Shown here: in pieces, positions 1 through 64,000 of the stretch
Position numbering within the stretch: position 1 is the first letter of the stretch
How the letters are laid out: the number at the start of each line of letters is the position of its first letter
Origin: Prorocentrum cordatum
Lineage: Eukaryota
Length of the DNA: 64,000 bases
Assembly: GCA_963575745.1 (NCBI GenBank)
Contig: CAUYUJ010000015.1
Span: 558,001-622,000, forward strand
Direction: 5' to 3'
Position numbers and translations under genes: made by a program
The notes under the pieces: model-generated
The model's input: only the letters and a program-made list of their open reading frames with translations
Told to the model about the DNA's origin: nothing
Database searches by the model: none

Positions 1-363
1 CACAAGACATTCTCGCAACTCTGAGCTCTCAGATGCTGCGCAAGAGGTGGTCCAGCCTGGGGGCCCAGAAGACCACATCTTACATATCCTCCCTGGGACC
101 CTGGGAGCCCCAGGAGGCCCCAGGGAGCTTCAGGAAGCCGCAGGACGCCCAGGACAGGCCCCAGGGGTCCGCAGGAGATTCCCAGGAGGCTCCCAGTAGG
201 CCCCAGGAGGCCCCCTATCAGAACGTGTCAACTTAATACACATCTGGTGTCGGTTCGCTGATTTTTCCCAACCCTCCTTGTGTTGGATACTCGTTTTGAA
301 TAGAGCACTGTGGTATCCACCTCCCGCCCTCTCCTCCTTCTTCTCTCCTGTGTTCGCGGTGCC

Positions 364-983
364 CTGCGGGGCTGCGATCTGCGCAACTGTCGCCACTTTC
401 GTGGGCTCCTGGGAGGCCCAGCGGAGGTACGTCCTACGCAGATCACTTTGAGGCCTCCCTGTCCCCTGCGGCGCTGCGATCTGCGCAACTGTCGCCACTT
501 TCGTGGGTTCCTGGGAGGCCCAGCGGAGGTACGTCCTACGCAGATCACTTTGAAGCCTCCCTGTCCCCTGCGGGGCTGCGACCTGCGCAATTGTCACCAC
601 TTTCGTGGGTTCCTGGGAGGCCCAGCGGAGGTACGTCCTACGCAGATCACTTTGAGGCCTCCCTGTCCCCCTGCGGGGCTGCGATCTGCGCAAGTGTCGC
701 CACTTTCGTGGGTTCCTGGGAGGCCCAGCGGAGGTACGTCCTACGCAGATCACTTCGAGGCCTCCCTGTCCCCTGGCGGGGCTGCGATCTGCGCAAGTGT
801 CGCCACTTTCGTGGGTTCCTGGGAGGCCCAGCGGAGGTACGTCCTACGCAGATCACATTGAGGGCTCCCTGTCCCCTTGCGGGGCTGCGACCTGCGCAAC
901 TGTCGCCACGTTCGTGGGTTCCTGGGAGGCCCAGCGGAGGTACGTCTTACGCAGACCACTTTGAGGACTCCTTGTCCCCTTGC
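364..983. repeat. Tandem array, ~102-103-bp unit, ~6 copies (partial unit resumes at ~1950-1989)
   Basis: Unit ctgcggggctgcgatctgcgcaactgtcgccactttcgtggg...gtacgtcctacgcagatcactttgaggcctccctgtccc repeats head to tail. Confidence 0.9.
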
Positions 984-1941
984 CGCACCTGGCGCGCACC
1001 TGACGCACCTGGCGCACCTGGCGCACACCTGGCGCGCACCTGGCGCGCACATGGCGCGCACCTGGCGCACCTGGCGCGCTGGGCGCACCTGACGCACCTG
1101 CCGCACCTGCCGCACCTGCCGCACCTGGCGCACACCTGGCACACCTGGTGCATCTGGAGCACCTGGCGCACCTGGCGCGCTGGGCGCACCTGGCGCACCT
1201 GCTACACCTAGAGCAGACCTGGCGCGCCTGTCGCACCTGGCGCACCTGGCGCACCTGGCGCACCTGTCGCATCTGGCGCACATGGCGCACCTGGTTCGCT
1301 TGGCGCGCCTGGCGCAACTGGCGCACCTGGCACACCTGGCGCAACTGGCGCACCTGGCGCACATGGCGCGCACCTGGCGCACACCTGGCGCACACCTGGC
1401 GCACACCTGGCGCACCTGGCGCGCGCCTGGCGCGCACCTGGCGCGCACCTGACGCGCTGGGCGCACCTGGTGCACCTGGCGCGCTGGGAGCACCTGGCGC
1501 GCACCTGGTGCACCTGGCGCGCTGGGCGCACCTGACGCACCTGGCGCACCTGGCGCAAACATGGCGCACCTGGCGCACACCTGGCGCACACCTGGCGCGC
1601 TAGGCGCACCTGGCGCACACCTGGCGCACACCTGGCGCACCTGGCGCACTTGGCGCGCTGGGCGCACCTTGCGCACCTGGCGCGCCTGGCGCCACTGGCG
1701 CACCTGGCGCACCTGGCGCGCCTGGCGCGCCTGGCGCACCTGGCGTACCTGGCGCACACCTGGCGCACATTTGGCGCACCTGGCGCGCCTGGCGCATCTG
1801 GCGCACCTGGCGCGCCTGGCGCGCCTGGCGCACCTGGCGCACCTGGCGCACCTGGCGCACCTGGCGCACCTGGCGCACCTGGCGCACCTGGCGCACCTGG
1901 CGCACCTGGCGCGCCTGGCGCGCTTGGCTCACCTGGCGCGC
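984..1941. repeat. Minisatellite of 9-bp (CCTGGCGCA) and 11-bp variant units
   Basis: Direct inspection; explains the spurious GAP/AHL/RTW-repeat ORFs. Confidence 0.95.
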
Positions 1942-3706
1942 ATGGGCTTTGGGGAGGCTCAGCGGAGGTACGTCCTACGCAGATCACCACTATACCATGG
2001 CGCAGAAATGTCCTTCGGTATTGAGTGGTCCTGAATGCAATTTCCACTTGTGTAGAAAGGGTTGGGTACGTCGCAGGATAATTCCTGCTCTTGTGCCCCC
2101 CCCATTTGGGGGGGGCCCGACGGCCACATGTTAGATATCCCCCCCTGGGAGCCCCAAGAGGCTTCAGGAAGCCCCAGGTGGGGTCCAGGAGGCCACAGGA
2201 GGCCCGGGAGGAAGCTCCAGGAGGTCACCACGAGGTCCCAGGAGGCCCCAGGAGGCCCCCGCAACTCGGAACTCTGAGACGCCGCGCTCGAGGTGGTCTG
2301 GCCCGTTTCGCCTGGGACTTCCTCGCAGCACATTTCGCCCGAGACATCGTCGCAACTCTGGGATCAGAAATGCCGCTCGCGAGGTGGTCCAGCCCGTTAC
2401 GCTGGAGACATCCTCGCAACTCTGGGCTCCGAGATGCCCTGCGCGAGGTGGTCCGGCCCATCTCGCCTGAGACATCCTCGCAACTCTGAGCTTTGAGATG
2501 CCGTGCGCAAGGTGGTCCGGCCCGTTTCGCACAAGACATTCTCGCAACTCTGAGCTCTCAGATGCTGCGCAAGAGGTGGTCCAGCCTGGAGCCCAGAAGA
2601 CCACATGTTACTAATCCCCCCTGGGAGCCCCAGGAGGCCCCAGAGAGCTTCAGGAGGCCGCAGGACGCCCAGGACAGGCCCCAGGGGTCCGCAGGAGATT
2701 CCCAGGAGGCTCCTAGGAGGCCCCAGGAGGCCCCCTATCAGAACGTGTCAAGTTAATACAAATCCGGTGTCGATTCGTTGATTGTTCCTGCTCTTGTGCC
2801 CCCCCCCCCTCCATTTTGGGGGGCCCCGACTGCCACATGTTAGATATCCCCCCCTGGGAGCCCCAAGAGGCTTCAGGAAGCCCCAGGCGGGGTCCAGGAG
2901 GCCACAGGAGGCCCAGGAGGAAGCCCCAGGAGGTCACCAGGAGGTCCCAGGAGGCCCCAGGAGGCCCCCGCAACTCGGAGCTCTGAGACGCCGCGCTCGA
3001 GGTGGTCCGGCCCGTTTCGCCTGAGACTTCCTCGCAGCACGTTTCGCCCGAGACATCGTCGCAACTCTGGGGTCCGAGATGCCGCGCGCGAGGTGGTCCA
3101 GCCCGTTACGCTGGAGACATCCTCGCAACTCTGGGCTCCGAGATGCCGTTCGGGATGAAGAGGAAAGTGGAGGAGGAGGAGGAGGAGGAGGAGGAGGAGG
3201 AGGCATGTTTTAACATGCCATGCCAGCCCGCACTGGACGGGCACGCAATCGACCTTGGAAACTGCGGTGGGTCTAAAACCCTGTTTGGGGATACTGCACT
3301 CCGGCTATAATATTAAACAAAGGAACTTGCACATTGAAGTCATCACGCTGCTGCATGTAAGTCTGTAGTATTGCAACACCCATGCGGCCGCGATTGCGAT
3401 GACCACTTGGCGCTGGCCAGCGCGCCTCTACAGCTGCACTAGCGCGCGCGAGCTCGCGCACGAAGCGGCGAGCTGGTTTGGCACAACCGACGCGGCCGCG
3501 ATGACGTTTACCGATGGGAGCATCCCCGCGCGTCTCAAAGACCGCGCTTGCGCGCGGGTACTTCAATGCGGGTCGGTGGCTCGGGTGGGCACAGTGTCAG
3601 GATGAGGTCGACAACGGCGGCAACGATGATGATATAGCGATTGTGGTGGCGACGATGACGATGACGGCAAGGCCAGAGACGGCGCCAAGATTGGTGACGA
3701 CGACGG

Positions 3707-3783
<77 letters not shown>
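3707..3783. repeat. (ATG)n microsatellite
   Basis: Direct inspection. Confidence 0.95.
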
Positions 3784-4512
3784 GCGAGGGCGAGGGTGAT
3801 GGTGATGGTGATGATGATGATGCCCTGTGTCCGTGATGAAAACGGTTGACGGGTGGTGGCGGCAACGGCGGAGATTGGCGATGACGATAAGGGTGGTAAT
3901 ACGGTGGCGCTGGCAACGGTAATGTTGAGGAAGCGCGCGCGCGGAAATGCAAGAAGTTTGGTCGACCTGGTGAAGAACATGTGGTTGCCCATGTGTGTTT
4001 GACGAGTTCAGTTTTAACGCGTTTCGAGACTCAATGGTTTTGGAAGGTTTTCGGCGCGCGCGTGGTGGCGCGGATGTGTGGCCCGCATGGTGTTATGTGA
4101 TACGTGTTCGTGAACTGGACACATGCTAAATCAATGCGGGTACACTGCGTGGTGAGATGATACTGCGGGTTCCAAACGAGATTGTTACTAAAACCTTCTT
4201 GTGTGCAAATGCTATCAGCAAATGCGCGCGGAGAAAAAATGTCAATGCTGTTGATGGGAAGCCAAAGGGTGTATATGTCCAAATGTTGAAGCCTTCGCAG
4301 AACGAGTGTGTTTGGTATGGCGTATGTGCGCGCGCGTGGATTTTGCGCAATGCTTCGCGATGGAGACTTGAAGTACACCCGAGAAAACCAATCAATGGAT
4401 GTTTGAATTGTTCGCAGGTGTCTCAATCGGCCTTCCTCCCGCCCTAGTTTCATTCGAATGTACGTTCTACCCCATGATAGTTCTTATTTGTTCCTCTATA
4501 TGTATATGGATG

Positions 4513-4568
<56 letters not shown>

Positions 4569-4639
4569 ATCTCTATCTATATATATATAGATATATATAT
4601 ATCTCTCTATTTCTCTATCTCTCTCTCTCTCTCTCTTTT

Positions 4640-4697
<58 letters not shown>

Positions 4698-4698
4698 C

Positions 4699-4729
<31 letters not shown>

Positions 4730-4745
4730 CATATGTATGTATGTA
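4513..4745. repeat. (CT)n/(AT)n compound microsatellite
   Basis: Direct inspection. Confidence 0.95.
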
Positions 4746-5169
4746 ACACTCCCTATACTCCCTGTGCGTAGGTATACATACATTAGACATACATACATAC
4801 ATGCACGCATGATTTCTTTATTCCTCTCTCTGTCTCTCCCTCTCTCGATATATCGGGGGATTGGGGGGTCAGATCGCAGTGAAACGGACCCCCCCACTGG
4901 GATATCGATTTCGGATTCACGTTCGTGTCGAGCGTGCAGGCGAGGCGAAGCTGCGAGGGCGGGCGAGACGAATGAACCCGCTGCTGCCAGGGCGAAGCCG
5001 AATCAAACGTTGTTGTCCCCCGGGTTGGCCAGCAGAGGCCTTGTCGTGTCCCGTTGGTGTCCCGACGGTGTCCCGAGGGTGTCCCGATGGTATCCCGTGG
5101 TGTCTTGTGGTGTCCCGTGGCGCGGGGATGTCCCGTGCTATGCTATATGCTATGATACGTTGCATTAGC

Positions 5170-5650
5170 GATAGTGAACAAGATAGTGCGATCAGTAGTG
5201 GAAATCGATAGTGAAATCGATAAAAAGATTGGTAGTGAGGTCGTTTGAGTGAGATCGATATTGATATTGATTGAGTGGGATCGATGGTGAAGTCGAACGT
5301 GAGATCGATCGTGTGTTTTATTGTGGGATATATAGTGAGATCGAGTGAGCGAGATCGAAATCAGATCGATAGTGAGATCGACAGAGATATCAAGAGTGAT
5401 ATCGATATTGAAATCCATTGAGTGGCATCGATCGTGATATCGGTAGTGACATCGTAGATGATATCTATATTGGGGTCGATAGTGAGAGCGACCGTGAGAT
5501 CGATCGTGAGATCGATGGTGTGATCGATTGTGATATCAATAGCTTAATCGACAGCGTGATCGATAGTGAGATCGATCGTCAGATCAAGAGCGAGATCGAG
5601 AGTGGGATCGATTGAATGAGATGGATTGTGACATCGATAGTGATATCGAC
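5170..5650. repeat. Degenerate GATCGAT/GATAGT-rich low-complexity satellite
   Basis: Dense recurrence of gagatcgat and gatagtga words. Confidence 0.7.
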
Positions 5651-6653
5651 CGGGAACCCAGGAACCCGGGAACCAAAAATTGGAACCCCGGGAACCCCGC
5701 CGCCCACCGAAATCGGCCCTGAACCAGCAAATGGGAACGAGGGAACCGGGCAACCTGGAAGCGGGAACTTGGGAACTTGGCCGCCCACCGAAATCGTCCG
5801 GGACCCCTTCAGTGCAAGCACTGATTGGGGAAAATGGCTTTTTGTGATAAATGAGCGCGCGCATAAAACATCTAGTATGTTTGACAGAGATGTGTGGGGG
5901 GATCGATACTGTTTGGACTGGGATGCGATATTTTCATACGGATAATGCGCGACTTGGCAGAATCACACGTCAATTGCAATACGAATAAAGGGCTCCGTTA
6001 ACCCTGGGGGGGAGGGGGGAGGGTGGTAGAGTCTATTCCTTGTTGAAAGGAGAACCCAGGCTGCGGAACCGATGCGGCGCAAGCAATTTGGCGCGCGGGC
6101 CACGCGGCGCAGGCTGTGGCGGGCAGGTTGTGGGGGCTGGCGGCGGACGCCCACTGGCCGAGGCCCAAGCAGACCTGGCCAGCACACGAGGCGTCGATAG
6201 GCGGGCACCAGGCGAGAGCCCAGGAGCCCTTGGCGGCGACGAGGCGGCGACGGACGGGCGACGGGCGAAAAAACCCGGGCAGACCCAGCCAGTCCCCGAG
6301 ACGGCCATGGGCGGACTTCGGCAAGCCCAGCCGGTTGCGTCGGGAAAGGAGCAGTGCGGATTGTTCGAAGAGTCGAAGTTATAATCGAAACATGTTTGTC
6401 TTGGCGGGACGGGCGCGTCGCAGCCGCTTCGCATCACTTGTGGGAGTAGCCTCGGTCTCTTGTGGCGGCTGGCGAAATCTGGACAGCGATGATAGGGGGG
6501 AGGACAACGACGAGTGGATAGAGTATCGTGGATCAAGAGTTCTGGACTTGTTCAGCAATTTCTGGGTTCCTGGAGGTTTCGGAAGCCTCCACTGGCCTCT
6601 GGAGGCATTCCGGGACCTTTGAGGACCCCTGGACATTTCCGTGAACCTTCGAT

Positions 6654-6756
6654 AGAGGAGGAGGAGGAGGAGGAGGAGGAGGAGGAGGAGGAGGAGGAGG
6701 AGGAGGAGGAAGAGGAGGAGGAGGAGGAGGACGAGGAGGACGAGGAGGACGAGGAG
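6654..6756. repeat. (GAG)n microsatellite
   Basis: Direct inspection. Confidence 0.95.
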
Positions 6757-7298
6757 AAAGGAGGAACAGCAATGGCAGCTCGAGCAAGCCTTATCGTAAC
6801 CCCTCTTTTTCTTTTCTGGCAGTGGGCGGCGGCGCCTCCGACGCCGCGAATGTTTCAATGCCGACGTTTTTCCTGGAGTCCGGCTTTCTGGGGCCGTCGT
6901 CGGGCTCAGAGCCACTAGGAAAGTCGGGTGTTGCCAGAAGTGCCCCTGGGCGGCCTAAGGTGCCCCCAGGATTTCCAGAGGGACCCCCGCGGCCTCCAGA
7001 GCACCCGTCACGAGGCCCAGAGGACCCCATGGGCTTCATCATTAAGCGAAAAGCTGAAGGCACCTTGGGCCAGGAGTACCTTTGGCAACCCCCGAGAAGG
7101 GGTCGAGGACCCTGGGGGCCGCGTACTGAAACAAGTACGGCGCTGGAAGTTTGGGCTCAAAATGGTCATAGGAAAGAACTGGGCTCAACGGTTGAAGGCT
7201 TGGACTCTATGCAAATGCATCTATACATACCTACATGCAGAAAATTCAGGTATACGTATATCCATACATACATATACAATTACGTTTACACTTACAAT

Positions 7299-7344
<46 letters not shown>

Positions 7345-7447
7345 TACATATATACATACATATACATATACAGCTACAGCTACAGCTACAGCTACAGCTA
7401 CATCTACATCTACATCTGCATATACATATACATATACATATACATAT
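7299..7447. repeat. (TA)n/(TACATA)n/(TACAGC)n compound microsatellite
   Basis: Direct inspection. Confidence 0.9.
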
Positions 7448-7506
7448 GCCATGCCCCCATGAGAATGGATGGAGGGAGTGCGCGGGATTTTGATTGGCCG
7501 CACGGC

Positions 7507-7527
7507 TCCGTAGCTGCTTGGCTCGAG
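7507..7527 (+). other. Degenerate dinoflagellate spliced-leader-like relic near the DIRS 5' end
   Basis: TCCGTAGCTGCTTGGCTCGAG versus DinoSL DCCGTAGCCATTTTGGCTCAAG. Confidence 0.5.
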
Positions 7528-7632
7528 CACATTGTGGTTCTACTTTGTTGCGCGCCACCCTGGGGCGCGCATCCCAGCCTTTTCATTTCCTCAGCGCCCC
7601 TGCAGGGGCTTCATCGGCAGCCGGAGGGGCAG

Positions 7633-9110
7633 CATGGCCTTCCGGCGACCAGCGGCAGCTCCAGCTGCGGCTGCTCGGCGCCCGGCCGCAGCTCCAGCCC
7701 CCCGCAGAGGCGGCAAGGGCGGGGATCGGCAGCGGCGCCGCTCGCGAACCCGGGCGCCCGCGGCGGCTCCACCCCCGCCAGAGGACGGAGGAGGAGGGGG
7801 CCGCCGTCGCGGCGACCGCGCCAGCGATGCAGGCGACCCCAGCCGCGTGGGTGCCCACGACATCGTGGAGGTCGAGGCTTTCAAGGGCCGCCCACCGAGG
7901 ACGGGCGGGGCGGCCCTGGGGAACCTCGCGTTCTGCTTGGTCCCACCGGGGACGGGCGCGAAGGACTGCCCGGAGCCTAACGACCAGGGCTTCTTCAGGC
8001 AGGGGTATTTCCTGGGGTCCGAGAACAAGGACATCGACGGCAAGGTCGAGGAGGACTTCGCCGGGCTCCACGGCATCAACTCCGACAATGGGGCGGTGCT
8101 CCATTTCTGCGCAGGCGGCCATGCGGCCAGCTGCGACGAGAGGTGGGGCCGCCACAGGGTCTACCACGTGCGCAGGTGGAGGTCCAGGTTCGAGACGCGC
8201 TCCGACCACGTCTACTTCGACATGCCCGAGGCCCTCGGGCTCCCAGACGCGGGTGGCACGGCCACCCCGCGGGACGATGGCAGAGAGGCCGGCCGCCCGA
8301 CGCCGCTGCCCCCTTCTTTGGAGCCCCCGCCGGAAGACAGCCGAGGCGGCGCCGCAGGAAGGAAGAGTGCCCACGGGGCGCCCCTCTTCGAGGACGAACG
8401 GCCGGCCTCCATGGGTCGCGGCCGCGCCGACGACGACGGCGACGACCGCTACGAGCGGCGGGCGCCAGAGCTCCGGCGCAAGCTAGAGGCCGCGAAGCGT
8501 CGTCTCGCCGGCGAGGATCGCGGGCCAGCGGCTGGGGCGGAAGGCCACGAGGGTCGCCCCCAGAAGCGCTTGCGAGTATCGTTCGTGGACGGTCTCTACC
8601 AGCGTGCGGCGGATCGCCACGCCTCCGGGGTGGACGCGGCGCGGCCGTACACAGAGAAGGATACTTTGCTCCGCCGTGCCGCACGGCGCGGCCATGAGGA
8701 CGAGGACAAGGATTCTCCTTTGCCCCCCCCCCAGAGCGGAAGACCTGGCCGGGCTCGCGCGCCGTCATCCAGGTGCTCTTCTCGAGCGTGCTCTGCAGGA
8801 GATGCAGAGGTACCTCGCACCTCTGGGGGGGGCGGCCGGCGCCAGCGGCGAGGTCGGGAAGATCCAGCAGTATTTGGTGGGCGTATTTCACCAGCGGTAC
8901 ACTCCGTAGGCGACCGTGCTCCGGACATGCCGGGAGCTCCGCACGATCGCGGCGTGCCTCGACGGGCTCATGGACGGCAACTTCCCGCGCGTGGCCGACG
9001 TGCTCATTCAACGTTTCAAGGCGCTGGAGTGTTCAGTGGCCGACGGCAACTGGACCATCGCCCAGCACCTGGAGTTGACCCCAACTGTCCAGCGACCGGG
9101 AGCGGGCTGC
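7633..9110 (+). pseudogene. DIRS gag-like ORF, frameshifted
   Basis: Coding-like segments across several frames, ending in the helical block ELRTIAACLDGLMDGNFPRVADVLIQRFKALECSVADGNWTIAQHLEL; located upstream of RT. Confidence 0.55.
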
Positions 9111-10559
9111 GGCGACGCGGGCCGAGCTCGACAGGATCAAGCTCCAGGATGCGGCTTCGCGAACCCGCAACCGCACTCCCTGCTAGGGACTCGGCGGCGC
9201 CGCGGGGCCAGCTCCAGCCCCGGGCGCGCGCCTGACTCCCTGGGAGAGGAGCCCCCGAGCTGCGCGGGCAGCGCCGGAGGGAGCGAATCGGGCCATAGGG
9301 CCCCAAGGCGGCAACCGCCAGACGGCGCGCCGCCGCGCGCGCCGCGCCTTCGGGAGGGGCAGCGGCAGAGGTCGCGGAGCCCGCCCTGGACACGGTCAGC
9401 CCCGCGGCGGTCACGGCAGCAATCGCAGTCGCCTCAACGGGAGCGAGATGGGCGAGGGCATCGACGCCGTGGGCGGCGCGGCGAGCCCAGCAGAGCGCCG
9501 CCCTCTGCAGCCGGGGCGGGCCCACCTGGCCTCCCGCGACGAGGTGGATCGGCGGTCCCGGGAGCGTGCATCACCGGCCCCCGTCACTCCAGGCAGCCAG
9601 GGGGCGGTTGGGTCCGCGGGCCCCCCTCACCAGGCTCGGAGTCGGTCTCGACGGGAGGACCGATCGGGATCAGCGACCTCGAGTGCGATTCCGCGGCGTC
9701 CTCATCTGTCCGTGGACCTCCGGCCAGCGGCCGGCGCCGCCCCGTGGAAGGGGGCGCCCCTGCAAGAGAGGCAGGCTTTGCAGCGTGTCGCGGCCGGCGG
9801 CACGTGCGCAGGGCAGATCGGCGCGGCCATCCTCGCGGCCCTGGCTGCGCGCGACTCGCCCCTCAGCGATTGCGCGAGGCGCCACCTCACGGGCCAGCCA
9901 GGGCGGGGTGGGAAGCGGCAGCGGGATGCCCTTCCGCTCCCTGCCCCGAGGGGCGAGGCCGCAGTCGAGGCAGCGCTTGAGCGGCTTCTGCGCGCCAGCG
10001 GTGTCAAGGGGGGCAGGCAGGGGCGCCCCGAGAGGGGGCGGTTGGTCGCGATCGGAGCTTGGCAGATACTTTTGCATCGTCGCCCTGAACTGGATGCACA
10101 GCGCTGGTGGGAGGATCTGCGGGCTCGACTTACGCGGGCATAGACCCACGGTCGCTCAGCTCGCGCCCCTCGCCCACATTCGGGCCCAGTGCGAGGCCTT
10201 GGTGGACCGGGTCGACGAGGAGAGCGGCAGGGCATGCATCTCGCCCACGATCGTTTTTGGCTCCATGCTGGCCCAGAAGCGGCTGAGCTACGGAGGCGAC
10301 GAGGTCCCCCTCCCCGAGCCGCTCACTCTGACGGAGCTTCTCCACGGACCCCCTGCTCGCGGCGAGGCCGCCTCGGTCGACCCCCTCGCCATCGCGAGGG
10401 CGGAGGTCAGGGACGCTGCTTCACCCTGAGCGCGTTTGCGACCCAGACGGGGTCTGCACCGCACAGGCGGCGGCCAAGGTCCACGCCACCCCGCGCGAGT
10501 GGGCCTCCATCGTCGCAGAGCTTCTGGACCGCGGGGTGTTTGAGGAGACCCCCTACGAC

Positions 10560-11300
10560 AGCATCGCGCGGGTCGGCGGCCGGCCCCTCAACGGGGCGCT
10601 CGGGGCGGAGAAGGCGGGCGCCCCAATCCCGCCCGCCACTCGGGCTCCGGCCGATCATTAACATGGTCCCGAGCAACCGCGTGCAGAGGCCAATCGACGG
10701 CGACATCGGGTTGCTCCCCGTGGGCGGGGAGCACCACGTTACGCCCCTGGAGTATGGGGAGGCGCTTCTGTGGAGCAGCGACGACATCAAGGGCTGCTTC
10801 CACGTGTTCGCCCTCCGTCATGCTGGCGGCCTTGGATGGCCCTCTCGGAGCCCGTCGACCCCCTCACGCTCGGGCGGGCCGAGGGCCCCCCAGTTTGGGT
10901 GGCGGTTGCAGTCGTTCCGATGGGGTGGCTTTCTTCCGCGGGCATCGTCCAGCACTTGTCCGGGCAGATCGTCCTGGGCGGCGCGCTGGGACATAGGTCC
11001 CCCGCCGCCTCGGCCGAGCTCCGTCGCGGCGCAGCTTGCCCTCTCCAGCATCACCGCCCCCCCCTGGGCGCGGTGGAAGGTCTACGTGGACAACGTGGAC
11101 TTCGGGGAGGTTGTCAGCGAGGCCGCCGCCCGTGACCTCGTGGGCCAGGTTTCGGTCGAGCAGTCGGCGGCCCGCACTGCCCTCGACCGCTGGGGCATCC
11201 GGCGGAATAAGATTAAAGTCGTCGAGCGTTCGCCGATGGCCGTCAGCATGGGGTCTGGCGTTGATGGTCGCCTCGGTCGGGTCGCCCCCGCACTCCCAAA
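10560..11300 (+). pseudogene. DIRS-type reverse transcriptase, frameshifted
   Basis: LRPIINMVPSN, WSSDDIKGCFHVF, VVPMGWLSSAGIVQH and VYVDN (YxDD variant) occur in order across frames. Confidence 0.85.
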
Positions 11301-11688
11301 ATTGCCGCTGCACCTAGCCATCACATGCTGAGTGCTGTCGCGGGCGGATTGCGGCCCCCTTTGGGTGGCAGCGGCGACCGGCAGGTGGTGCTTCGATTTC
11401 GGCCACCAGCGGGCCGCGTTCGGCATCCTCGACGCGATCCGGAAGGAGATCGCCTCCTGGAAGGGCCGCCGGCCTGTCTCCAGGCGCGGGGGCGACGAGT
11501 TGTACATGGCCTGCGCCGTGGCCCTGCTCGTCTATACCGACCTCAGGGCCAAGCTGTTCCCTTGGCCGCTCGCCACAGACGCTTCCGAGTCTGGCGGTGG
11601 CACGTGCGTTGCCTGTGGCCTCACGGAGGCAGGGTGGGCTGCTGCGGCATCGGCTGCTGGCCCCCTGCCCTTCCTGGCCCCCGCCAGG

Positions 11689-12620
11689 CTCATCGCGTTC
11701 GAGTTCTTCGGATGCGCTGGGGGCTGGCGGCAAGCCCGCAAGCCCACGACCGCATTGGCGCCACAGTAGTCATCCGCGTCATCTGCGAGAAGGACCCGGC
11801 GGCGCGCGCTGTCTCTCGCCGGGCCTGGCATGGCGGGATCGAGTGGCCCGACATCACCTAGGTCACCCGCGAGATGGTCGCTGGTGTCGGGCGGGCGGCC
11901 CCTGGGGCGACTGGTATTTCGGTTTCGTGGAGCTTGCCCTTCCAGGATTTGTCCGAGCACAGGTCGGCATTGCTGTGGGAGATTCCCAGGTGGCGCGGCT
12001 GCTGGAGCTCGAATTCGGCAGTCTCCCTTGGCTCGACGTCGTCGAGAGCGTCGTCAGCATGACGGCCGAGTCGTGCACGCTGGTCTCCGAAGGGCTCGGC
12101 CGGCACCCTGCCTCCATCGATGCTGCGGGGATCTCGCGAGCTCGCCGCCCCAGGCTCATCTGGTGCAGCTACCCCGTTGGCGACGGGCGCAGGCGGCGCG
12201 CCTCGCCGCTCTTCGACGCCATCGAGCTTGAGGCGGAGGTGGAGCCCACGGAGATTTGGATGCTCCCTGATGGCTGCCGGGATTTGGGGTCGTCTGCGAG
12301 GCCCCCGGCATTCACCCGGGCCGCCCCCAGAATGGCGCCGCCCCCAGCCCCCGCGGGCCTGCGAGAGTGCAAGGCCCACGAGAGGGCGAGGTGGGCGGCG
12401 GACGAGTACCGCTTCTCCCCGTTCACCTACCAGGACGCCTGCACGTTGGCGTCGGCGGAGGGCGGCTGGCGCGTGCTGCAGGCGCCGGAGAGGGAAGTGC
12501 CCATAGGGATCTGGCCCGGGCACACAGAGCCCGCTCGGCCGAGCTCAGCGCGCGCCGACGACACCGCGTGGCGCGCCCTCCTTGGGGGCAGTCTTCACGT
12601 GGGCGTCGTCGCGTGGCTCC
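11689..12620 (+). pseudogene. C5 cytosine DNA methyltransferase domain of the DIRS element, frameshifted
   Basis: Motif I EFFGCAGG, II CEKDP, III PDIT, IV remnant GACP/QDLS, VI ESVVSM, VIII RRPRLIW, IX RE..IG..PGHT, X LLGGS. Confidence 0.8.
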
Positions 12621-12743
12621 TCGGGCAGGGCCTGCAGGCGGCGGGCCTCGTCGAAGCCCCGCCCACGGCCCCCGAGATCCAACGAGCCTTCTGCAAGGAA
12701 CTCGCTGCTCGAGCCCGCGGCGAAAGGCCTCGGACGGCGCCCC

Positions 12744-12976
12744 ACTTTAAGGGTAGCTCTTTGGGAGATGTTATAGAGGATCGGGAGTATAGCCCGCGCG
12801 CCGTTGCCTTCGGCTCAAGGCACGCACGCCCTGTTTGCCCGGACACTGCGAGTGTTCGCTATGTGCTGGAAAGATCATTACATCGATCTTATCCTATCTT
12901 ATCCGTCCACTCCCCATACCGAACCAACACAGCATGGCATTGGACGCTATTTGGTTTACCATAGTCATTTCAGATT
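12744..12976 (+). repeat. 5' LTR (233 bp)
   Basis: Aligns without gaps to 28610-28842; I count 10 substitutions, all transitions. Confidence 0.93.
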
Positions 12977-12991
12977 TGGTAGCGGGGCTGG
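12977..12991 (+). promoter_or_regulatory. Primer-binding site, probably for initiator tRNA-Met
   Basis: TGGTAGCGGGGCTGG abuts the LTR and is complementary to a tRNA 3' end ...CCCCGCUACCA; it shares TGGTAGCG with the yeast Ty1 PBS. Confidence 0.75.
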
Positions 12992-13369
12992 CCGCACTCT
13001 CGCGTGGTCAGTTCTTGCTCTTCTTATCCTCACGCTATCCGGCACGATCTTCGTGACCAACTACCACCCTGCGCCACCACTCCAACTACATTTACGATGA
13101 TCAATTCAAGAGCACGAAGCAACACGAGAGGTACGACGTCTAGACAACAACATTGGTACCATATACGCTTCATCACTACGCTACTACCAACCGCTCGGCA
13201 ACGAGCCAAAAGCGCAGTACTTGAAGCAGAGGCGGGGAGACCCGCAAGATAAAGCGCCTCGTAGACTTGACAAGGCGCTACAAGCCCTACCCCAGCGCGG
13301 CAACGCGCCCGATAACCACCCATATCTTCACAACCTTGGGTTGGTTATCTTCGCCATCATACGGTCTGC

Positions 13370-14745
13370 GCTGGGGGCAGCAATCGGACACATGCGCCGA
13401 GGAGACAATAGCACAGATGGGCAAACACATGGCCCATACTGGGACCCTCCAGGCAACGCACCTTTCCGCGAATACGTTTATGAGGTCAACGCGTGGCTTA
13501 ACGTCACAATCGGACGCATGACGCCACAGGCCCAAGCAGCCGCCATACAACGCGGCCTGGGTGGCCTAGCGAGGACACCTCGCCATGAGGGTACCACTTG
13601 ACATTATAAACTATGGTGCGGAAATCGATGATGTCCATTGATGGCCACACCGACCCAGCAACCTACACTATGTTCTTCTTAAGCATGAAGTTCGAACGCC
13701 TGGAAGATGAGCGCCAGCTCACTTCAGGCACGCAGCTCATCGACTTGCATGTGCCTCACGGAGAACGAATCGATGTAACCCTCACTCGGTTTGAGATGGC
13801 CCGTCCTGAGGCACAGTCGGCGGGGCTTGACCTTCCCAACTTCCAACTGCGCACTACTATCCTATTCCGCGCCCTAGGCGTTGGCAACCAGCGAGCCACG
13901 CAACTCTTACAGCCACTCAACCACCAAATGCCCCGACACACAACAACAGTATGATGAGTTGTGAGAGGATGCGTTCGATAGGCCATCTGTCAGAACGGCC
14001 TCCTGGCAACATAGGATCAGTGCTTGGAAGGGGAAGGGAAACTGGCAGTGGAAATTTCTATACTACCTTAACCACTGAAGCTCAGCCTGGCAACGGGCCC
14101 TCAAGCATATGGGCCGACGATCCTGGAGAGTCTACTGCCCTACTAACAGGGGATCGATCACAACCAAGCTGGGCAACCAGCCCTCCTCCTAGAGAACCTC
14201 AACCACACCGTTCCCTAAGGGGTGAGGCGAATCCCCTAAACGACGGCGTATCCACCTACCTAGGTAATGACGATTTCGACTCCGGCACCGACACCGATAC
14301 CATATCATCAGATGGTATCGAACCCCTAGATTGGTCAGATACCATGCAAATGGAAGGGGACAATCAGCGTGCCGAACACCTGTTCTGGTATTACAACAGG
14401 CAAAGCGGAGGTGGAGGAGGTTCACACGAAAACCGGTGCGTCGTGTTAGGAGGAGGATACGGAGGAGCTTCAAAGGAAAAGGTAAAGGCAAACGGGGTCG
14501 CCGCAGGTTGAATGGACGAGGCATCTCGGCTTTCCTCCAGAGGCTTTCAGATGATCGGTATGATGAGATATTTTTGCGGGGGGAAAGGCCGTGGGAAAGG
14601 CCGTAGGGATACCCCAGGCAAAGGTAAAGGTAGGCGGGGAAGCCCGCGAGGTAGAGACGGCCAGATCCTAAAGTGCCACGAGTGTGATAGTACCGATCAT
14701 CTTGTACAGGATTGTCCAGCGAAGGGAAATGGAAAGGGCACATCG
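13370..14745 (+). pseudogene. gag: Copia gag-like region, frameshifted, with CCHC zinc knuckle at 14674-14715
   Basis: PYWDPPGNAPFREYVYEVNAW N-terminal block, GKG-rich basic tract, and CHECDSTDHLVQDC (CX2CX4HX4C). Confidence 0.8.
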
Positions 14746-14768
14746 ACCGAAGTCCATTTCGGCTCAAG
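14746..14768 (+). other. DinoSL-like relic inside the Copia element
   Basis: ACCGAAGTCCATTTCGGCTCAAG versus ACCGTAGCCATTTTGGCTCAAG: 2 substitutions and 1 insertion. Confidence 0.65.
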
Positions 14769-17433
14769 TGAACCATCTATTGAAGATCTGAGCCTCCAAG
14801 ATTTCAAGGCTGTGGAACAGGTATTTTTCACTTGGGCTAGCAGTATGGACAATTTGGACGAGCTCGAGGCGTACGGCCATGGACTGTACGCGTACTACCT
14901 CGAGTACCTCCGCAGGTTTGTTCTCGGAAATATCGAGCTTACGCCTGTGGAGAATGGAACGCTGGGAAACCAGCCCTTATCTTTCTTCGACTGGATGTTC
15001 GGTAACCCAGGCAACATCATTGCCTACGAGAGCAGCGACGAGGAGATCACTCTTGAGGCCTCGCCTTCGGAGGTTGACCAAAATCTTCGACATCAACCCG
15101 ACCTTATGCCTGGAAACAGGCCCACTCCAGTATATCCTCCAAATTATGGTGATCTGATGGAATTAGAGTCTCAAGCATTCACCGTGGGCGTGCCAGGGAA
15201 CCCATACGTACCACCTGGCATGCTCGCTCCAGGCGAGTACGGACCGCACGCGATACTGCAGACTCATGCAGATGCACGCTGTACTGGTCGTAGCATATCC
15301 CGAGAGTCAAGAGAGTGTCGAGAGTGGCCACATGATGCTACAAGACACCGATGCCTGTGACGACTCGGAGTTAGTGCTAGCGGCCCTCACTCTCATTGAC
15401 AGCGTGCACCCTGAGGACGTGCAACGACATGCGTGGTGTTCCAGGGGGAGATTGGCGCCAAGCCCTCGAAAGGGCCATCTCCATGCGCGGTCAGGCTCTC
15501 CCTCCGCCGGGATGGGGTCTCCAGGCGGCGGGATTACAGCCCCACCACACGGCCATGCGAATTGTTATCGGGCAGCCTACACATGACTATGATCATTTCG
15601 AGGTGCACGCTATGCTCGGTAACGAGCCTGAGCCGACTACCGTGCCGCCGACGCCGGGACAGCCAAGCGATGCTCAGACGCTTGTACAGCAGGGAAACCT
15701 GCCCGTCCCGACTGGACCAATGACCGCCGTCATTGGCAATCCTATGTCAGAAGATGAAGAGGGTGATGGATGTGGGATGTGCGAGGACGAGACCACCATC
15801 CTCATGATGGAAGTCAATGGTGAAGACGAGGAGGTGGATTTCAGCCCCGACAGTCCTGACACACCACCACCCGCACAAGAGCCAATTATGCCAGACTCCA
15901 GTCAGCAGGGAGACCTGCCTGCCCAAGATGCGCCGCCTGCGGCCCCGCAGGAAACCCCGCCGGCTCCTGCTCAGGCTACGTCGGCGGCATCATCTGATGA
16001 ACATGCCAGGAGGTCTCGCTCGCATCCACGCCTTAGGGACGACCCTCACCCTCAAGCACGGTTCCCACGCGAATGGAGGCAAGCAGCCCCATCAGAGCAT
16101 GCCTCTCGACGAGGGGGTCAGTTGCTCGCCTACAACGACCCTAGGCGTCAAGCGGGTGAGCATTCTGCTTTTGGAAAAGGCAACCCAGCCTACAGGGATG
16201 CCCAAGGCAGGCCCATCCGGGGGGCAACCAGCTCGCGACGAACATTCGTCGTCCTGAGATAGAGGCAGTACGGACTCAGCTGCGGACCATCATTGCGGCA
16301 CGCAAGCTCTACAGGCCCAACGCAGTCTGCGGTCCGTGCTCAGAGCCATTCCAGGAACACAGGCCTGGGTGTCCTGTAGGTCTCAACGAGGGCTTGAGCC
16401 CGAATAGAGGCCGCACTCCTGCTAAGGAGGGTCATCCACCGTTGGTTCCTATGACTCAAGCAGAGATCGACGAGATCAACCGTCGTCTCGGAACCACGGC
16501 TCACAGGAGCCCTATGGCCGAGGAGGTCCAGCCTCCGAGGGGACTTGTGTCTATGACCCAGGAAAAGAAAGATGCGTTCAATCGTCTTCCTGGAATGCGG
16601 GGAAACCCGCCTGGCGTCTCCAGTCAGGCCCACCAGCCAGAGATGATGGATGACGATGAACAGAAGGCTCAGCGAGCCGCGGCAGATGCGGAGCGCAGGC
16701 GAGTGGCAGACGAACGCACCCGCGAGGCAACTCGCCAAATGCTGCTGGAGCCACAAAAGATCTATATGAAGGGGGCAAGGAAGCCCCCACTCCAACCGAA
16801 GGCCAAGAGCGAAACACGTGCACCCAGGACGCCTTCGGGGGAGAGACAGAAACGTCGGCCCGCTCAGAGGAACTCGGGTTAGATGTGCAGATGGAGAGGC
16901 CCCTTTCGGAAGTGCCGAAGTCACCGACTCGTGCAGCTCTTGCGCAGAGACCCGACTCTAGGCAACAACCTCAGGACTCCGTGGAGATCCGCAGACGACA
17001 GCCTAGCCGCAGCGGCTCTATCGCTGGCAAGGCCAAGGCTTTCGAGCGCACAGGGTTTACTCCTACGCCGGCCTCGCCTGTGGCGACACGCTCCAAGAGG
17101 TCTGAGGAAGGCGCTCTATCTAGGGGCACCTGGGTGCCTAAGATCAAGGGCAGCGCCAGTCGAGAAACACTGCGGGGAAACCCGCCAGGCGCTGCAGCTG
17201 CAGCATCCTCCTCCTCAGGAGCCGCAGCCTCCTCGGTGACAGAGGCTCCTTTGCGGGGAAACCCGCCAGAGGATAAGCTGCATCACCCAGAGGATACTTC
17301 CTTTACTAGCGGGAGTCAGGCGTTAATCAGTGATCGGCGTGCCCTGCGGAATCTTCCACCGATACGCTCGGTGGATGAGGCATTCATGGAGAGCTGCAGG
17401 CAGAAAGGTGTTGTTCCGAGAGGTAATCATACA

Positions 17434-18172
17434 CTCCAGCAGCTTAGTAAATGCCTCAACAGGATCTGCAGACACGCGCCTGACAGACCACACAATGCAG
17501 CGTGGAGCCTTGAGACGTTCGACGATCATGATGGATGGATCAATCTCGATGAGCTCGTACGCGAGTTTCCGCGGCACAACGGACGTACGAGACAGGACGG
17601 GCACAACCCGAGACTGGATGAGGCCAAGATCATCGCCGAGACCTCCTACGACAGAACGGTTGACCAGATGGCTGCCATCATGATGGCGATCGTCCGCGTC
17701 CGCGAGTCGGACGGTGAAGAGAAGCAGCGTCTGCAGTTCAAGGTCCTGGTGCGGGATTCTGGCAAATCCGACATATTCATCCGTGCCTCGCAAGAGCACT
17801 CGTGGACGCTCAAGGCCCCTTGGTCGTTGTACAAGTACATTGTACTGCGCGACAATCCTGCCGGGAGACCGGCCCCATGCCCCGAGGTTGCCATGCACGG
17901 CGCACGATGGATGGCCTCTGAGGGCCTTTCTTGTCGCAAAGAACACAACACCAAGAAGAGAGGGACTGGCCGGTCACACATCCACTTTGTTCCAACGCTT
18001 CGTCGTCGCGGCGTGCAGAGTGGATGGGACCCCGACTCCGAGATCGTTATCTTTGTGGACTGGCACCAAGTCCTGAAGGACGGGATCGAATTTTGCCGGT
18101 CCGACAATGGGGTTCTCCTATCAGAAGGAAAAGACGGCAGGCACTATTGAGCCGTATTATATTACACACGTG
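17434..18172 (+). CDS. TPT1: Tpt1/KptA-like NAD+-dependent RNA 2'-phosphotransferase domain (in ORF 16885-18150; tail frameshifted into 18107-18697)
   Basis: LSKCLNRICRH, DGWINLDEL, KQRLQF, IRASQEHS, MHG, EGL, RSHIHF, SG, IFVD, FCRSDNGVLLSEGKDG and GTIEPYY occur in canonical order. Confidence 0.85.
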
Positions 18173-19765
18173 GAAGAATTTTCCACGGGAAAGCAAAGGC
18201 GGAACCCAGAATATCTGGGCAATCGCCTTGCACGCGTCCCCACTGCCATAATGACGGCCCCGAGCAGGTGGAACACTGTGGGCAGTGCTAGTATCAAGCA
18301 CAGATGGTCTCTTGACCGAGAGGCTAATGAGCCTCATACGGTTCATGGTCAAAGAGAGGTAGGAGACCATTACAGCCCAACAGCGCTGGGAAACAAGCCC
18401 GAGATCCACCAGATCCTCATGATCAACGAGAGTGAGGCAGGAAGCGCGGCTCCAAGCCGTGCTCCAAGCCAAGGGCCTAGTGCCATATCTTGGCAGGTCC
18501 TCAGCACCTCAGATTTGGATCAGATCGCGGCTGCTCTAAATCCTGAGCAGGTGGAACAGCTAGCGGACAGACTGTACCAGCAAGATCCCTGGGCCGCAGG
18601 TCAGGGAGCTATGTCCGCCATGGTGACGCGTAACCGCCAGGCCATGCAGGGAAACCTGCCCGTTCATGGATTCAGAAACGACATGCCCGAACCGTAGGGA
18701 GACCCGCAAACGTTCGGCCGCATCTTCGGAGAGCCTGCTCGATTCGAGCAGATGCCAGGGAGCCCCTCGCATAGCATGCACACACCGAGGGGCATGACCC
18801 CAGTGGCGACACCACCAGCACAGTCTCCGTTCGGGACCCCTGGTCGGTCTGCCACGCATGGCATTCTCATGGAGCGGATCGCCGCGGCCAGAGCTGAGCA
18901 TGGCACAGCTCTTCTGAACATGATGCCACCTGGCACGCCAACGAGTCTGCAGGGAAACCTGCCCGGCACTCCAGTACACCACCGACCTTTTGCTGGCCAA
19001 TCTACTGCTGCTGGAGTGCCTGATGACTACCGCGCAAGGGTGGCAGCTGCGGTACAACAGGTGCAGAGTCACAACCTTCCCCACCCGAGCGGTCAGAGGT
19101 GGAGGCCAGCCTGGTCCTGGGAGCCAGAGGGCCCGAACCCACGTCACCCTGCTCGGCAACGAGCCTTTTTTATCCCGGCCTTCAATGCTCATCCGAGCAT
19201 GGCTCAGGGCCAGAGGCCAGCGCCATCACCAATGGATCCGCCACTGTACCCAGATGGGTCTAGAGTCCCGAACAGATTTGTTCGCGAGACGGCGGATCAG
19301 CTTCATAGCCTCACGAATGTGCGCTGCAGTGATCAGTCCATGCATCCGCACATGGCTTTCATGGCTGCACCGACAACGCCAGAGGTGGCCGTCCAGCCCA
19401 CTGCCCATTCGATATCATCAGGCAGTAGGGGAGTACCAGACTACATCAGGCAGACGTACCACACTCAAGAGGCGTGTTTTAGGCGCAGGCAGGCAGTACA
19501 GAGCGTACGTGACCAAGCACGTGCAGCCGCACTTGAGGTCGTGAGGAACAGAGGCTCACCCATGCGAGGAAACTCGCCAGCCGTGTCGCCCGCAGCCTCC
19601 ACAACGGCAGCTCCTCCAGCAGTGGTTGCCGTAGCGCCGGAGGTACTGGCTCCCGCAGGAGATCCTCCAGCTGCTTTCCTGGGCTCCGAAACAGTCCTGG
19701 AGCAGCAGCGGCGGGTGTACCCTAGGGCGGCAGACGTGGAAATCTACACTGGGATGGAAGACACC

Positions 19766-19924
19766 TGCGCGGCATGCCTCGAGGAGTTTCGTCCGAGGGA
19801 GAGCATTTACCGCTTGAGGTGCAACCATCTGTTCCACGAGGAGTGCTGGAACTCGAATGTGGTGGGCCATGCTGCGAATCAGCGAGAAGGAGATCCTCGG
19901 CAACCAGTATGTGCTATCTGCCGA
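19766..19924 (+). CDS. RING-H2 (C3H2C3) zinc finger within ORF 18752-20803
   Basis: CAACLEEFRPRESIYRLRCNHLFHEECW...CAICR. Confidence 0.9.
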
Positions 19925-20809
19925 GCGCCAGGCATCATAGCGCCATCGTTTCCATGGACCAGCTCTTTCACTCAGGCCCCCGAACAGGCAGCGAGGGAGC
20001 TGCGGGAGTTGAGGAGCATGGTGGAGGACATGATAGCCAGTATGCTGGACAGGCAGACAGCACAGTCCCAACAGCGGGGAAACCCGCCGGAGGAGGTGAG
20101 GACGCCGATGGAGACGGGATACTTCGACCAGCCTATCCCGATGACGGCGCCACAGCAGGAAAACCTACCTAATACCCCACCTGCGTCGATTCCTCCAACT
20201 CATTACGAGCCTGGAGTCGGGCAGGTTGCTCCTCCAATGTCACCCCGAGGTGGGGGTGGGACCGAGCTTCCAATAGACCCTGAACAGCTTCGAGAACTGC
20301 GTGCTCGCCGCTTCCAGACCCAGATGGAGAATGCGCACACCACGTTCATGCTGGACGCCGATAATCCTGAGAGCGAGTTGTTTGATCTCTCAGATTCTTC
20401 AGTGGTGACAGCGGCAACAGCAGTCAGGGCCGTCGAGCTCTCAGCAACGAACTATGAGTTCGACGAGCGGTTGCAATACAGGGATCACCTTACGAATGAG
20501 GGATTACAGGACATCACCCTTCATTCGTACTTGACGCTGACGCGGCGCACTACCCGCGAACAGTACACGAGCATACGCGATGAGCATGCCAACTGGCGGG
20601 AGGAACAGGGCGCTCAAGCCCAGAACGTGCCGCACTTCCAGTACATCGACCTGGCACGTATGGCCGCAGGAAGGCCAGGTGCCAGCACGACGCGGGGAAA
20701 CCCGCCAAGGAGCACGACCGAGATGCGGGGAAACCCGCCAGACAGCGCAGCCGGCACTTCAGAGACAGTGCACATCAAGCAGCCTAGTAAGACCTTTTCT
20801 TGAGGATGG

Positions 20810-21240
20810 TGGAAACTCAATCCTCATAGACGCGGGCTCGAAGAGTAACATAATGGGAGAAAATACGAGCCGCAAATTCGTCCAGGCTGCTGAGGCACAT
20901 AATCGTCCTTGTACGTTTGAACCTCGTTCTCGTTTGAACATCAACGGGGTATGCGAGGGGTCGGCCCCAGCTGATACCGCGGGCACCTTCAGCATTGCCT
21001 GCGAGTACCAGGGTTCGACCCAGCTCGACTCGTACAAGACTAATATTGTGTCAGGCTGTGGCAAGGACCTGCCAGCTATCCTGGGCCTCGACAGTATGCA
21101 GGACAAGCGCGCTATCATTGTGCTCGAACGAGGCCAGGAGAAGCTGACATTCCCTGGGAAGGGACAGGTCAAGATGGAACTCCCCGAGGGCTTCAAGACC
21201 ATGCCGACAACGAAGTTGCCATCAGGACATATGTCAATCA
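20810..21240 (+). CDS. Retroviral-type aspartic protease domain (ORF 20580-21722)
   Basis: ILIDAGSKSNIMG catalytic motif, flap-like INGVCEG, and ILGLDSM. Confidence 0.8.
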
Positions 21241-23111
21241 GGCGTGATCGATTCGGAGCCGCGGGGCAACCCGCCTCGAGCACAAGTACAACATCGTTCC
21301 AGACGGTGCTGACAGGCGAGCCGCCCCCTGCGCAAGAGCGCCAACAAGTGCAGGGATACCTGCCTCAGGGGTTGCTCGCGACGCTCGCCATGGCGACGAT
21401 GAGAGGCGACAGCATCGATGATCTGGAGACGTTCGATTGCTTCGTAGCCAGGACACTGGCCCAGCATGGCGGACTTGCACCCATGGATGCTGCGCGGCCC
21501 CGCCGGAAGATAGTGATGGGATACACGAACCATGAGCTGCAGACGGTCAACGACGCAAGGTCGAAAGGCCCATTGAAGCAGTTGGTGGATAATCCATCCA
21601 TGCTGGCCGCATTTGCGGGGCAATCCGCCTCTGAGGCTACCGCGCGCTGCAGTGCTAAGCTCCAGCATCTGAGGGAAGCCCAGATGCTGGCAGACGTTGC
21701 AGGCGCATCTTCTTTATCTTGAAGATGGCAGGGCGACGCTGGCCTTTCGTCGCCTTGCCTGATAGCCGAAAGGCCAGGGGGTAACAAGGACAGCGGGGCA
21801 ACCTGCCACAGTAAAAGAGCTTTCGTCATCGAAGATGCGAGAGAGGCTTGCGCTGACCTCCGTACCCGAGGTTATATTTGTGATCGCATTTCCCACAATA
21901 AGCTCATGACGACTGTGGGCACAGATTAACTGGGTGCGGTGATCAGTGGGGGCTATACTCCAATATGGGTCAGTACCCCGGCTGACTGGTACGTACGAAC
22001 CCCAGGACAGAGAGTAGCCCCACACTGGTCGCGCATTCAAAACCTTCTGACAAAGGCCAAGAAGCTCCGCATGAAAATTATAGCGTTTGGCCCCCCAGGA
22101 TACGTTTGGAAGTTATCCCCAAAACGTGATACTCTGGAAGATCTTAAGTTGACGGTAGTACGGATGCGGTTATGTCATTTCGGTATTATGTTTAATATGC
22201 AAGACAATACACCGAGTGGTACCTATATGCAGGTAGCCACATCAATACCGATCAGCTCTAAGTTGTGGGCATGTACGTGCAAACTGGCGATACCACAACA
22301 TGTGTTGGATTGGTACGGCCAAACGGTACGACATGCAGAATGGCGAGCCCAGACACGCATCACACTTATCCGTCACCTCAACGACAAAATCCTGGGAAGC
22401 AACACTACGCACGGAAACGTGCCGATATACTTGAACACCTATACACGTACGGATCACAACATACATCACTATGTGACGACCAATAAAGGAGGACCGAAAT
22501 GGTCTGATGTCATCCGACGTGTAACGACCAACCTGGGTACCAATGCGATTATTCAGGATATCGCAGTAGCCGATCAACCAACAGGATATGATTGGCATGC
22601 ACGACTACCTACAGGGATTGCCAACATCAGTACACGGATGCACTGGCAGCCCGAGGAACCGGTCATGCTCGGAAACGAGCCTACTCAATCACCACAGAAA
22701 CCCAGACGCGTCATCATAGATGACTGCCCCTCTCCCCTCCCGACTCTGGCGATTGAAGCAGGTACCCACTCATCCACGACGATGGGCGCACAGACTGGTG
22801 AACAAGACGAGCAAGTCTTACCTACGGAGTCGCGTATCAAACAGAAGCAAAGGCTCAAAGCCGAAAAGGAGGCAGGCATCAAGCCTCGCCGCATCAAAAA
22901 GCACGTTGAAGATGGAAACGATGATTGCGGTGACGACTTGTCAGGACTCGGACAGGATCTCATGGCGACCTGGAGCACTGACGTCCCTGTCGAGCTGATA
23001 AGCTCAGATGAGGAAGATGACCTGTTCCTTACCCTCCCCACATCTATGCCCGACACACACGCGGACATATATAGCATAGTAGCTACTCTATGCTATGGTC
23101 ACAATAATTGC

Positions 23112-23745
23112 GTGGATATGTTGGAGCTTTGCGGGGGTGAGGGTGGTATTTCAGAGCTTGCCTTCTCAAGGGGCTTCTCCTCAGGAGGCAACTTAGACAA
23201 GACAACATGCGTCGACCTGGGAGATCCCTCGGTGCAGCGAGCTGTAGACCACTACTTCGCAGCATGCCACGTACGAGTAGCCATACTACAGCCCAGTTGC
23301 CGCACCACAGGACCACCATCCTACTACAACTACAAAGCCAACCATAACACTTGGGAACAGCATCATAAAGAAGATTTGTCACACATAACTTATTGTGGCA
23401 AAATAGCTGTTACTCAAGATAATGCACGGAGGTGGTTTATACGCGAACAACCCACAGGAACATGGGTGGATGATATTTCCCCATGGAAAGAACTTGCCAA
23501 CCGACCACATATCACAACCGTACGCATCGACCAATGTGCGACGGGACTTAAAGATACGGCTGGTGACTATATCAAGAGGCCGACAAATATCACCAGCAAC
23601 GACGAGACGATTCTTGAACCCTTTGAGCGACTCAAATGCAACGGTCAGCATGCGCACGCACAACCGTGCAACAGGGAGCTTTCACTGGCACAAAAATACA
23701 CTCGACGACTGCAGTCTGCCTTTGTGGAAGCCGTCTATTTGGCGA
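23112..23745 (+). CDS. Divergent C5-DNA-methyltransferase-like domain (in ORF 21939-23945)
   Basis: MLELCGGEGG (motif I-like), LQPSC (IV-like), REQP (VI-like), DQCATGL..KRPT, CNGQHAH, AQKY. Confidence 0.6.
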
Positions 23746-23898
23746 AAGCCATCGACACCACGCGCGGAGACGCGCCTACACGCACTGCGCATGCTTACCC
23801 TGCTGACCTTCCTGATCAAGCTGAACCAGGAGAAGGTATGAGACGCATCGGCGATCGTAGCATCCCAAAAGTGGCTACATGCCCAGCATGCATCGACA

Positions 23899-26271
23899 AT
23901 GTCCGAAAGGACAGTCCCAGCCACAACAGAGATCCTACACAGTGAAGGTATCATAACTCTATCTCTGTATACTGGCCATGTAAGGGACCCTACGAGAAGC
24001 AATGGTGTTAAGAACCACCTCGACACTGAGCCCGGCAAATGCCGTTTTGCCGAGCCGTTCAAACTCCCAGATGATCATGACCCCGAGGGCCGCAATGCGC
24101 CAGCTTGGTGGAAACCCTTACCCAGGCCTGGGGAGGGCCAAGCTTCGGCATCGGGTGGCCGTCAGGGCGCTCACGCCAGGCCACCGCGACCACGAGCCTT
24201 TGGGAACACTGATCCTACATCTGGCGCCAGCAGTTACGACATACTGCGAGACGCGCCCGAGCGTGGAAACACGCCCTCCGCGTCTTCAGGCGAGCCGCCA
24301 CAAGTAGCGGCCCGCCGCGGTCGCCTACAAGGCGTACCACCACCACCAGATACAGTTGACGAAGGAGACCGACTGCGGAGAGCCACGAGGAACCCTCTTA
24401 CCTCAGACGGGTCGGGGGCTCCACGACTGCCCGACTGGGCGAGATTTGACATCCAACACAGTCTGCAAAACCTCCGTAGTCACGAACCTCACGTAGTCAA
24501 AAAGGAACTCCGTAAACTGCACTTACGGTGGCATCATGCGAAGGAACCCAAGATGAGGCTGATCCTAGACAAAGTGGGATTGCACAACGTTCGATTAAAT
24601 ATGTTCGAAGAAATCTGTGACACATGTCGGGAATGTAGAGCATGGGAACGTCCAGGTAATTCTACGCTACCTTCCATAAGCCTTCCTGGAAATTGGCTTG
24701 ACGAAGGCGAAGTAGATCTCATGTTTTACAGGCAACGAACCATATTTCATATTATGGACCGACGCATCCGCCTGGCAGCAGGCCAAAAGATTTCTGATAG
24801 AGAACGTGACACTATACTCGACGCCTACCACTACTGCTGGATTGCCCATCATGGACCCTTCAAAGTCTTGTATTCAGATGGAGAAGGCGCCCTCAACAAT
24901 GACACTGCCAAGGCCACGATGGCGAACAAGGGTACGCCACTTCGTATCCGAGCGCCTGGCCAACACGCGATCTCGATCGAGTCACGCAACGGCATTCTTA
25001 GGGGTACTCTCCATATGATTGAGGAAGAACTGAACAGACACAACATCCCTGTTGTATTTACTAGAGTATTTGCTGAAGGCATCTTCGTCACCAACGCTTT
25101 CACGTTTTACCACGGAGCATCGCCATGCCAAGCACACACTGGGCGACAGCCCTCCTTTCTTCCTGACCTCGACACCCTTAACTTCCCTAAGGGACCCGAG
25201 ACGTCAGGCCACGAACGAGAACGCCGCGTGAGGGAAGTTAGCCTGGAAGCAATAACTCAAGCAACGGCGGTAGCTGAGACAAATCGTGCTCTCAGGGCTA
25301 AGACGGCCCCAGATGGTGCTCGCCTTTACTCAGCAGGGGACTCGGTCGACTATCACCGACCTACAGCCACTAAGGACGACCATGGAGGCTGGAATGGCCC
25401 GTTTCCTGTGATCCGTAACGTGCCTGAACGAGGACACGTCGTCGTCAAGGCAGGATCACGCGAGGTAATTGCAATGTACCCTGAAGCTTGCCACACGCTA
25501 TACATTGAATGCCTCCTTGCCGGGGAACTTGGCATGGACAACATGGCCATGCAAACCGTCCTTACATATGTGGCACACCTTGGCGCAGGGAAACCTGCCA
25601 AAGTCTTTGGCTATATTCCAGACTACAAGGGAAACCTCAATCTTTTGGACGACAGCAAGTTCCACCCGCGCGTGCATCTTGCACTGCAGTATCTCGTGCG
25701 AAATTATTTCCGAGTTGAACGTGTCGTAGCCGTGAGATTGGCCAAGAACGTGTCAAATTTACCCGCAGTAAAGTACGCCACCGGGTCTACACTCATCCAC
25801 TACGACAACGATGTTAACCCAGCCTTCCACTATTATGAGTGTGGGGGCACCGGCCTGAACATCTCTCAAAACACTGGTAGCACTCACTCCAGACTCATCC
25901 AGTGCCTGACGTCACAAGTTCCTTCCCTAGGAGTTCATGATGACCTTGCCAAGTATCAGCACTTGGGCACAACGTCTGGAGAACACGACCAGCCTGGAGA
26001 CACGCCTCCACCAGACACCCCAGGTGCTTCATCACCAAGTGAGGGTCGCCTGTCTACAATCTACGAAGACAGCGAGGAACATGACATCGAGGCTATGATG
26101 ATGGAGGAGTGGTACGATGAGTTACGTATGGACCTTCATCCCGCAACGGTTATCAACGATCATCTCTACTGCGTCCCAACAACTATGCTGCCCGACCAAT
26201 GTGTTTTGGTCTCAGCATCCGTGGACGAGGAAGATACCGTAGTGTCGGAGATGCTCGGAGACGAGCCTTAA
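23899..26271 (+). CDS. Integrase (HHCC zinc finger plus DDE core); ends in an in-frame TAA before RT
   Basis: LHLRWHHA...CRECRAW; VDLMFY, YSDGEG, IESRNGIL; WNGPFPV. Confidence 0.88.
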   Translation: MSERTVPATTEILHSEGIITLSLYTGHVRDPTRSNGVKNHLDTEPGKCRFAEPFKLPDDHDPEGRNAPAWWKPLPRPGEGQASASGGRQGAHARPPRPRAFGNTDPTSGASSYDILRDAPERGNTPSASSGEPPQVAARRGRLQGVPPPPDTVDEGDRLRRATRNPLTSDGSGAPRLPDWARFDIQHSLQNLRSHEPHVVKKELRKLHLRWHHAKEPKMRLILDKVGLHNVRLNMFEEICDTCRECRAWERPGNSTLPSISLPGNWLDEGEVDLMFYRQRTIFHIMDRRIRLAAGQKISDRERDTILDAYHYCWIAHHGPFKVLYSDGEGALNNDTAKATMANKGTPLRIRAPGQHAISIESRNGILRGTLHMIEEELNRHNIPVVFTRVFAEGIFVTNAFTFYHGASPCQAHTGRQPSFLPDLDTLNFPKGPETSGHERERRVREVSLEAITQATAVAETNRALRAKTAPDGARLYSAGDSVDYHRPTATKDDHGGWNGPFPVIRNVPERGHVVVKAGSREVIAMYPEACHTLYIECLLAGELGMDNMAMQTVLTYVAHLGAGKPAKVFGYIPDYKGNLNLLDDSKFHPRVHLALQYLVRNYFRVERVVAVRLAKNVSNLPAVKYATGSTLIHYDNDVNPAFHYYECGGTGLNISQNTGSTHSRLIQCLTSQVPSLGVHDDLAKYQHLGTTSGEHDQPGDTPPPDTPGASSPSEGRLSTIYEDSEEHDIEAMMMEEWYDELRMDLHPATVINDHLYCVPTTMLPDQCVLVSASVDEEDTVVSEMLGDEP

Positions 26272-26379
26272 TTACAAGAGCCTTGTCTTATCTCTCTATG
26301 CTCGACTACACCTGACGAGGGAAATTCTCTTGACAGTGATGAACATGGTCCTTATGTTGAGTTTTGTTTCACACCAGAA

Positions 26380-28215
26380 ATGTTAGTGGTAGTGTTGGAT
26401 CAGACCCAACTTGCACATTTTGAAACTGACATGGTCGCAACGATGAGAGCATATGTATCATCGGCTGCTAAACGTGCTGCGGTAGTCAAGGAAGACGACC
26501 TACTCACCGAAGCCGATATAGCAGCACACCCTAAAGAGGTTAGTGAAGTTTTGTACACCGAACTCAAGATCTGGCTTGACAACCGGTGCTTTGAGATGTA
26601 TGACCTATCTAAAGCTTCCAACATCATGACATCCAGATATGTATACAAGTGGAAGTTCGTGAAGGTAGGAACCGAGAACGTTAACACCATCCGTCTCAGA
26701 CTTGTCCTTCGCGGATTCATGGACACGGAGGCGTTCGATGTAGAAACCTTCTCAGGAACTGCTCGAAGACAGTCCCAGAGGCTCCTGGCAAGGGAGGCGG
26801 CATGTCATCCAGAATGGATCTTAGCATCTATGGATATCGACAAAGCGTTCCTCAAAGGTCTGACCTATGAGGAACTTGCTCATGCCACCGGCGAGGAAAC
26901 TCGCATGGTTTGCTTCACTCTTCCACCAGGAAGTGCCCATGTGCTTCGTGCACTACCAGGCTTCTCTTCTTACGATGAAAGCCGACACTGCCTCAGGTGC
27001 CTCAAGCCAGGAACGGGTACAAAGGACGCCCCAAGAGCGTTCTCCCTCAAGCTTCGTACGACTACACGAGCTAGAGGCCTCACACCGACAAGTTATGATC
27101 CTGAGTTTGAATTCAGTCAGGATCTGTTAGCGGCAAAACATGTCGACGATATCAACATGACAGGCCTAGAGAAAAACGTAGATGACTATGTACAACGTGT
27201 CGAACAGGTGTTTGGTAAAAGCAAGCTCAACAAACATTATTATACGAACTGCGCCGTTCGCTACACTAAGAAAAAACGAGGGGATGTGAGCATGGATCAG
27301 GACGAGTACATTAAACAACTACGTCCTACCACACACCCTGAGCTTACGGGAGCGGCGGCCGACGCCAAAGCTACCAAACTCATCACCGACATGTTCGCTA
27401 GCCTGCGAGAAGCTCTCGCCTATGCCCTTCTTACTCCAGTCTGGCTTATGGTGCACGTGGTCTCTCTCCAGAAGATCCAAGAGCCCACCAACTTACAAGT
27501 CAGACGACTGAATGCTGTGACGCGAAAGCTGATCAGCAGCCCGAAACGCATCACCTTCCCTCGGATGAAACCGACGAATGAAGTAGACATACACAGTGAT
27601 TCGGGGTATCGGAAGCTCACTGGGGAGGAGGACGATGAGACCAAGGGCTACGGCATTCGTGGGGCTAACGTATTACGGCGAGGAAACTCGCCTCAAGGCA
27701 AATCCGTCACTCACCTTTGCGACGGACGATGCAAATCACACCGACTGCAGGTGAGGTCCAGCTATGCCGCTGAGGCACCTGCAGCTGCACACAATCTTGA
27801 TGAATGTTATCCCACGCTCATCACTCTCCACGAGCTCAAGGCAGGGGCACTTGCTCCACGACAACTACGAGATATGCGTGAAGTTGGAGGCCCAGCTATT
27901 CAAGTATCCCTTACTATAGACGCTGAGTCTGTATACAAATCGCTATCCAGCAAAGATCTTAAGTTACCGACGGAACGGACTTTGCTGGGACATATCAGCT
28001 GGATACGTGAGCTCATGGATATAGGTATAGTGCATAACGCACAGTGGTGTAATATTAGAGACATGACCGCAGATGGGCATACAAAGGGGAGTATCAATCG
28101 GGAGCTGCTTTTGGAAGTGATGTCAGGCACTCAGTCATTTAAGTATGACGTGAAGCAGTTTGTTCCCTTTCGGGGTCCTGAGGACAGAAGTAAGCCTAAG
28201 TCGAATCAGTTTTAG
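26380..28215 (+). CDS. pol: Copia-type reverse transcriptase and RNase H
   Basis: SRYVYKWK, RLRLVLRGF, DIDKAFL, LKPGTGTKDAPRAF, HVDD; RNase H HSDS, SSYAAE, IDAESV, ADGHTK. Confidence 0.93.
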   Translation: MLVVVLDQTQLAHFETDMVATMRAYVSSAAKRAAVVKEDDLLTEADIAAHPKEVSEVLYTELKIWLDNRCFEMYDLSKASNIMTSRYVYKWKFVKVGTENVNTIRLRLVLRGFMDTEAFDVETFSGTARRQSQRLLAREAACHPEWILASMDIDKAFLKGLTYEELAHATGEETRMVCFTLPPGSAHVLRALPGFSSYDESRHCLRCLKPGTGTKDAPRAFSLKLRTTTRARGLTPTSYDPEFEFSQDLLAAKHVDDINMTGLEKNVDDYVQRVEQVFGKSKLNKHYYTNCAVRYTKKKRGDVSMDQDEYIKQLRPTTHPELTGAAADAKATKLITDMFASLREALAYALLTPVWLMVHVVSLQKIQEPTNLQVRRLNAVTRKLISSPKRITFPRMKPTNEVDIHSDSGYRKLTGEEDDETKGYGIRGANVLRRGNSPQGKSVTHLCDGRCKSHRLQVRSSYAAEAPAAAHNLDECYPTLITLHELKAGALAPRQLRDMREVGGPAIQVSLTIDAESVYKSLSSKDLKLPTERTLLGHISWIRELMDIGIVHNAQWCNIRDMTADGHTKGSINRELLLEVMSGTQSFKYDVKQFVPFRGPEDRSKPKSNQF

Positions 28216-28609
28216 TCTGTCCTTGTTGCCCCCCGCGGTCCAGTTTACCAGCACGGGCGCCTAATACAGAGGCGCCATCCTAGCTGCTCGGAAACGAGCC
28301 CTACTTTTCACGCTTGGCAACGAGCCTGTTCAGATTGATTCAGGCTATTTGCTTTATTACCTTTTGCCTGGAGAGGAATAGCCTGTTTGGCTTACCTCTA
28401 GCCGGGCCGACAGCCCTTTTGATGTCAAATGGGCTATCCTGCGCATGTGTGAAAGTGTTTTGCGTGGAAATTCGCCGGCGAAAAATTTCGCCCTACAGTC
28501 TGGTGTTAGGCCAGACTGTGCGCATTGTTTTTCTTGCAAACAGTTGCGCGCGCGGCCTTTCTAGAGCCTGACGGCTGCGCGGCTATACTCTCCGTCTCCT
28601 CCCCACCCG

Positions 28610-28842
28610 ACTTCAAGGGTAGCTCTTTGGGAGATGTTATAGAGGATCGGGAGTATAGCCCGCGCGCCGTTGCCTTTGGCTCAAGGCACGCGCGCCCTAT
28701 TTGCCCGGACACTGCGAGTGTTCGCTACGTGCTGGAAAGATCATTACATCGATCTTATCCTATCTTATCCGTCCATTCCCCATACTGAACCAACACAGCA
28801 TGGCATTGGACGCTATTTGATTTATCATAGTCATTTCAGACT
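28610..28842 (+). repeat. 3' LTR (233 bp)
   Basis: Direct repeat of 12744-12976, followed by GCCCC. Confidence 0.93.
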
Positions 28843-28847
28843 GCCCC

Positions 28848-29450
28848 CCCTCTTAAGGGGCCGAGTCGCCGTGGCCCCGCGCGAGGGCTTTGAGGCCCCC
28901 GGGGCCAGCGGGCGGGCCTCCGCATGCGCCCAGGGCGATAGGGTAGAACACGAGGGCGAAATTACCCTATCGCCCCCCGCTTCCGCCGGGGCCGCCGCGA
29001 ACGAGCTGTCGGCAGCGCGGGCCATTGTTTATGGTCTCCTGCGACATGCCGATCACTGCGGCTCGGACTTTCGGCTAGACACAGGTCTGCCGTTCCGGGC
29101 CAAGGTGTGGCCTCGAGCCCCAATTTCTTCAGACCGATGGGCGTGGCAGACGGTGCTCGCCCATGGATGGAAGGGGCAAGGGCGGCACATCTACGAATTG
29201 GAGATGCAGGAAGTGTTGGAGGCACTGAAATGGTTCGCTCGGAAGGCGGATCGGCACCACTCGCGCCTCGGCATTCCCATCGACTCCCAGGTGGTCCTCT
29301 CGGTGTGCGCGAAGGGGAGGTCCTCGTCGCGAAGGCTGAACCACCTGGTTCAGCGCATAGACGCACAGATTATCGCATGTAACCTCTACCCCTTCTACGG
29401 CTACGTGACCAGCAAGATGAACCCTGCGGATGCCCCCTCGCGACAGCGCG
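28848..29450 (+). pseudogene. C-terminal part of DIRS pol: second half of RNase H
   Basis: HIYELEM, IDSQVVL..AKGRSSS and YVTSKMNPADAPSR; the first catalytic motif ATDASESGGG is at ~11572-11601. Confidence 0.82.
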
Positions 29451-29619
29451 AGCGTGGGCGTCCGCCAGACCCCTCCGAGGAGGTTTGCGCAGCGCCCCCA
29501 GGTCGGCCTTCCGAGGCCCCGGGTAGGCTCGCTGTCCGACACGGGCGGCTGAGCGACCTGCCAGTGGCGCGCTCCAGACCAGTCGGCGGGGCAGTGCAGG
29601 TCTGTTGATGACGCCGTAA

Positions 29620-30430
29620 ATGATTCTACCTAGCTGTAGAAGGGAGGCAAGGGCCAGCGCCCGTTTGGCACTCGGCCGCTTGGAGGATCAGGTCGTTAAA
29701 CCGGCCACCCTCCGACGCTACCGGGCGCAGGTGGAAGCTTTCCGTGCTTGGCAGAGGTCAGAGCAGGAGCCCCCTGACGATCCCGACGACACTGATCAGA
29801 GTGCAATGGAGTACCTCGAAAAGCTTTGGGCCGAAGGTGAGCCTAAAAGCTACGCCAACGATCTGGTGGCAGGGCTCCAGCACTTTGCCCCGCGCCTCCG
29901 CCGAAGGCTCAACGGAAGCTGGAGGCTGTTGGGCGCGTGGGCTAAAGCTGAGCTCCCGGCTCGAGCCCCCACCATGCCGCGTGCCGTCGCCATAGGGCTG
30001 ACTGGCTACGTTGCGGCAATGCATAACTTTGCCGTGGGGGTGGTGTGGCTCGTCGGATTCCATTGTTTTCTCAGGTCAGGGGAGATGTTCGGCATCCGCG
30101 CGCGCGACGTCTCGTTCGCGCGGGACTACAGTTCAGCCGTCATCAACCTGGGCCTCACCAAGACTGGGAAGCGCCAAGGTGCTTCTGAGAGCGTCACGGT
30201 CTGGGACGGTGTGGTCCTCGCAGCCCTCCGAAGCTTGGTGCAGAAGCGGAGGCCCGGCGAGCTGCTGGCCCCCCTTTCGGGACCGGGCCAGCGAGCGCTG
30301 TTCAAAAAAGCTCGCAAAGAGCTGGGCCTCCGCGACCACGAACTTAGCCTCTACAGTTTCTGGCGGGGTGGCGCCACCCACGATTTCGGGTACCACGGCC
30401 TACTGTGGAAGGCCAGCGCTAGGGTGTGGG
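29620..30430 (+). pseudogene. DIRS tyrosine recombinase, C-terminus apparently degenerate
   Basis: FHCFLRSGE, KTGKRQG, YSFWRGGAT; no clear GRW...Y catalytic end; the ORF then runs into a microsatellite. Confidence 0.82.
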
Positions 30431-30566
30431 CCTTTCTCTGGGCCCGCGTCGGAGGCCCCCGCCCTGAGGGCTGGGTTGGGCCTTCGCCGCCCTGTTCCGG
30501 CGCATGGCTTCCTTGGCACTTTGTCTGCCGCTGGCCATTCGAAAAAAAGAGCACACGGGCACGACA

Positions 30567-30611
30567 TCCACATACATATACATATACATATACATATACC
30601 TACACCTACAC

Positions 30612-30648
<37 letters not shown>

Positions 30649-31283
30649 TATACATATACATATACATACACATATGCATGTACATATACATATGCATGTA
30701 AACATGCTTGCATACACATGTTCATCTACAAACACCTATGCGCAGACAAAGACATGTACTCATACCTCTACACATATATATATATATATATATATATATG
30801 ACTATGGATGCGGCGGCGGCAGTGGATAAGGAGCGTCTTCCAGGGGCCCAGACCCTGGCGCATTCCTTCTTGTTTCAGGGAGAGATGTGTGGTCCACGTT
30901 TGGCTGCCCATCGGTCGCGAGACCCTGGTTTCCTTATCGAAGGTATCCTTATCGAAAACCTCCACCGTATACAAGTGCACATGCATAAACATATACATAT
31001 ACACATACACGTACATATACACCTACGTATACACCTACACATAAACATACATATACGTATATGTACACACATACACGTACATGCACATGTGCGTCTACAT
31101 ACATCTACACATAGTATACATACACATGCATATACATGTTCATGTACATGTATACCAGTTCATACATACACATACACATAAACATACAAGTATGTATAAA
31201 TATGTACGTACATGTACTCATACATTTACGTACACCATATATGTAGACATATACATATATGTACACATAACATACACATGCAT
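30567..31283. repeat. (TACATA/TACACA)n and (TA)n low-complexity tracts
   Basis: Direct inspection; interrupted by unique sequence at ~30800-30965. Confidence 0.85.
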
Positions 31284-32540
31284 ATGACGACGCACCAGGC
31301 CTGGAGGCCCTGTGGTCCGTGGCCTGGGCAGGGCCTGGGACCGCCTATGGGCCGCGCCAGATCGTCAGGAAACGTCATAAGAGGGCCATCCAGGCGGCCC
31401 GCGACAGCTCGGGGCCACCCCCAAGACGGTTTCCCAGGGCCCCTCACGGTCACCACGAGCCTGAAGAAGCCTGAAGGACTTGGCGTGGGCGGGATGCATC
31501 CGCAGCTGTATGCGATGAACCGTGATCAGATGAAGCCAGGCCACTGTCTCCCATGGCATGGACAAAAGATGTCCGGGACAGCGCCCATTGCATTACGAGC
31601 AAAGCTCCACCAGATACCGATTGGCCCCATGAACCTTTGCCTCGCGCGCTGCGGTAGCCGTGAGAGTACAACCAGGCCTTTCTCCCCACTTGTTCGCAAT
31701 GCTGCCGCGTCGTCGCCCTTCAAGGGCATTGTCTAGTCCACCCTGCGCGAGTCCCAGGGCCTCCAGCTCGTCATCTGGCACGAAGCGCCCGTGCTGGGAG
31801 TCGAGATCAATGCGCCAGTCGCCCCCGTCGGGTAGGTGGATGCTGCAGCGGGGGTCGTCAGCGCGCCTGTCCACGGCCACGCCGTGCTGCGGCCCCTCCA
31901 AAATGTTCCAGACACACACACACACACACACACACATTTTTAAGTCGGCGGCGCAGAGGAGCCTGAGGCGCGGTCGGTAGGCGGAGTTGCCAACTGCGAA
32001 CGAGCTTAGTCGAACGCGCCATGGTAAAATAATCTAGCCACGGCCATGCAGACTGGCAGTGGACAGAAGGCGGAAAGGGAGGCGCTGCAAAGCCAAAGTG
32101 CAGCGGCCAAAGAAACCGCGGAGCGAAAGCTCGACGCAGGCAGCTTCAAGCGCAAACAGAGTCCGGTGCGAATTAAAGCCTCAAGGAGGCAACGAGAAAG
32201 ACTTGCAAGACTGCCAGACCAGTCAACTTGGCGGCGCGGCATACACGCAGGAAAACTGCACGACGAGGCGACGCCACCAACCTTGCAGCGGGCAAGAACC
32301 ACATAAGGCGACCGTGCACCAGAATGCAAAAGGTCGGCGTGACAAAGATGATCACGCGACCGAGGCTGGTCTAACTCTGGACAACAAAAACAGATCCGAA
32401 CGCGGGCCACCGCGAGCAGCAACCGCGAAACGCGACGGCGCACATGGGTGGTGGACGGGCGCGAGGATGACCAACGTGCAGCGCATGCAGACGCCAGAGT
32501 TGAAACAGCACCCCTAAACGCGACCAAAGCCGCGAAGAGC

Positions 32541-32579
32541 TACACAACACACACACACACACATACACGCACGCACCGA

Positions 32580-32627
<48 letters not shown>

Positions 32628-32628
32628 C

Positions 32629-32679
<51 letters not shown>

Positions 32680-32777
32680 TCACCGCATACACATAACACG
32701 CAGAACACACATGAGCCACACGGAACACACCATACACACATAGCACACACAACACACATCCACACACAAAACATAAC

Positions 32778-32833
<56 letters not shown>

Positions 32834-32974
32834 ACACACACACACACACACGTGACATATTAAATGGTGCACATGCGTTTGTATGAGCCCGGGCACGCAC
32901 GTGCCATATATATATATATATATACACACACATACATACATACATACATACATACATACATACATAGATATATA
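32541..32974. repeat. (CA)n/(GCAC)n/(TACA)n compound microsatellite
   Basis: Direct inspection. Confidence 0.9.
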
Positions 32975-33124
32975 CCGGGCTACAGGGCCGAGGGCTCCCT
33001 GGCCAGGACCGCAACCCCCCATGGGGGGATCGGGCCTCCAGGAGCGCCCTTGTCTGGCCCAAGAGTGCCCCAAGAGCGCTCCGCGACAGGCCCAGCAGGC
33101 TCCAAGAGGCCCATGAGGGCGCCA

Positions 33125-34320
33125 AGAGGGCCCCAAGATGCCCAAGATAAGCCCAAGACGGCCAAAGAGGCTCCCAAGACGCTCCAAGAGGCCTTCAAAA
33201 GGTCCCCCCAGAGAGCCCCCAGAGGCCAAAATCGTTCATTTTACGAAGGTTTTGGACACATTTTGCCTCTCCCGCCTTTTCCGCTCTCCGACGCTCCACG
33301 ACGGCTCACAGGCCTCCCGCAGACGCCCAGAGACAGCCCAAGAGGCCTCCAAGAGGGCCTCAAGACGGCTCTGGAGGGCCCCAAGACGGCCCAAGACGCG
33401 CCCAAGACGGGCGAAGAGAGGACCAAGACGGCCCCCAGAGGGCTCCAAGAGGGGAGCCGCGAACCGGAAATTCGAGCCTCCCGCCTCCACAGGGCCCCGG
33501 GAGGCCCCAGAGGGGCGCCAAGAGGCCCCAGGAGATCCCCAAGATAAACCCAAGACGGCCAAAGAGGCCCCGAAGACGCTCCAAGAGGCTTCCAAGAGGC
33601 CCCTCAGAGGGCCCCAAGAGGCCAAAATCGTTCATTTTACGAAGGTTTTGGACACATTTTGCCTCTCCCGCCTTTTCCGCTCTCCGACGCTCCACGACGG
33701 CTCACAGGCCTCCCGCAGACGCTCCAAGACAGCCCAAGAGGCCTCCAAGAGGGCCTCAAGACGGCTCTGGAGGGCCCCAAGACGGCCCAAGACGCGCCCA
33801 AGACGGGCGAAGAGAGGTCCAAGACGGCCCCAAGAGGGCCCCAAGAGGGGAACCGCGAACCAGAAATTCGAGCCGGGCCCCAAGAGGCCCCAGGAGACCC
33901 CCAAGATAACCCCAAGACGGCCAAAGAGGCCCCGAAGACGCTCCAAGAGGCCTCCAAGAGGCCGCCCCCCCAGAGGGCCCCAAGAGGCCAAAATCGCTAA
34001 TTTTACAAAAAAGGTTTTGGATACATTTTGCCTTTCCCGCCTTTTCAGCTTTCCGACGCTCCACGACGGCTCACAGGCCCCCCGCGGACGCCCCAAGACA
34101 GCCCAAGAGGCCTCCAAGAGGGCCTCAAGACGGCTCTGGAGGGCCCCACGACGGCCCAAGACGCGCCCAAGACGGGCGAAGAGAGGACCAAGACGGCCCC
34201 AAGAGGGCTCCAAGGGGGGAACCGCGAACCGGAAATTCGAGCCTCCCGCCTCCACAGGGCCCCGGGAGGCCCCAAAGGAGACACAAGAGGCCCCAGGAGA
34301 CCCCCCAGAGGCACCCAGGA
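33125..34320. repeat. ~3 tandem copies of a ~370-400-bp CCAAGA-rich repeat
   Basis: Block 'ggccaaaatcgttcattttacgaaggttttggacacattttgcctctcccgcc' recurs at ~33223, ~33620 and ~33986. Confidence 0.85.
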
Positions 34321-34734
34321 GGCCCGAACGAGGCTTCACGAGGCTCCCAAACAGCCCCGAGGAACCTTACAACGGACGGTGCGGACGAGCCGATTTTCGG
34401 ACCGCCGCCGCCGCCGGTCCAAGAAAACGGCCCCGGGAGCGTCCGAAGCGTCCCGGAGGGCCCCTGGGACCGCCAGGAACAGTTCGAGACCGCCCAAGAC
34501 GGCCCGCGAGCGCTCCAAGACGCGCATAGATAGCCTCAGGAATGGCCAGGAAGGCCCGAAGACGTTCCAAGAGAGCTCCATGAGGCCCCGAAGGCATCCC
34601 AAGAGGCCTCCCAAGAGAGCGCCGACAAGCCAAAATCTTTATTGTTTTTTAAAGGTTTTTCCCCACATGCTTAGTGGGGTTCTGGTTTTCTTCCCTGCCG
34701 CGCCGCACCCGCGACACACACCTCACTCTTCGTA

Positions 34735-35065
34735 CAGCACAGCACAGCACAGCACATCACAGCACAGCACAGCACAGCACAGCTCAGCTCAGCTCAGCAC
34801 AGCACAAGCACAGCACAGCACAGCACTGCTCAGCATAGCTCAGCACAGCTCAGCTCAGCTCAGCTCAGCTCAGCTCAGCACAGCTCAGCTCAGCTCAGCA
34901 CAGCACAGCACAGCACAGCACTGCTCAGCATAGCTCAGCACAGCTCAGCTCAGCTCAGCACAGCACAGCTCAGCACAGCACAGCACAGCACAGTACAGCA
35001 GAGCACAGCACTGCTCAGCACAGCTCAGCACAGCTCAGCTCAGCTCAGCACAGCACAGCTCAGCT
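34735..35065. repeat. (CAGCA/CAGCT)n pentanucleotide microsatellite
   Basis: Direct inspection. Confidence 0.95.
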
Positions 35066-37007
35066 CGGTCGTCCAGGCCGTAGCAGGCGTGGCAGCTTCT
35101 CGACACCATAGGGGGTGCGCAGGGGGTGGCCCCCCTATCCGCGCCGGTCGTCCAGGCCGTAGCAGGCGTGGCAGTTGCTCGACGCCATAGTGGGTGCGCA
35201 CGGGGTGGTCCCCCTATCCGCGCCGGTCGTCCAGGCCGCAGCAGGCGTGGCACTTTCTCGACACCATAGGGGGTGCGCACGGGGTGGTCCCCCTATCCGC
35301 GCCGGTCGTCCAGGCCGTAGCAGGCGTGGCACTTTCTCGACACCAAAGGGGGTGCGCAGGGGGTGGTCCCCCTATCCGCGCCGGTCGTCCAGGCCGTAGC
35401 AGGCGTGGCACTTTCTCGATACCATAGGGGTGCGCACGGGGTGGTCCCCCTATCCGCGCCGGTCGTCCAGGCCGTAGCAGGCGTGGCAGTTTCTCGACAC
35501 CATAGGGGGTGCGCAGGGGGTGGTCCCCCTATCCGCGCCGGTCGTCCAGGCCGTAGCAGGCGTGGCACTTTCTCGACACCATAGGGGGTGCGCAGGGGGT
35601 GGTCCCCCTATCCGCGCCGGTCGTCCAGGCCGTAGCAGGCGTGGCAGTTTCTCGATACCATAGGGGTGCGCACGGGGTGGTCCCCCTATCCGCGCCGGTC
35701 GTCCAGGCCGTAGCAGGCGTGGCAGTTTCTCGACGCCGTAGGGGGTGCGCAGGGGGTGGTCCCCCTATCCGCGCCGGTCGTCCAGGCCGTAGCAGGCGTG
35801 GCAGTTTCTCGACGCCATAGGGGGTGCGCACGGGGTGGTCCCCCTATCCGCGCCGGTCGTCCAGGCCGTAGCAGGCGTGGCAGTTTCTCGACACCATAGG
35901 GGGTGCGCAGGGGGTGGTCCCCCTATCCGCGCCGGTCGTCCAGGCCGTAGCAGGCGTGGCAGTTTCTCGACACCATAGGGGGTGCGCAGGGGTGGTCCCC
36001 CTATCCGCGCCGGTCGTCCAGGCCGTAGCAGGCGTGGCAGTTTCTCGACACCATAGGGGGTGCGCAGGGGGTGGTCCCCCTATCCGCGCCGGTCGTCCAG
36101 GCCGTAGCAGGCGTGGCAGTTTCTCGACACCATAGGGGGTGCGCACGGGGTGGTCCCCCTATCCGCGCCGGTCGTCCAGGCCGTAGCAGGCGTGGCACTT
36201 TCTCGACACCATAGGGGGTGCGCAGGGGGTGGTCCCCCTATCCGCGCCGGTCGTCCAGGCCGTAGCAGGCGTGGCAGTTTCTCGACACCATAGGGGGTGC
36301 GCAGGGGGTGGTCCCCCTATCCGCGCCGGTCGTCCAGGCCGTAGCAGGCGTGGCAGTTTCTCGATACCATAGGGGTGCGCACGGGGTGGTCCCCCTATCC
36401 GCGCCGGTCGTCCAGGGCAGAGCAGGCGTGGCACTTTCTCGACACTTAGGGGGTGCGCAGGGGGTGGTCCCTGAGCGCGGCCGCTATCCGAGACGGTCGT
36501 CCAGGGCATAGCAGGCGTGGCACTTTCTCGACACCATAGGGGGTGCGCAGGGGGTGGTCCCTGAGCGCGGCCGCTATCCGAGACGGTCGTCCAGGGCATA
36601 GTAGGCGTGGCACTTTCTCGATTCCATAGGGGGTGCGCAGGGGGTGGTCCCTGAGCGCGGCCGCTATCCGAGACGGTCGTCCAGGGCATAGTAGGCGTGG
36701 CACTTTCTCGATTCCATAGGGGGTGCGCAGGGGGTGGTCCCCGAGCGCGGCCGCTATTCGAGACGGTCGTCCAGGGCATAGCAGGTGTGGCACTTTCTCG
36801 ACACCATAGGGGGTGCGCAGGGGTTGGTCCCTCACCGCGGCCGCTATGCACGACGGTCGTCCAGGGCATAGCAGGTGTGGCACTTTCTCGACACCATAGG
36901 GGGTGCGCAGGGGGTGGTCCCTCACCGCGGCCGCTATGCACGACGGTCGTCCAGGGCATAGCAGGCGTGGCACTTTCTGGACAAAATAGGAGGTGCGCAG
37001 GGGGTGG
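35066..37007. repeat. Tandem satellite: ~18 copies of a 78-79-bp unit followed by ~6 copies of a 90-bp variant
   Basis: cggtcgtccagg anchor recurs every ~79 bp up to ~36405, then every 90 bp (36494, 36584 ... 36944). Confidence 0.93.
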
Positions 37008-37559
37008 CAACGGCCACCAACATCATTCTTACATGCTTCACTTCGGCTATCATCACTCCAGCCATAATATAAGTATGTGGGGTTCCTCGGCAGCGTAATT
37101 GGCCTTCTCGCTTTTTCTGGGTTCTGACGCTCCAAGACCGTCCAAGAGTCTCCCAAAACCGCTCCAAGACGGCCGAAGAGGCCCCCAAGACCGCCCCAAG
37201 ACGGCCCAAGAGACCCCCAAAATCGTCCCAAGACGGCCCAGGAGAGCCCCAAGATGGCCCAGGAGCCGCCCAAGACGGTTCTAGGAGAACCCCGACAGGG
37301 CTTCAAGATTGCCTAAGCGGGCCCCAAGAGGGCCCCGCGAGGCCCCAAGAGGCCCCAAAGAGGCCCCTAAGAGCCTCCCCGGAGGCCCCCAAGAGGCCCC
37401 CAAGATGCCCAAAAATTGCCCTGAGCGCGCCCCAAGACGCCTCCAGGAGAGCCCAACAGGCCTCCGGGCCGTACAGATGGTCAAGGAAGCCTGAAGAGGC
37501 CCCGAAGACGCCCAAAGCGCCCCAAGAGGGCCCGTGCGAGCCCTTTCAAGAGGCACACA

Positions 37560-38645
37560 TTGGCCCATTCCCTTCGTAAAACTTGCGTTTTCGGCATACT
37601 CGCTGGCTTCGTCGTCGCAGTGCCACAGACGCCCCCGCGGAGCCCCAACACAGCCCAAGAGAGACCCAAGAGGGCCCCAGACGGCCCAAAAGGGCTTGCC
37701 TGTGGGACTCACGGAACCCCCCGACACGGCCCAAGAGGCCCCAAAGCCAGCCCAGGAGGCCCCCAAGACGGCCTCAGGGAGGCCCACGAGAGCCTCGTTC
37801 GAAATCATGTTCCCGGAAGCCTCTCCGGGAACATGATTTCGGGGTTCCGAGTACGCCCAAGAGGCTCACAAGACAGCCTCAGCGAGGCCCCGGAGGGCCC
37901 GAGATGGCTGGAAGATGGCCGAAGAGGGCCCCGAGAGAGCCTTCAAGAGGCACAAATCAGCCAGTTCCCGTAGTAAGGTACATTTTCAGCATACTCGCTG
38001 GCTTCGTCTTCACAGCACCCCAGACGCCCCCGAGGAGCCCCAAGACAGCCCAAGAGAGACCCAAGAGGGCCCAAGACGGTCCAAAAGGGTCGGCCTGTGG
38101 GGCTCACGGAACCCTCCGAGGCAACCCAAGAGGCCCCAAAGCCAGCCCAGGAGGCCCCCAAGACGGCCTCAGGGAGGCCCACGAGAGCCTCGTTCGAAAT
38201 CATGTTCCCGGAAGCCTCTCCGGGAACATGATTTCTGGGTTCCGAGGACGCCCAAGAGGCCGACAAGACAGCCTCAGCGAGGCCCCAGGGGGCCCGAGAT
38301 GGCTGGAAGATGGCCGAAGAGGGCCCCGAGAGGGCCTTCAAGAGGCACAAATCAGCCCGCTCCCGTAGTAAAACGTACATTTTCAGCATACTCGCTGGCT
38401 TCGTCTTCACAGTACCCCAGACGCCCCTGAGGAGCCCCAAGACAGCCCAAGAGAGACCCAAGAGGGCCCAAGACGGCCCAAAAGGGTCGGCCTGTGGGGC
38501 TCACGGAACCCCCCGAGGCAACCCAAGAGGCCCCAAAGCCAGCCCGGGAGGCCCCCAAGACGGCCTCAGGGAGGCCCACGAGAGCCTCGTTCGAAATCAT
38601 GTTCCCGGAAGCCTCTCCGGGAGCATGATTTCCGGCTTCCCAGGA
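37560..38645. repeat. ~3 tandem copies of a ~400-bp repeat, each with a long palindrome
   Basis: catactcgctggcttcgtc at ~37595, ~37990 and ~38387; palindromes at ~37800, ~38196 and ~38593. Confidence 0.85.
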
Positions 38646-40016
38646 CGCCCAAAGACAGCCCCCAGAGGCCCTGGACACGCCGAAGATGGCCTCAGGACGG
38701 CCGACGACGCCGCCAAAACGCCCCAAGAGCGCCTCCAGAAGCCCCTCCAAAGGGCCCCAGACGCCGAAAATCATTAAATTTCCAATGGTTTTTGAAGCAT
38801 TCTTGCGCTCTCCCATGTTCCGCCTCCCCACGGTCCGGGACCGCGTCAGAGGCCCTTCAGATCGCTCCAAGACGGCCGAAGAGGCTCCCAAGAAAACCCA
38901 GAGACGGCCCGCCCAGGAGGCTCTCCAGATGAGTCAAGAGAGCTTCGACAGCGCCCCAAGAGAGCCCCAAGAGCGACCCAAGAGGGCCCGAAGAGCGCGA
39001 CGTTTCGAGGTCTCCGGCCTGAGAGGCTCCTAGGACGCCCCCGGAGGCCATCAAGAGGCTCAGCACCGTGAGGCTCCCAAGAGGCCCCCCGGAAGCCCCA
39101 ATAGGCCCCCAAGGGACCCCCAGGGAAGCCCCTTGCGGGCCCCCAAGACACTTCGGTAAATCGTATTTCCCAGATAGCTTTCCGGGAACATGATTCCTTG
39201 GGCTTCCGCCCACCGCCCCAACCATGCTTCCAATAGGCTTGCCGACAAGGCCAACAGGCGCCCCTCGGTAAGCCCCCAGAGGCCCCCCTCGTAGAGCTTC
39301 CCGGGAGCATGATTCTCTACCTCGGAGTAGGCCCGGGGGGGGGGGGCAGGCCGCTGCTTGTTCCCCCCATCGGTGCTCACCAGGAGTTGTGTGGGGGGTG
39401 CAGAGCTCCCGAGGCGGCCCGAGCCCGCCCCGAAGCAGGCCACGACAGGCCCCGAGAGGACCCAAGACGGTCCCACGAGGCCCCGAAGACGCCCAAGCTG
39501 CCGTCAAGACAGCCAATGAGGACTCCAACTTGCTCCAGGACGGACTGAAGAGGCTCCCCAAGAGGGCCCTGGAAGGCAAGATCCTTTCGTTTTCAGAGTG
39601 CTTTGGATTTTGGCGTTCTCGCTTTTCCCTCTTTCCAGCGCACCCTCACGGCCTCGGAGGCCTTTCAGATCGCTCCAAGAAGGCCCACGAGGCCCCGACC
39701 AGGGCCCCCAGACGGCCCAGGGGCCCAGGATGCTCCCCAGACAACCCAAGTTTTTTTTTTTTGTTGTTTTGTGCCCCCAGTTCCTCAGGTTTGCTCAGGT
39801 TCCTCAGGTTTGCTCAAATGCCGGCGTGCCGAATGCATGCTGCCAGTTCCTCAGGTTTGCTCAAATGCGTACCGAATACATGCTGTCGTGTCCAAGCCTG
39901 CCGTCGTAACCAAGAATATCCGCACTGCATGACAATGATGGCCGGTGGTTCCTGTACTCTATGTAATTCCGTTTGGCTTTCAACCAATCCGAAGTATCAT
40001 TGCGTGTCCCAGTATC

Positions 40017-43000
40017 TCACATAAGCCAATTTTCCGTGATGTCTTGGCCGTTGTTGATCACCTCATTGGCGATGCTGTCAGCAAGTGCGTTGAATTCTCG
40101 GTAGATGTGACGAATGGTGTACGCCGTGCCCCTATCGCGGAGCCTGCGTAACAGGTCAGCAGCCTGCTCCCAATATGGGATGAGCGATGGCGACCGGCAT
40201 CGCCACTCCATATTGCACTGACGTGCCAGCAGCAAGGAGTCAACCTGGAAAGTGACCGCCGCGTCGGGCCGTTGCAAGGCGTCCCGGAAGCAGCTGAGCA
40301 TGCCCTCGTACTCCGCCGCGTTGTTGCTGCACGCCGGCAAGAGTCTGCCGACGCGCCCCTGCACTGCCCCATCCCGGAGGCGAACGGCGCCGAAGCTGCT
40401 GCTGACGAGCCCGTCGCCCGCTCGGCCTTGGCCCCGGGCAGCCCCGTCGGATCTGTAGGTGACCGCGTGCTCGTCCTCGGGTGGCCGTCGCGCTCGGCGC
40501 GCTCGGCGTTCTTGTCTGCTCTGAGCGCCCTCCGAATCGCTGAGCCACGGGTGCTCCACCAGGCGCAGGAGATGCTGCACGAGGTCGCGCTCGTCGTCAA
40601 AACGGCGCCCTCTGCGCATTGCCCAACGAGCCCTGCTCACAGCGAAAAGCGAAGCGGCGATGGACTGCAACTGGGCACCGTGCAGCTGCAGGCTCAAGAA
40701 AGCATATGAGTCGCGCCATTCATCCATCACGCCCGTGCTACTGCAAATCGCCTCGTATGCAGCGTGAACGACGGGGCATGTGCACATGTGCTCTATGCTG
40801 TCCTCGCCTCCCCCGCATAGGAGGCACGTGTTTGCGCCAACGTCTCCGCGGAAGCGCATGCGTCTCGCGGTGGGCAGCGCATTGAGGAGCCATTGGAAGA
40901 GCGCCCATCTGTGGCGTTGCGGGATCGTGCTTGGGAGTCGCGCCAAATTGTCCAGGGCGCACTGCGGGCGAATGCCGCGGTCCCGCAGCCGGCGACGAAC
41001 GTACCCTTCCACGGTTCCGCGGCAATCAACCGCCGATACAGCGCCCTGGCGGCCGCGCCCGTGCCAGCGCCAGATGGTGTCGTAACGGCGTGCGCCGTGG
41101 TCCCGGTGGCGTTGCGGAAGAAGCAGAAAGCACGTCTGTAATGTCTCCACATGCGCATTGGATGCCCAGCATGCCCGATGTCTCCGCTAAGAGGTCTCTG
41201 CCCCACGTCGAAAGTCTCCAACTTGACTGCGGCGCCAATGAGGCCCACGACGTTCCGCAGCCGGAAATCGTGGAGCTCTGCGCGTATGCCGAACATCCGC
41301 TGGACATGCGACAGAGCCAAGAGCTTCACCGTTGGGACTGCTAAGACGAACTGCCGCACTGCCTCTTCCACTCTGCTTCTCGTCTGTTCTGGGACAAAAA
41401 GCACGCGCCACACGTAAGAAAACAGTGGGTAACAGAAGGTGTTGGTCGCGAAAATCTTGGCCACCTTCGACATGGCGGCGCCTCTGTATGCCTCCAGCCG
41501 AACCGCCAGGCGCTCTTCCAGATCGCGGCAGACTTCTTCGGGAGTGACGTCGACGCCAATCAAGATGCCGAGCAAGCGTTTGCGAGATACCACCCGGCAC
41601 TCCGCCAAATTGGCCTTGATGGCGGTCAGTTCTTCCTCAGTGACCTCCCTGGTGACAAGGAAACCACTCTTGGCTTCGTTGACCACCTGCCCTGACGCCG
41701 CCTGGAAGTCATCGAACACATTCTGAGTGTTGGGGATGGCGCTGATTAGCTCGACCTCCACTTGCCAGTCGTCGCAAAATCCAAACAGCATGCCTACGCC
41801 AGGGCAGTTTTGCAAAGCCCAAAAGAGCGGATCCACGGCAATGATGTACAAGAAGCAGGATACCGGATCTCCCTGGCGGAGGCCGCATTCCAAGGCGATC
41901 ACCCCGAAAACCCACCCTCGAAAGACGAGCTGCGACGAGCATCCCGTGATCATCGTTGTCACGCAGGTCAGGATGTCCGGCGGGGCACGGGCGTGTTCGA
42001 GAACTCGTCGGACGTAAGCCAACCCCATCATGTTGTACCCTTTGGAACAATCAGTGCATAATATTGCCTTCAAGACACCCGTTTCCACGGCTGAGTAATA
42101 CACCTCGTTGAGGCCCACGACATTTCGTACGATGTCCCGCTTGCGCGCAAAGGCCTGCTGCGCAGCGTGCAAGGATCCCGCCGAAGCTTCGTCGAGCAGA
42201 ATGGAGACCATACGGGAAACCACTTTCCTGCTCTCGTTCGGCAATTTCAAATCGCGGAGGTGGGACAAATGGGTGGGGTTGGGCACCTTCCCGATGGGCA
42301 CCCAAGAAGCGTCGAGGAAGCTGGCGGTCGCCGTGCCGGCTTTCAGATCTTCCAGAGCCTCGTGGAAAACAGGGAGCAATCATTTTGCCGCTCTCTTGTA
42401 TGCGACCCCTGGCACGCCGTCCGGCCCAGGGTGCTTACCAGAGCGGATGCCCAAAATGATCCCCAACACTTCTTGGTCAGTCAGGCGTTCCCGGCACGAC
42501 GACAGATCCAAGCGACACGACGAAAGTATGCGATCCGCTGCTGCTGACTCACCTTTGGGACGCCCCTGGCGGCGCCGACCCTCTTCGAGAATGAGCTCGG
42601 AGATGCGGTCAACGTCATCGGTGAATTCAGCGTGAGACTCGTCCCAAATGACACTGAAACTATGCCGATGCGTCGGCAACAAGGCTTTCAACTGTCTCGA
42701 GAGGTTGGTTCCGACGGAACCGGCTTGCAAAGAATGGGGGTCGACAGGATGGTCCCAAACGTCGTCCTCAGACGACTCGGTATCACTGCGCTCAGCCACC
42801 AAGCGGCCAGCGAGAACCTGCAGATGCTCGCGCAAAGCTTCCAAGCTAACCGAGATGCCGTGGCCCTCTTCGCACAACTGCACGCGACATGGGGCGATTT
42901 CCACAAGCGAAGGATAGATTCTAACAGCTTTACTATACACTGCAAGCGGCACTGTGCCAGACTCCCGGGCACAACAAAAGACACGCATGGTAACGTCAAA

Positions 43001-44074
43001 CATATGGCCGGGCATCGTCGCTTGGACGAGTCGTGTTTCAAGCCAATCGTCAGCCAGAGAACGCACGAGACCAGCAAAGGAGACAAGGGCGTCGAGGCCT
43101 CTGAGATTGCCATCGCTTCTGCCCGAAGCCCAGGTCTCGATTTCACCGCGAAAGGCGCGCAGAAAATCACCGTCTTCGAACAACCACTGTGGAATGGGAG
43201 CGTCCACCTTGATGCGTCTCTGTCGCCTCCGTCTGTGACGACTGACCGTGCGACACTCCAAGGGCAAGTGATCTGAGGCGAAAGGGCAAGGCACGTCCTG
43301 CCGGCACACCGCTACTGACGCATGGCGCGACAACACGTCCAAAGAAGTGCACACGAAGTCCAAAGTTTCACGAACGTAATTAATAGTGCCATCTCTTCGC
43401 TTCCCTTGTCGTCGATATGTGTGCTCTGGCTGATCGACGTGGTAAACGCCAATGCTGTTAAGCCAGGAGCGCCACGCATCGAGCATCCTCGCGCCAGGGT
43501 GCCAGCTCCCGGGCTCAGAGTTATCTTGTTCTCCTTCTGACGCCTTGAAGTTCTTGTCGCCTCCAGCGACAACATCAATAGGCGTATCTGGGTGTCCCGC
43601 ACGAAAATCGCAAAACCAGGATGTGATGCCCTGGAGTTGCTGCACGCGCCGTGCGTTGCAGTGCGAGTCGAGATACACATTCATAATCAACCTAATGCGG
43701 CCGGCCTCCATCCACGAAACAGCGTGTCAGTGGCCATCCGGAAGCACGCGATGATGATTCGGCGAGCGACCGTTGGCATCATCCTCAACAACGCCCCGCT
43801 TTTGCGCGAAGGCTTTGTCAATGGATATTGCCAGACCTGGCCGACCTACGCCGGAAACTATAAAAGTAACACGGCCAGGGACATGCGAGAAAAAACTACT
43901 CTCCGCAACGGCGGAAGAGCACCGAACTTCCTGCAAGCATATAAAGGTGTTATGCGTAAGATGCCTGAAATTCCGAAGTTTGCTTTCGAACCGTTCGCGC
44001 CTAGACAGGCCCAAATGGTTTATGTTCCAAAATGCGGTTCGCGGGAGGGGGGGGTGCGGGGGAGGCGCAGCCAT
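40017..44074 (-). pseudogene. LINE ORF2: AP endonuclease, RT, CCHC finger, RNase H (in-frame stops at ~43727 and ~42380, frameshift at ~41050)
   Basis: AFWNIN, CLQEV, NVY, GGDKN, LDFV, SDH; PGPDG, QQAF, GLRQGDPVS, FCDD, LLGI; CLLC..EDSIEH...C; SDGAARG, NNAAEY, VDS, HIYREFNALAD. Confidence 0.9.
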
Positions 44075-44082
44075 CCCCGGGC

Positions 44083-45108
44083 TCAGCGGCGTTTATGATG
44101 ACCCTCGCAATTCTGCGAGGGATCATTCGCACCTGTCGCCCTTTTGTCACGCAAGACCCCCTTTTCCCGCTGCTTCCAGTCATCGAGCCCGACATTGCCA
44201 GGAATGGCGGCAAGCCGATGCTCGATTGATGTTCTCCCCACCACCCTGAAGCCAGGGCAATGTAAAATGCGCGCCCCTGGGTCTCCCGTGGGCATCGCGG
44301 TGGCGTGCGGGCATGGCCGCCGGGGACACAAGCACAAGATTGCCTGCTCCTTCTGCTTGGCCATGTCCGCGAACTTTTTCCTCCACTGCTCTAGCTGATC
44401 TTGAGCGCATTGGAAAGCCTGCTTCTCTCCTTTCTTCTTTTTGATGGAAAACCATTGTTGGCCATGCGACTTTCCCAGAACAGCATACGCAGCCGGGTGA
44501 CGAGCGACAAAAGCCGTGCCGTCCTTCGATTTCGAGACTACCCCCTCCGAGAGGAGGATCTTATTAGCATCTGCCTCGGCTCCGTCTACCAGCAACTGCG
44601 CCTGCACACGGGTGCCCCCTGTGGTTTCCGATATCGTTTGCACCCTCGCGCACATGTGTTTCTCCCCATCCTCGGCCCAAAATTCAACGAACCCTCCCAC
44701 TTCGAGGAGGGCATCTTTTGCACTCTCTCCCTGGCCACTCGGCGCCTTGATGCCGCTCTCGCGCAAGAGCCTCTCAGGAGCGCAACTGTCATTCACCAGA
44801 TGCATGTACAACACGACGTAATCGTTGGCATGATGCTTCAACAAAGTTTGTGTTTTCTCAAAAGCAACGCTCTCATCGCAATGACGCGCGCACGCATTCA
44901 ACAGCCATTCTTCCAAGACGCCTCTCTGCTCCCACTCGACCAACGATGTGAAATCATGTTTTGTGGGGAGAGGCGAAATATCAGCAGACAACCTAAGTCT
45001 CCCAGTAGATCTCACTGGAGACGTTTTTTCAAAGTCTGCGTTCAAGTTGCGCTTGCAAGGTGCAGATCGAGGTTCATTCTCCTCTCTGCCACCCGACTCA
45101 CCAAGCAT
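44083..45108 (-). CDS. Putative LINE ORF1 / hypothetical protein with a Cys/His cluster near its C-terminus
   Basis: Non-repetitive open frame from MLGESGG; stops 8 nt upstream of the ORF2 ATG; no recognised domain. Confidence 0.5.
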   Translation of the reverse strand: MLGESGGREENEPRSAPCKRNLNADFEKTSPVRSTGRLRLSADISPLPTKHDFTSLVEWEQRGVLEEWLLNACARHCDESVAFEKTQTLLKHHANDYVVLYMHLVNDSCAPERLLRESGIKAPSGQGESAKDALLEVGGFVEFWAEDGEKHMCARVQTISETTGGTRVQAQLLVDGAEADANKILLSEGVVSKSKDGTAFVARHPAAYAVLGKSHGQQWFSIKKKKGEKQAFQCAQDQLEQWRKKFADMAKQKEQAILCLCPRRPCPHATAMPTGDPGARILHCPGFRVVGRTSIEHRLAAIPGNVGLDDWKQREKGVLRDKRATGANDPSQNCEGHHKRR

Positions 45109-45139
45109 GTCAGCGCCAGCATCGGTCCATATTGCACGC

Positions 45140-46336
45140 CCGCCGCCGGCTTGGTACCCTTTCTGGCGCCGAACCAACCCATCCAGATACCAAGCCAGCG
45201 GCCGCCGGCTTGGCACCCCGCCGGCTTGGTACCCCCCCGGGGGCTCCTCCCTACCAAGCCAGCGGCCGCCGGCTTGGTTGGTACCCCTCCAGGGCTTCCT
45301 CCCTGCCAAGCCAGCGGCCGCCGGCTTGGTACCCCGCCGGCTTGGTACCAGGGGGCTCCTCCCTACCAAGCCAGCGGCCGCCGGCTTGGTACCCCGCCGG
45401 CTTGGTACCCCTCCAGGGCCTCCTGGGGCCGCCGGCTTGGTACCCCGCCGGCTTGGTACCCTACCAAGCCAGCGGCCGCCGGCTTGGTACCCCGCCGGCT
45501 TGGTACCCCTCCAGGGCCTCCTCCCTACCAAGCCAGCGGCCGCCGGCTTGGTACCCCGCCGGCTTGGTACCCCCTGGGGGCTCCTCCCTACCAAGCCAGC
45601 GGCCGCCGGCTTGGTACCCCGCCGGCTTGGTACCCCTCCAGGGCCTCCTCCCTACCAAGCCAGCGGCCGCCGGCTTGGTACCCCGCCGCCAGCTTTGGTA
45701 CCTCCCCTCCAGGCCTCCTCCCTACCAAGCCAGCGGCCGCCGGCTTGGTACCCCGCCGGCTTGGTACCCCCCCGGGGGCTCCTCCCTACCAAGCCAGCGG
45801 CCGCCGGCTTGGTACCCCGCCGGCTTGGTACCCCTCCAGGGCCTCCTCCCTACCAAGCCAGCGGCCGCCGGCTTGGTACCCCGCCGGCTTGGTACCCCCC
45901 CGGGGGCGCCTGCCTACCAAGCCAGCGGCCGCCGGCTTGGTACCCCGCCGGCTTGGTACCCCTCCAGGGCCTCCTCCCTACCAAGCCAGCGGCCGCCGGC
46001 TTGGTACCCCGCCGGCTTGGTACCCCCCCGGGGGCGCCTGCCTACCAAGCCAACGGCCGCCGGCTTGGTACCCCGCCGGCTTGGTACCCCCCCGGGGGCT
46101 CCCCCTACCAAGCCAGCGGCCGCCGGCTTGGTACCCCGCCGGCTTGGTACCCCTTCAGGGCCTCCTCCCTACCAAGCCAGCGGCCGCCGGCTTGGTACCC
46201 CGCCGGCTTGGTACACCCCGAGGGCTCCTCCCTACCAAGCCAGCGGCCGCCGGCTTGGCACCCCGCCGGCTTGGTACCCCTCCAGGGCCTCCTCCCTACC
46301 AAGCCAGCGGCCGCCGGCTTGGTACCCCCCCGGCTT
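45140..46336. repeat. Tandem ~59-bp hairpin-forming satellite (copy 1)
   Basis: Unit ctaccaagccagcggccgccggcttggtaccccgccggcttggtacccc plus a variable C-rich linker. Confidence 0.92.
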
Positions 46337-47217
46337 CGTATCCTACTGGCCTTCGGCCCTTCCCGCCATCGTGCCTGGGTGATGGGTCAGAGGCCTCATG
46401 GATGTTGGTTGGGATCTCGTGGTTGGCCTCTCGGGGGCTTCTTGGAGGCAGTTTTGAGGCATCTTGGGGGCTGTTTTGGAGCTTCTTGGGTCCAAAAACC
46501 TCTTTGGGGGCGTCTTGGCGGCCCCTTGGGGCCTCTTCGGGGCCTCTTGGGGTCTCCTGGCGGCCTCTTGGGGCGGAAGGCTTGAGCTTTCGGTCTGTGG
46601 TCCCCCTCTGGGCCCTCTCCTGGGGCCGTCTTGGGAGCCTCTTGGGCCGTCTTGGGCGCCTCCTGGGCCGTCTTGGGTCCCTCTTGGGCCGTCTTGGGGC
46701 TCTCTTGGAGGCCGTCTTGGTGCGGTCTTGGGGGCCTCTTAGGCCGTCTTGGAGCGTCGGAGAGCCGAAAAGGCGGGAGGGCCAACATCCTTCAAAAACA
46801 AATGGAAATTGTCGATTTGGACCTCTTGGGCCGCTCTTCTGAGGCCTGTTGGAACGTCTTGGGGCCCTCTTGGACGCCTCTTGGGCCGTCTTGGGGCGTC
46901 TGGGCGGCCTCTTGGGCCGTCTTAGGCCCATCTTGAGAGTCTTGGAGCGATCTTTGGGCGTCTCGGGGGCCTCTTGGGCCGTTTTGGACGCCTCTTGGGG
47001 TTATCTTGGCCCGTCTTGGGGCCCTCTTGGGCCCGAGCCAGTCACGCGACAAGTTGCCGGGGACCCCAGGGGAACGGCCGGGAGCCCCAGGAGATTTGGC
47101 AATTTGGGGTCTGGTCCTTCAAAATATTCCTCAGGACTGAGGACTGAGGCCCAGGGGATGAGGCAGAGGACCTGAGGACACGCCCACTCCGTGCCCAGAG
47201 GCACGGTGGCGGATGAA

Positions 47218-47384
47218 CATATACTTATGTATACATATATGCCAACATATACACATACACACAAATATATGTATAGATATGTATGCATTCACATATATAT
47301 ATATATATATATGTACATATGTATACATATATATATACACATATATATATATACACACGCAAAGAGAGAGAGGGAGAGGGAGAG

Positions 47385-47409
<25 letters not shown>
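47218..47409. repeat. (TA)n/(GA)n microsatellites
   Basis: Direct inspection. Confidence 0.9.
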
Positions 47410-47415
<6 letters not shown>

Positions 47416-48536
47416 ATTCTTGACGTTTCGCGTGCCCCCACCAGCCCATCCAGTAACGATCGCCAGGCGAGTTGCCTTGATCAGGGAAGTGTAGAAGCAT
47501 GCAGTGGAACAACCGCCTTGGAAGTGTTTCGGGGGCGCTGAAACTGCGGGGACATGTGTTGAATGATTTTACCGATGTTCCGCACTTGGCTGGTGCATTT
47601 GGGCCGCAGGAGTGGTTCAGGGGTTGAAATGGAGCGCGGCCCAAAAAGTACAAATCAGAGAACGGTCCAAGATGCCCCCAAGATGGCTCAGTACGATTTC
47701 GGGACGGCCTTGGAAGCCCTCAGAGAAGCTCAGGAGGGCCTCCAGAGACACCCCTGAAGGGCCCGACGAAGCGAAAATCTCCAACGCTCGTGAAGTTCTC
47801 TTGAAATTTTAGCGTTTCCACATTTCTCGTTGTGGACACGTCAACGACGGCCGAAACTGCCTCAAGAACCGCCTCGAGACGCCATGACAGCCTCCAGAAA
47901 AGGCTCCGAATACACCCTGGAAGGGGTTCAAGTTCGACCCGAAGACATAAACACGAGCCCAGAAAACGTCCAGGGGTTTCGAAGAAGCCTCCACGATCGT
48001 TCCACGACGGCACAAGTGGCTCCCGAGGCGGCACCTTGTAACCTCAAGAGCCTTCGAGAAGCCCCGGAGGCGCTCCCCCAGGGACTCCCAAAGCGCCCCA
48101 AGACAGCCAGAGACGCTCCCAACAGGCCATCAAAGAGTCCCCAAGAGGCTCCCATCGTGGCGCGGATATTCCCGCAGGATCGGTAACCTCGAAACTCGAT
48201 CCTTGAGGTTGGAACCCCATCGTGAGAGGAACGATGACGCGGAGGAGGATCAGGAATGCAAGGGCGAGGAGGGAATCAGGATGATCACGAGGAGGTGGAT
48301 GAGGAGGTCGATGAGCAGTGGCAGGACGCCACGGCAGCGGAGGAGGAGGAGGTGGAGGAGGAGGAGGAGGAGGAAGAGGAGGAGGAGGGGATGACGACAT
48401 GCGCGCGAATGCGGTAGGAGTCAGAGGAGGAAGAGAGGGAAGGAAGAGAGGGCAGAGGGGTATTGTAGGTGGAAGGTAATGGTCAAGATTCTCGGCTTCA
48501 AGCGCCGGGGGCTTTCAGCTTTGTGCGGCCGTCGCC

Positions 48537-51500
48537 ATGGTGATGCTGAAGTTGTTGGCCGTGAACGGTCACTCGAAGTCCGACGTGATCGAGGTTGACT
48601 CGGCGGCCAGCGGGGCGGACCTCCTCGCCGCGATCAAGGCCAAGCTGGGCTGGACCTTCACGGCGGCCAACTACCAGAACGAGGCTGGCGATCTGTTCTC
48701 GCCCCAACTACATGCTAGCACTTCCTGTGCATACCACGGCGCGTGCACACCACAGCAGCCGCGTGCACCATTGCGCCTGTGTACACCGCCGTGTTTACGC
48801 GCACCACAGCTCCCGCGTGCACGACGACGCTTGTGTAGACCACAGCTTTTTGTTTACTGCAGCGCGTGCGTGAACCACGGTGGTTGTGAGCACCCAGTGC
48901 CTGTGTGCCTGGGAGAATTCATACTTATCGTCCGTGCCGGCGTTGTGGCTAGCATGTAGCATCTTGGGATGCAGATCCCCGGAGGGACGCGCGCGGGGCG
49001 AGCCGCTGCCTCTCGACCAGCCGCTCGGCGACGCCCTGAAGGACGGCGCCGCGGTCACGGCGAAGCGGGACAGGGGCGCCAGGCCGCCGGCGGCCACTCC
49101 GGCGCGGCGGGCGGCGGCGGCGGCGGCAGCGGCGCCGGCGAGCGAGGGCGGCAAGCCTCGCTCACGCTCGCGCTCCCCGAAGAGCTCGGCGCCGGACGGT
49201 GGGTCGACTCGCGAGAGCGGGGCCGCGAGCGCGGCCGCGCCCGCGGCGGCGGTCCAGCAGGCCCCGCCGCGCGCAGCCGCGGGGGCGCCGAGGGCGGCGG
49301 CGCCGCGGGTGGCGGCGGCGCCCCCGGCGGCGGCGCCGGGGGTCGCGGGGGGCGAGCGCGGCGCCGGCGTTGGCAGGCTGCGGGAGGAGCTGGCGCAAGC
49401 GCGCCGGAAAGCCGCCGCCGCGGCCGCGGCGTTGGGCGTGCGCGACCAGGAGCTCGCGACGGCGCGCGCGGAGCTGGCGCAGGCGCGCCAGGAGGCGGCC
49501 GACGCAGACGCGGCCTGCAGCAAGGTGGAGACGAGGTCGGTTCACGGGGTTGACGGCCACTGAGCGCGCCTGCGGGAGAAAGTGCAGACTTCCTCGCGCG
49601 GGGGCGCCGGGCCGCACCGCGAACCGCACTTGGTCTGCCAGGTGCGCGGGCCTGGCGACGGAGGTAGCCCGCCTGCAGGGCGAAGGGGGGGCGCTCAGGG
49701 GGCAGCTGAGCTACTGGCGCACGATGCACCGCGGCGGCCCGCACGTGGACGGCGCGGACTACCCTGGCAAGAAGGAGTTGGCCCTGCAGGAGCAGGTGGC
49801 GCTCCGCGCGAAGATCTCGGCGTCGGGGAGCGCTCGCGCGCAATCGCCCTCGCGCCAGGGGAGGGCCCCGCGGTGCTCCTCGAACGGGTTCAGGAGTGGG
49901 TGCCCGTTGGCGTCACCGAGTGCTTCCACAAGCGCTTGCGTCGTTGGAGAGTTTTGCCAGCGCTGTGTTTTACCCTGGCGCGAGGGGCTCGCCTTGGGAA
50001 CGTCGTGCGCCTCCGATGCACAGTGTGCCGCGCCGTATTTGCCGGCAACTGGAAGTGGCCAGCAGTGCCAAAGGGTTCTCAGTTCCTGCGAGGCTTTCAC
50101 TCGCCTGTTCTTGCCCGCACTTGCTGCGAGCAGAACCGGTGGTTTTTTGCGACTCCGCAGGTCGTCGTTGAGGTCACCCTGTTGTCTTACTTGCTCGGTT
50201 TCCTAGCCCGCGGCGGCATGAGCTTCACCGCGTTCGCTGTGATCTACCAGACCTTGTGGCCAGCGCCCATGCGCGGCACGATGTGCGCGTCAAGGACGCA
50301 CCTGCTGCAGATCTTCGAGATCAACGTGATCGCCTTCGCTTGCATATTGATGTTCGCCGAGTGCGCTCTGGACGCTCACACATTCGTCTGGCGTCTGCGG
50401 CCGCGCCACCAGGGCTCCGATTTTGAGGCGTTGCTCTGTCAGGCGAGGAAGGCGTTCTCGACGTCGTCAGCTTCTCATGCTTGTTAGCTATTCCGCCGCG
50501 TGCGGGCCCTGGTCGTTGACGGCAAATGGCGCGTCCAGACCAGTATATGCAATGCCCGGGACTGCAATCCCGTCTTCTCCGCGGAAGTTCGGGAGGGGTA
50601 TTTCAAGGGATGCACGGAGCGGCCCGCCCCTGGCAGTTTGCATTGCAAGAGGCATGCGTATGCTCGCGGGCACCGACGACGGTGGCAGCAATCCCTGGAC
50701 GCACTCGTGGTGGAGGACCACCGTAAAACAGTCCGGCAAGACGGGGTGCTCCTGGAGTACAGGGTGCAGGGGGGGTGGGCGAGGCGGGAGGCCGTGAACA
50801 CGGACGACGTCAGGCAGTGCGAGATGCGGTTGCTTCGGCGGGCGAGGCAGAAGAAACAGCAGGAGGACTGCAACAAGGATGACAGGAAGGACGTCGACGA
50901 GTTGCTGGTTGGCCGCAAATCCGCGGGCATCTTCGTGGCCGTCACGCCCTGCCTGCAAATTGCGGCAATTGCGCCGATGTGGGCGTCCGAGAGCATTTCG
51001 CAATTACTGTTGTTCTTGCTGGCCACCAGGGAGCTGTTGCTAGATTTGGCATACGCGATTTACGACAACGCCTGCGCGGTCGCGCGGCACCTGCGCAAGC
51101 GGCAGCGCGAGGGCCCCACGAGCGATCCGGGCGCGCCCGGCTGGACGTGGTTACTGGGCTTGCAATGGATCATCGATCGGTTGCATTTCACCTATCACAA
51201 GAGCTGCCGCGATAAGACGAGCCCGTACTTCGTGCCTGGCGTCGACGCCGACGACTACCCCTCTCTGAAGGGCGTGGACACAGAAGCGGCGGAGCAATTG
51301 TTCCACGTGGCCAATCGCTGGCAGGTCGTCCTGTCCGGGGCGCACCCAGTGCACGAGGAGCTGCTGCTCCTCATTTTCGCGCGGGACCACAACAGGAGGC
51401 AGTCCTGCCACCGCGCCATCCAGACGCACCGCTCCGCTCAAGCTGCGCCGGCTGCCCCCCGCAGCGGACCGAGTTCTTCGGCCGAGGGGGGCCTGCGTCT

Positions 51501-51900
51501 CGCGGCGGCGTGCGCGGGGGGGTGCGAGTGCGATATCCCAGACCGCGCGGGCTGGCGGAAGAAGCGGAAGACAATCCGGACGTCTTGCGAGGTCCCAGAG
51601 CCCCCGCCGCCTGAACAGGCCCCGGATGGAGAGGCAGGCAAGCGTGCCGCCCCGGCAGAGGCGCCGTGCGATCCTCTCCCGACGATGAGGAAGCAGGACC
51701 TACACAGCGCTCACGTGTGGATTAACTTGCGCAGCAAGACCGTGCGCCACGCAGTGCTGCGGAATTATGTGTCCGCTGGGTGCGGATATTTTTTTGGTCA
51801 GGACAGCCGGCCCCTTAGGTTGGACCGGGCCGACGTGCGCGGCATGTTCTCGCGCGGTAGCTGCTATGGGCTTCGGGCTTGCATTGTCGCAGATGCCGCC
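48537..51900 (+). pseudogene. KDZ (Kyakuja-Dileera-Zisupton)-type transposase with a CxC-like region; disrupted by an insertion, frameshifts and an in-frame TAG at 50485
   Basis: VVDGKW, VTPCLQI..MWASES, YDNAC, IDRLHFTYH..C, DTEAAEQ, HN; upstream RCTVC and FTAFAVIY; coiled-coil segment. Confidence 0.75.
48694..48973. mobile_element. 280-bp TG...CA insertion (MITE or solo-LTR-like) with GATC target-site duplication
   Basis: GATC at 48690-48693 and 48974-48977; perfect 12-bp inverted repeats ctacatgctagc/gctagcatgtag, each 14 nt inside the ends. Confidence 0.75.
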
Positions 51901-52577
51901 TGGCGCGCGCCGCCGATCGTTGGCGGGCAGGTTGGCGGGGGGGCGAACGGGGGAGACATGGGGTCGGGGAGGGTGCCTGCCGCGGGCGAGTGGGGGTGCG
52001 GCGCGCTGCGCGTCGGCGCGGGACCCATGGGCGACTGGCGGGGCAGGGTGGCGAATCATAGCACGTAGCCAGTTCGTGGCGCGCAGAGCGAATCCAGGGG
52101 GGTGGAGACGATTGGGCTCGAGTTGAAGGCAGTGCAGCGGGGTGCAGCCCTGTGCTTGGAGTTCTCGTCGGGGAGGGGGTCTTAAATTGGGCTGCGGGGT
52201 AGGCGAAAGGGCGCCGGGTTGAATGGGCACTGTCGGGTCATTGTAGCGCAGGGTGCAGAGAAGGGGGCTGGGGCGATCGTTCCAGAGAGTGGCGCAGGGC
52301 GCGCGCGCCGGCGGCCGCGGAGCCGTCAGGACACAGGCTCTTGGGACCTCAATTGTTTCAAGCAGCGCGCGCAAGTCGCACTGGGCTTGTTCTGCAGGAC
52401 TGCCTTCGCGCGCGCCGCGGAGCTCTCGCGGGCGCTGAGAGGCGATCGCTTCGCCTTGCTCTCTGATCCAAAAGAGTTCGCCTGCCCGCCCCGCGCCGCT
52501 TCCCCGCTCGAGTCGTGGCCCAGGGCGGCCCCCCTCGTTTGCCCCCAGCCAACTTGCGTTGCTGGGTCCTCGTTTTG

Positions 52578-54300
52578 AAGAGAGGCCCCTTTCGAAATTG
52601 CATTAAAGCAGAAATCTGCCTCCAAGAGAGCACCCAGTACTCAACAGGCCCCGTCTCCAGGAAAGCACCGGGCACTCAACAGGCCCCGCCTCCAAGAGAG
52701 CACCCAGCACTCCACGGCCTCCGATGCCAGAGAGGCCCCTTCAAAGTTGCATTAAAAAAGAAATCCGCCCCCAAGAGAGCACCCGCTACTCAACAGGCCC
52801 CGTCTCCAAGAGAGCACCCATCACTCAACAGTCCCCGCCTCCAAGACAGCACCCGGCACTCAACAGGCCCCGCCTCCAAGAGAGCACCCAGTACTCCACA
52901 GCCTCCGATGCCAGAGAGGCCCCTTCGAAGTTGCATTAAAAAAGAAATCCGCCTCCAAGAGAACACCCAGTACTCAACATGCCCCGTCTCCAAGAGAGCA
53001 CCCAGTACTCAACAGGCCCCGCCTCCAAGACAGCACCCGGCACTCATCGGGCCCCGCCTCCAAGAGAGCACCCAGTACTCCACAGCCTCCGATGCCAGAG
53101 AGGCCCCTTCGAAGTTGCATTAAAAAAGAATTCCGCCTCCAAGAGAGCACCCAGTACTCAACCGGCTCCGTCTCCAAGAGGGCGCCCAGTACTCAACAGG
53201 CCCCGTCTCCAAGACAGCACTCGGCACTCAACAGGCCCCGCCTCCAAGAGAGCACCCAGTACTCCACAGCCTCCGATACCAGAGAGGCCCCTTCGAAGAT
53301 GTATTCAAAAAGGAATCCGCCTCCAAGAGAGCACCCAGTACTCAACAGGCCGCGTCTCCAAGAGGGCACCCAGCACTCAACAGGCCCCGTCTCCAAGACA
53401 GCACCCGGCACTCAACAGGCCCCGCCTCCAAGAGAGCACCCAGTACTCCACAGCCTCCGATGCCAGAGAGGCCCCTTCAAAGTTGCATTCCCAAAGAATT
53501 CCGCCTCCAAGAGAGCACCCAGTACTCAACAGGCCCCGTCTCCAAGAGAGCACCCGCTACTCAACAGGCCCCGTCTCCAAGACAGCACCCGGTACTCAAC
53601 AGGCCCCGCCTCCAAGACAGCACCCAGCATTCCACAGGCCCCGTCTCCAAGAGAGCACCCAGCACTCAACAGGCCCCGTCTCCAAGACAGCACTCGGTAC
53701 TCAACAGGCCCCGCCTCCAAGAGAGCATCCAGTACTCCACAGCCTCCGATACCAGAGTTGCCCCTTCGAAGTTGTATTAAACGAGAAGTCCGCCTCCAAG
53801 AGAGCACCCAGTACGCAACAGGCTCCGTCTCCAAGAGGACGCCCAGTACTCAACAGGCCCCATCTCCAAGTCAGCACTCGGTACTCAACAGGCCCCGCCT
53901 CCAAGAGTGCACCCAGTATTCCACAGCCTCCGATACCAGAGAGGCCCCTTCGAAGTTGCATTAAAAAAGAAACCCGGCTCCAAGAGAGCACCCAGTACTC
54001 GACAGGCCCCGTCTCCAAGAGAGCACCCAGTACTCAACAGGCCCCGTCTCCAAGACATCACTCGGTACTTAACAGGCCCCGCCTCCAAGAGAGCACGCAG
54101 TACTCCACAGCGTCCGATATCAGAGAGGCCCCTGCGAAGTTGCATTAAAAAAGAAAATCGCCTCCAAGAGAGCACCCAGTACGCAACAGGCTCCGTCTCC
54201 AAGAGGGCGCCCAGTACTCAACAGTCCCCATCTTGAAGACAGCACTCGGTACTCAATAGGCCCCGCCTCCAAGAGAGCGCCCAGTATTCGACAGCCTCCG
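52578..54300. repeat. Higher-order satellite: mostly ~184-bp units built from 33-bp subunits
   Basis: Subunit ctcaacaggccccg(t/c)ctccaaga(g/c)agcacccagta; anchor agagaggccccttcgaagttgcattaaaaaag about every 184 bp. Confidence 0.92.
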
Positions 54301-54594
54301 GTACCAGCGATACCAAGAGGGAGGGGGATGGGGAGGGACAGGAGGAGGAGGAGGAGGAGGAGGAGGAGGAGGAGGAGGAGGAGGTGGAGGAGGCTGGGGA
54401 GGGGGGAGGAGGAAGAGGAGGAGGAAGAGGAGGAGGAAGAGGAGGAGGAAGAAAGGATGAGGAGGTCGGGGGGCGGAGGAGGAAGCGGAGGAGGGGGAGG
54501 ATGAGGGGGATGAGGAGGCGTGGTGGTGTTGCATGTGTGGCGTGGTGCGGTGGTCAGGGAGCGCGCGGGCGCCCGCCCGCACGACTCGCCGCTC

Positions 54595-54960
54595 GCCCGT
54601 TAGGGCCCCGCCCGCCGCCCGACTCGCACGCCCGTTAGGGTCTCTCGCCCGACCCGACCCGCCCGTTAGGGTACGCACGTGCCAACTCGATGATGCATCA
54701 TACTTTAATGTCCCACCCGCCCGACCCGACCCGCCCGTTAGGGTATGCACGTGCCATTTCGATGGGGCATCATAATTTAATGTCTTGCCCGCCCGACCCG
54801 ACCCGCCCGTCAGGGTGCGCACGTGCCAACTCGATTATGCATCATATTTTATTGTCCCACCCGATCGACCCGACCCGCGCGTTAGGGTACGCACGCGCCA
54901 GCTCGATGATTCATCATACTTTAACGTATCGCCCGACCCGACCCGCCCGTTTGGGTATGC
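54595..54960. repeat. ~73-bp tandem repeat, ~4-5 copies
   Basis: cccgacccgacccgcccgttagggtacgcacgtgcca...gatgatgcatcatactttaat. Confidence 0.8.
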
Positions 54961-54964
54961 CTGT

Positions 54965-56850
54965 GTGGTACCCCGCCAGCTTGATACCTCCCCCGGGGCC
55001 CCCTTACCAAGCCAGCGGCCGCCGGCTTGGTACCCTCGCAGGCTTGGTACCCCCACAGGGGATCCCCCCTTCCAAGCCAGCGGTCGCCGGCTTGGTACCC
55101 CGCCGGCTTGGTACCCCCCTCCCCCCCAGGGGCTCCCCCCTACCAAGCCAGCGGCCGCCGGCTTGGTACCCCGCCGGCTTGGTACCCCCGCAGGGGGCTC
55201 CCCCCAGCCAGCGGCCGCCGGCTTGGTCCCCCCCCCAGGGGCTCCCCCCTACCAAGCAGGCGGCCGCCGGTTGGGTGCCCCCCCAGGAGCTCACCCCTAC
55301 CAAGCCAGCGGCCGCCGGCCTGGTACCCCGCCGGCTTGGTACCTCTTCCCGGGGGCTCTCCCCTACCAAGCCAGCGGCCGCCGGCTTGGTACCCCGCCGG
55401 CTTGGTACCCCCCAAGGGGCTCCTCCCTACCAAGCCAGCGGCCGCCGGCTTGGTACCCCGCCGGCTTGGTACCCCCCTCCCCGCAGGGGCTCTCCCCTAC
55501 CAAGCCAGCGGCCGCCGGCTTGGTACCCCGCCACTCCCCCCTATCAAGCCGGCCGCCGGCCCCCGGGTTTCCCCCTTACCAAGCCAGCGGCCGCCGGCTT
55601 GGTACCCCGCCGGCTTGGTACCCCCCCAGGGCCCCCCACCTACCAAGCCAGCGGCCGCCGGCTTGGTACCCCCGAGTGCTTGGTACCCGCCCCAGGGGAC
55701 CCCCCCTACCAAGCCAGCGGCCGCCGGCTTGGTACCCCGCCGGCTTGGTACCTCCCCAGGGTCTCCTCTTACCAAGCCAGCGGCCGCCGGCTTGGACCCC
55801 CCAGGTGCTCCCCCTACCAAGCCAGCGGCCGCCGGCTTGGTACCCCGCCGGCTTGGTCCCCCTCCAGGGCCCCCCCCCTACCAAGCCAGCGGCCGCCGGC
55901 TTGGTACCCCCCGGTCTGGCACCCCCCAAAAAAGCGCTCCCCCCTACCAAGCCAGCGGCCGCCGGCTTGGTACCCCGCCGGCTTGGTACCTCTTCCCGGG
56001 GGCTCTCCCCTACCAAGCCAGCGGCCGCCGACTTGGTGCCCCGCCGGCTTGGTACCCCCCAAGGGGCTCCTCCCTACCAAGCCAGCGGCCGCCGGCTTGG
56101 TATTCCCCCAGGTGCTCTCCCTACCAAGCCAGCGGCCGCCGGCTTGGTACCCCGCCGGCTTGGTACCCCCCCAGGGGTTCCCACCTACCATGCCAGCGCC
56201 GGCTTGGTAGCCCGCCGGCTTGGTATCCGGGAACCCCTCCCCCCCCCCTCCCGCCCTCCCACGATGCCGCCGGCTTGGTACCCCGCCGGCTTGGTACCTC
56301 CCCCCGCCGCCGCCCCCTACCAAGCCAGCGCCGGCTTGGTACCCCGCAGGCTTGGTATCCGGGAGCCATTCCCCCCCTCCCGCGCTCCCGCTATGCCGCC
56401 GGCTTGGTACCCCGCCGGCTTGGTACCCCCCGCAGCTCGCCCCCTACCAAGCCAGCGCCGGTTTGGTACCCCGCCGGCTTGGTATCCGGGAGCCCTTCCC
56501 CCCCCCTCTCCCGCCCTCCCACGATGCCGCCGGCTTGGTACCCCGCCGGCTTGGTACCTCCCCCCGCCGCCCCCGCTACCAAGCCAGCGCCGGCTTGGTA
56601 CCCCGCCGGCTTGGTATCCGGGAGCCCCTCCCCTCCCTCCCGCGCTCCCGCGATGCCGCCGGCTTGGTACCCCGCCGGCTTGATACCCCCCGCAGCCCAC
56701 CCCCTACCAAGCCAGCGCTGGCTTGGTACCTTGCCGGCTTGGTATCCGGGAGCCCTTCCCCCTTCCTCCTCCCGCCCTCCCACGATGCCGCCGGCTTGGT
56801 ACCCCGCTGGCTTGGTACCCTTCCGCCGCCCCTCCCCTACCAAGCCATCG
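54965..56850. repeat. Tandem hairpin-forming satellite (copy 2, more diverged)
   Basis: Same taccaagccagcggccgccggcttggta core and same orientation as 45140-46336. Confidence 0.92.
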
Positions 56851-58958
56851 CCCGGCGTACACTCTGCATCGGTCCGAGAACTTACGTCACCGTTGTCCCG
56901 AGTGCTATGTTGTCCCATGCTCTCTGTCGTCACTGGAGCTGGGAATTTGGGCACTCGCTGCGGCTGCGGCATGTTTTCCACCTTCTTGAAATGCATAACT
57001 GTCTCAACATCGTTGGCACTACAAGCAATAATAGGTTGCGCAACAATGCTGGCTGCCTCTGAGGGCGGAAGTGATAACGTGAGAGTCAAACCCTCTGGAG
57101 TGTGCGCGTATGCGCTCTCCAAGGGATGCAAATCGAGAGCTGCAATGAGACCTTCAAAATCAGCGACATGGAAATGAGGATCACAACGTGTTTGCACAAA
57201 TTCGCACATTTTCCCGTCCACGCTTGCCGTGCACACTTTCCCATTGGAGAGTTTTCGATAGGGCACGGCGCCATGCTGACCAGATTCACGCAGAAATTGC
57301 TGCAACATGTGTAGCACATCATCCGTGCTCCCGTGCCCGGTCTTGCCATGATCAGCGGCGCCCTTCGGAAGAAAGAACATTGGCCATTGAGGCGATTCTG
57401 TCAACACCATGCCAACAAAGCGAAAGCCCCTCATATGTCTCCAAGCGCGGAATCGAACTTGCATTTGTTCATTCATGTAAAATTGAATGCATTCGTCCGC
57501 GATGTGACCAAGCGAACAGAAATCGCACCCGTATGATGTCAACATGTCTTGCACCTCGCTCAAAAGATGCGTACTCACAGATGCAATCACGCGATGCTGG
57601 TACTGCCTTTTCCTCGCATGGTGAACGGTAATGGCTCCATTCTCTTCCCATTCCCGAAAGCTTTCGGGGAAATCAGAGGCCTCTGCGACAAAAGTGACCT
57701 TAGGCATCGGCTTACACACGACCCTGCGCTCGCATTGAATTTTACGTCCCGGACCCGCTTGCTCGATGCAAAGATTACGTGTGGTAACAATTCCCTCCCT
57801 CGCAGACGCTTGAAATTCAAGCACGTACAAATAAGTATTCGGAGTCTGCAATCGGGCAGCCGTCACAGATATCCCGTGCAAATGCTTCAAAGCAAATCGT
57901 GAAGACAGAATTCCTAGCGGGGCAAGCTGTGCATTTTCATGACGTCCCCAGAACCCCGTGTCTGAGCGCACGACGTCTGTCACGATCAATCTTGGAACGT
58001 TTTTCTTACCGAGGTGTTGTTTCACAGCTGGGCTGCTAGATCCGTGCACCCAGACGTCTCCATGACTACCCGAAAAAGCGCGATCATGAGGGATAACCTG
58101 GGTAAATTCTGGGCCTGCTCCTATCTGATCGCCGATCTCAGCATCAGCGTGAAGCGTACTCGCCCGGACCCCCATCAAATTGGCAATTTTGCGCAACATG
58201 TCAGGCAAATGCATGTCCGTCGGCCCTGGATGCGACGCCTCCCCTATTCTGCATGCTCGTAGTCCGTACCGAGCAGCAGTCCGGAGGGAGGTCAAAATTT
58301 TATGGCCCACAATGTTTGGAATCCCAACCTGCCAATGCAACGTCGTGGCGTTCAATCTGAAAGCGGCAGGGCGAGCCCCCATTAGTCCCTCGACGTCCCC
58401 AGGCGTTCCACCCAACAAGGCAGCCTTCACCCCAATTCCGAATGCCCTCCCCCCAGCTTTGGTTCGTTGGGAAAGCCGATGGTTTGACGTGGAGTCCCGT
58501 TGAATCCCCATCTTCTCGGACGGAGCCTGGACGTGCCATGTTGTGGTAATCGGAACGTCGTTGTAGGTGTACTCCGTTTCAAAATAACGTGGCATCGAAA
58601 GTCCAAACAAAGACGTATTGACGAAGACAGTAGGGCCCAAATAGGATATGCTCGCGCCGCACATGATGTTCCATACTATACCCAACAGAGAGGCGTTAGC
58701 AGTCGAAACAAAGCCTCCCTCGATACGCACAGCGCAGAACACATGCAACGCCTGGTCGTCGTAGAAGCCCTTGCTCTCATAGAAGGCCGAGTTGCACCTG
58801 TCGTCGTTCGAGAGGCCCACGGCCACCCCGAGCAGGCTCGCGGCCTCGCTGGCCTCTGGGCGCGCCAAGCCGGCGAACGCCGGGAGCGCCAGCGTCAGCA
58901 GCGCCCGCGGCAGACTCGCGGCGGCACGCGGGCGTGGACCTGCGCCCAGGAGCCTCAT
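56850..58958 (-). CDS. Intronless hypothetical protein (~700 non-repetitive codons; possible signal peptide); frame runs into the satellite to a stop at 56391
   Basis: Long stop-free frame in unique sequence; hydrophobic N-terminal LLTLALPAFAGLA; no confident domain. Confidence 0.55.
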
Positions 58959-59891
58959 CGCCCGCCGCGCCGACGGCCCCAAGAGGTGCCCAAGAGGGTG
59001 CCCTAGGGGCGGCTCCGCGCGCGCGAACTAGAACATTATTAACCAGCCGCCGGAGATCTGAGCACGCCCTTGAGCCCTTGGTCCCCAGACAACCCAAGTG
59101 TGCCCCAAGAGCGCGCCAAGAGAAGGCCCCGAGGGGTCCCGAGGCGGCCCGGGCCCGCCCCGAAGCAGGGCACGACAGGCAAATGGAGGTTCCGAGAGGA
59201 CCCTAGACGGTCCCAAGAGGCCCCGAAGACGCCCAAGCTGCCCTCAAGACGGCCGACGAGGACTCCAACACGCTCCAGGACGGACTCAAGAGGCTCCCCA
59301 ATAGGGCCCTGGGAGGCAAGATTCACTAATTTTCCTATAGTTTTTGAAGGATTTAGGCGTTCTCCCTTTCTCCGCTTCCCAGCGCTTCCTCACGGCCTCG
59401 CTCGGAGTCCCTTCAGATCGCGCCAAGACGGGCCACGAAGCCCCGAAGAGGGCCCCAAGACGGCCCAGGAGGCTCCCCAAACAACCCAAGTGTGCCCCAA
59501 GAGCTCCCCAAGAGAGGGCCCAGAGGGGGACCGCCAACCGATATTTCGAGGTCTCTGTCCCTAGAGGCCGCCTGTAGGACCCCGGAGGCCACCAAGAGGC
59601 CCCCACGAAGCCCCGTGAGGCGCCCAAGAGGCCCCCAGGAAGCCCCAAGAGACCCCCAAGGGGCTCCCAGGGAACGCCCAAGAGGCCCCCAACACACACC
59701 CCAACAAACCATGTCCCCAGAAAGCCTTCTGGGGACATGGTTCATCATGGGCCCGCGAGTCTCCGGAGGCTTCGAAGTACCATCATGCTACAGGAGAGCT
59801 GTCTGGGAAGTTGATTGGGAACATGACTGATCGCCTTCTCGTGGCCCTCCGCAGATCGTTTCGCACAAAGTTGCCCCAAGTGCCCCCTTGA

Positions 59892-59893
<2 letters not shown>

Positions 59894-59957
<64 letters not shown>
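59894..59957. repeat. (GAC)n microsatellite
   Basis: Direct inspection. Confidence 0.95.
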
Positions 59958-59959
<2 letters not shown>

Positions 59960-60264
59960 CGCGCCCCAATAGGCGACGACGACGACATTGCGACGACGAC
60001 GGCACGCCCCAACAGGCTCCCCAAGACGCCCCAAACCCATGCTTCCAGAAGGCCTTCTGGGAACCCGATTCTTACGGCCTCCGCCCCCCTACACAACCAT
60101 TTTCCTCGAAGGCCTTTCGGAATGCAGATTGGCATGCGTGGACTGTGGTCCACTACTTCAGTGGAGCAGTGAATTCGTCAAGGCCTGGGGCCTGCTAGAA
60201 CCTGAGCGCGCGCGAAGCGCGTGCGATGGTTCTAGTACATATATATAGAGAGAGGAGAGAAATG

Positions 60265-60318
<54 letters not shown>

Positions 60319-61356
60319 GCCTTCGGCGCATCCCGCCACCGCGCCTGGGTTGTAGGCCAGAGACCTCCAGGATGCTCGCGGGGATCTCTTGGGAGGGCTC
60401 CCGGAAGCATCTTGGCTTCGGCGTTCGGATGTTTGGGGGGCATTTCGGGGATCTCTCGGGGGCCCGTTGGGGCCTGATTCGGTTCCAAATGTCGATTCGC
60501 GTTCGCCCTCTGGGGCCTCTCTTGGGCCCCTCTTGGGCCGGGTTGGGTGCCATTTGGGTCGTTTTGGGGCCATCTTGGGCCGTCTCGGGGTGCTCTCGGG
60601 AGCCTCTCGGGCCATCTCGGCGCGACCCTGGGCGCCTTTTGGGCCGCCTGGGAGCGTCGAAAATTTGAGAGGGCGAGAGCACTCAAACCCTTCAGAAACC
60701 AACGGAAAATATGATGTCGGCATCTCGGGACCCTCCTGGAGGGCCTCTGGGAGCCCGCCTGAGGCGCATTAGGGGCCTCTCTGGCCGTCTGTGGGCCATG
60801 CGGTGCGCGTTGGAGCGATCCCGGGGCGACTCGCGGCCGTCTCGCAGCGTCTCGGAGGCCCTCCCGGCCCGCATGGGGGTCCTCTGGCCGTTGGGGCCGT
60901 CGCGCGACCGACCCCGGGTGCGCCCAAGAGCGCCAAACAGATTTGGAAATGTGGGACGCGGGCCCGTCAAAGCCGGTTTACCGCATGGAATATACAGAGA
61001 ACTCGAAGATACCCGAAGACATCCTAACTCGCACCATAGCGCAGTAATATTCATTCGACCGATGAAATTACAAGGAATATGAAATTACAAGGAAGAGCCC
61101 GGCAGATTACCCACACGCACCCCCAGGGGCCCCGGGAGAGCCCAGCAATGCCTTGAAAAGACGGTAGATAGCCCGAAGAGGGCGCCACGAGGCAAACATC
61201 GGGCACCCAAGAGGGCCGAGGACATTTCCGAGACGGCCTCAGAAAAGCCAGCGAAGGCCCCAGCACGGCCCGAGAGCACTCCGAGAGGGCCCAACATGGC
61301 CTCGAGGCTGCCCGAGAGGCCCCCTCGTGGACATATAAGAGGGCCAGAGAAAACGA

Positions 61357-61388
61357 TACATATATATATATATACACACATACATATT

Positions 61389-61427
<39 letters not shown>

Positions 61428-61560
61428 GCAAAACATACAGACAGACAGACACATACATACATATATATATATACATGTATACATGTACATGTGTACGTGT
61501 GTGTATATATACATATGTACATATACATATATACATATACATATACACATATATATATAT

Positions 61561-61609
<49 letters not shown>

Positions 61610-61613
61610 TATA
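61357..61613. repeat. (TA)n/(TACA)n low-complexity tract
   Basis: Direct inspection. Confidence 0.9.
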
Positions 61614-64000
61614 GGTGTTTGTGTGTGCGTGGAAAGGTGTTTGGAAGATGCTGTGCTTGCCGCCTTTTCAGACCACGAACGGCCCAGAACGAGCCTGCCA
61701 GCTTCCGAGATCGCCCCATAGCGGCCCAAGAGATCCCGAAGACGGCTGCGCCCAAGATGGCCCAGGAGAGCCCCGAACGGCCAGAAGGAGAGCAAAGGGC
61801 TTCAAGGGACCCCCAAGAGAGACCCACGAGGGCCATAGGAGGCCTCCAAATGGGCCCTGCCAGACCCCAAGAGGGCCCCCAAACGGTCGAAACCCGAGCT
61901 AACGCGCGGGCACTTCAGTGCGAATCGGTGATTCGGGCGGGCGCGGTACCATGGCGACGTCGACAACGACAGACACGATGATGATTGTAGCGATGCTGGT
62001 GACGACGATGACGATGACGGCGGCAATGCCAATGAGAGCACCGATGCTGATCACGCCGATGACGTCGATGGTGTCCACGTGTAAATGATGAAGGTTGTGG
62101 AAGGATTTCGACATGCGCGCGCGGCCGAAGAGCGCGAGTGGCCCGCATGGAATCACTTGAGATGGATCGCGTCCGCCCCCCCAGCACGCGCGCAAGGAAG
62201 TTCAAATGATTTCGGCGCGCGCGCGCAGAAGGCCCGCTTGGTTGCATGTGATCCAAATTTTGAAAAGTGCACGGTTACCTTAAGAGTTTGCACGAGCGCG
62301 CACCTTTTTTCTTTCAAAAGTCATGTTGCAAAACCACGTGAGGGTTTTGATATCCACGCGATTTTTTGGTTTTTGTTTATGGTTTCCGGCATGGGCGTGC
62401 GACGACGCGCAGTGTGGGCAATGTCAAGTCGTTCGCCAGGGATTCGTGTAAATGGATGATTGTTGATGCACGAGGGTGCGCGCATAGTCGCATAGTATGA
62501 TTCCTCTCGCTTCGCGGGGTGCACGTCCGGAGCACGTACAGTCACGTCGTCGCGGGGCCTCTTGGGAGCCTTTTGGGGGCCTCCTGGAGGCCGCCTGGGA
62601 GTTTCTTTTGGCCTTTTGGGGGTTTCTTTGGGGGCTTTCCCCCCTCCTTCCTTTTCATACACCCTCCCCATTTTCCCTTCCATCGCCGGCTCCAATCATG
62701 GGCGCCGCAGTGACCAATTTCCACTTGGTTGGCGCTGCGCCGCAGTTCGCCCAGAGGGGGGAAAATAACATTACACACCAGTCGCTGTGTGGCCTTTGGG
62801 GGGTTTGTTGGAGGCTCTTTGGAGGCTTCTGGGGGACTTTTTGGAGGCTTGTTGGGGGCCTCTTGGGGCCTCTTGGGGGCGTCTTGGGCTGTTTTGGGGC
62901 GCTGTTGCGCCGTTTCGCCCCCTCGGAGGCTGTCTTGGGGGCCTCTCGCGGTCGCATTGGAGCCCTCTTGTGGTCCTCTTGGGCAGTCTTCGCTGCCTCT
63001 TGGACCGTCTTGGGGGCCTCTTTGGGTCGTTTTGGGGCCCTCTTGGGCCGTCTTGGGGCCCTCTTGGGGTTTTTTTGGGCCGTTTTGGGGCGATTCTGGA
63101 AGCTGCTTGGGCCGTCATGGATTTTTGAAAGCCGAAAAAAAAAAACGAAAACGCTAAAATATTGCAAGAACCATCGGAAAATCCACGATTTCGGCGTCTG
63201 GAGGCGCAGTTATGGGCGTTCTTGGGCCCTGTTGGGCCGTCTTTGGAGCTTTTGGGGCCCTCTTGGGGCCGTTTTGGGGGCCTCATGGGCCCCCGTTGGG
63301 AATATCTGGGGCCGTCTTAGGGCCATCTTGAGGCCCTCTTGGAGCCCCAAGAGGCCCAAGAGGCCGAATTTGCTAATTGTTCATATGTTTTTGCTAGTTT
63401 TTAGGACCCCAGAAGGGGGGGGTCCTCTTGGTCCGGCGGTGTGGCGCAGCTCCCAGGGGGGGGGCAGGGGGGGAAGCATAATAATGTAACACAATACAAT
63501 ATGTTGCAATTATGGAATCTTTGGATACATTGGATACGTTGCATTAAGGCGTTCGCCGAAAAACGCTGCCGCTCAGCACGTCACCTCCGGACGTGGATTC
63601 CTCTCGCTTCGCGGGTGTGCACGTCCGGACCACGTACAGTCCAGTTGTTGCGGGGCCTTTTGGGAGCTTCCTTGTGGCCTCTTCGAGGTGTCTTGGGTGG
63701 GGGCCTCTTTGGAGGTGTCTTAGAACCGCTCACGCAGTTAGAATGCACCGTGAACGTGCTGCCTTCAGCCATCGTAGCGAGGATTTCCGCCAAGGTGCGG
63801 GGACGTGGAGACTCGCTCGTCGAGGTTCCAACCTCGGGCTGAGGGGGCGATGAGGACGATGAGGAAGAACAGGAGGGAAAAGACGGGGATAGGAATGAGG
63901 ATGACGACGATGAGGAGGATGAGGAGGGCGATGAGGGAAGCGGCGGCCCCATCTTCCCTCCCAGCGCCGGCTCTACTCATGGGCGCCGCCGTGACCAACT

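What the first reader, a model, noticed from the sequence alone, without database searches (positions are those of the whole stretch)
13193..28325. ~35 dispersed, covarying GNRA-tetraloop hairpins (GCNNG-GNRA-CN'N'GC) through the whole Copia element, on the sense strand only
Seen: perfect 14-nt hairpins start at 13193, 13232, 13295, 14168, 14961, 15108, 15614, 15689, 15905, 16597, 17172, 17253, 17860, 18646, 18949, 19151, 19564, 20074, 20692, 20725, 21261, 22409, 22667, 23762, 24261, 25585, 26253, 26891, 27678 and 28286. G-U-wobble copies are at 14085, 21615, 21793 and 28312, and a GATA-loop copy is at 21350. The inner NN takes ten different values (TC, GG, GC, TG, CT, AG, CG, GA, AC, GT), each complemented on the 3' arm. 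Loops are GAAA, GCAA, GAGA or GTAA. Copies fall in different reading frames (RGNPP/QGNLP/LGNEP, but AGKPA at 25585 and GEETR at 26891), inside the INT/RT/RH ORFs and in the UTRs, so a peptide repeat does not explain them. I saw no copies outside the element or on the minus strand. Established: GNRA loops are very stable RNA tetraloops, and dispersed hairpin packaging signals are known from ssRNA viruses. Inference: this is a selected structural code on the element RNA or ssDNA. It could serve as Gag packaging/compaction signals for a 16-kb genome, as self-recognition marks for the cargo enzymes, or as plus-strand priming signals replacing the missing PPT.
Basis: partly seen in the sequence, partly recalled or inferred. 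Interest (0 to 1): 0.92.

Follow-up and report, generated by a model that had tools for sequence, protein, structure and literature searches.

The report
Sense-strand GNRA hairpin code in retrotransposon
A 16-kb Copia-like retrotransposon, probably from a dinoflagellate, carries about forty small, covarying GNRA-capped hairpins on its sense strand, relatives keep them too, and they look like selected protein-binding marks on the element's RNA whose function is untested.

Summary
On the + strand of the LTR element (12740-28840) there are 31 perfect and 5 one-defect GCNNG-GNRA-CNNGC hairpins. There are none on its minus strand. Dinucleotide shuffles give 0.18 and synonymous-codon shuffles that keep the protein give 2.0. 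The two inner pairs take all four Watson-Crick types.

The hairpins are not peptide repeats, because they sit in three phases and in the 3' UTR. They are not 15-nt insertions, because there is no indel at five sites inside aligned protein.

Fifty-six related metagenome loci carry 75 such hairpins on the sense strand and 3 on the antisense strand. All carriers placed on the 19-row RT tree fall in one RT clade. Each lineage has its own stem flavour, and the middle pair can be Watson-Crick, G.U, A.C, C.C or U.U. Homologous sites keep the hairpin through compensatory changes, even where phase and peptide differ.

The defective copies in the window fit CpG decay of an old insertion (LTRs 95.7% identical).

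Best reading: a selected sense-strand RNA signal. It is most likely a multivalent, lineage-specific binding array for the element's own Gag/nucleocapsid, used for packaging or compaction. Binding and function are untested. The papers I searched describe nothing like it.

The parts
12740..28840 (+). Copia-like LTR retrotransposon, 16.1 kb, decayed copy with frameshifts and three in-frame stops
   Evidence: LTR pair; RVT_2, Tpt1 and RING hits; ORF pieces
12740..12974 (+). 5' LTR
   Evidence: 235 bp, 95.7% identical to 28606-28840
28606..28840 (+). 3' LTR
14671..14728 (+). CCHC zinc knuckle of Gag/NC in a Lys/Arg/Gly-rich stretch
   Evidence: Pfam zf-CCHC hits below the curated cut-off; CX2CX4HX4C read from the translation
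17437..18130 (+). Tpt1/KptA RNA 2'-phosphotransferase domain (cargo)
   Evidence: PF01885, E 3.5e-21
19760..19925 (+). RING finger (cargo)
   Evidence: PF17123/PF13639
26584..27229 (+). Copia-type reverse transcriptase
   Evidence: PF07727 RVT_2; homologues
13193..13206 (+). hairpin GCTCG-GCAA-CGAGC, perfect
   Evidence: leader or N-terminal extension
13232..13245 (+). hairpin GCGGG-GAGA-CCCGC, perfect
13295..13308 (+). hairpin GCGCG-GCAA-CGCGC, perfect
14085..14098 (+). hairpin GCCTG-GCAA-CGGGC, one U.G (CpG decay likely); homologous to L025 2137
14168..14181 (+). hairpin GCTGG-GCAA-CCAGC, perfect, phase 1 in the local ORF
14961..14974 (+). hairpin GCTGG-GAAA-CCAGC, perfect
15108..15121 (+). 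hairpin GCCTG-GAAA-CAGGC, perfect
15614..15627 (+). hairpin GCTCG-GTAA-CGAGC, perfect
15689..15702 (+). hairpin GCAGG-GAAA-CCTGC, perfect
15905..15918 (+). hairpin GCAGG-GAGA-CCTGC, perfect
16597..16610 (+). hairpin GCGGG-GAAA-CCCGC, perfect
17172..17185 (+). hairpin GCGGG-GAAA-CCCGC, perfect
17253..17266 (+). hairpin GCGGG-GAAA-CCCGC, perfect
17860..17873 (+). hairpin GCCGG-GAGA-CCGGC, perfect, phase 0, inside the Tpt1 domain
18385..18398 (+). hairpin GCTGG-GAAA-CAAGC, one G/A mismatch
18646..18659 (+). hairpin GCAGG-GAAA-CCTGC, perfect
18694..18707 (+). decayed copy GTAGG-GAGA-CCCGC holding an in-frame TAG; homologous to an intact hairpin of L025
18949..18962 (+). hairpin GCAGG-GAAA-CCTGC, perfect; homologous to L025 6364
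19151..19164 (+). hairpin GCTCG-GCAA-CGAGC, perfect, phase 0
19564..19577 (+). hairpin GCGAG-GAAA-CTCGC, perfect; homologous to L025 7053 with a different stem
20074..20087 (+). hairpin GCGGG-GAAA-CCCGC, perfect
20692..20705 (+). hairpin GCGGG-GAAA-CCCGC, perfect
20725..20738 (+). hairpin GCGGG-GAAA-CCCGC, perfect
21261..21274 (+). hairpin GCGGG-GCAA-CCCGC, perfect, phase 0
21350..21363 (+). GATA-loop copy GCAGG-GATA-CCTGC (loop decayed)
21615..21628 (+). copy with a G.T closing pair, GCGGG-GCAA-TCCGC
21793..21806 (+). hairpin GCGGG-GCAA-CCTGC, G.U at pair 3; lies between ORF pieces
22409..22422 (+). hairpin GCACG-GAAA-CGTGC, perfect
22667..22680 (+). hairpin GCTCG-GAAA-CGAGC, perfect
23762..23775 (+). 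hairpin GCGCG-GAGA-CGCGC, perfect
24261..24274 (+). hairpin GCGTG-GAAA-CACGC, perfect
25585..25598 (+). hairpin GCAGG-GAAA-CCTGC, perfect, phase 0 (AGKPA), integrase C-terminal part; kept in L001 as GCGGG..CCTGC
25992..26005 (+). hairpin GCCTG-GAGA-CACGC, one C/C mismatch
26253..26266 (+). hairpin GCTCG-GAGA-CGAGC, perfect, integrase-RT junction; L001 has GCGAG..CTCGC at the homologous place
26891..26904 (+). hairpin GCGAG-GAAA-CTCGC, perfect, phase 1 (GEETR), inside a conserved RT motif and without an indel
27678..27691 (+). hairpin GCGAG-GAAA-CTCGC, perfect, RT-RNase H linker; L001, L025 and L017 have GCGTG..CACGC there
28286..28299 (+). hairpin GCTCG-GAAA-CGAGC, perfect, 3' UTR
28312..28325 (+). 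hairpin GCTTG-GCAA-CGAGC, U.G at pair 4, 3' UTR

Best explanation
The hairpins are a selected cis-acting RNA signal on the full-length sense transcript (genomic RNA and mRNA) of a clade of Copia-like LTR retrotransposons, probably of dinoflagellates. The module is a GNRA tetraloop closed by G-C on a 5-bp stem. It is written into the coding sequence by codon choice, and sometimes by amino-acid change, about once per 400 nt.

Shown here: it exists, it covaries, it is strand-specific, it is made in place, it is kept at homologous sites, and each lineage has its own stem flavour.

Inferred: the array is a set of binding sites for an element-encoded RNA-binding protein. The simplest candidate is the basic, CCHC-knuckle nucleocapsid part of Gag. 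Many weak identical sites would then mark the element's own sense RNA for selective packaging and compaction into particles, as dispersed packaging signals do in ssRNA viruses. I put about 0.9 on 'selected sense-strand structure' and about 0.4 on the Gag/packaging mechanism.
For: Structure, not chance:
- 31 perfect hairpins against 0.18 in dinucleotide shuffles and 1.98 in synonymous-codon shuffles.
- The same holds in relatives with long unbroken reading frames: L025 16 against 1.12, L028 6 against 0.56, L001 5 against 0.35.
- Pairs 3 and 4 take GC, CG, AU and UA. 37 cells show a change on both sides, against 10.6 in shuffles. 98.9% of cells are paired, against 24-48% when the partner is slid.

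Not a peptide:
- Three phases are used in the window (27/4/2 of 33 in ORFs) and in L025 (16/4/5).
- Two copies lie in the 3' UTR.
- Homologous sites read AGQPA in L025 but QPGNGP or LQGNLP in the window.

Not an insertion:
- 26891 replaces GEKER of 11 homologues by GEETR without an indel, overriding a position that is E in at least 90% of rows.
- 27678, L025 7408, L001 2694 and L001 3543 also show no indel.

Sense-strand bias in independent data:
- 75 on + against 3 on - in 205,744 nt of 56 loci.
- 89 against 15 with pair 3 left free.
- In L025, whose 2653-codon frame is unbroken, 15 of 25 hairpins have a G.U, which would be A/C on the other strand.

Selection across relatives:
- 3 of the window's 6 integrase-RT hairpins are kept in L001 (60% protein identity). 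Two carry changes on both sides of a pair and one is A-U versus G.U.
- Between close pairs of loci, 5 of the 11 differences listed inside scanned hairpin windows fall on the free N or R loop positions. The other 6 are 1 alignment-end gap, 3 (loop G, loop N, closing C) in a probable chance match at L025 562, and 2 (loop N, closing C) in a hairpin that L012 has lost.

An element-specific reader is suggested by lineage-private flavours: TCACG (L028/L008), GCACG (L024), GCGGG/CCTGC (L025), and A.C, C.C or U.U middle pairs in other lineages.

Gag carries an Arg/Lys/Gly-rich knuckle.

Precedent: dispersed packaging signals with a shared loop and variable stems (PMC6281560; search listing and highlights only).
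Against: - No binding, structure-probing, RNA or particle data exist for this element.
- Gag sequence is available only for the window and L025, so co-variation of Gag with hairpin flavour could not be tested.
- Retroviral and Ty packaging signals known to me (recall) sit in the leader, not throughout the genome. Zinc knuckles usually grip unpaired G, which a GNRA fold partly buries (recall).
- In-context folding predicts only 25 of 36 hairpins to form (p > 0.5). The antisense strand still forms 18 of 36, so thermodynamics alone separates the strands only weakly.
- Hairpins with a mismatched middle pair need flanking pairs or a protein to be stable.
- A host factor could explain the shared GNRA cap equally well.
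Confidence: 0.4

Rival explanations
1. The hairpins are recognition marks for an enzyme rather than for Gag. The enzyme could be the element's own cargo (the Tpt1/KptA RNA 2'-phosphotransferase or the unassigned domain at 21930-23945) or a host RNA-modifying or repair enzyme. It would modify, repair or label the element RNA as 'self'.
For: - Tpt1 is an RNA-acting enzyme. It is present in both elements for which that region is available and which are rich in hairpins: the window and L025.
- In L031, an outgroup locus, GNRA hairpins stay at background (1 on +, 1 on -). Its ORF spanning the knuckle and the RING gave no Tpt1 hit.
- The GNRA loop places an RAC triplet at a fixed position.
Against: - Known Tpt1 substrates are internal 2'-phosphates or 5'-phosphate ends, not hairpin loops (recall).
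- The Tpt1/hairpin correlation rests on three loci.
- The domain at 21930-23945 has no Pfam hit, no PDB sequence hit, and only a poor model (pLDDT 52) with no fold match at E <= 0.001.
- Lineage-private stems are not needed for an enzyme that acts on the loop.
Confidence: 0.15
2. The hairpins serve general RNA metabolism through a host factor or through RNA-RNA contacts. Possible roles are export or stabilisation of a very long unspliced transcript, protection from decay or silencing, pacing of translation, or GNRA-loop docking that compacts the RNA.
For: - The GNRA cap and the G-C closing pair are shared by all lineages, while the stems differ.
- Sense-strand specificity.
- GNRA loops are known tertiary-contact modules (recall).
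Against: - A single host reader does not explain fixed, lineage-private stems and middle-pair identities. The lineages may, however, live in different hosts.
- No receptor motif was looked for or found.
- A 5-bp hairpin is no obstacle to a ribosome (established knowledge).
Confidence: 0.15
3. The hairpins act during reverse transcription. They could be pause or strand-transfer sites for RT on the RNA, or stable d(GNRA) hairpins in displaced plus-strand DNA. They might take part in internal plus-strand priming of a 16-kb genome that has no obvious polypurine tract.
For: - The sequence just upstream of the 3' LTR, as aligned, is pyrimidine-rich on +.
- In the laid contigs, some indel joints between family copies end exactly at hairpin borders: 15614, 16597, 18660. 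This is a weak hint. The tool warns about joints below 95% likeness.
Against: - RNA hybridised to minus-strand DNA cannot keep a hairpin, so RNase H-resistant primers are not explained (inference).
- LTR borders are uncertain, so 'no PPT' is not established.
- G.U-rich hairpins in an element with a long unbroken reading frame fit RNA better than DNA.
- The joints can also arise because hairpins are conserved islands in indel-rich linkers.
Confidence: 0.1
4. The hairpins have no function for the element. They are selfish 14-15-nt palindromic mini-insertions, as in Rickettsia coding genes, or a by-product of a templated mutation process.
For: - Several lineages repeat one identical hairpin many times: L028 10 copies, L025 GCGGGGCAACCTGC 8 copies.
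- L004 repeats about 12 nt of flank as well.
- Small indels lie near some sites in disordered linkers.
Against: - No indel at five sites inside aligned protein.
- At 26891 five bases of two conserved codons changed in place.
- The position is kept while the stem changes in a compensatory way.
- Strict sense-strand and GNRA bias.
- The window's flanks avoid extending the stem.
Confidence: 0.05
5. It is a repeated short peptide motif (xGNxP), and the palindromy is a side effect of codon usage.
For: - 27 of 33 in-ORF copies in the window read xG[N/D]x, and 34 of 36 are followed by C, which starts a Pro codon in that phase.
- All L028 copies read HGNVN.
Against: - Shuffling synonymous codons while keeping every peptide leaves 1.98 hairpins of 31.
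- Six copies are in other phases and two are untranslated.
- Residues 1 and 4 vary freely but only in complementary codon pairs.
- Homologous sites encode different peptides.
Confidence: 0.02

Closest known systems
Dispersed packaging signals of ssRNA viruses (MS2, STNV, parechovirus, HBV pgRNA; PMC6281560, search listing and highlights only)
   Same: Both have many short stem-loops spread through the coding genome that share a loop motif. Both are on the packaged strand only, and positions are kept among relatives.
   Different: Here the host is an LTR retrotransposon. The loop is a full GNRA tetraloop on a fixed 5-bp module. The density is about 1 per 400 nt. Each lineage has a private stem or middle pair. 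Coat-protein binding and an effect on assembly are untested.
Retroviral psi hairpins with conserved tetraloops (HIV-1 SL3 GGAG, MLV SL-C/SL-D GACG; recalled, not read here)
   Same: Both are tetraloop hairpins on genomic RNA read by a CCHC nucleocapsid. Three copies here lie between the 5' LTR and the conserved Met at 13392.
   Different: Psi is a single leader cluster of two to four hairpins. Here about 40 copies run through gag, the cargo, pol and the 3' UTR.
Phage lambda/P22 boxB-N peptide (recalled)
   Same: Both are a 5-bp stem capped by a GNRA-type fold, and boxB is read by an arginine-rich peptide. Variants are phage-specific, much like the lineage-specific stems here.
   Different: boxB has a pentaloop, one or two copies per operon, and an antitermination role. 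No arginine-rich peptide was tested here.
Rickettsia palindromic elements and other mobile hairpins inside coding genes (recalled)
   Same: Both are palindromic units inside ORFs that are translated into short peptides.
   Different: Those are insertions of about 100-150 nt seen as indels. Here the 14-nt units replace codons in place, without indels, at conserved positions.

Membership tests
GNRA-tetraloop hairpin (RNA structural motif) | Four-base loop G-N-R-A | tested here: met
   Of 60 perfect 5-bp/4-nt hairpins in the element, 32 have GNRA loops and every other loop occurs once or twice.
GNRA-tetraloop hairpin (RNA structural motif) | Watson-Crick stem supported by covariation | tested here: met
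   Pairs 3 and 4 show four pair types; 37 double-change cells against 10.6 in shuffles.
GNRA-tetraloop hairpin (RNA structural motif) | Sheared G.A fold in the RNA | not testable with these tools
   Needs NMR, crystallography or chemical probing.
Dispersed packaging signals | Many stem-loops with a shared loop motif spread over the genome, on the packaged strand | tested here: met
   36 in 15.1 kb on +, 0 on -; relatives 75 against 3.
Dispersed packaging signals | Positions conserved among relatives | tested here: met
   3 of the window's 6 integrase-RT sites are shared with L001. Several gag and cargo sites are shared with L025. Other sites are lineage-specific.
Dispersed packaging signals | Sequence-specific binding by the capsid protein and an effect on assembly | not testable with these tools
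   Needs binding and assembly assays.
Leader packaging signal (psi) of retroviruses and LTR retrotransposons | Confined to the 5' leader or start of gag | tested here: not met
   Only 3 of 36 lie before the conserved Met at 13392. The rest run to 28325.
Mobile palindromic insertions in coding genes | The unit appears as an indel relative to homologues that lack it | tested here: not met
   No indel at 26891, 27678, L025 7408, L001 2694 or L001 3543.
Peptide repeat / short linear motif | One reading frame, a conserved peptide, free synonymous codons | tested here: not met
   Three phases plus UTR copies; a synonymous shuffle destroys the signal.
Ty1/copia LTR retrotransposon | LTR pair and Copia-type RT (RVT_2) | tested here: met
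Ty1/copia LTR retrotransposon | Integrase upstream of RT | tested here: inconclusive
   Pfam gave no rve hit for 23842-26271. The ORF is homologous and collinear with the stretch upstream of RT in relatives.

The most novel reading that the evidence does not exclude
Each lineage of these retrotransposons carries a private RNA 'barcode'. The barcode is a GNRA-capped module whose stem, and above all its middle pair (Watson-Crick, G.U, A.C, C.C or U.U), is read by that lineage's own Gag. The element would then package only its own RNA and exclude competitors and parasites. This would be a self/non-self identity code written across a 16-kb coding genome, strong enough to override conserved amino acids.
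Probability: 0.25. Interest if true: 0.9.

Novelty: new variant of a known kind. Interest (0 to 1): 0.8.

Why it matters
How LTR retrotransposons choose their own RNA for packaging is poorly understood, and no dispersed hairpin code has been described for them in the papers I could search. This element offers about 40 identical, minimal, covarying sites. There are natural specificity variants in sister lineages, and in places RNA structure has overridden protein conservation. That makes a clean model for overlapping RNA and protein codes and for multivalent RNA recognition. It could also yield orthogonal hairpin-protein pairs as tools. Finally, it gives a simple sequence signature for finding this family in dinoflagellate-scale genomes.

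Tried and rejected
- RNA evidence: no RNA holder was listed for the stretch. The four runs laid were DNA contigs, so starts, ends, editing and expression could not be read.
- No whole genome is held for the window, so genome-wide density in host genes and other transposons was not measured.
- Earlier findings of this scan: none.
- Rfam: no family at E <= 1 on either strand of the element.
- Tandem pairing of hairpins (spacing <= 60 nt) is enriched only in L028 (5 of 9; 0 of 2000 random placements reached it). It is not enriched in the window (3 of 33, random mean 2.98) or in L025. I dropped it as a general rule.
- Stem extension: the window's flanks pair less well than shuffled flanks (-11.7 against -13.1 kcal/mol), so the module here is a bare 5-bp hairpin. 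In L028, L004, L001 and L024 the flanks do extend it.
- I first read 21930-23945 as a cytosine methyltransferase. Pfam gave only a sub-threshold DUF5956 hit (E 0.0011, 19.6 bits against a cut-off of 24) and no methyltransferase family. A PDB sequence search found nothing. The 7-sequence AlphaFold model was poor (pLDDT 51.8) and gave no Foldseek match at E <= 0.001. The guess is withdrawn.
- PMC5890265 (passages only) says Symbiodinium Copia elements lack DNMT domains.
- The idea that the lineages at 58-59% identity lack hairpins was wrong. They carry them with a mismatched middle pair.
- G.U copies in the window as selected wobbles: rejected in favour of decay (LTRs 95.7% identical; 4 of the 6 changes inferred in 14085, 21793, 28312, 21615 and 18694 sit in CpG).
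- Papers: PMC5776459 and 10.64898/2026.05.21.726589 (passages only) do not mention such hairpins. One literature call failed on term syntax.

Full report
**What is there**

The window holds a 16.1-kb LTR retrotransposon at 12740-28840. Its 235-bp LTRs are 95.7% identical. It encodes:
- a CCHC knuckle in a Lys/Arg/Gly-rich stretch
- a Tpt1/KptA RNA 2'-phosphotransferase domain
- a RING finger
- a Copia-type RT (RVT_2)

The reading frame is broken into about a dozen pieces, with three in-frame stops. This is therefore an old, decayed copy.

RT relatives that carry names come from Polarella, Symbiodinium, Prorocentrum and Amphidinium. The closest relatives (69% identity) are unnamed marine sequences. 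The host is probably a dinoflagellate, but this is not shown.

- GCNNGGNRACNNGC occurs 36 times on + between 13193 and 28325. It occurs once on - (11472) and once more on + (44492, arms not complementary). Shuffles of the window gave 3.1.
- In 31 copies both free pairs are Watson-Crick, and in 5 one pair is defective.
- Dropping the GC ends: of 81 GGNRAC on the element's + strand, 31 have four outer pairs. Outside the element the figure is 0 of 96. On the element's minus strand, 0 of 30 have even three.
- Dinucleotide shuffles of the element give 0.18, with a maximum of 2.
- Among all 60 perfect 5-bp/4-nt hairpins in the element, 32 carry GNRA loops. No other loop recurs more than twice.
- The base after the stem is C in 34 of 36. 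The base before it is G in only 3 of 36. The flanks pair less well than shuffled flanks. In this lineage the module is therefore a bare 5-bp hairpin.

**Structure, not peptide**

- Pairs 3 and 4 take GC, CG, AU and UA. 37 cells have changes on both sides, against 10.6 in shuffles. 98.9% of cells pair, against 24-48% when the partner is slid.
- Permuting synonymous codons while keeping every amino acid leaves 1.98 hairpins, with a maximum of 6.
- By local frame, 27 copies read xG[N/D]x, 4 read A-x-x-x-A, 2 are in the third phase and 3 lie outside ORFs.
- 28286 and 28312 are past the pol stop.
- 13193-13295 lie upstream of a conserved Met (13392). The frame there is open in relative L025 and shows conserved hydrophobic stretches, so 'UTR' is uncertain.

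**Made in place, not inserted**

- At 26891 the window reads GEETR where 11 homologues read GE-x-ER, with no gap. The change replaces an E that at least 90% of rows keep.
- 27678 (RRGNSP) aligns without a gap to RRGNTH, RRGDRY and others.
- L025 7408, L001 2694 and L001 3543 likewise have no indel against the window.

**Relatives**

One metagenome scan gave 56 loci, 205,744 nt in total.
- Hairpins with a G-C-closed GNRA loop and at most one G.U number 75 on the sense strand and 3 on the antisense strand.
- On an RT tree of 19 rows (6 loci were dropped for frame breaks), all carriers on the tree fall in one 13-row clade (support 93/96). The five rows at 39-44% identity and the long-branch row L045 have at most one copy each under the criterion.
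- Synonymous shuffles fail in relatives with long unbroken reading frames too: L025 16 against 1.12, L028 6 against 0.56, L001 5 against 0.35, L002 2 against 0.14, L024 2 against 0.18.

Each lineage has its own flavour:
- L028/L008: TCACG-GRRA-CGTGA, all read HGNVN, with bulged flanking extensions.
- L024: GCACG..CGTGC.
- L010: GCGCG.
- L004: GCAYG with about 12 nt of conserved flank.
- L025 holds an unbroken 2653-codon frame with Tpt1 and RING. It has 25 hairpins on + and 2 on -, mostly GCGGG-GCAA-CCTGC read as AGQPA. 15 of the 25 have a G.U, and some have UAAC or UCAC loops.

Lineages that at first looked empty carry the module with a non-Watson-Crick middle pair: A.C in L002/L003/L005/L023/L029, C.C in L006/L007, and U.U in L048. 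Pair 4 still covaries, and variable flanking pairs lengthen the helix. With pair 3 left free the count is 89 sense against 15 antisense.

**Homologous sites**

Against L001 (60% protein identity over integrase-RT), 3 of the window's 6 hairpins are kept:

| Window site | Window stem | L001 stem | Change |
|---|---|---|---|
| 25585 | GCAGG/CCTGC | GCGGG/CCTGC | A-U versus G.U |
| 26253 | GCTCG/CGAGC | GCGAG/CTCGC | two pairs changed on both sides |
| 27678 | GCGAG/CTCGC | GCGTG/CACGC (also in L025 and L017) | compensatory |

Against L025, hairpins lie at matching places in gag and the cargo region although phase and peptide differ. Examples are TT-AGQPA-SSVW against EA-QPGNGP-SSIW and AY-AGHPA-PQ against TS-LQGNLP-GT. 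The window's decayed 18694, which now holds a TAG, matches an intact L025 hairpin.

Between close pairs of loci, 5 of the 11 differences listed inside scanned hairpin windows fall on the free N or R loop positions. The other 6 are one alignment-end gap, three (loop G, loop N, closing C) in a probable chance match (L025 562), and two (loop N, closing C) in a hairpin that L012 has lost. Numbers are small.

**Decay in the window**

LTR divergence of 4.3% implies about 2% change per copy. Over 13 constrained bases, roughly three quarters of hairpins should survive (my arithmetic). Observed are 31 perfect and 5 one-defect copies. Further likely relics are 21615, 21350, 18694, 14634, 21447 and 24770.

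The defects at 14085, 21793 and 28312, and one of the two at 18694, are C-to-T or G-to-A changes inside CpG. The change at 21615 and the second change at 18694 are not in CpG. This fits methylated-CpG decay and argues against selected wobbles here. In L025 and L002, whose long reading frames are unbroken, the G.U and A.C pairs cannot be put down to decay so easily. The asymmetry there is lineage-specific: 9 G.U to 1 A.C in L025, and 6 A.C to 1 G.U in L002.

**Which strand and which molecule**

The GNRA loop, the G.U pairs and the 75:3 bias point to the sense strand. RNA is the natural reading, because the sense RNA is both genome and mRNA.

Energetics alone are a weak guide. Isolated hairpins fold at -7.2 to -9.3 kcal/mol, against -5.7 to -7.8 for their complements. 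In a context of +-75 nt, 25 of 36 form in sense and 18 of 36 in antisense. Plus-strand DNA is not excluded.

**Mechanism**

- Shown: a selected, position-conserved, strand-specific hairpin module with lineage-private identity.
- Inferred: private identities call for a reader that co-evolves with the element. The simplest candidate is Gag's basic knuckle region. A dense array of identical weak sites is what dispersed packaging signals look like in ssRNA viruses (PMC6281560, listing only). I therefore favour selective packaging or compaction of a very long genomic RNA, at about 0.4.
- Rivals: marks for Tpt1 or another enzyme (0.15), host-mediated export, stability or compaction (0.15), roles in reverse transcription (0.1), selfish or mutational origin (0.05), peptide motif (0.02).
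- The laid DNA contigs show that relatives at 80% identity or more occur in all four runs. Some indel joints end exactly at hairpin borders (15614, 16597, 18660). The tool warns that such joints are unreliable.

**Novelty**

Searches for GNRA or tetraloop with retrotransposon or dinoflagellate, for dispersed packaging signals with retrotransposon, and for Copia, RING or Tpt1 in dinoflagellates found nothing that describes this. Three papers checked by passage do not mention it. Supplements were not read.

I file it as a new variant of a known kind (dispersed cis-acting RNA hairpins), found in a retrotransposon, with function unproven.

Noticed in passing
window 17437-18130; L025 about 4980-5680: A Tpt1/KptA RNA 2'-phosphotransferase domain sits inside the polyprotein of a Copia-like element (E 3.5e-21). 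It is also present in relative L025. The literature searches run here found no paper on this. Why a retrotransposon would carry it is unexplained.
   Followed up: partly
window 19760-19925; L002, L004, L015, L024, L025, L031, L039: A RING finger is conserved upstream of protease/integrase in all lineages for which that region is available, including those without GNRA hairpins.
   Followed up: partly
window 21930-23945: A conserved domain (invariant LCYG..VD..ELCGG.G and LQP.CR..G in 7 sequences) lies between protease and integrase. It has no confident Pfam hit (only a sub-threshold DUF5956 match, E 0.0011), no PDB sequence hit and no fold match. Two of its six homologues come from a Pyramimonas transcriptome set.
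   Followed up: partly
L031 168, 1854, 4094, 10064, 10901 (+ strand): An outgroup lineage (43% RT identity) repeats a different motif five times on the sense strand: GCGGAGACCTCGACCGAGG. It folds into a longer stem-loop whose outer stem covaries between copies. Dispersed structured motifs may therefore be more general in these elements.
   Followed up: partly
window 12975-12992 and 28575-28605: A PBS-like TGGTAGCGGGGC follows the 5' LTR directly. The stretch before the 3' LTR, as aligned, is pyrimidine-rich rather than a polypurine tract. The LTR borders may be misplaced by a few bases.
   Followed up: no
L025 1-970: The end of RT is followed within about 280 nt by the gag-side homology of the same element type, all in one contig. 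This could be a tandem or circular form, or an assembly collapsed through the LTR. Contigs joining 28709 to 12855 were also seen in the laid runs.
   Followed up: no
window 11318-12964 and 28643-29608: Both flanks of the element hold GC-rich ORFs that look like remains of another retroelement (an RNase H-like stretch ending NPADAPSR, my reading). The Copia-like element seems to have landed inside older repeats.
   Followed up: no
window 692-808 (- strand): Two identical AAGTG-GCGA-CACTT hairpins 103 nt apart belong to a tandem repeat unrelated to the element.
   Followed up: no

Follow-up and report, generated by a model that had tools for sequence, protein, structure and literature searches.

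A decayed LTR retrotransposon of 16.1 kb carries a Tpt1/KptA domain as cargo within its coding region. We found it in a 64,000-nucleotide stretch of DNA (hereafter the window), and the domain recurs in other copies of the element. We give a probability of roughly 50% to the following explanation as a whole: a long-resident accessory Tpt1 in a multi-copy, 16-kb Ty1/copia family, where it would clear 2'-phosphates.

The host element is an LTR retrotransposon of the Ty1/copia type with its integrase upstream of the reverse transcriptase. Its features, all on the + strand, are as follows.

12739-12743, + strand: left target-site duplication, GCCCC, identical to the five bases past the right LTR
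12744-12976, + strand: 5' LTR, 233 nt, a direct repeat with 28610-28842
12801-12819 and 28667-28685, + strand: spliced-leader-like 19-mer (gapped pattern), one in each LTR
12977-12991, + strand: primer-binding site, TGGTAGCGGGGCTGG, starting at the base next to the 5' LTR
13101-15360, + strand: gag-like region of open but broken frames
14674-14715, + strand: CCHC zinc-knuckle motif, CHECDSTDHLVQDC, in the gag-like region
17437-18129, + strand: Tpt1/KptA domain (Pfam envelope), with an N-terminal extension from near 17380
19760-19924, + strand: RING finger in the polyprotein (zf-RING_11, E 2.9e-7, scoring 30.5 bits where the cut-off is 27)
20541-21722, + strand: protease-like region with LIDAGS at 20823-20840, assigned by motif and position only
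21930-23945, + strand: open frame encoding a 671-aa region of unknown function, running from the protease-like region to the integrase
23842-26271, + strand: integrase-like region with H..H..C..C at 24520-24636
24712-24726, 24871-24888 and 24970-24987, + strand: motifs with the candidate integrase D, D and E residues
26272-28215, + strand: Ty1/copia-type reverse transcriptase with HVDD at 27139-27150, then an RNase H-like tail
28610-28842, + strand: 3' LTR, a direct repeat with the 5' LTR
28843-28847, + strand: right target-site duplication, GCCCC, matching 12739-12743

The two LTRs agree at 223 of 233 positions and enclose the Tpt1 domain, with the GCCCC duplication outside both, which confirms the original prediction that the domain lies inside the LTRs. 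That prediction had further placed it between gag and protease. The order of motifs bears this out, but Pfam profiles do not: the knuckle scores 20.4 and 18.1 bits, below the 27-bit cut-offs, and the protease-like region has no match even at E <= 10. Low-complexity linkers fill about 2.7 kb between the gag knuckle region and Tpt1. Downstream, the reverse transcriptase matches RVT_2 at E 1.1e-8 (35.4 bits, the cut-off being 31.6), its RNase H-like tail was judged by eye, the integrase-like region has no Pfam match at E <= 10, and three further RING models match the RING region below their own cut-offs. The 671-aa region matches no Pfam family above cut-off and no PDB sequence, and its single-sequence fold reaches a pLDDT of 31.4. 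Within it we considered a DNMT-like stretch at 23037-23945, where ELCGGEGG, QPSC and REQPTG were picked out by eye, and set it aside as unsupported, the stretch having no Pfam match at E <= 10, the whole frame no PDB match, and the fold of that frame being too poor to use.

Several features bear on how the element would replicate. The complement of the primer site, a tRNA 3' end of ...CCCCGCUACCA (A1:U72 type), would fit initiator tRNA-Met; the window itself contains no tRNA gene. The 30 bases ahead of the 3' LTR are pyrimidine-rich on the + strand, and a clear polypurine tract was not seen. The 19-mer in the LTRs is closely similar to the dinoflagellate spliced leader, whose core is printed in 28 dinoflagellate papers; a gapped pattern for it occurs at only these two sites in the window and has no match in 100 shuffles. 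The window copy is a dead relic, because its coding region (13101-28215) contains eight frame changes and five in-frame stops (at 14509, 18695, 21720, 21927 and 26269), and its Tpt1 domain is privately damaged. One-base shifts at 13578 and 13937 are missing from most or all contigs of other copies. No second copy of the element lies within the window, where its surroundings are other repeat DNA. The window sequence is repeat-dense, with 50-73% GC, and together with the 19-mer this suggests as host a GC-rich eukaryote, probably a dinoflagellate.

The cargo segment is a genuine Tpt1/KptA domain. It shares one long frame with its flanking linkers, open from 16660 to 18150 (496 codons, standard code), and residues 260-490 of that frame match the Pfam profile PTS_2-RNA (PF01885) at E 3.5e-21 over profile positions 4-177 of 177. 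At 76.5 bits against a cut-off of 26, this match is well clear in the very profile search that the original prediction had proposed. A sequence search of the PDB recovered mammalian (human and mouse) TRPT1, with E 6.3e-9 for human 7yw3 and E 2.7e-7 for 7yw2. We also modelled the 256-residue segment 17380-18150 with AlphaFold from a 71-row alignment, obtaining a mean pLDDT of 82.6 and a pTM of 0.75. This structure prediction, likewise suggested at the outset, resembles only Tpt1/KptA structures among Foldseek matches in the PDB with E <= 0.001 (21 of 21), and the next match has E 0.39. The best match is again 7yw3 (E 1.6e-10, TM 0.62 by target), and identity to mammalian TRPT1 in the fold alignment is only 24-26%. 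The two closest named proteins to the segment carry the EukProt label of a green alga, which is at odds with a dinoflagellate host. The landmarks of the domain are listed below.

17464-17475, + strand: ICRH motif
17722-17733, + strand: KQR(L) motif
17779-17802, + strand: IRASQEHS motif
17893-17904, + strand: MHGA motif
17968-17988, + strand: GRSHIHF motif
18100-18120, + strand: SDNGVLL motif
18128-18226, + strand: frameshifted tail, with the shift near 18128-18146 and a frame 1 stop at 18148-18150

Every motif named in the original prediction, including the Arg-His-Arg-Arg tetrad and SxNGV, is where it had been placed. The tetrad comprises R31 and H32 (ICRH), R117 (KQR) and R198 (GRSHIHF) in the numbering of the 256-residue segment, which we take to correspond to R23, H24, R71 and R138 of the yeast enzyme. 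As a reference for conservation we used 60 canonical Tpt1 sequences, in which the four tetrad columns are conserved at 94%, 94%, 97% and 100%. Thirty-four columns are at least 85% conserved across this set, and the window domain retains 30 of them, all four tetrad positions included.

The near-invariant QGHS, HGT and SGMR motifs are all altered in the window copy. QGHS reads QEHS, although all nine other subfamily rows that cover the column have G. HGT has become HGA, a change shared with two other copies (P0002 and P0151), whereas P0007 and P0003 keep HGT. SGMR reads SGWD, placing Asp at an Arg found in 97% of canonical sequences. HGA and the Arg-to-Asp change mark the close lineage and could alter the enzyme's activity. 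The segment after MHG had been described as shortened, and alignment agrees: where other copies have HGARWAAFEGI[LM]WVGLSC, the window has HGARWMASEGLSC (MASEGLSC past HGARW), five residues fewer. The tail had been called frameshifted, and it is. P0151 reads through without a break, its residues 1-162 matching frame 1 (17668-18138) and residues 158-190 matching frame 2 (18128-18226) of the window. QEHS, the five-residue deletion and the tail frameshift are private to this copy or its near kin.

Other copies were sought in public sequencing data by matching contigs from four runs (four studies, one possibly the source sample) to 12600-29000 at a likeness of at least 80%. The runs contributed 11719, 12346, 2196 and 2366 contigs on the element, with likeness spread from >99% to <90%. 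All 30 of 30 depth bins were covered in each run, at a depth counted per contig that can neither rank parts of the element nor give its copy number. Among the contigs listed, those of two runs bridge the 3' border of Tpt1, at 18019-18269 (X1) and 18060-18400 (X2). Ten protein fragments represent other copies at 71-89% identity (P0001, P0002, P0004-P0007, P0017, P0151 and P0152 among them). P0151 extends from the C lobe to the linker beyond it, uninterrupted at the window's frameshift, and P0004 joins 27 residues of the element's integrase region (96% identical) to a Tpt1 segment. Decayed copies are common, because some fragments are themselves broken or mutated: P0005 has Tyr for His in the RH pair, P0002 reads HIL for HIH, and P0006, P0007 and P0017 change frame relative to the window. 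A metagenome scan found 23 stretches that encode a relative but yielded no locus. Viral contigs yielded nothing matching the Tpt1 segment, the reverse transcriptase or P0151, genome contigs nothing matching P0151, and phage records nothing. A word-index search, a weak one, of proteins of 449-2000 aa and 2637-8392 aa turned up no gene model for a long polyprotein, and none of 16 runs was listed as RNA data carrying the element.

Beyond these near relatives lies a deeper subfamily, represented by protein sequences; the retrotransposon setting described here is that of the window element and its close copies. P0003, P0012, P0013, P0014, P0031, P0038 and P0071 of this subfamily share an insertion of about ten residues (GLSCxxEHN...) before R-x-H-x-H, and identity to the window is 30-48% for five of them. 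In a quick tree of 65 rows built by maximum likelihood, from which the short fragments P0152, P0001, P0002, P0006, P0007 and P0014 were left out, a branch with an SH-aLRT of 98 separates 7 insertion-bearing rows from 58 canonical rows; P0012, P0013 and P0031 form long branches. Of 29 canonical-conserved columns, P0003 (44% identical to the window) retains 26 and P0013 (34% identical) retains 23. Retention of these columns between members just 34-44% identical indicates purifying selection on the enzyme core. Because the domain is found in contigs of four runs, in protein fragments and in this deeper insertion-bearing subfamily, it is a recurring trait of a multi-copy element family and not a one-off capture. 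Such recurrence excludes presence in just one neutrally decaying copy, the outcome that the original prediction had set against itself.

The element also carries a dispersed array of small hairpins on its sense strand.

13193-28326, + strand: array of 40 hairpins with the 15-nt motif GCNNG-GNRA-CNNGC-C, of which 29 match it perfectly and 11 depart from it once

All 40 lie on the + strand of the element; elsewhere the motif occurs nowhere on the + strand outside the element, nowhere on the element's - strand and twice on the remaining - strand. Without the trailing C, the 14-nt pattern has 37 occurrences on the + strand of the window, 36 of them inside the element, where a first-order Markov model expects 0.24 by chance. 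Both free stem pairs are Watson-Crick in 31 of these 36 (the chance is 1 in 16), and ten pair combinations amount to compensatory stem changes. The loops are GAAA (20), GCAA (9), GAGA (6) and GTAA (1), and the mean spacing is 432 nt. RNA folding gives the hairpins energies of -7.0 to -9.3 kcal/mol, and 21 of 29 are retained in the minimum-energy fold of their 94-nt context. Translated, the array produces a recurring peptide (RGNPP, QGNLP or LGNEP; 23 matches against 1.2 expected from shuffles). We considered RGNPP/QGNLP as a protease cleavage site and ruled this out. The residues on either side change together, in pairs whose codons are complementary (R/P, Q/L, L/E, H/V and others), and the repeat is therefore a nucleotide hairpin. 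One codon phase is shared by 28 of 36 sites, mostly in linkers, and the sites in Tpt1 (17860), the integrase region (25585) and the reverse transcriptase (26891) are in other phases.

This pattern of strand bias and stem covariation is that of a structural signal specific to one strand, carried by the genomic RNA or plus-strand DNA. Neither the window, at gathering score, nor the element, at E <= 1, matches any Rfam family. A ribozyme or retrozyme, whose self-cleavage and ligation might have been a source of 2'-phosphate, was considered and dropped, as no Rfam ribozyme appears in the element at that threshold. Our literature search found no hairpin array of this kind in a retrotransposon. The nearest likenesses are lambda boxB with N and the HIV-1 psi stem-loops, short hairpins of GNRA type to which arginine-rich or zinc-knuckle peptides bind; the element's 40 hairpins similarly have 5-bp GC-rich stems and 4-nt purine-rich loops, along the whole genome RNA. 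By analogy with these, and with the dispersed packaging signals of single-stranded RNA viruses (PMC6475782), we would guess that the hairpins may be dispersed gag-binding or packaging signals.

We consider that Tpt1 in intact copies is most likely an active NAD+-dependent phosphotransferase. Tpt1 transfers an internal RNA 2'-phosphate to NAD+. In the mechanism we favour, the domain would be translated within a single gag-to-pol polyprotein. RNA cleavage followed by heal-and-seal ligation would leave 2'-phosphates, and Tpt1, in or beside the virus-like particle, would strip them from the genomic RNA of the element or from its primer tRNA, so that its reverse transcriptase could copy all 16 kb of the template. 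We know of no step in the LTR-retrotransposon cycle that makes a 2'-phosphate, and Pfam recognises no RNA ligase, kinase or cyclic phosphodiesterase domain in the element. We infer the domain's activity, its substrate, the protease's role in releasing it and its place in the particle, and removal of 2'-phosphates for reverse transcription is a tentative step, to which we give about one chance in three. Processing of the tRNA primer, raised in the original prediction, is slightly weakened, because the primer site would fit an initiator-Met-type tRNA; such tRNAs are usually intronless and so without a splice-junction 2'-phosphate. Since 2'-phosphates inhibit reverse transcription (PMC5824351), the element would have a direct interest in clearing them. 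The domain's residence appears to be long, because the element-wide hairpin motif occurs inside it (17860) and at four flanking sites (17172, 17253, 18385 and 18646).

We rank clearance of 2'-phosphates first among the possible roles. Next comes an unlikely alternative, the second idea of the original prediction, in which Tpt1 is an ADP-ribosyltransferase that caps the 5'-phosphate ends of RNA fragments or linear cDNA, protecting them against exonucleases or against end-joining that would yield dead-end circles. The tetrad for the first step, ADP-ribosyl transfer, is present, the lineage-specific changes (HGA, SGWD and the two insertions) could mark a shift of substrate, and cDNA ends from RNase H bear 5'-phosphates. 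A subset of Tpt1 enzymes, human TRPT1 included, does ADP-ribosylate RNA and DNA 5'-phosphates (PMC10275265), but the activity is limited to some of them, the sequence does not tell which, and Pfam finds no recognisable macrodomain or hydrolase in the element for removing such a cap. Third, and less probable again, is an action on the host: completing the repair of host or element RNAs that a ribonuclease defence of the host has cut, as phage T4 does, or an influence on tRNA or NAD+ metabolism that would favour transposition. The RING finger, another domain of host-directed type, fits this idea, as does the presence of Tpt1/KptA homologues in other mobile agents, the gammabaculoviruses NeleNPV, NeseNPV and NeabNPV (PMC3230848). 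The case is one of analogy, however, with no defence nuclease or ligase partner known here.

Last in our ranking, and improbable, is that Tpt1 is a functionless passenger, a piece of host Tpt1 coding sequence captured once and copied along with a successful element. The state of the window copy, with 13 frame breaks and damaged motifs, would suit a passenger, and several fragments of other copies (P0002, P0005, P0006, P0007 and P0017) are likewise frameshifted or mutated. Yet catalytic and structural columns are kept across members just 34-44% identical, the subfamily forms a well-separated clade with its own insertions, the element-wide RNA motif arose within Tpt1, and a useless 250-residue insert in a polyprotein would be expected to be lost. 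A functional link between the hairpins and Tpt1 is possible but speculative. Its most ambitious form would make Tpt1 and the 40 hairpins one system, in which the RNA is marked or processed at the hairpins (cut and resealed, 2'-phosphorylated or ADP-ribosylated) and Tpt1 writes or erases the mark; we regard this as a long shot. Were it true, only element RNA would be packageable and fully copyable, or it would escape a host defence that targets RNA, and the element would encode an RNA-modification cycle without known precedent among retroelements.

The domain shares with Tpt1, TRPT1 and KptA of cells (PDB 7yw3, 7yw2, 6e3a, 8tfz and 9ld6) the two-lobe fold and the LRH-type, KQR, RxHxH and SxNGV motifs. 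It differs in lying within a retrotransposon polyprotein, whereas cellular Tpt1 is a free-standing gene, and in having an N-lobe insert of about 45 residues and one of about ten residues (SCRKEHNTKKRGT) before the last catalytic Arg. Mobile agents that bring their own RNA repair have a known example in phage T4, a DNA virus whose enzymes are Pnkp and Rnl1; here the enzyme is instead a polyprotein domain of a reverse-transcribing element. Baculovirus KptA is likewise an RNA-end enzyme of a mobile agent, but as a free-standing gene of a DNA virus and with a putative function (PMC3230848). A literature search found no Tpt1-bearing retroelement in the text it covered, and co-occurrences of the terms were unrelated save for the gammabaculovirus KptA.

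Among retrotransposons, the closest parallel is with elements of the DIRS and LINE classes, from Symbiodinium and from a charophyte, that bear cytosine methyltransferase (DNMT) domains (de Mendoza et al. 2018, PMC5890265). Both are multi-copy and hold a host-type nucleic-acid-modifying enzyme within their coding region, and here, as for Symbiodinium, the host is probably a dinoflagellate, but Tpt1 takes the place of a cytosine methyltransferase and the elements are of different classes. The Copia elements of Symbiodinium described in that paper lack a DNMT domain, and its main text contains no occurrence of Tpt1, KptA or phosphotransferase. In architecture the element resembles SmTCL1-4 of Symbiodinium microadriaticum (Chen et al., PMC5776459), with which it shares LTRs, a 5-bp duplication, a primer site and an integrase before RVT_2. 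At 16.1 kb it is longer than SmTCL3 (about 10 kb); by comparison with the SmTCL elements as that paper presents them, it has about 6 kb between knuckle and protease, holding Tpt1 and the RING finger, and, from protease to integrase, about 3 kb of coding sequence with no known function. Neither Tpt1 nor RING domains are mentioned in the abstract or main text of the SmTCL paper.

The element is thus a further case of an LTR retrotransposon with a captured nucleic-acid enzyme, and it adds Tpt1 to the host nucleic-acid enzymes that retrotransposons of protists have taken up, for which the known example was cytosine methyltransferases. In the hairpin array there is a defined candidate for a cis-signal on a 16-kb retroelement RNA, and the resemblance of part of the LTRs to the spliced leader gives a hint of how such elements deal with trans-splicing. 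The role of Tpt1 beyond tRNA splicing in fungi and plants is a standing puzzle (PMC10275265). A retrotransposon that has kept Tpt1 through deep divergence provides a natural experiment on that role. Because the element only needs one long RNA to be reverse-transcribed and integrated, the substrate should be among a few nucleic acids: the genomic RNA, the tRNA primer or the cDNA ends.

The LTR retrotransposon that carries the Tpt1 domain contains an array of short hairpins, all 40 copies of which lie on its sense strand. The array is listed here with the other features of the element and the remainder of the window.

Features of the element and of its surroundings in the window.
12801-12819 and 28667-28685, in both LTRs: 19-mer CCGTTGCCTT[C/T]GGCTCAAG
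13193-28326, plus strand: 15-nt hairpin motif GCNNG-GNRA-CNNGC-C, 40 copies, of which 29 are perfect and 11 break the pattern once
19760-19924, same polyprotein as Tpt1: RING finger, zf-RING_11 above the Pfam cut-off
21930-23945, between the protease-like and integrase-like parts: open region of 671 codons without a family match
40017-43726, minus strand: LINE-type element (RVT_1, E 1.9e-11; RVT_3, E 3.3e-8; zf-RVT below cut-off)
50488-52068, plus strand: weak KDZ-transposase-like frame, match below cut-off

No copy of the hairpin motif was found on the antisense strand of the element or on the plus strand of the window outside it. Both free stem pairs are complementary in 31 of the 36 pattern matches, and these pairs occur in 10 different combinations. 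When translated, the motif reads RGNPP, QGNLP, LGNEP or similar within the element protein; it has no match in Rfam. A single perfect copy lies outside the element, on the minus strand at 11485, and could be what is left of a related element lying the opposite way round.

Approximately 550 codons downstream of Tpt1, the RING finger is a second non-canonical domain of the element. By eye, the C-terminal half of the 671-codon region contains methyltransferase-like words (ELCGGEGG and QPSC). A methyltransferase-like reading of this region found no support in Pfam, in a sequence search of the PDB or in a single-sequence fold. Separately, the distant Tpt1 relatives in the database include two fusion proteins (P0075 and P0093), one of 1700 aa combining SPRY, tRNA-ligase kinase and phosphodiesterase parts with Tpt1, and the other an SPX-RING-Tpt1 protein of 933 aa.

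Some other copies of the element are rearranged or variant. In P0004, a protein fragment from another copy, the first part aligns to window positions 25549-25629 and the second to 17536-17760, such that an integrase segment is fused straight onto a mid-Tpt1 segment. The source copy was therefore rearranged, or recombined through template switching. Some contigs from all four public sequencing runs replace 18661-18733, the stretch containing the TAG stop of the window copy, with 10 other letters (site 18660-18734). One contig from run X3 joins the two LTRs (12918/28799) in a solo-LTR form, and contigs from runs X1 and X3 continue from the 3' LTR into the 5' LTR (28709/12855), as in tandem or circular forms.

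Repeats make up most of the window, and the element itself is inserted within another repeat, with flanks at 11318-12743 and 28848-30800. By eye, the downstream flank looks like a DIRS-like element, in which a tyrosine-recombinase-like frame comes after an RNase H-like segment; Pfam assigned no family to the frames of either flank.

Within both LTRs, the 19-mer begins at LTR base 58 and is very similar to the spliced leader of dinoflagellates. One possibility is that it records a trans-splice or R-region start which the LTR acquired by copying.
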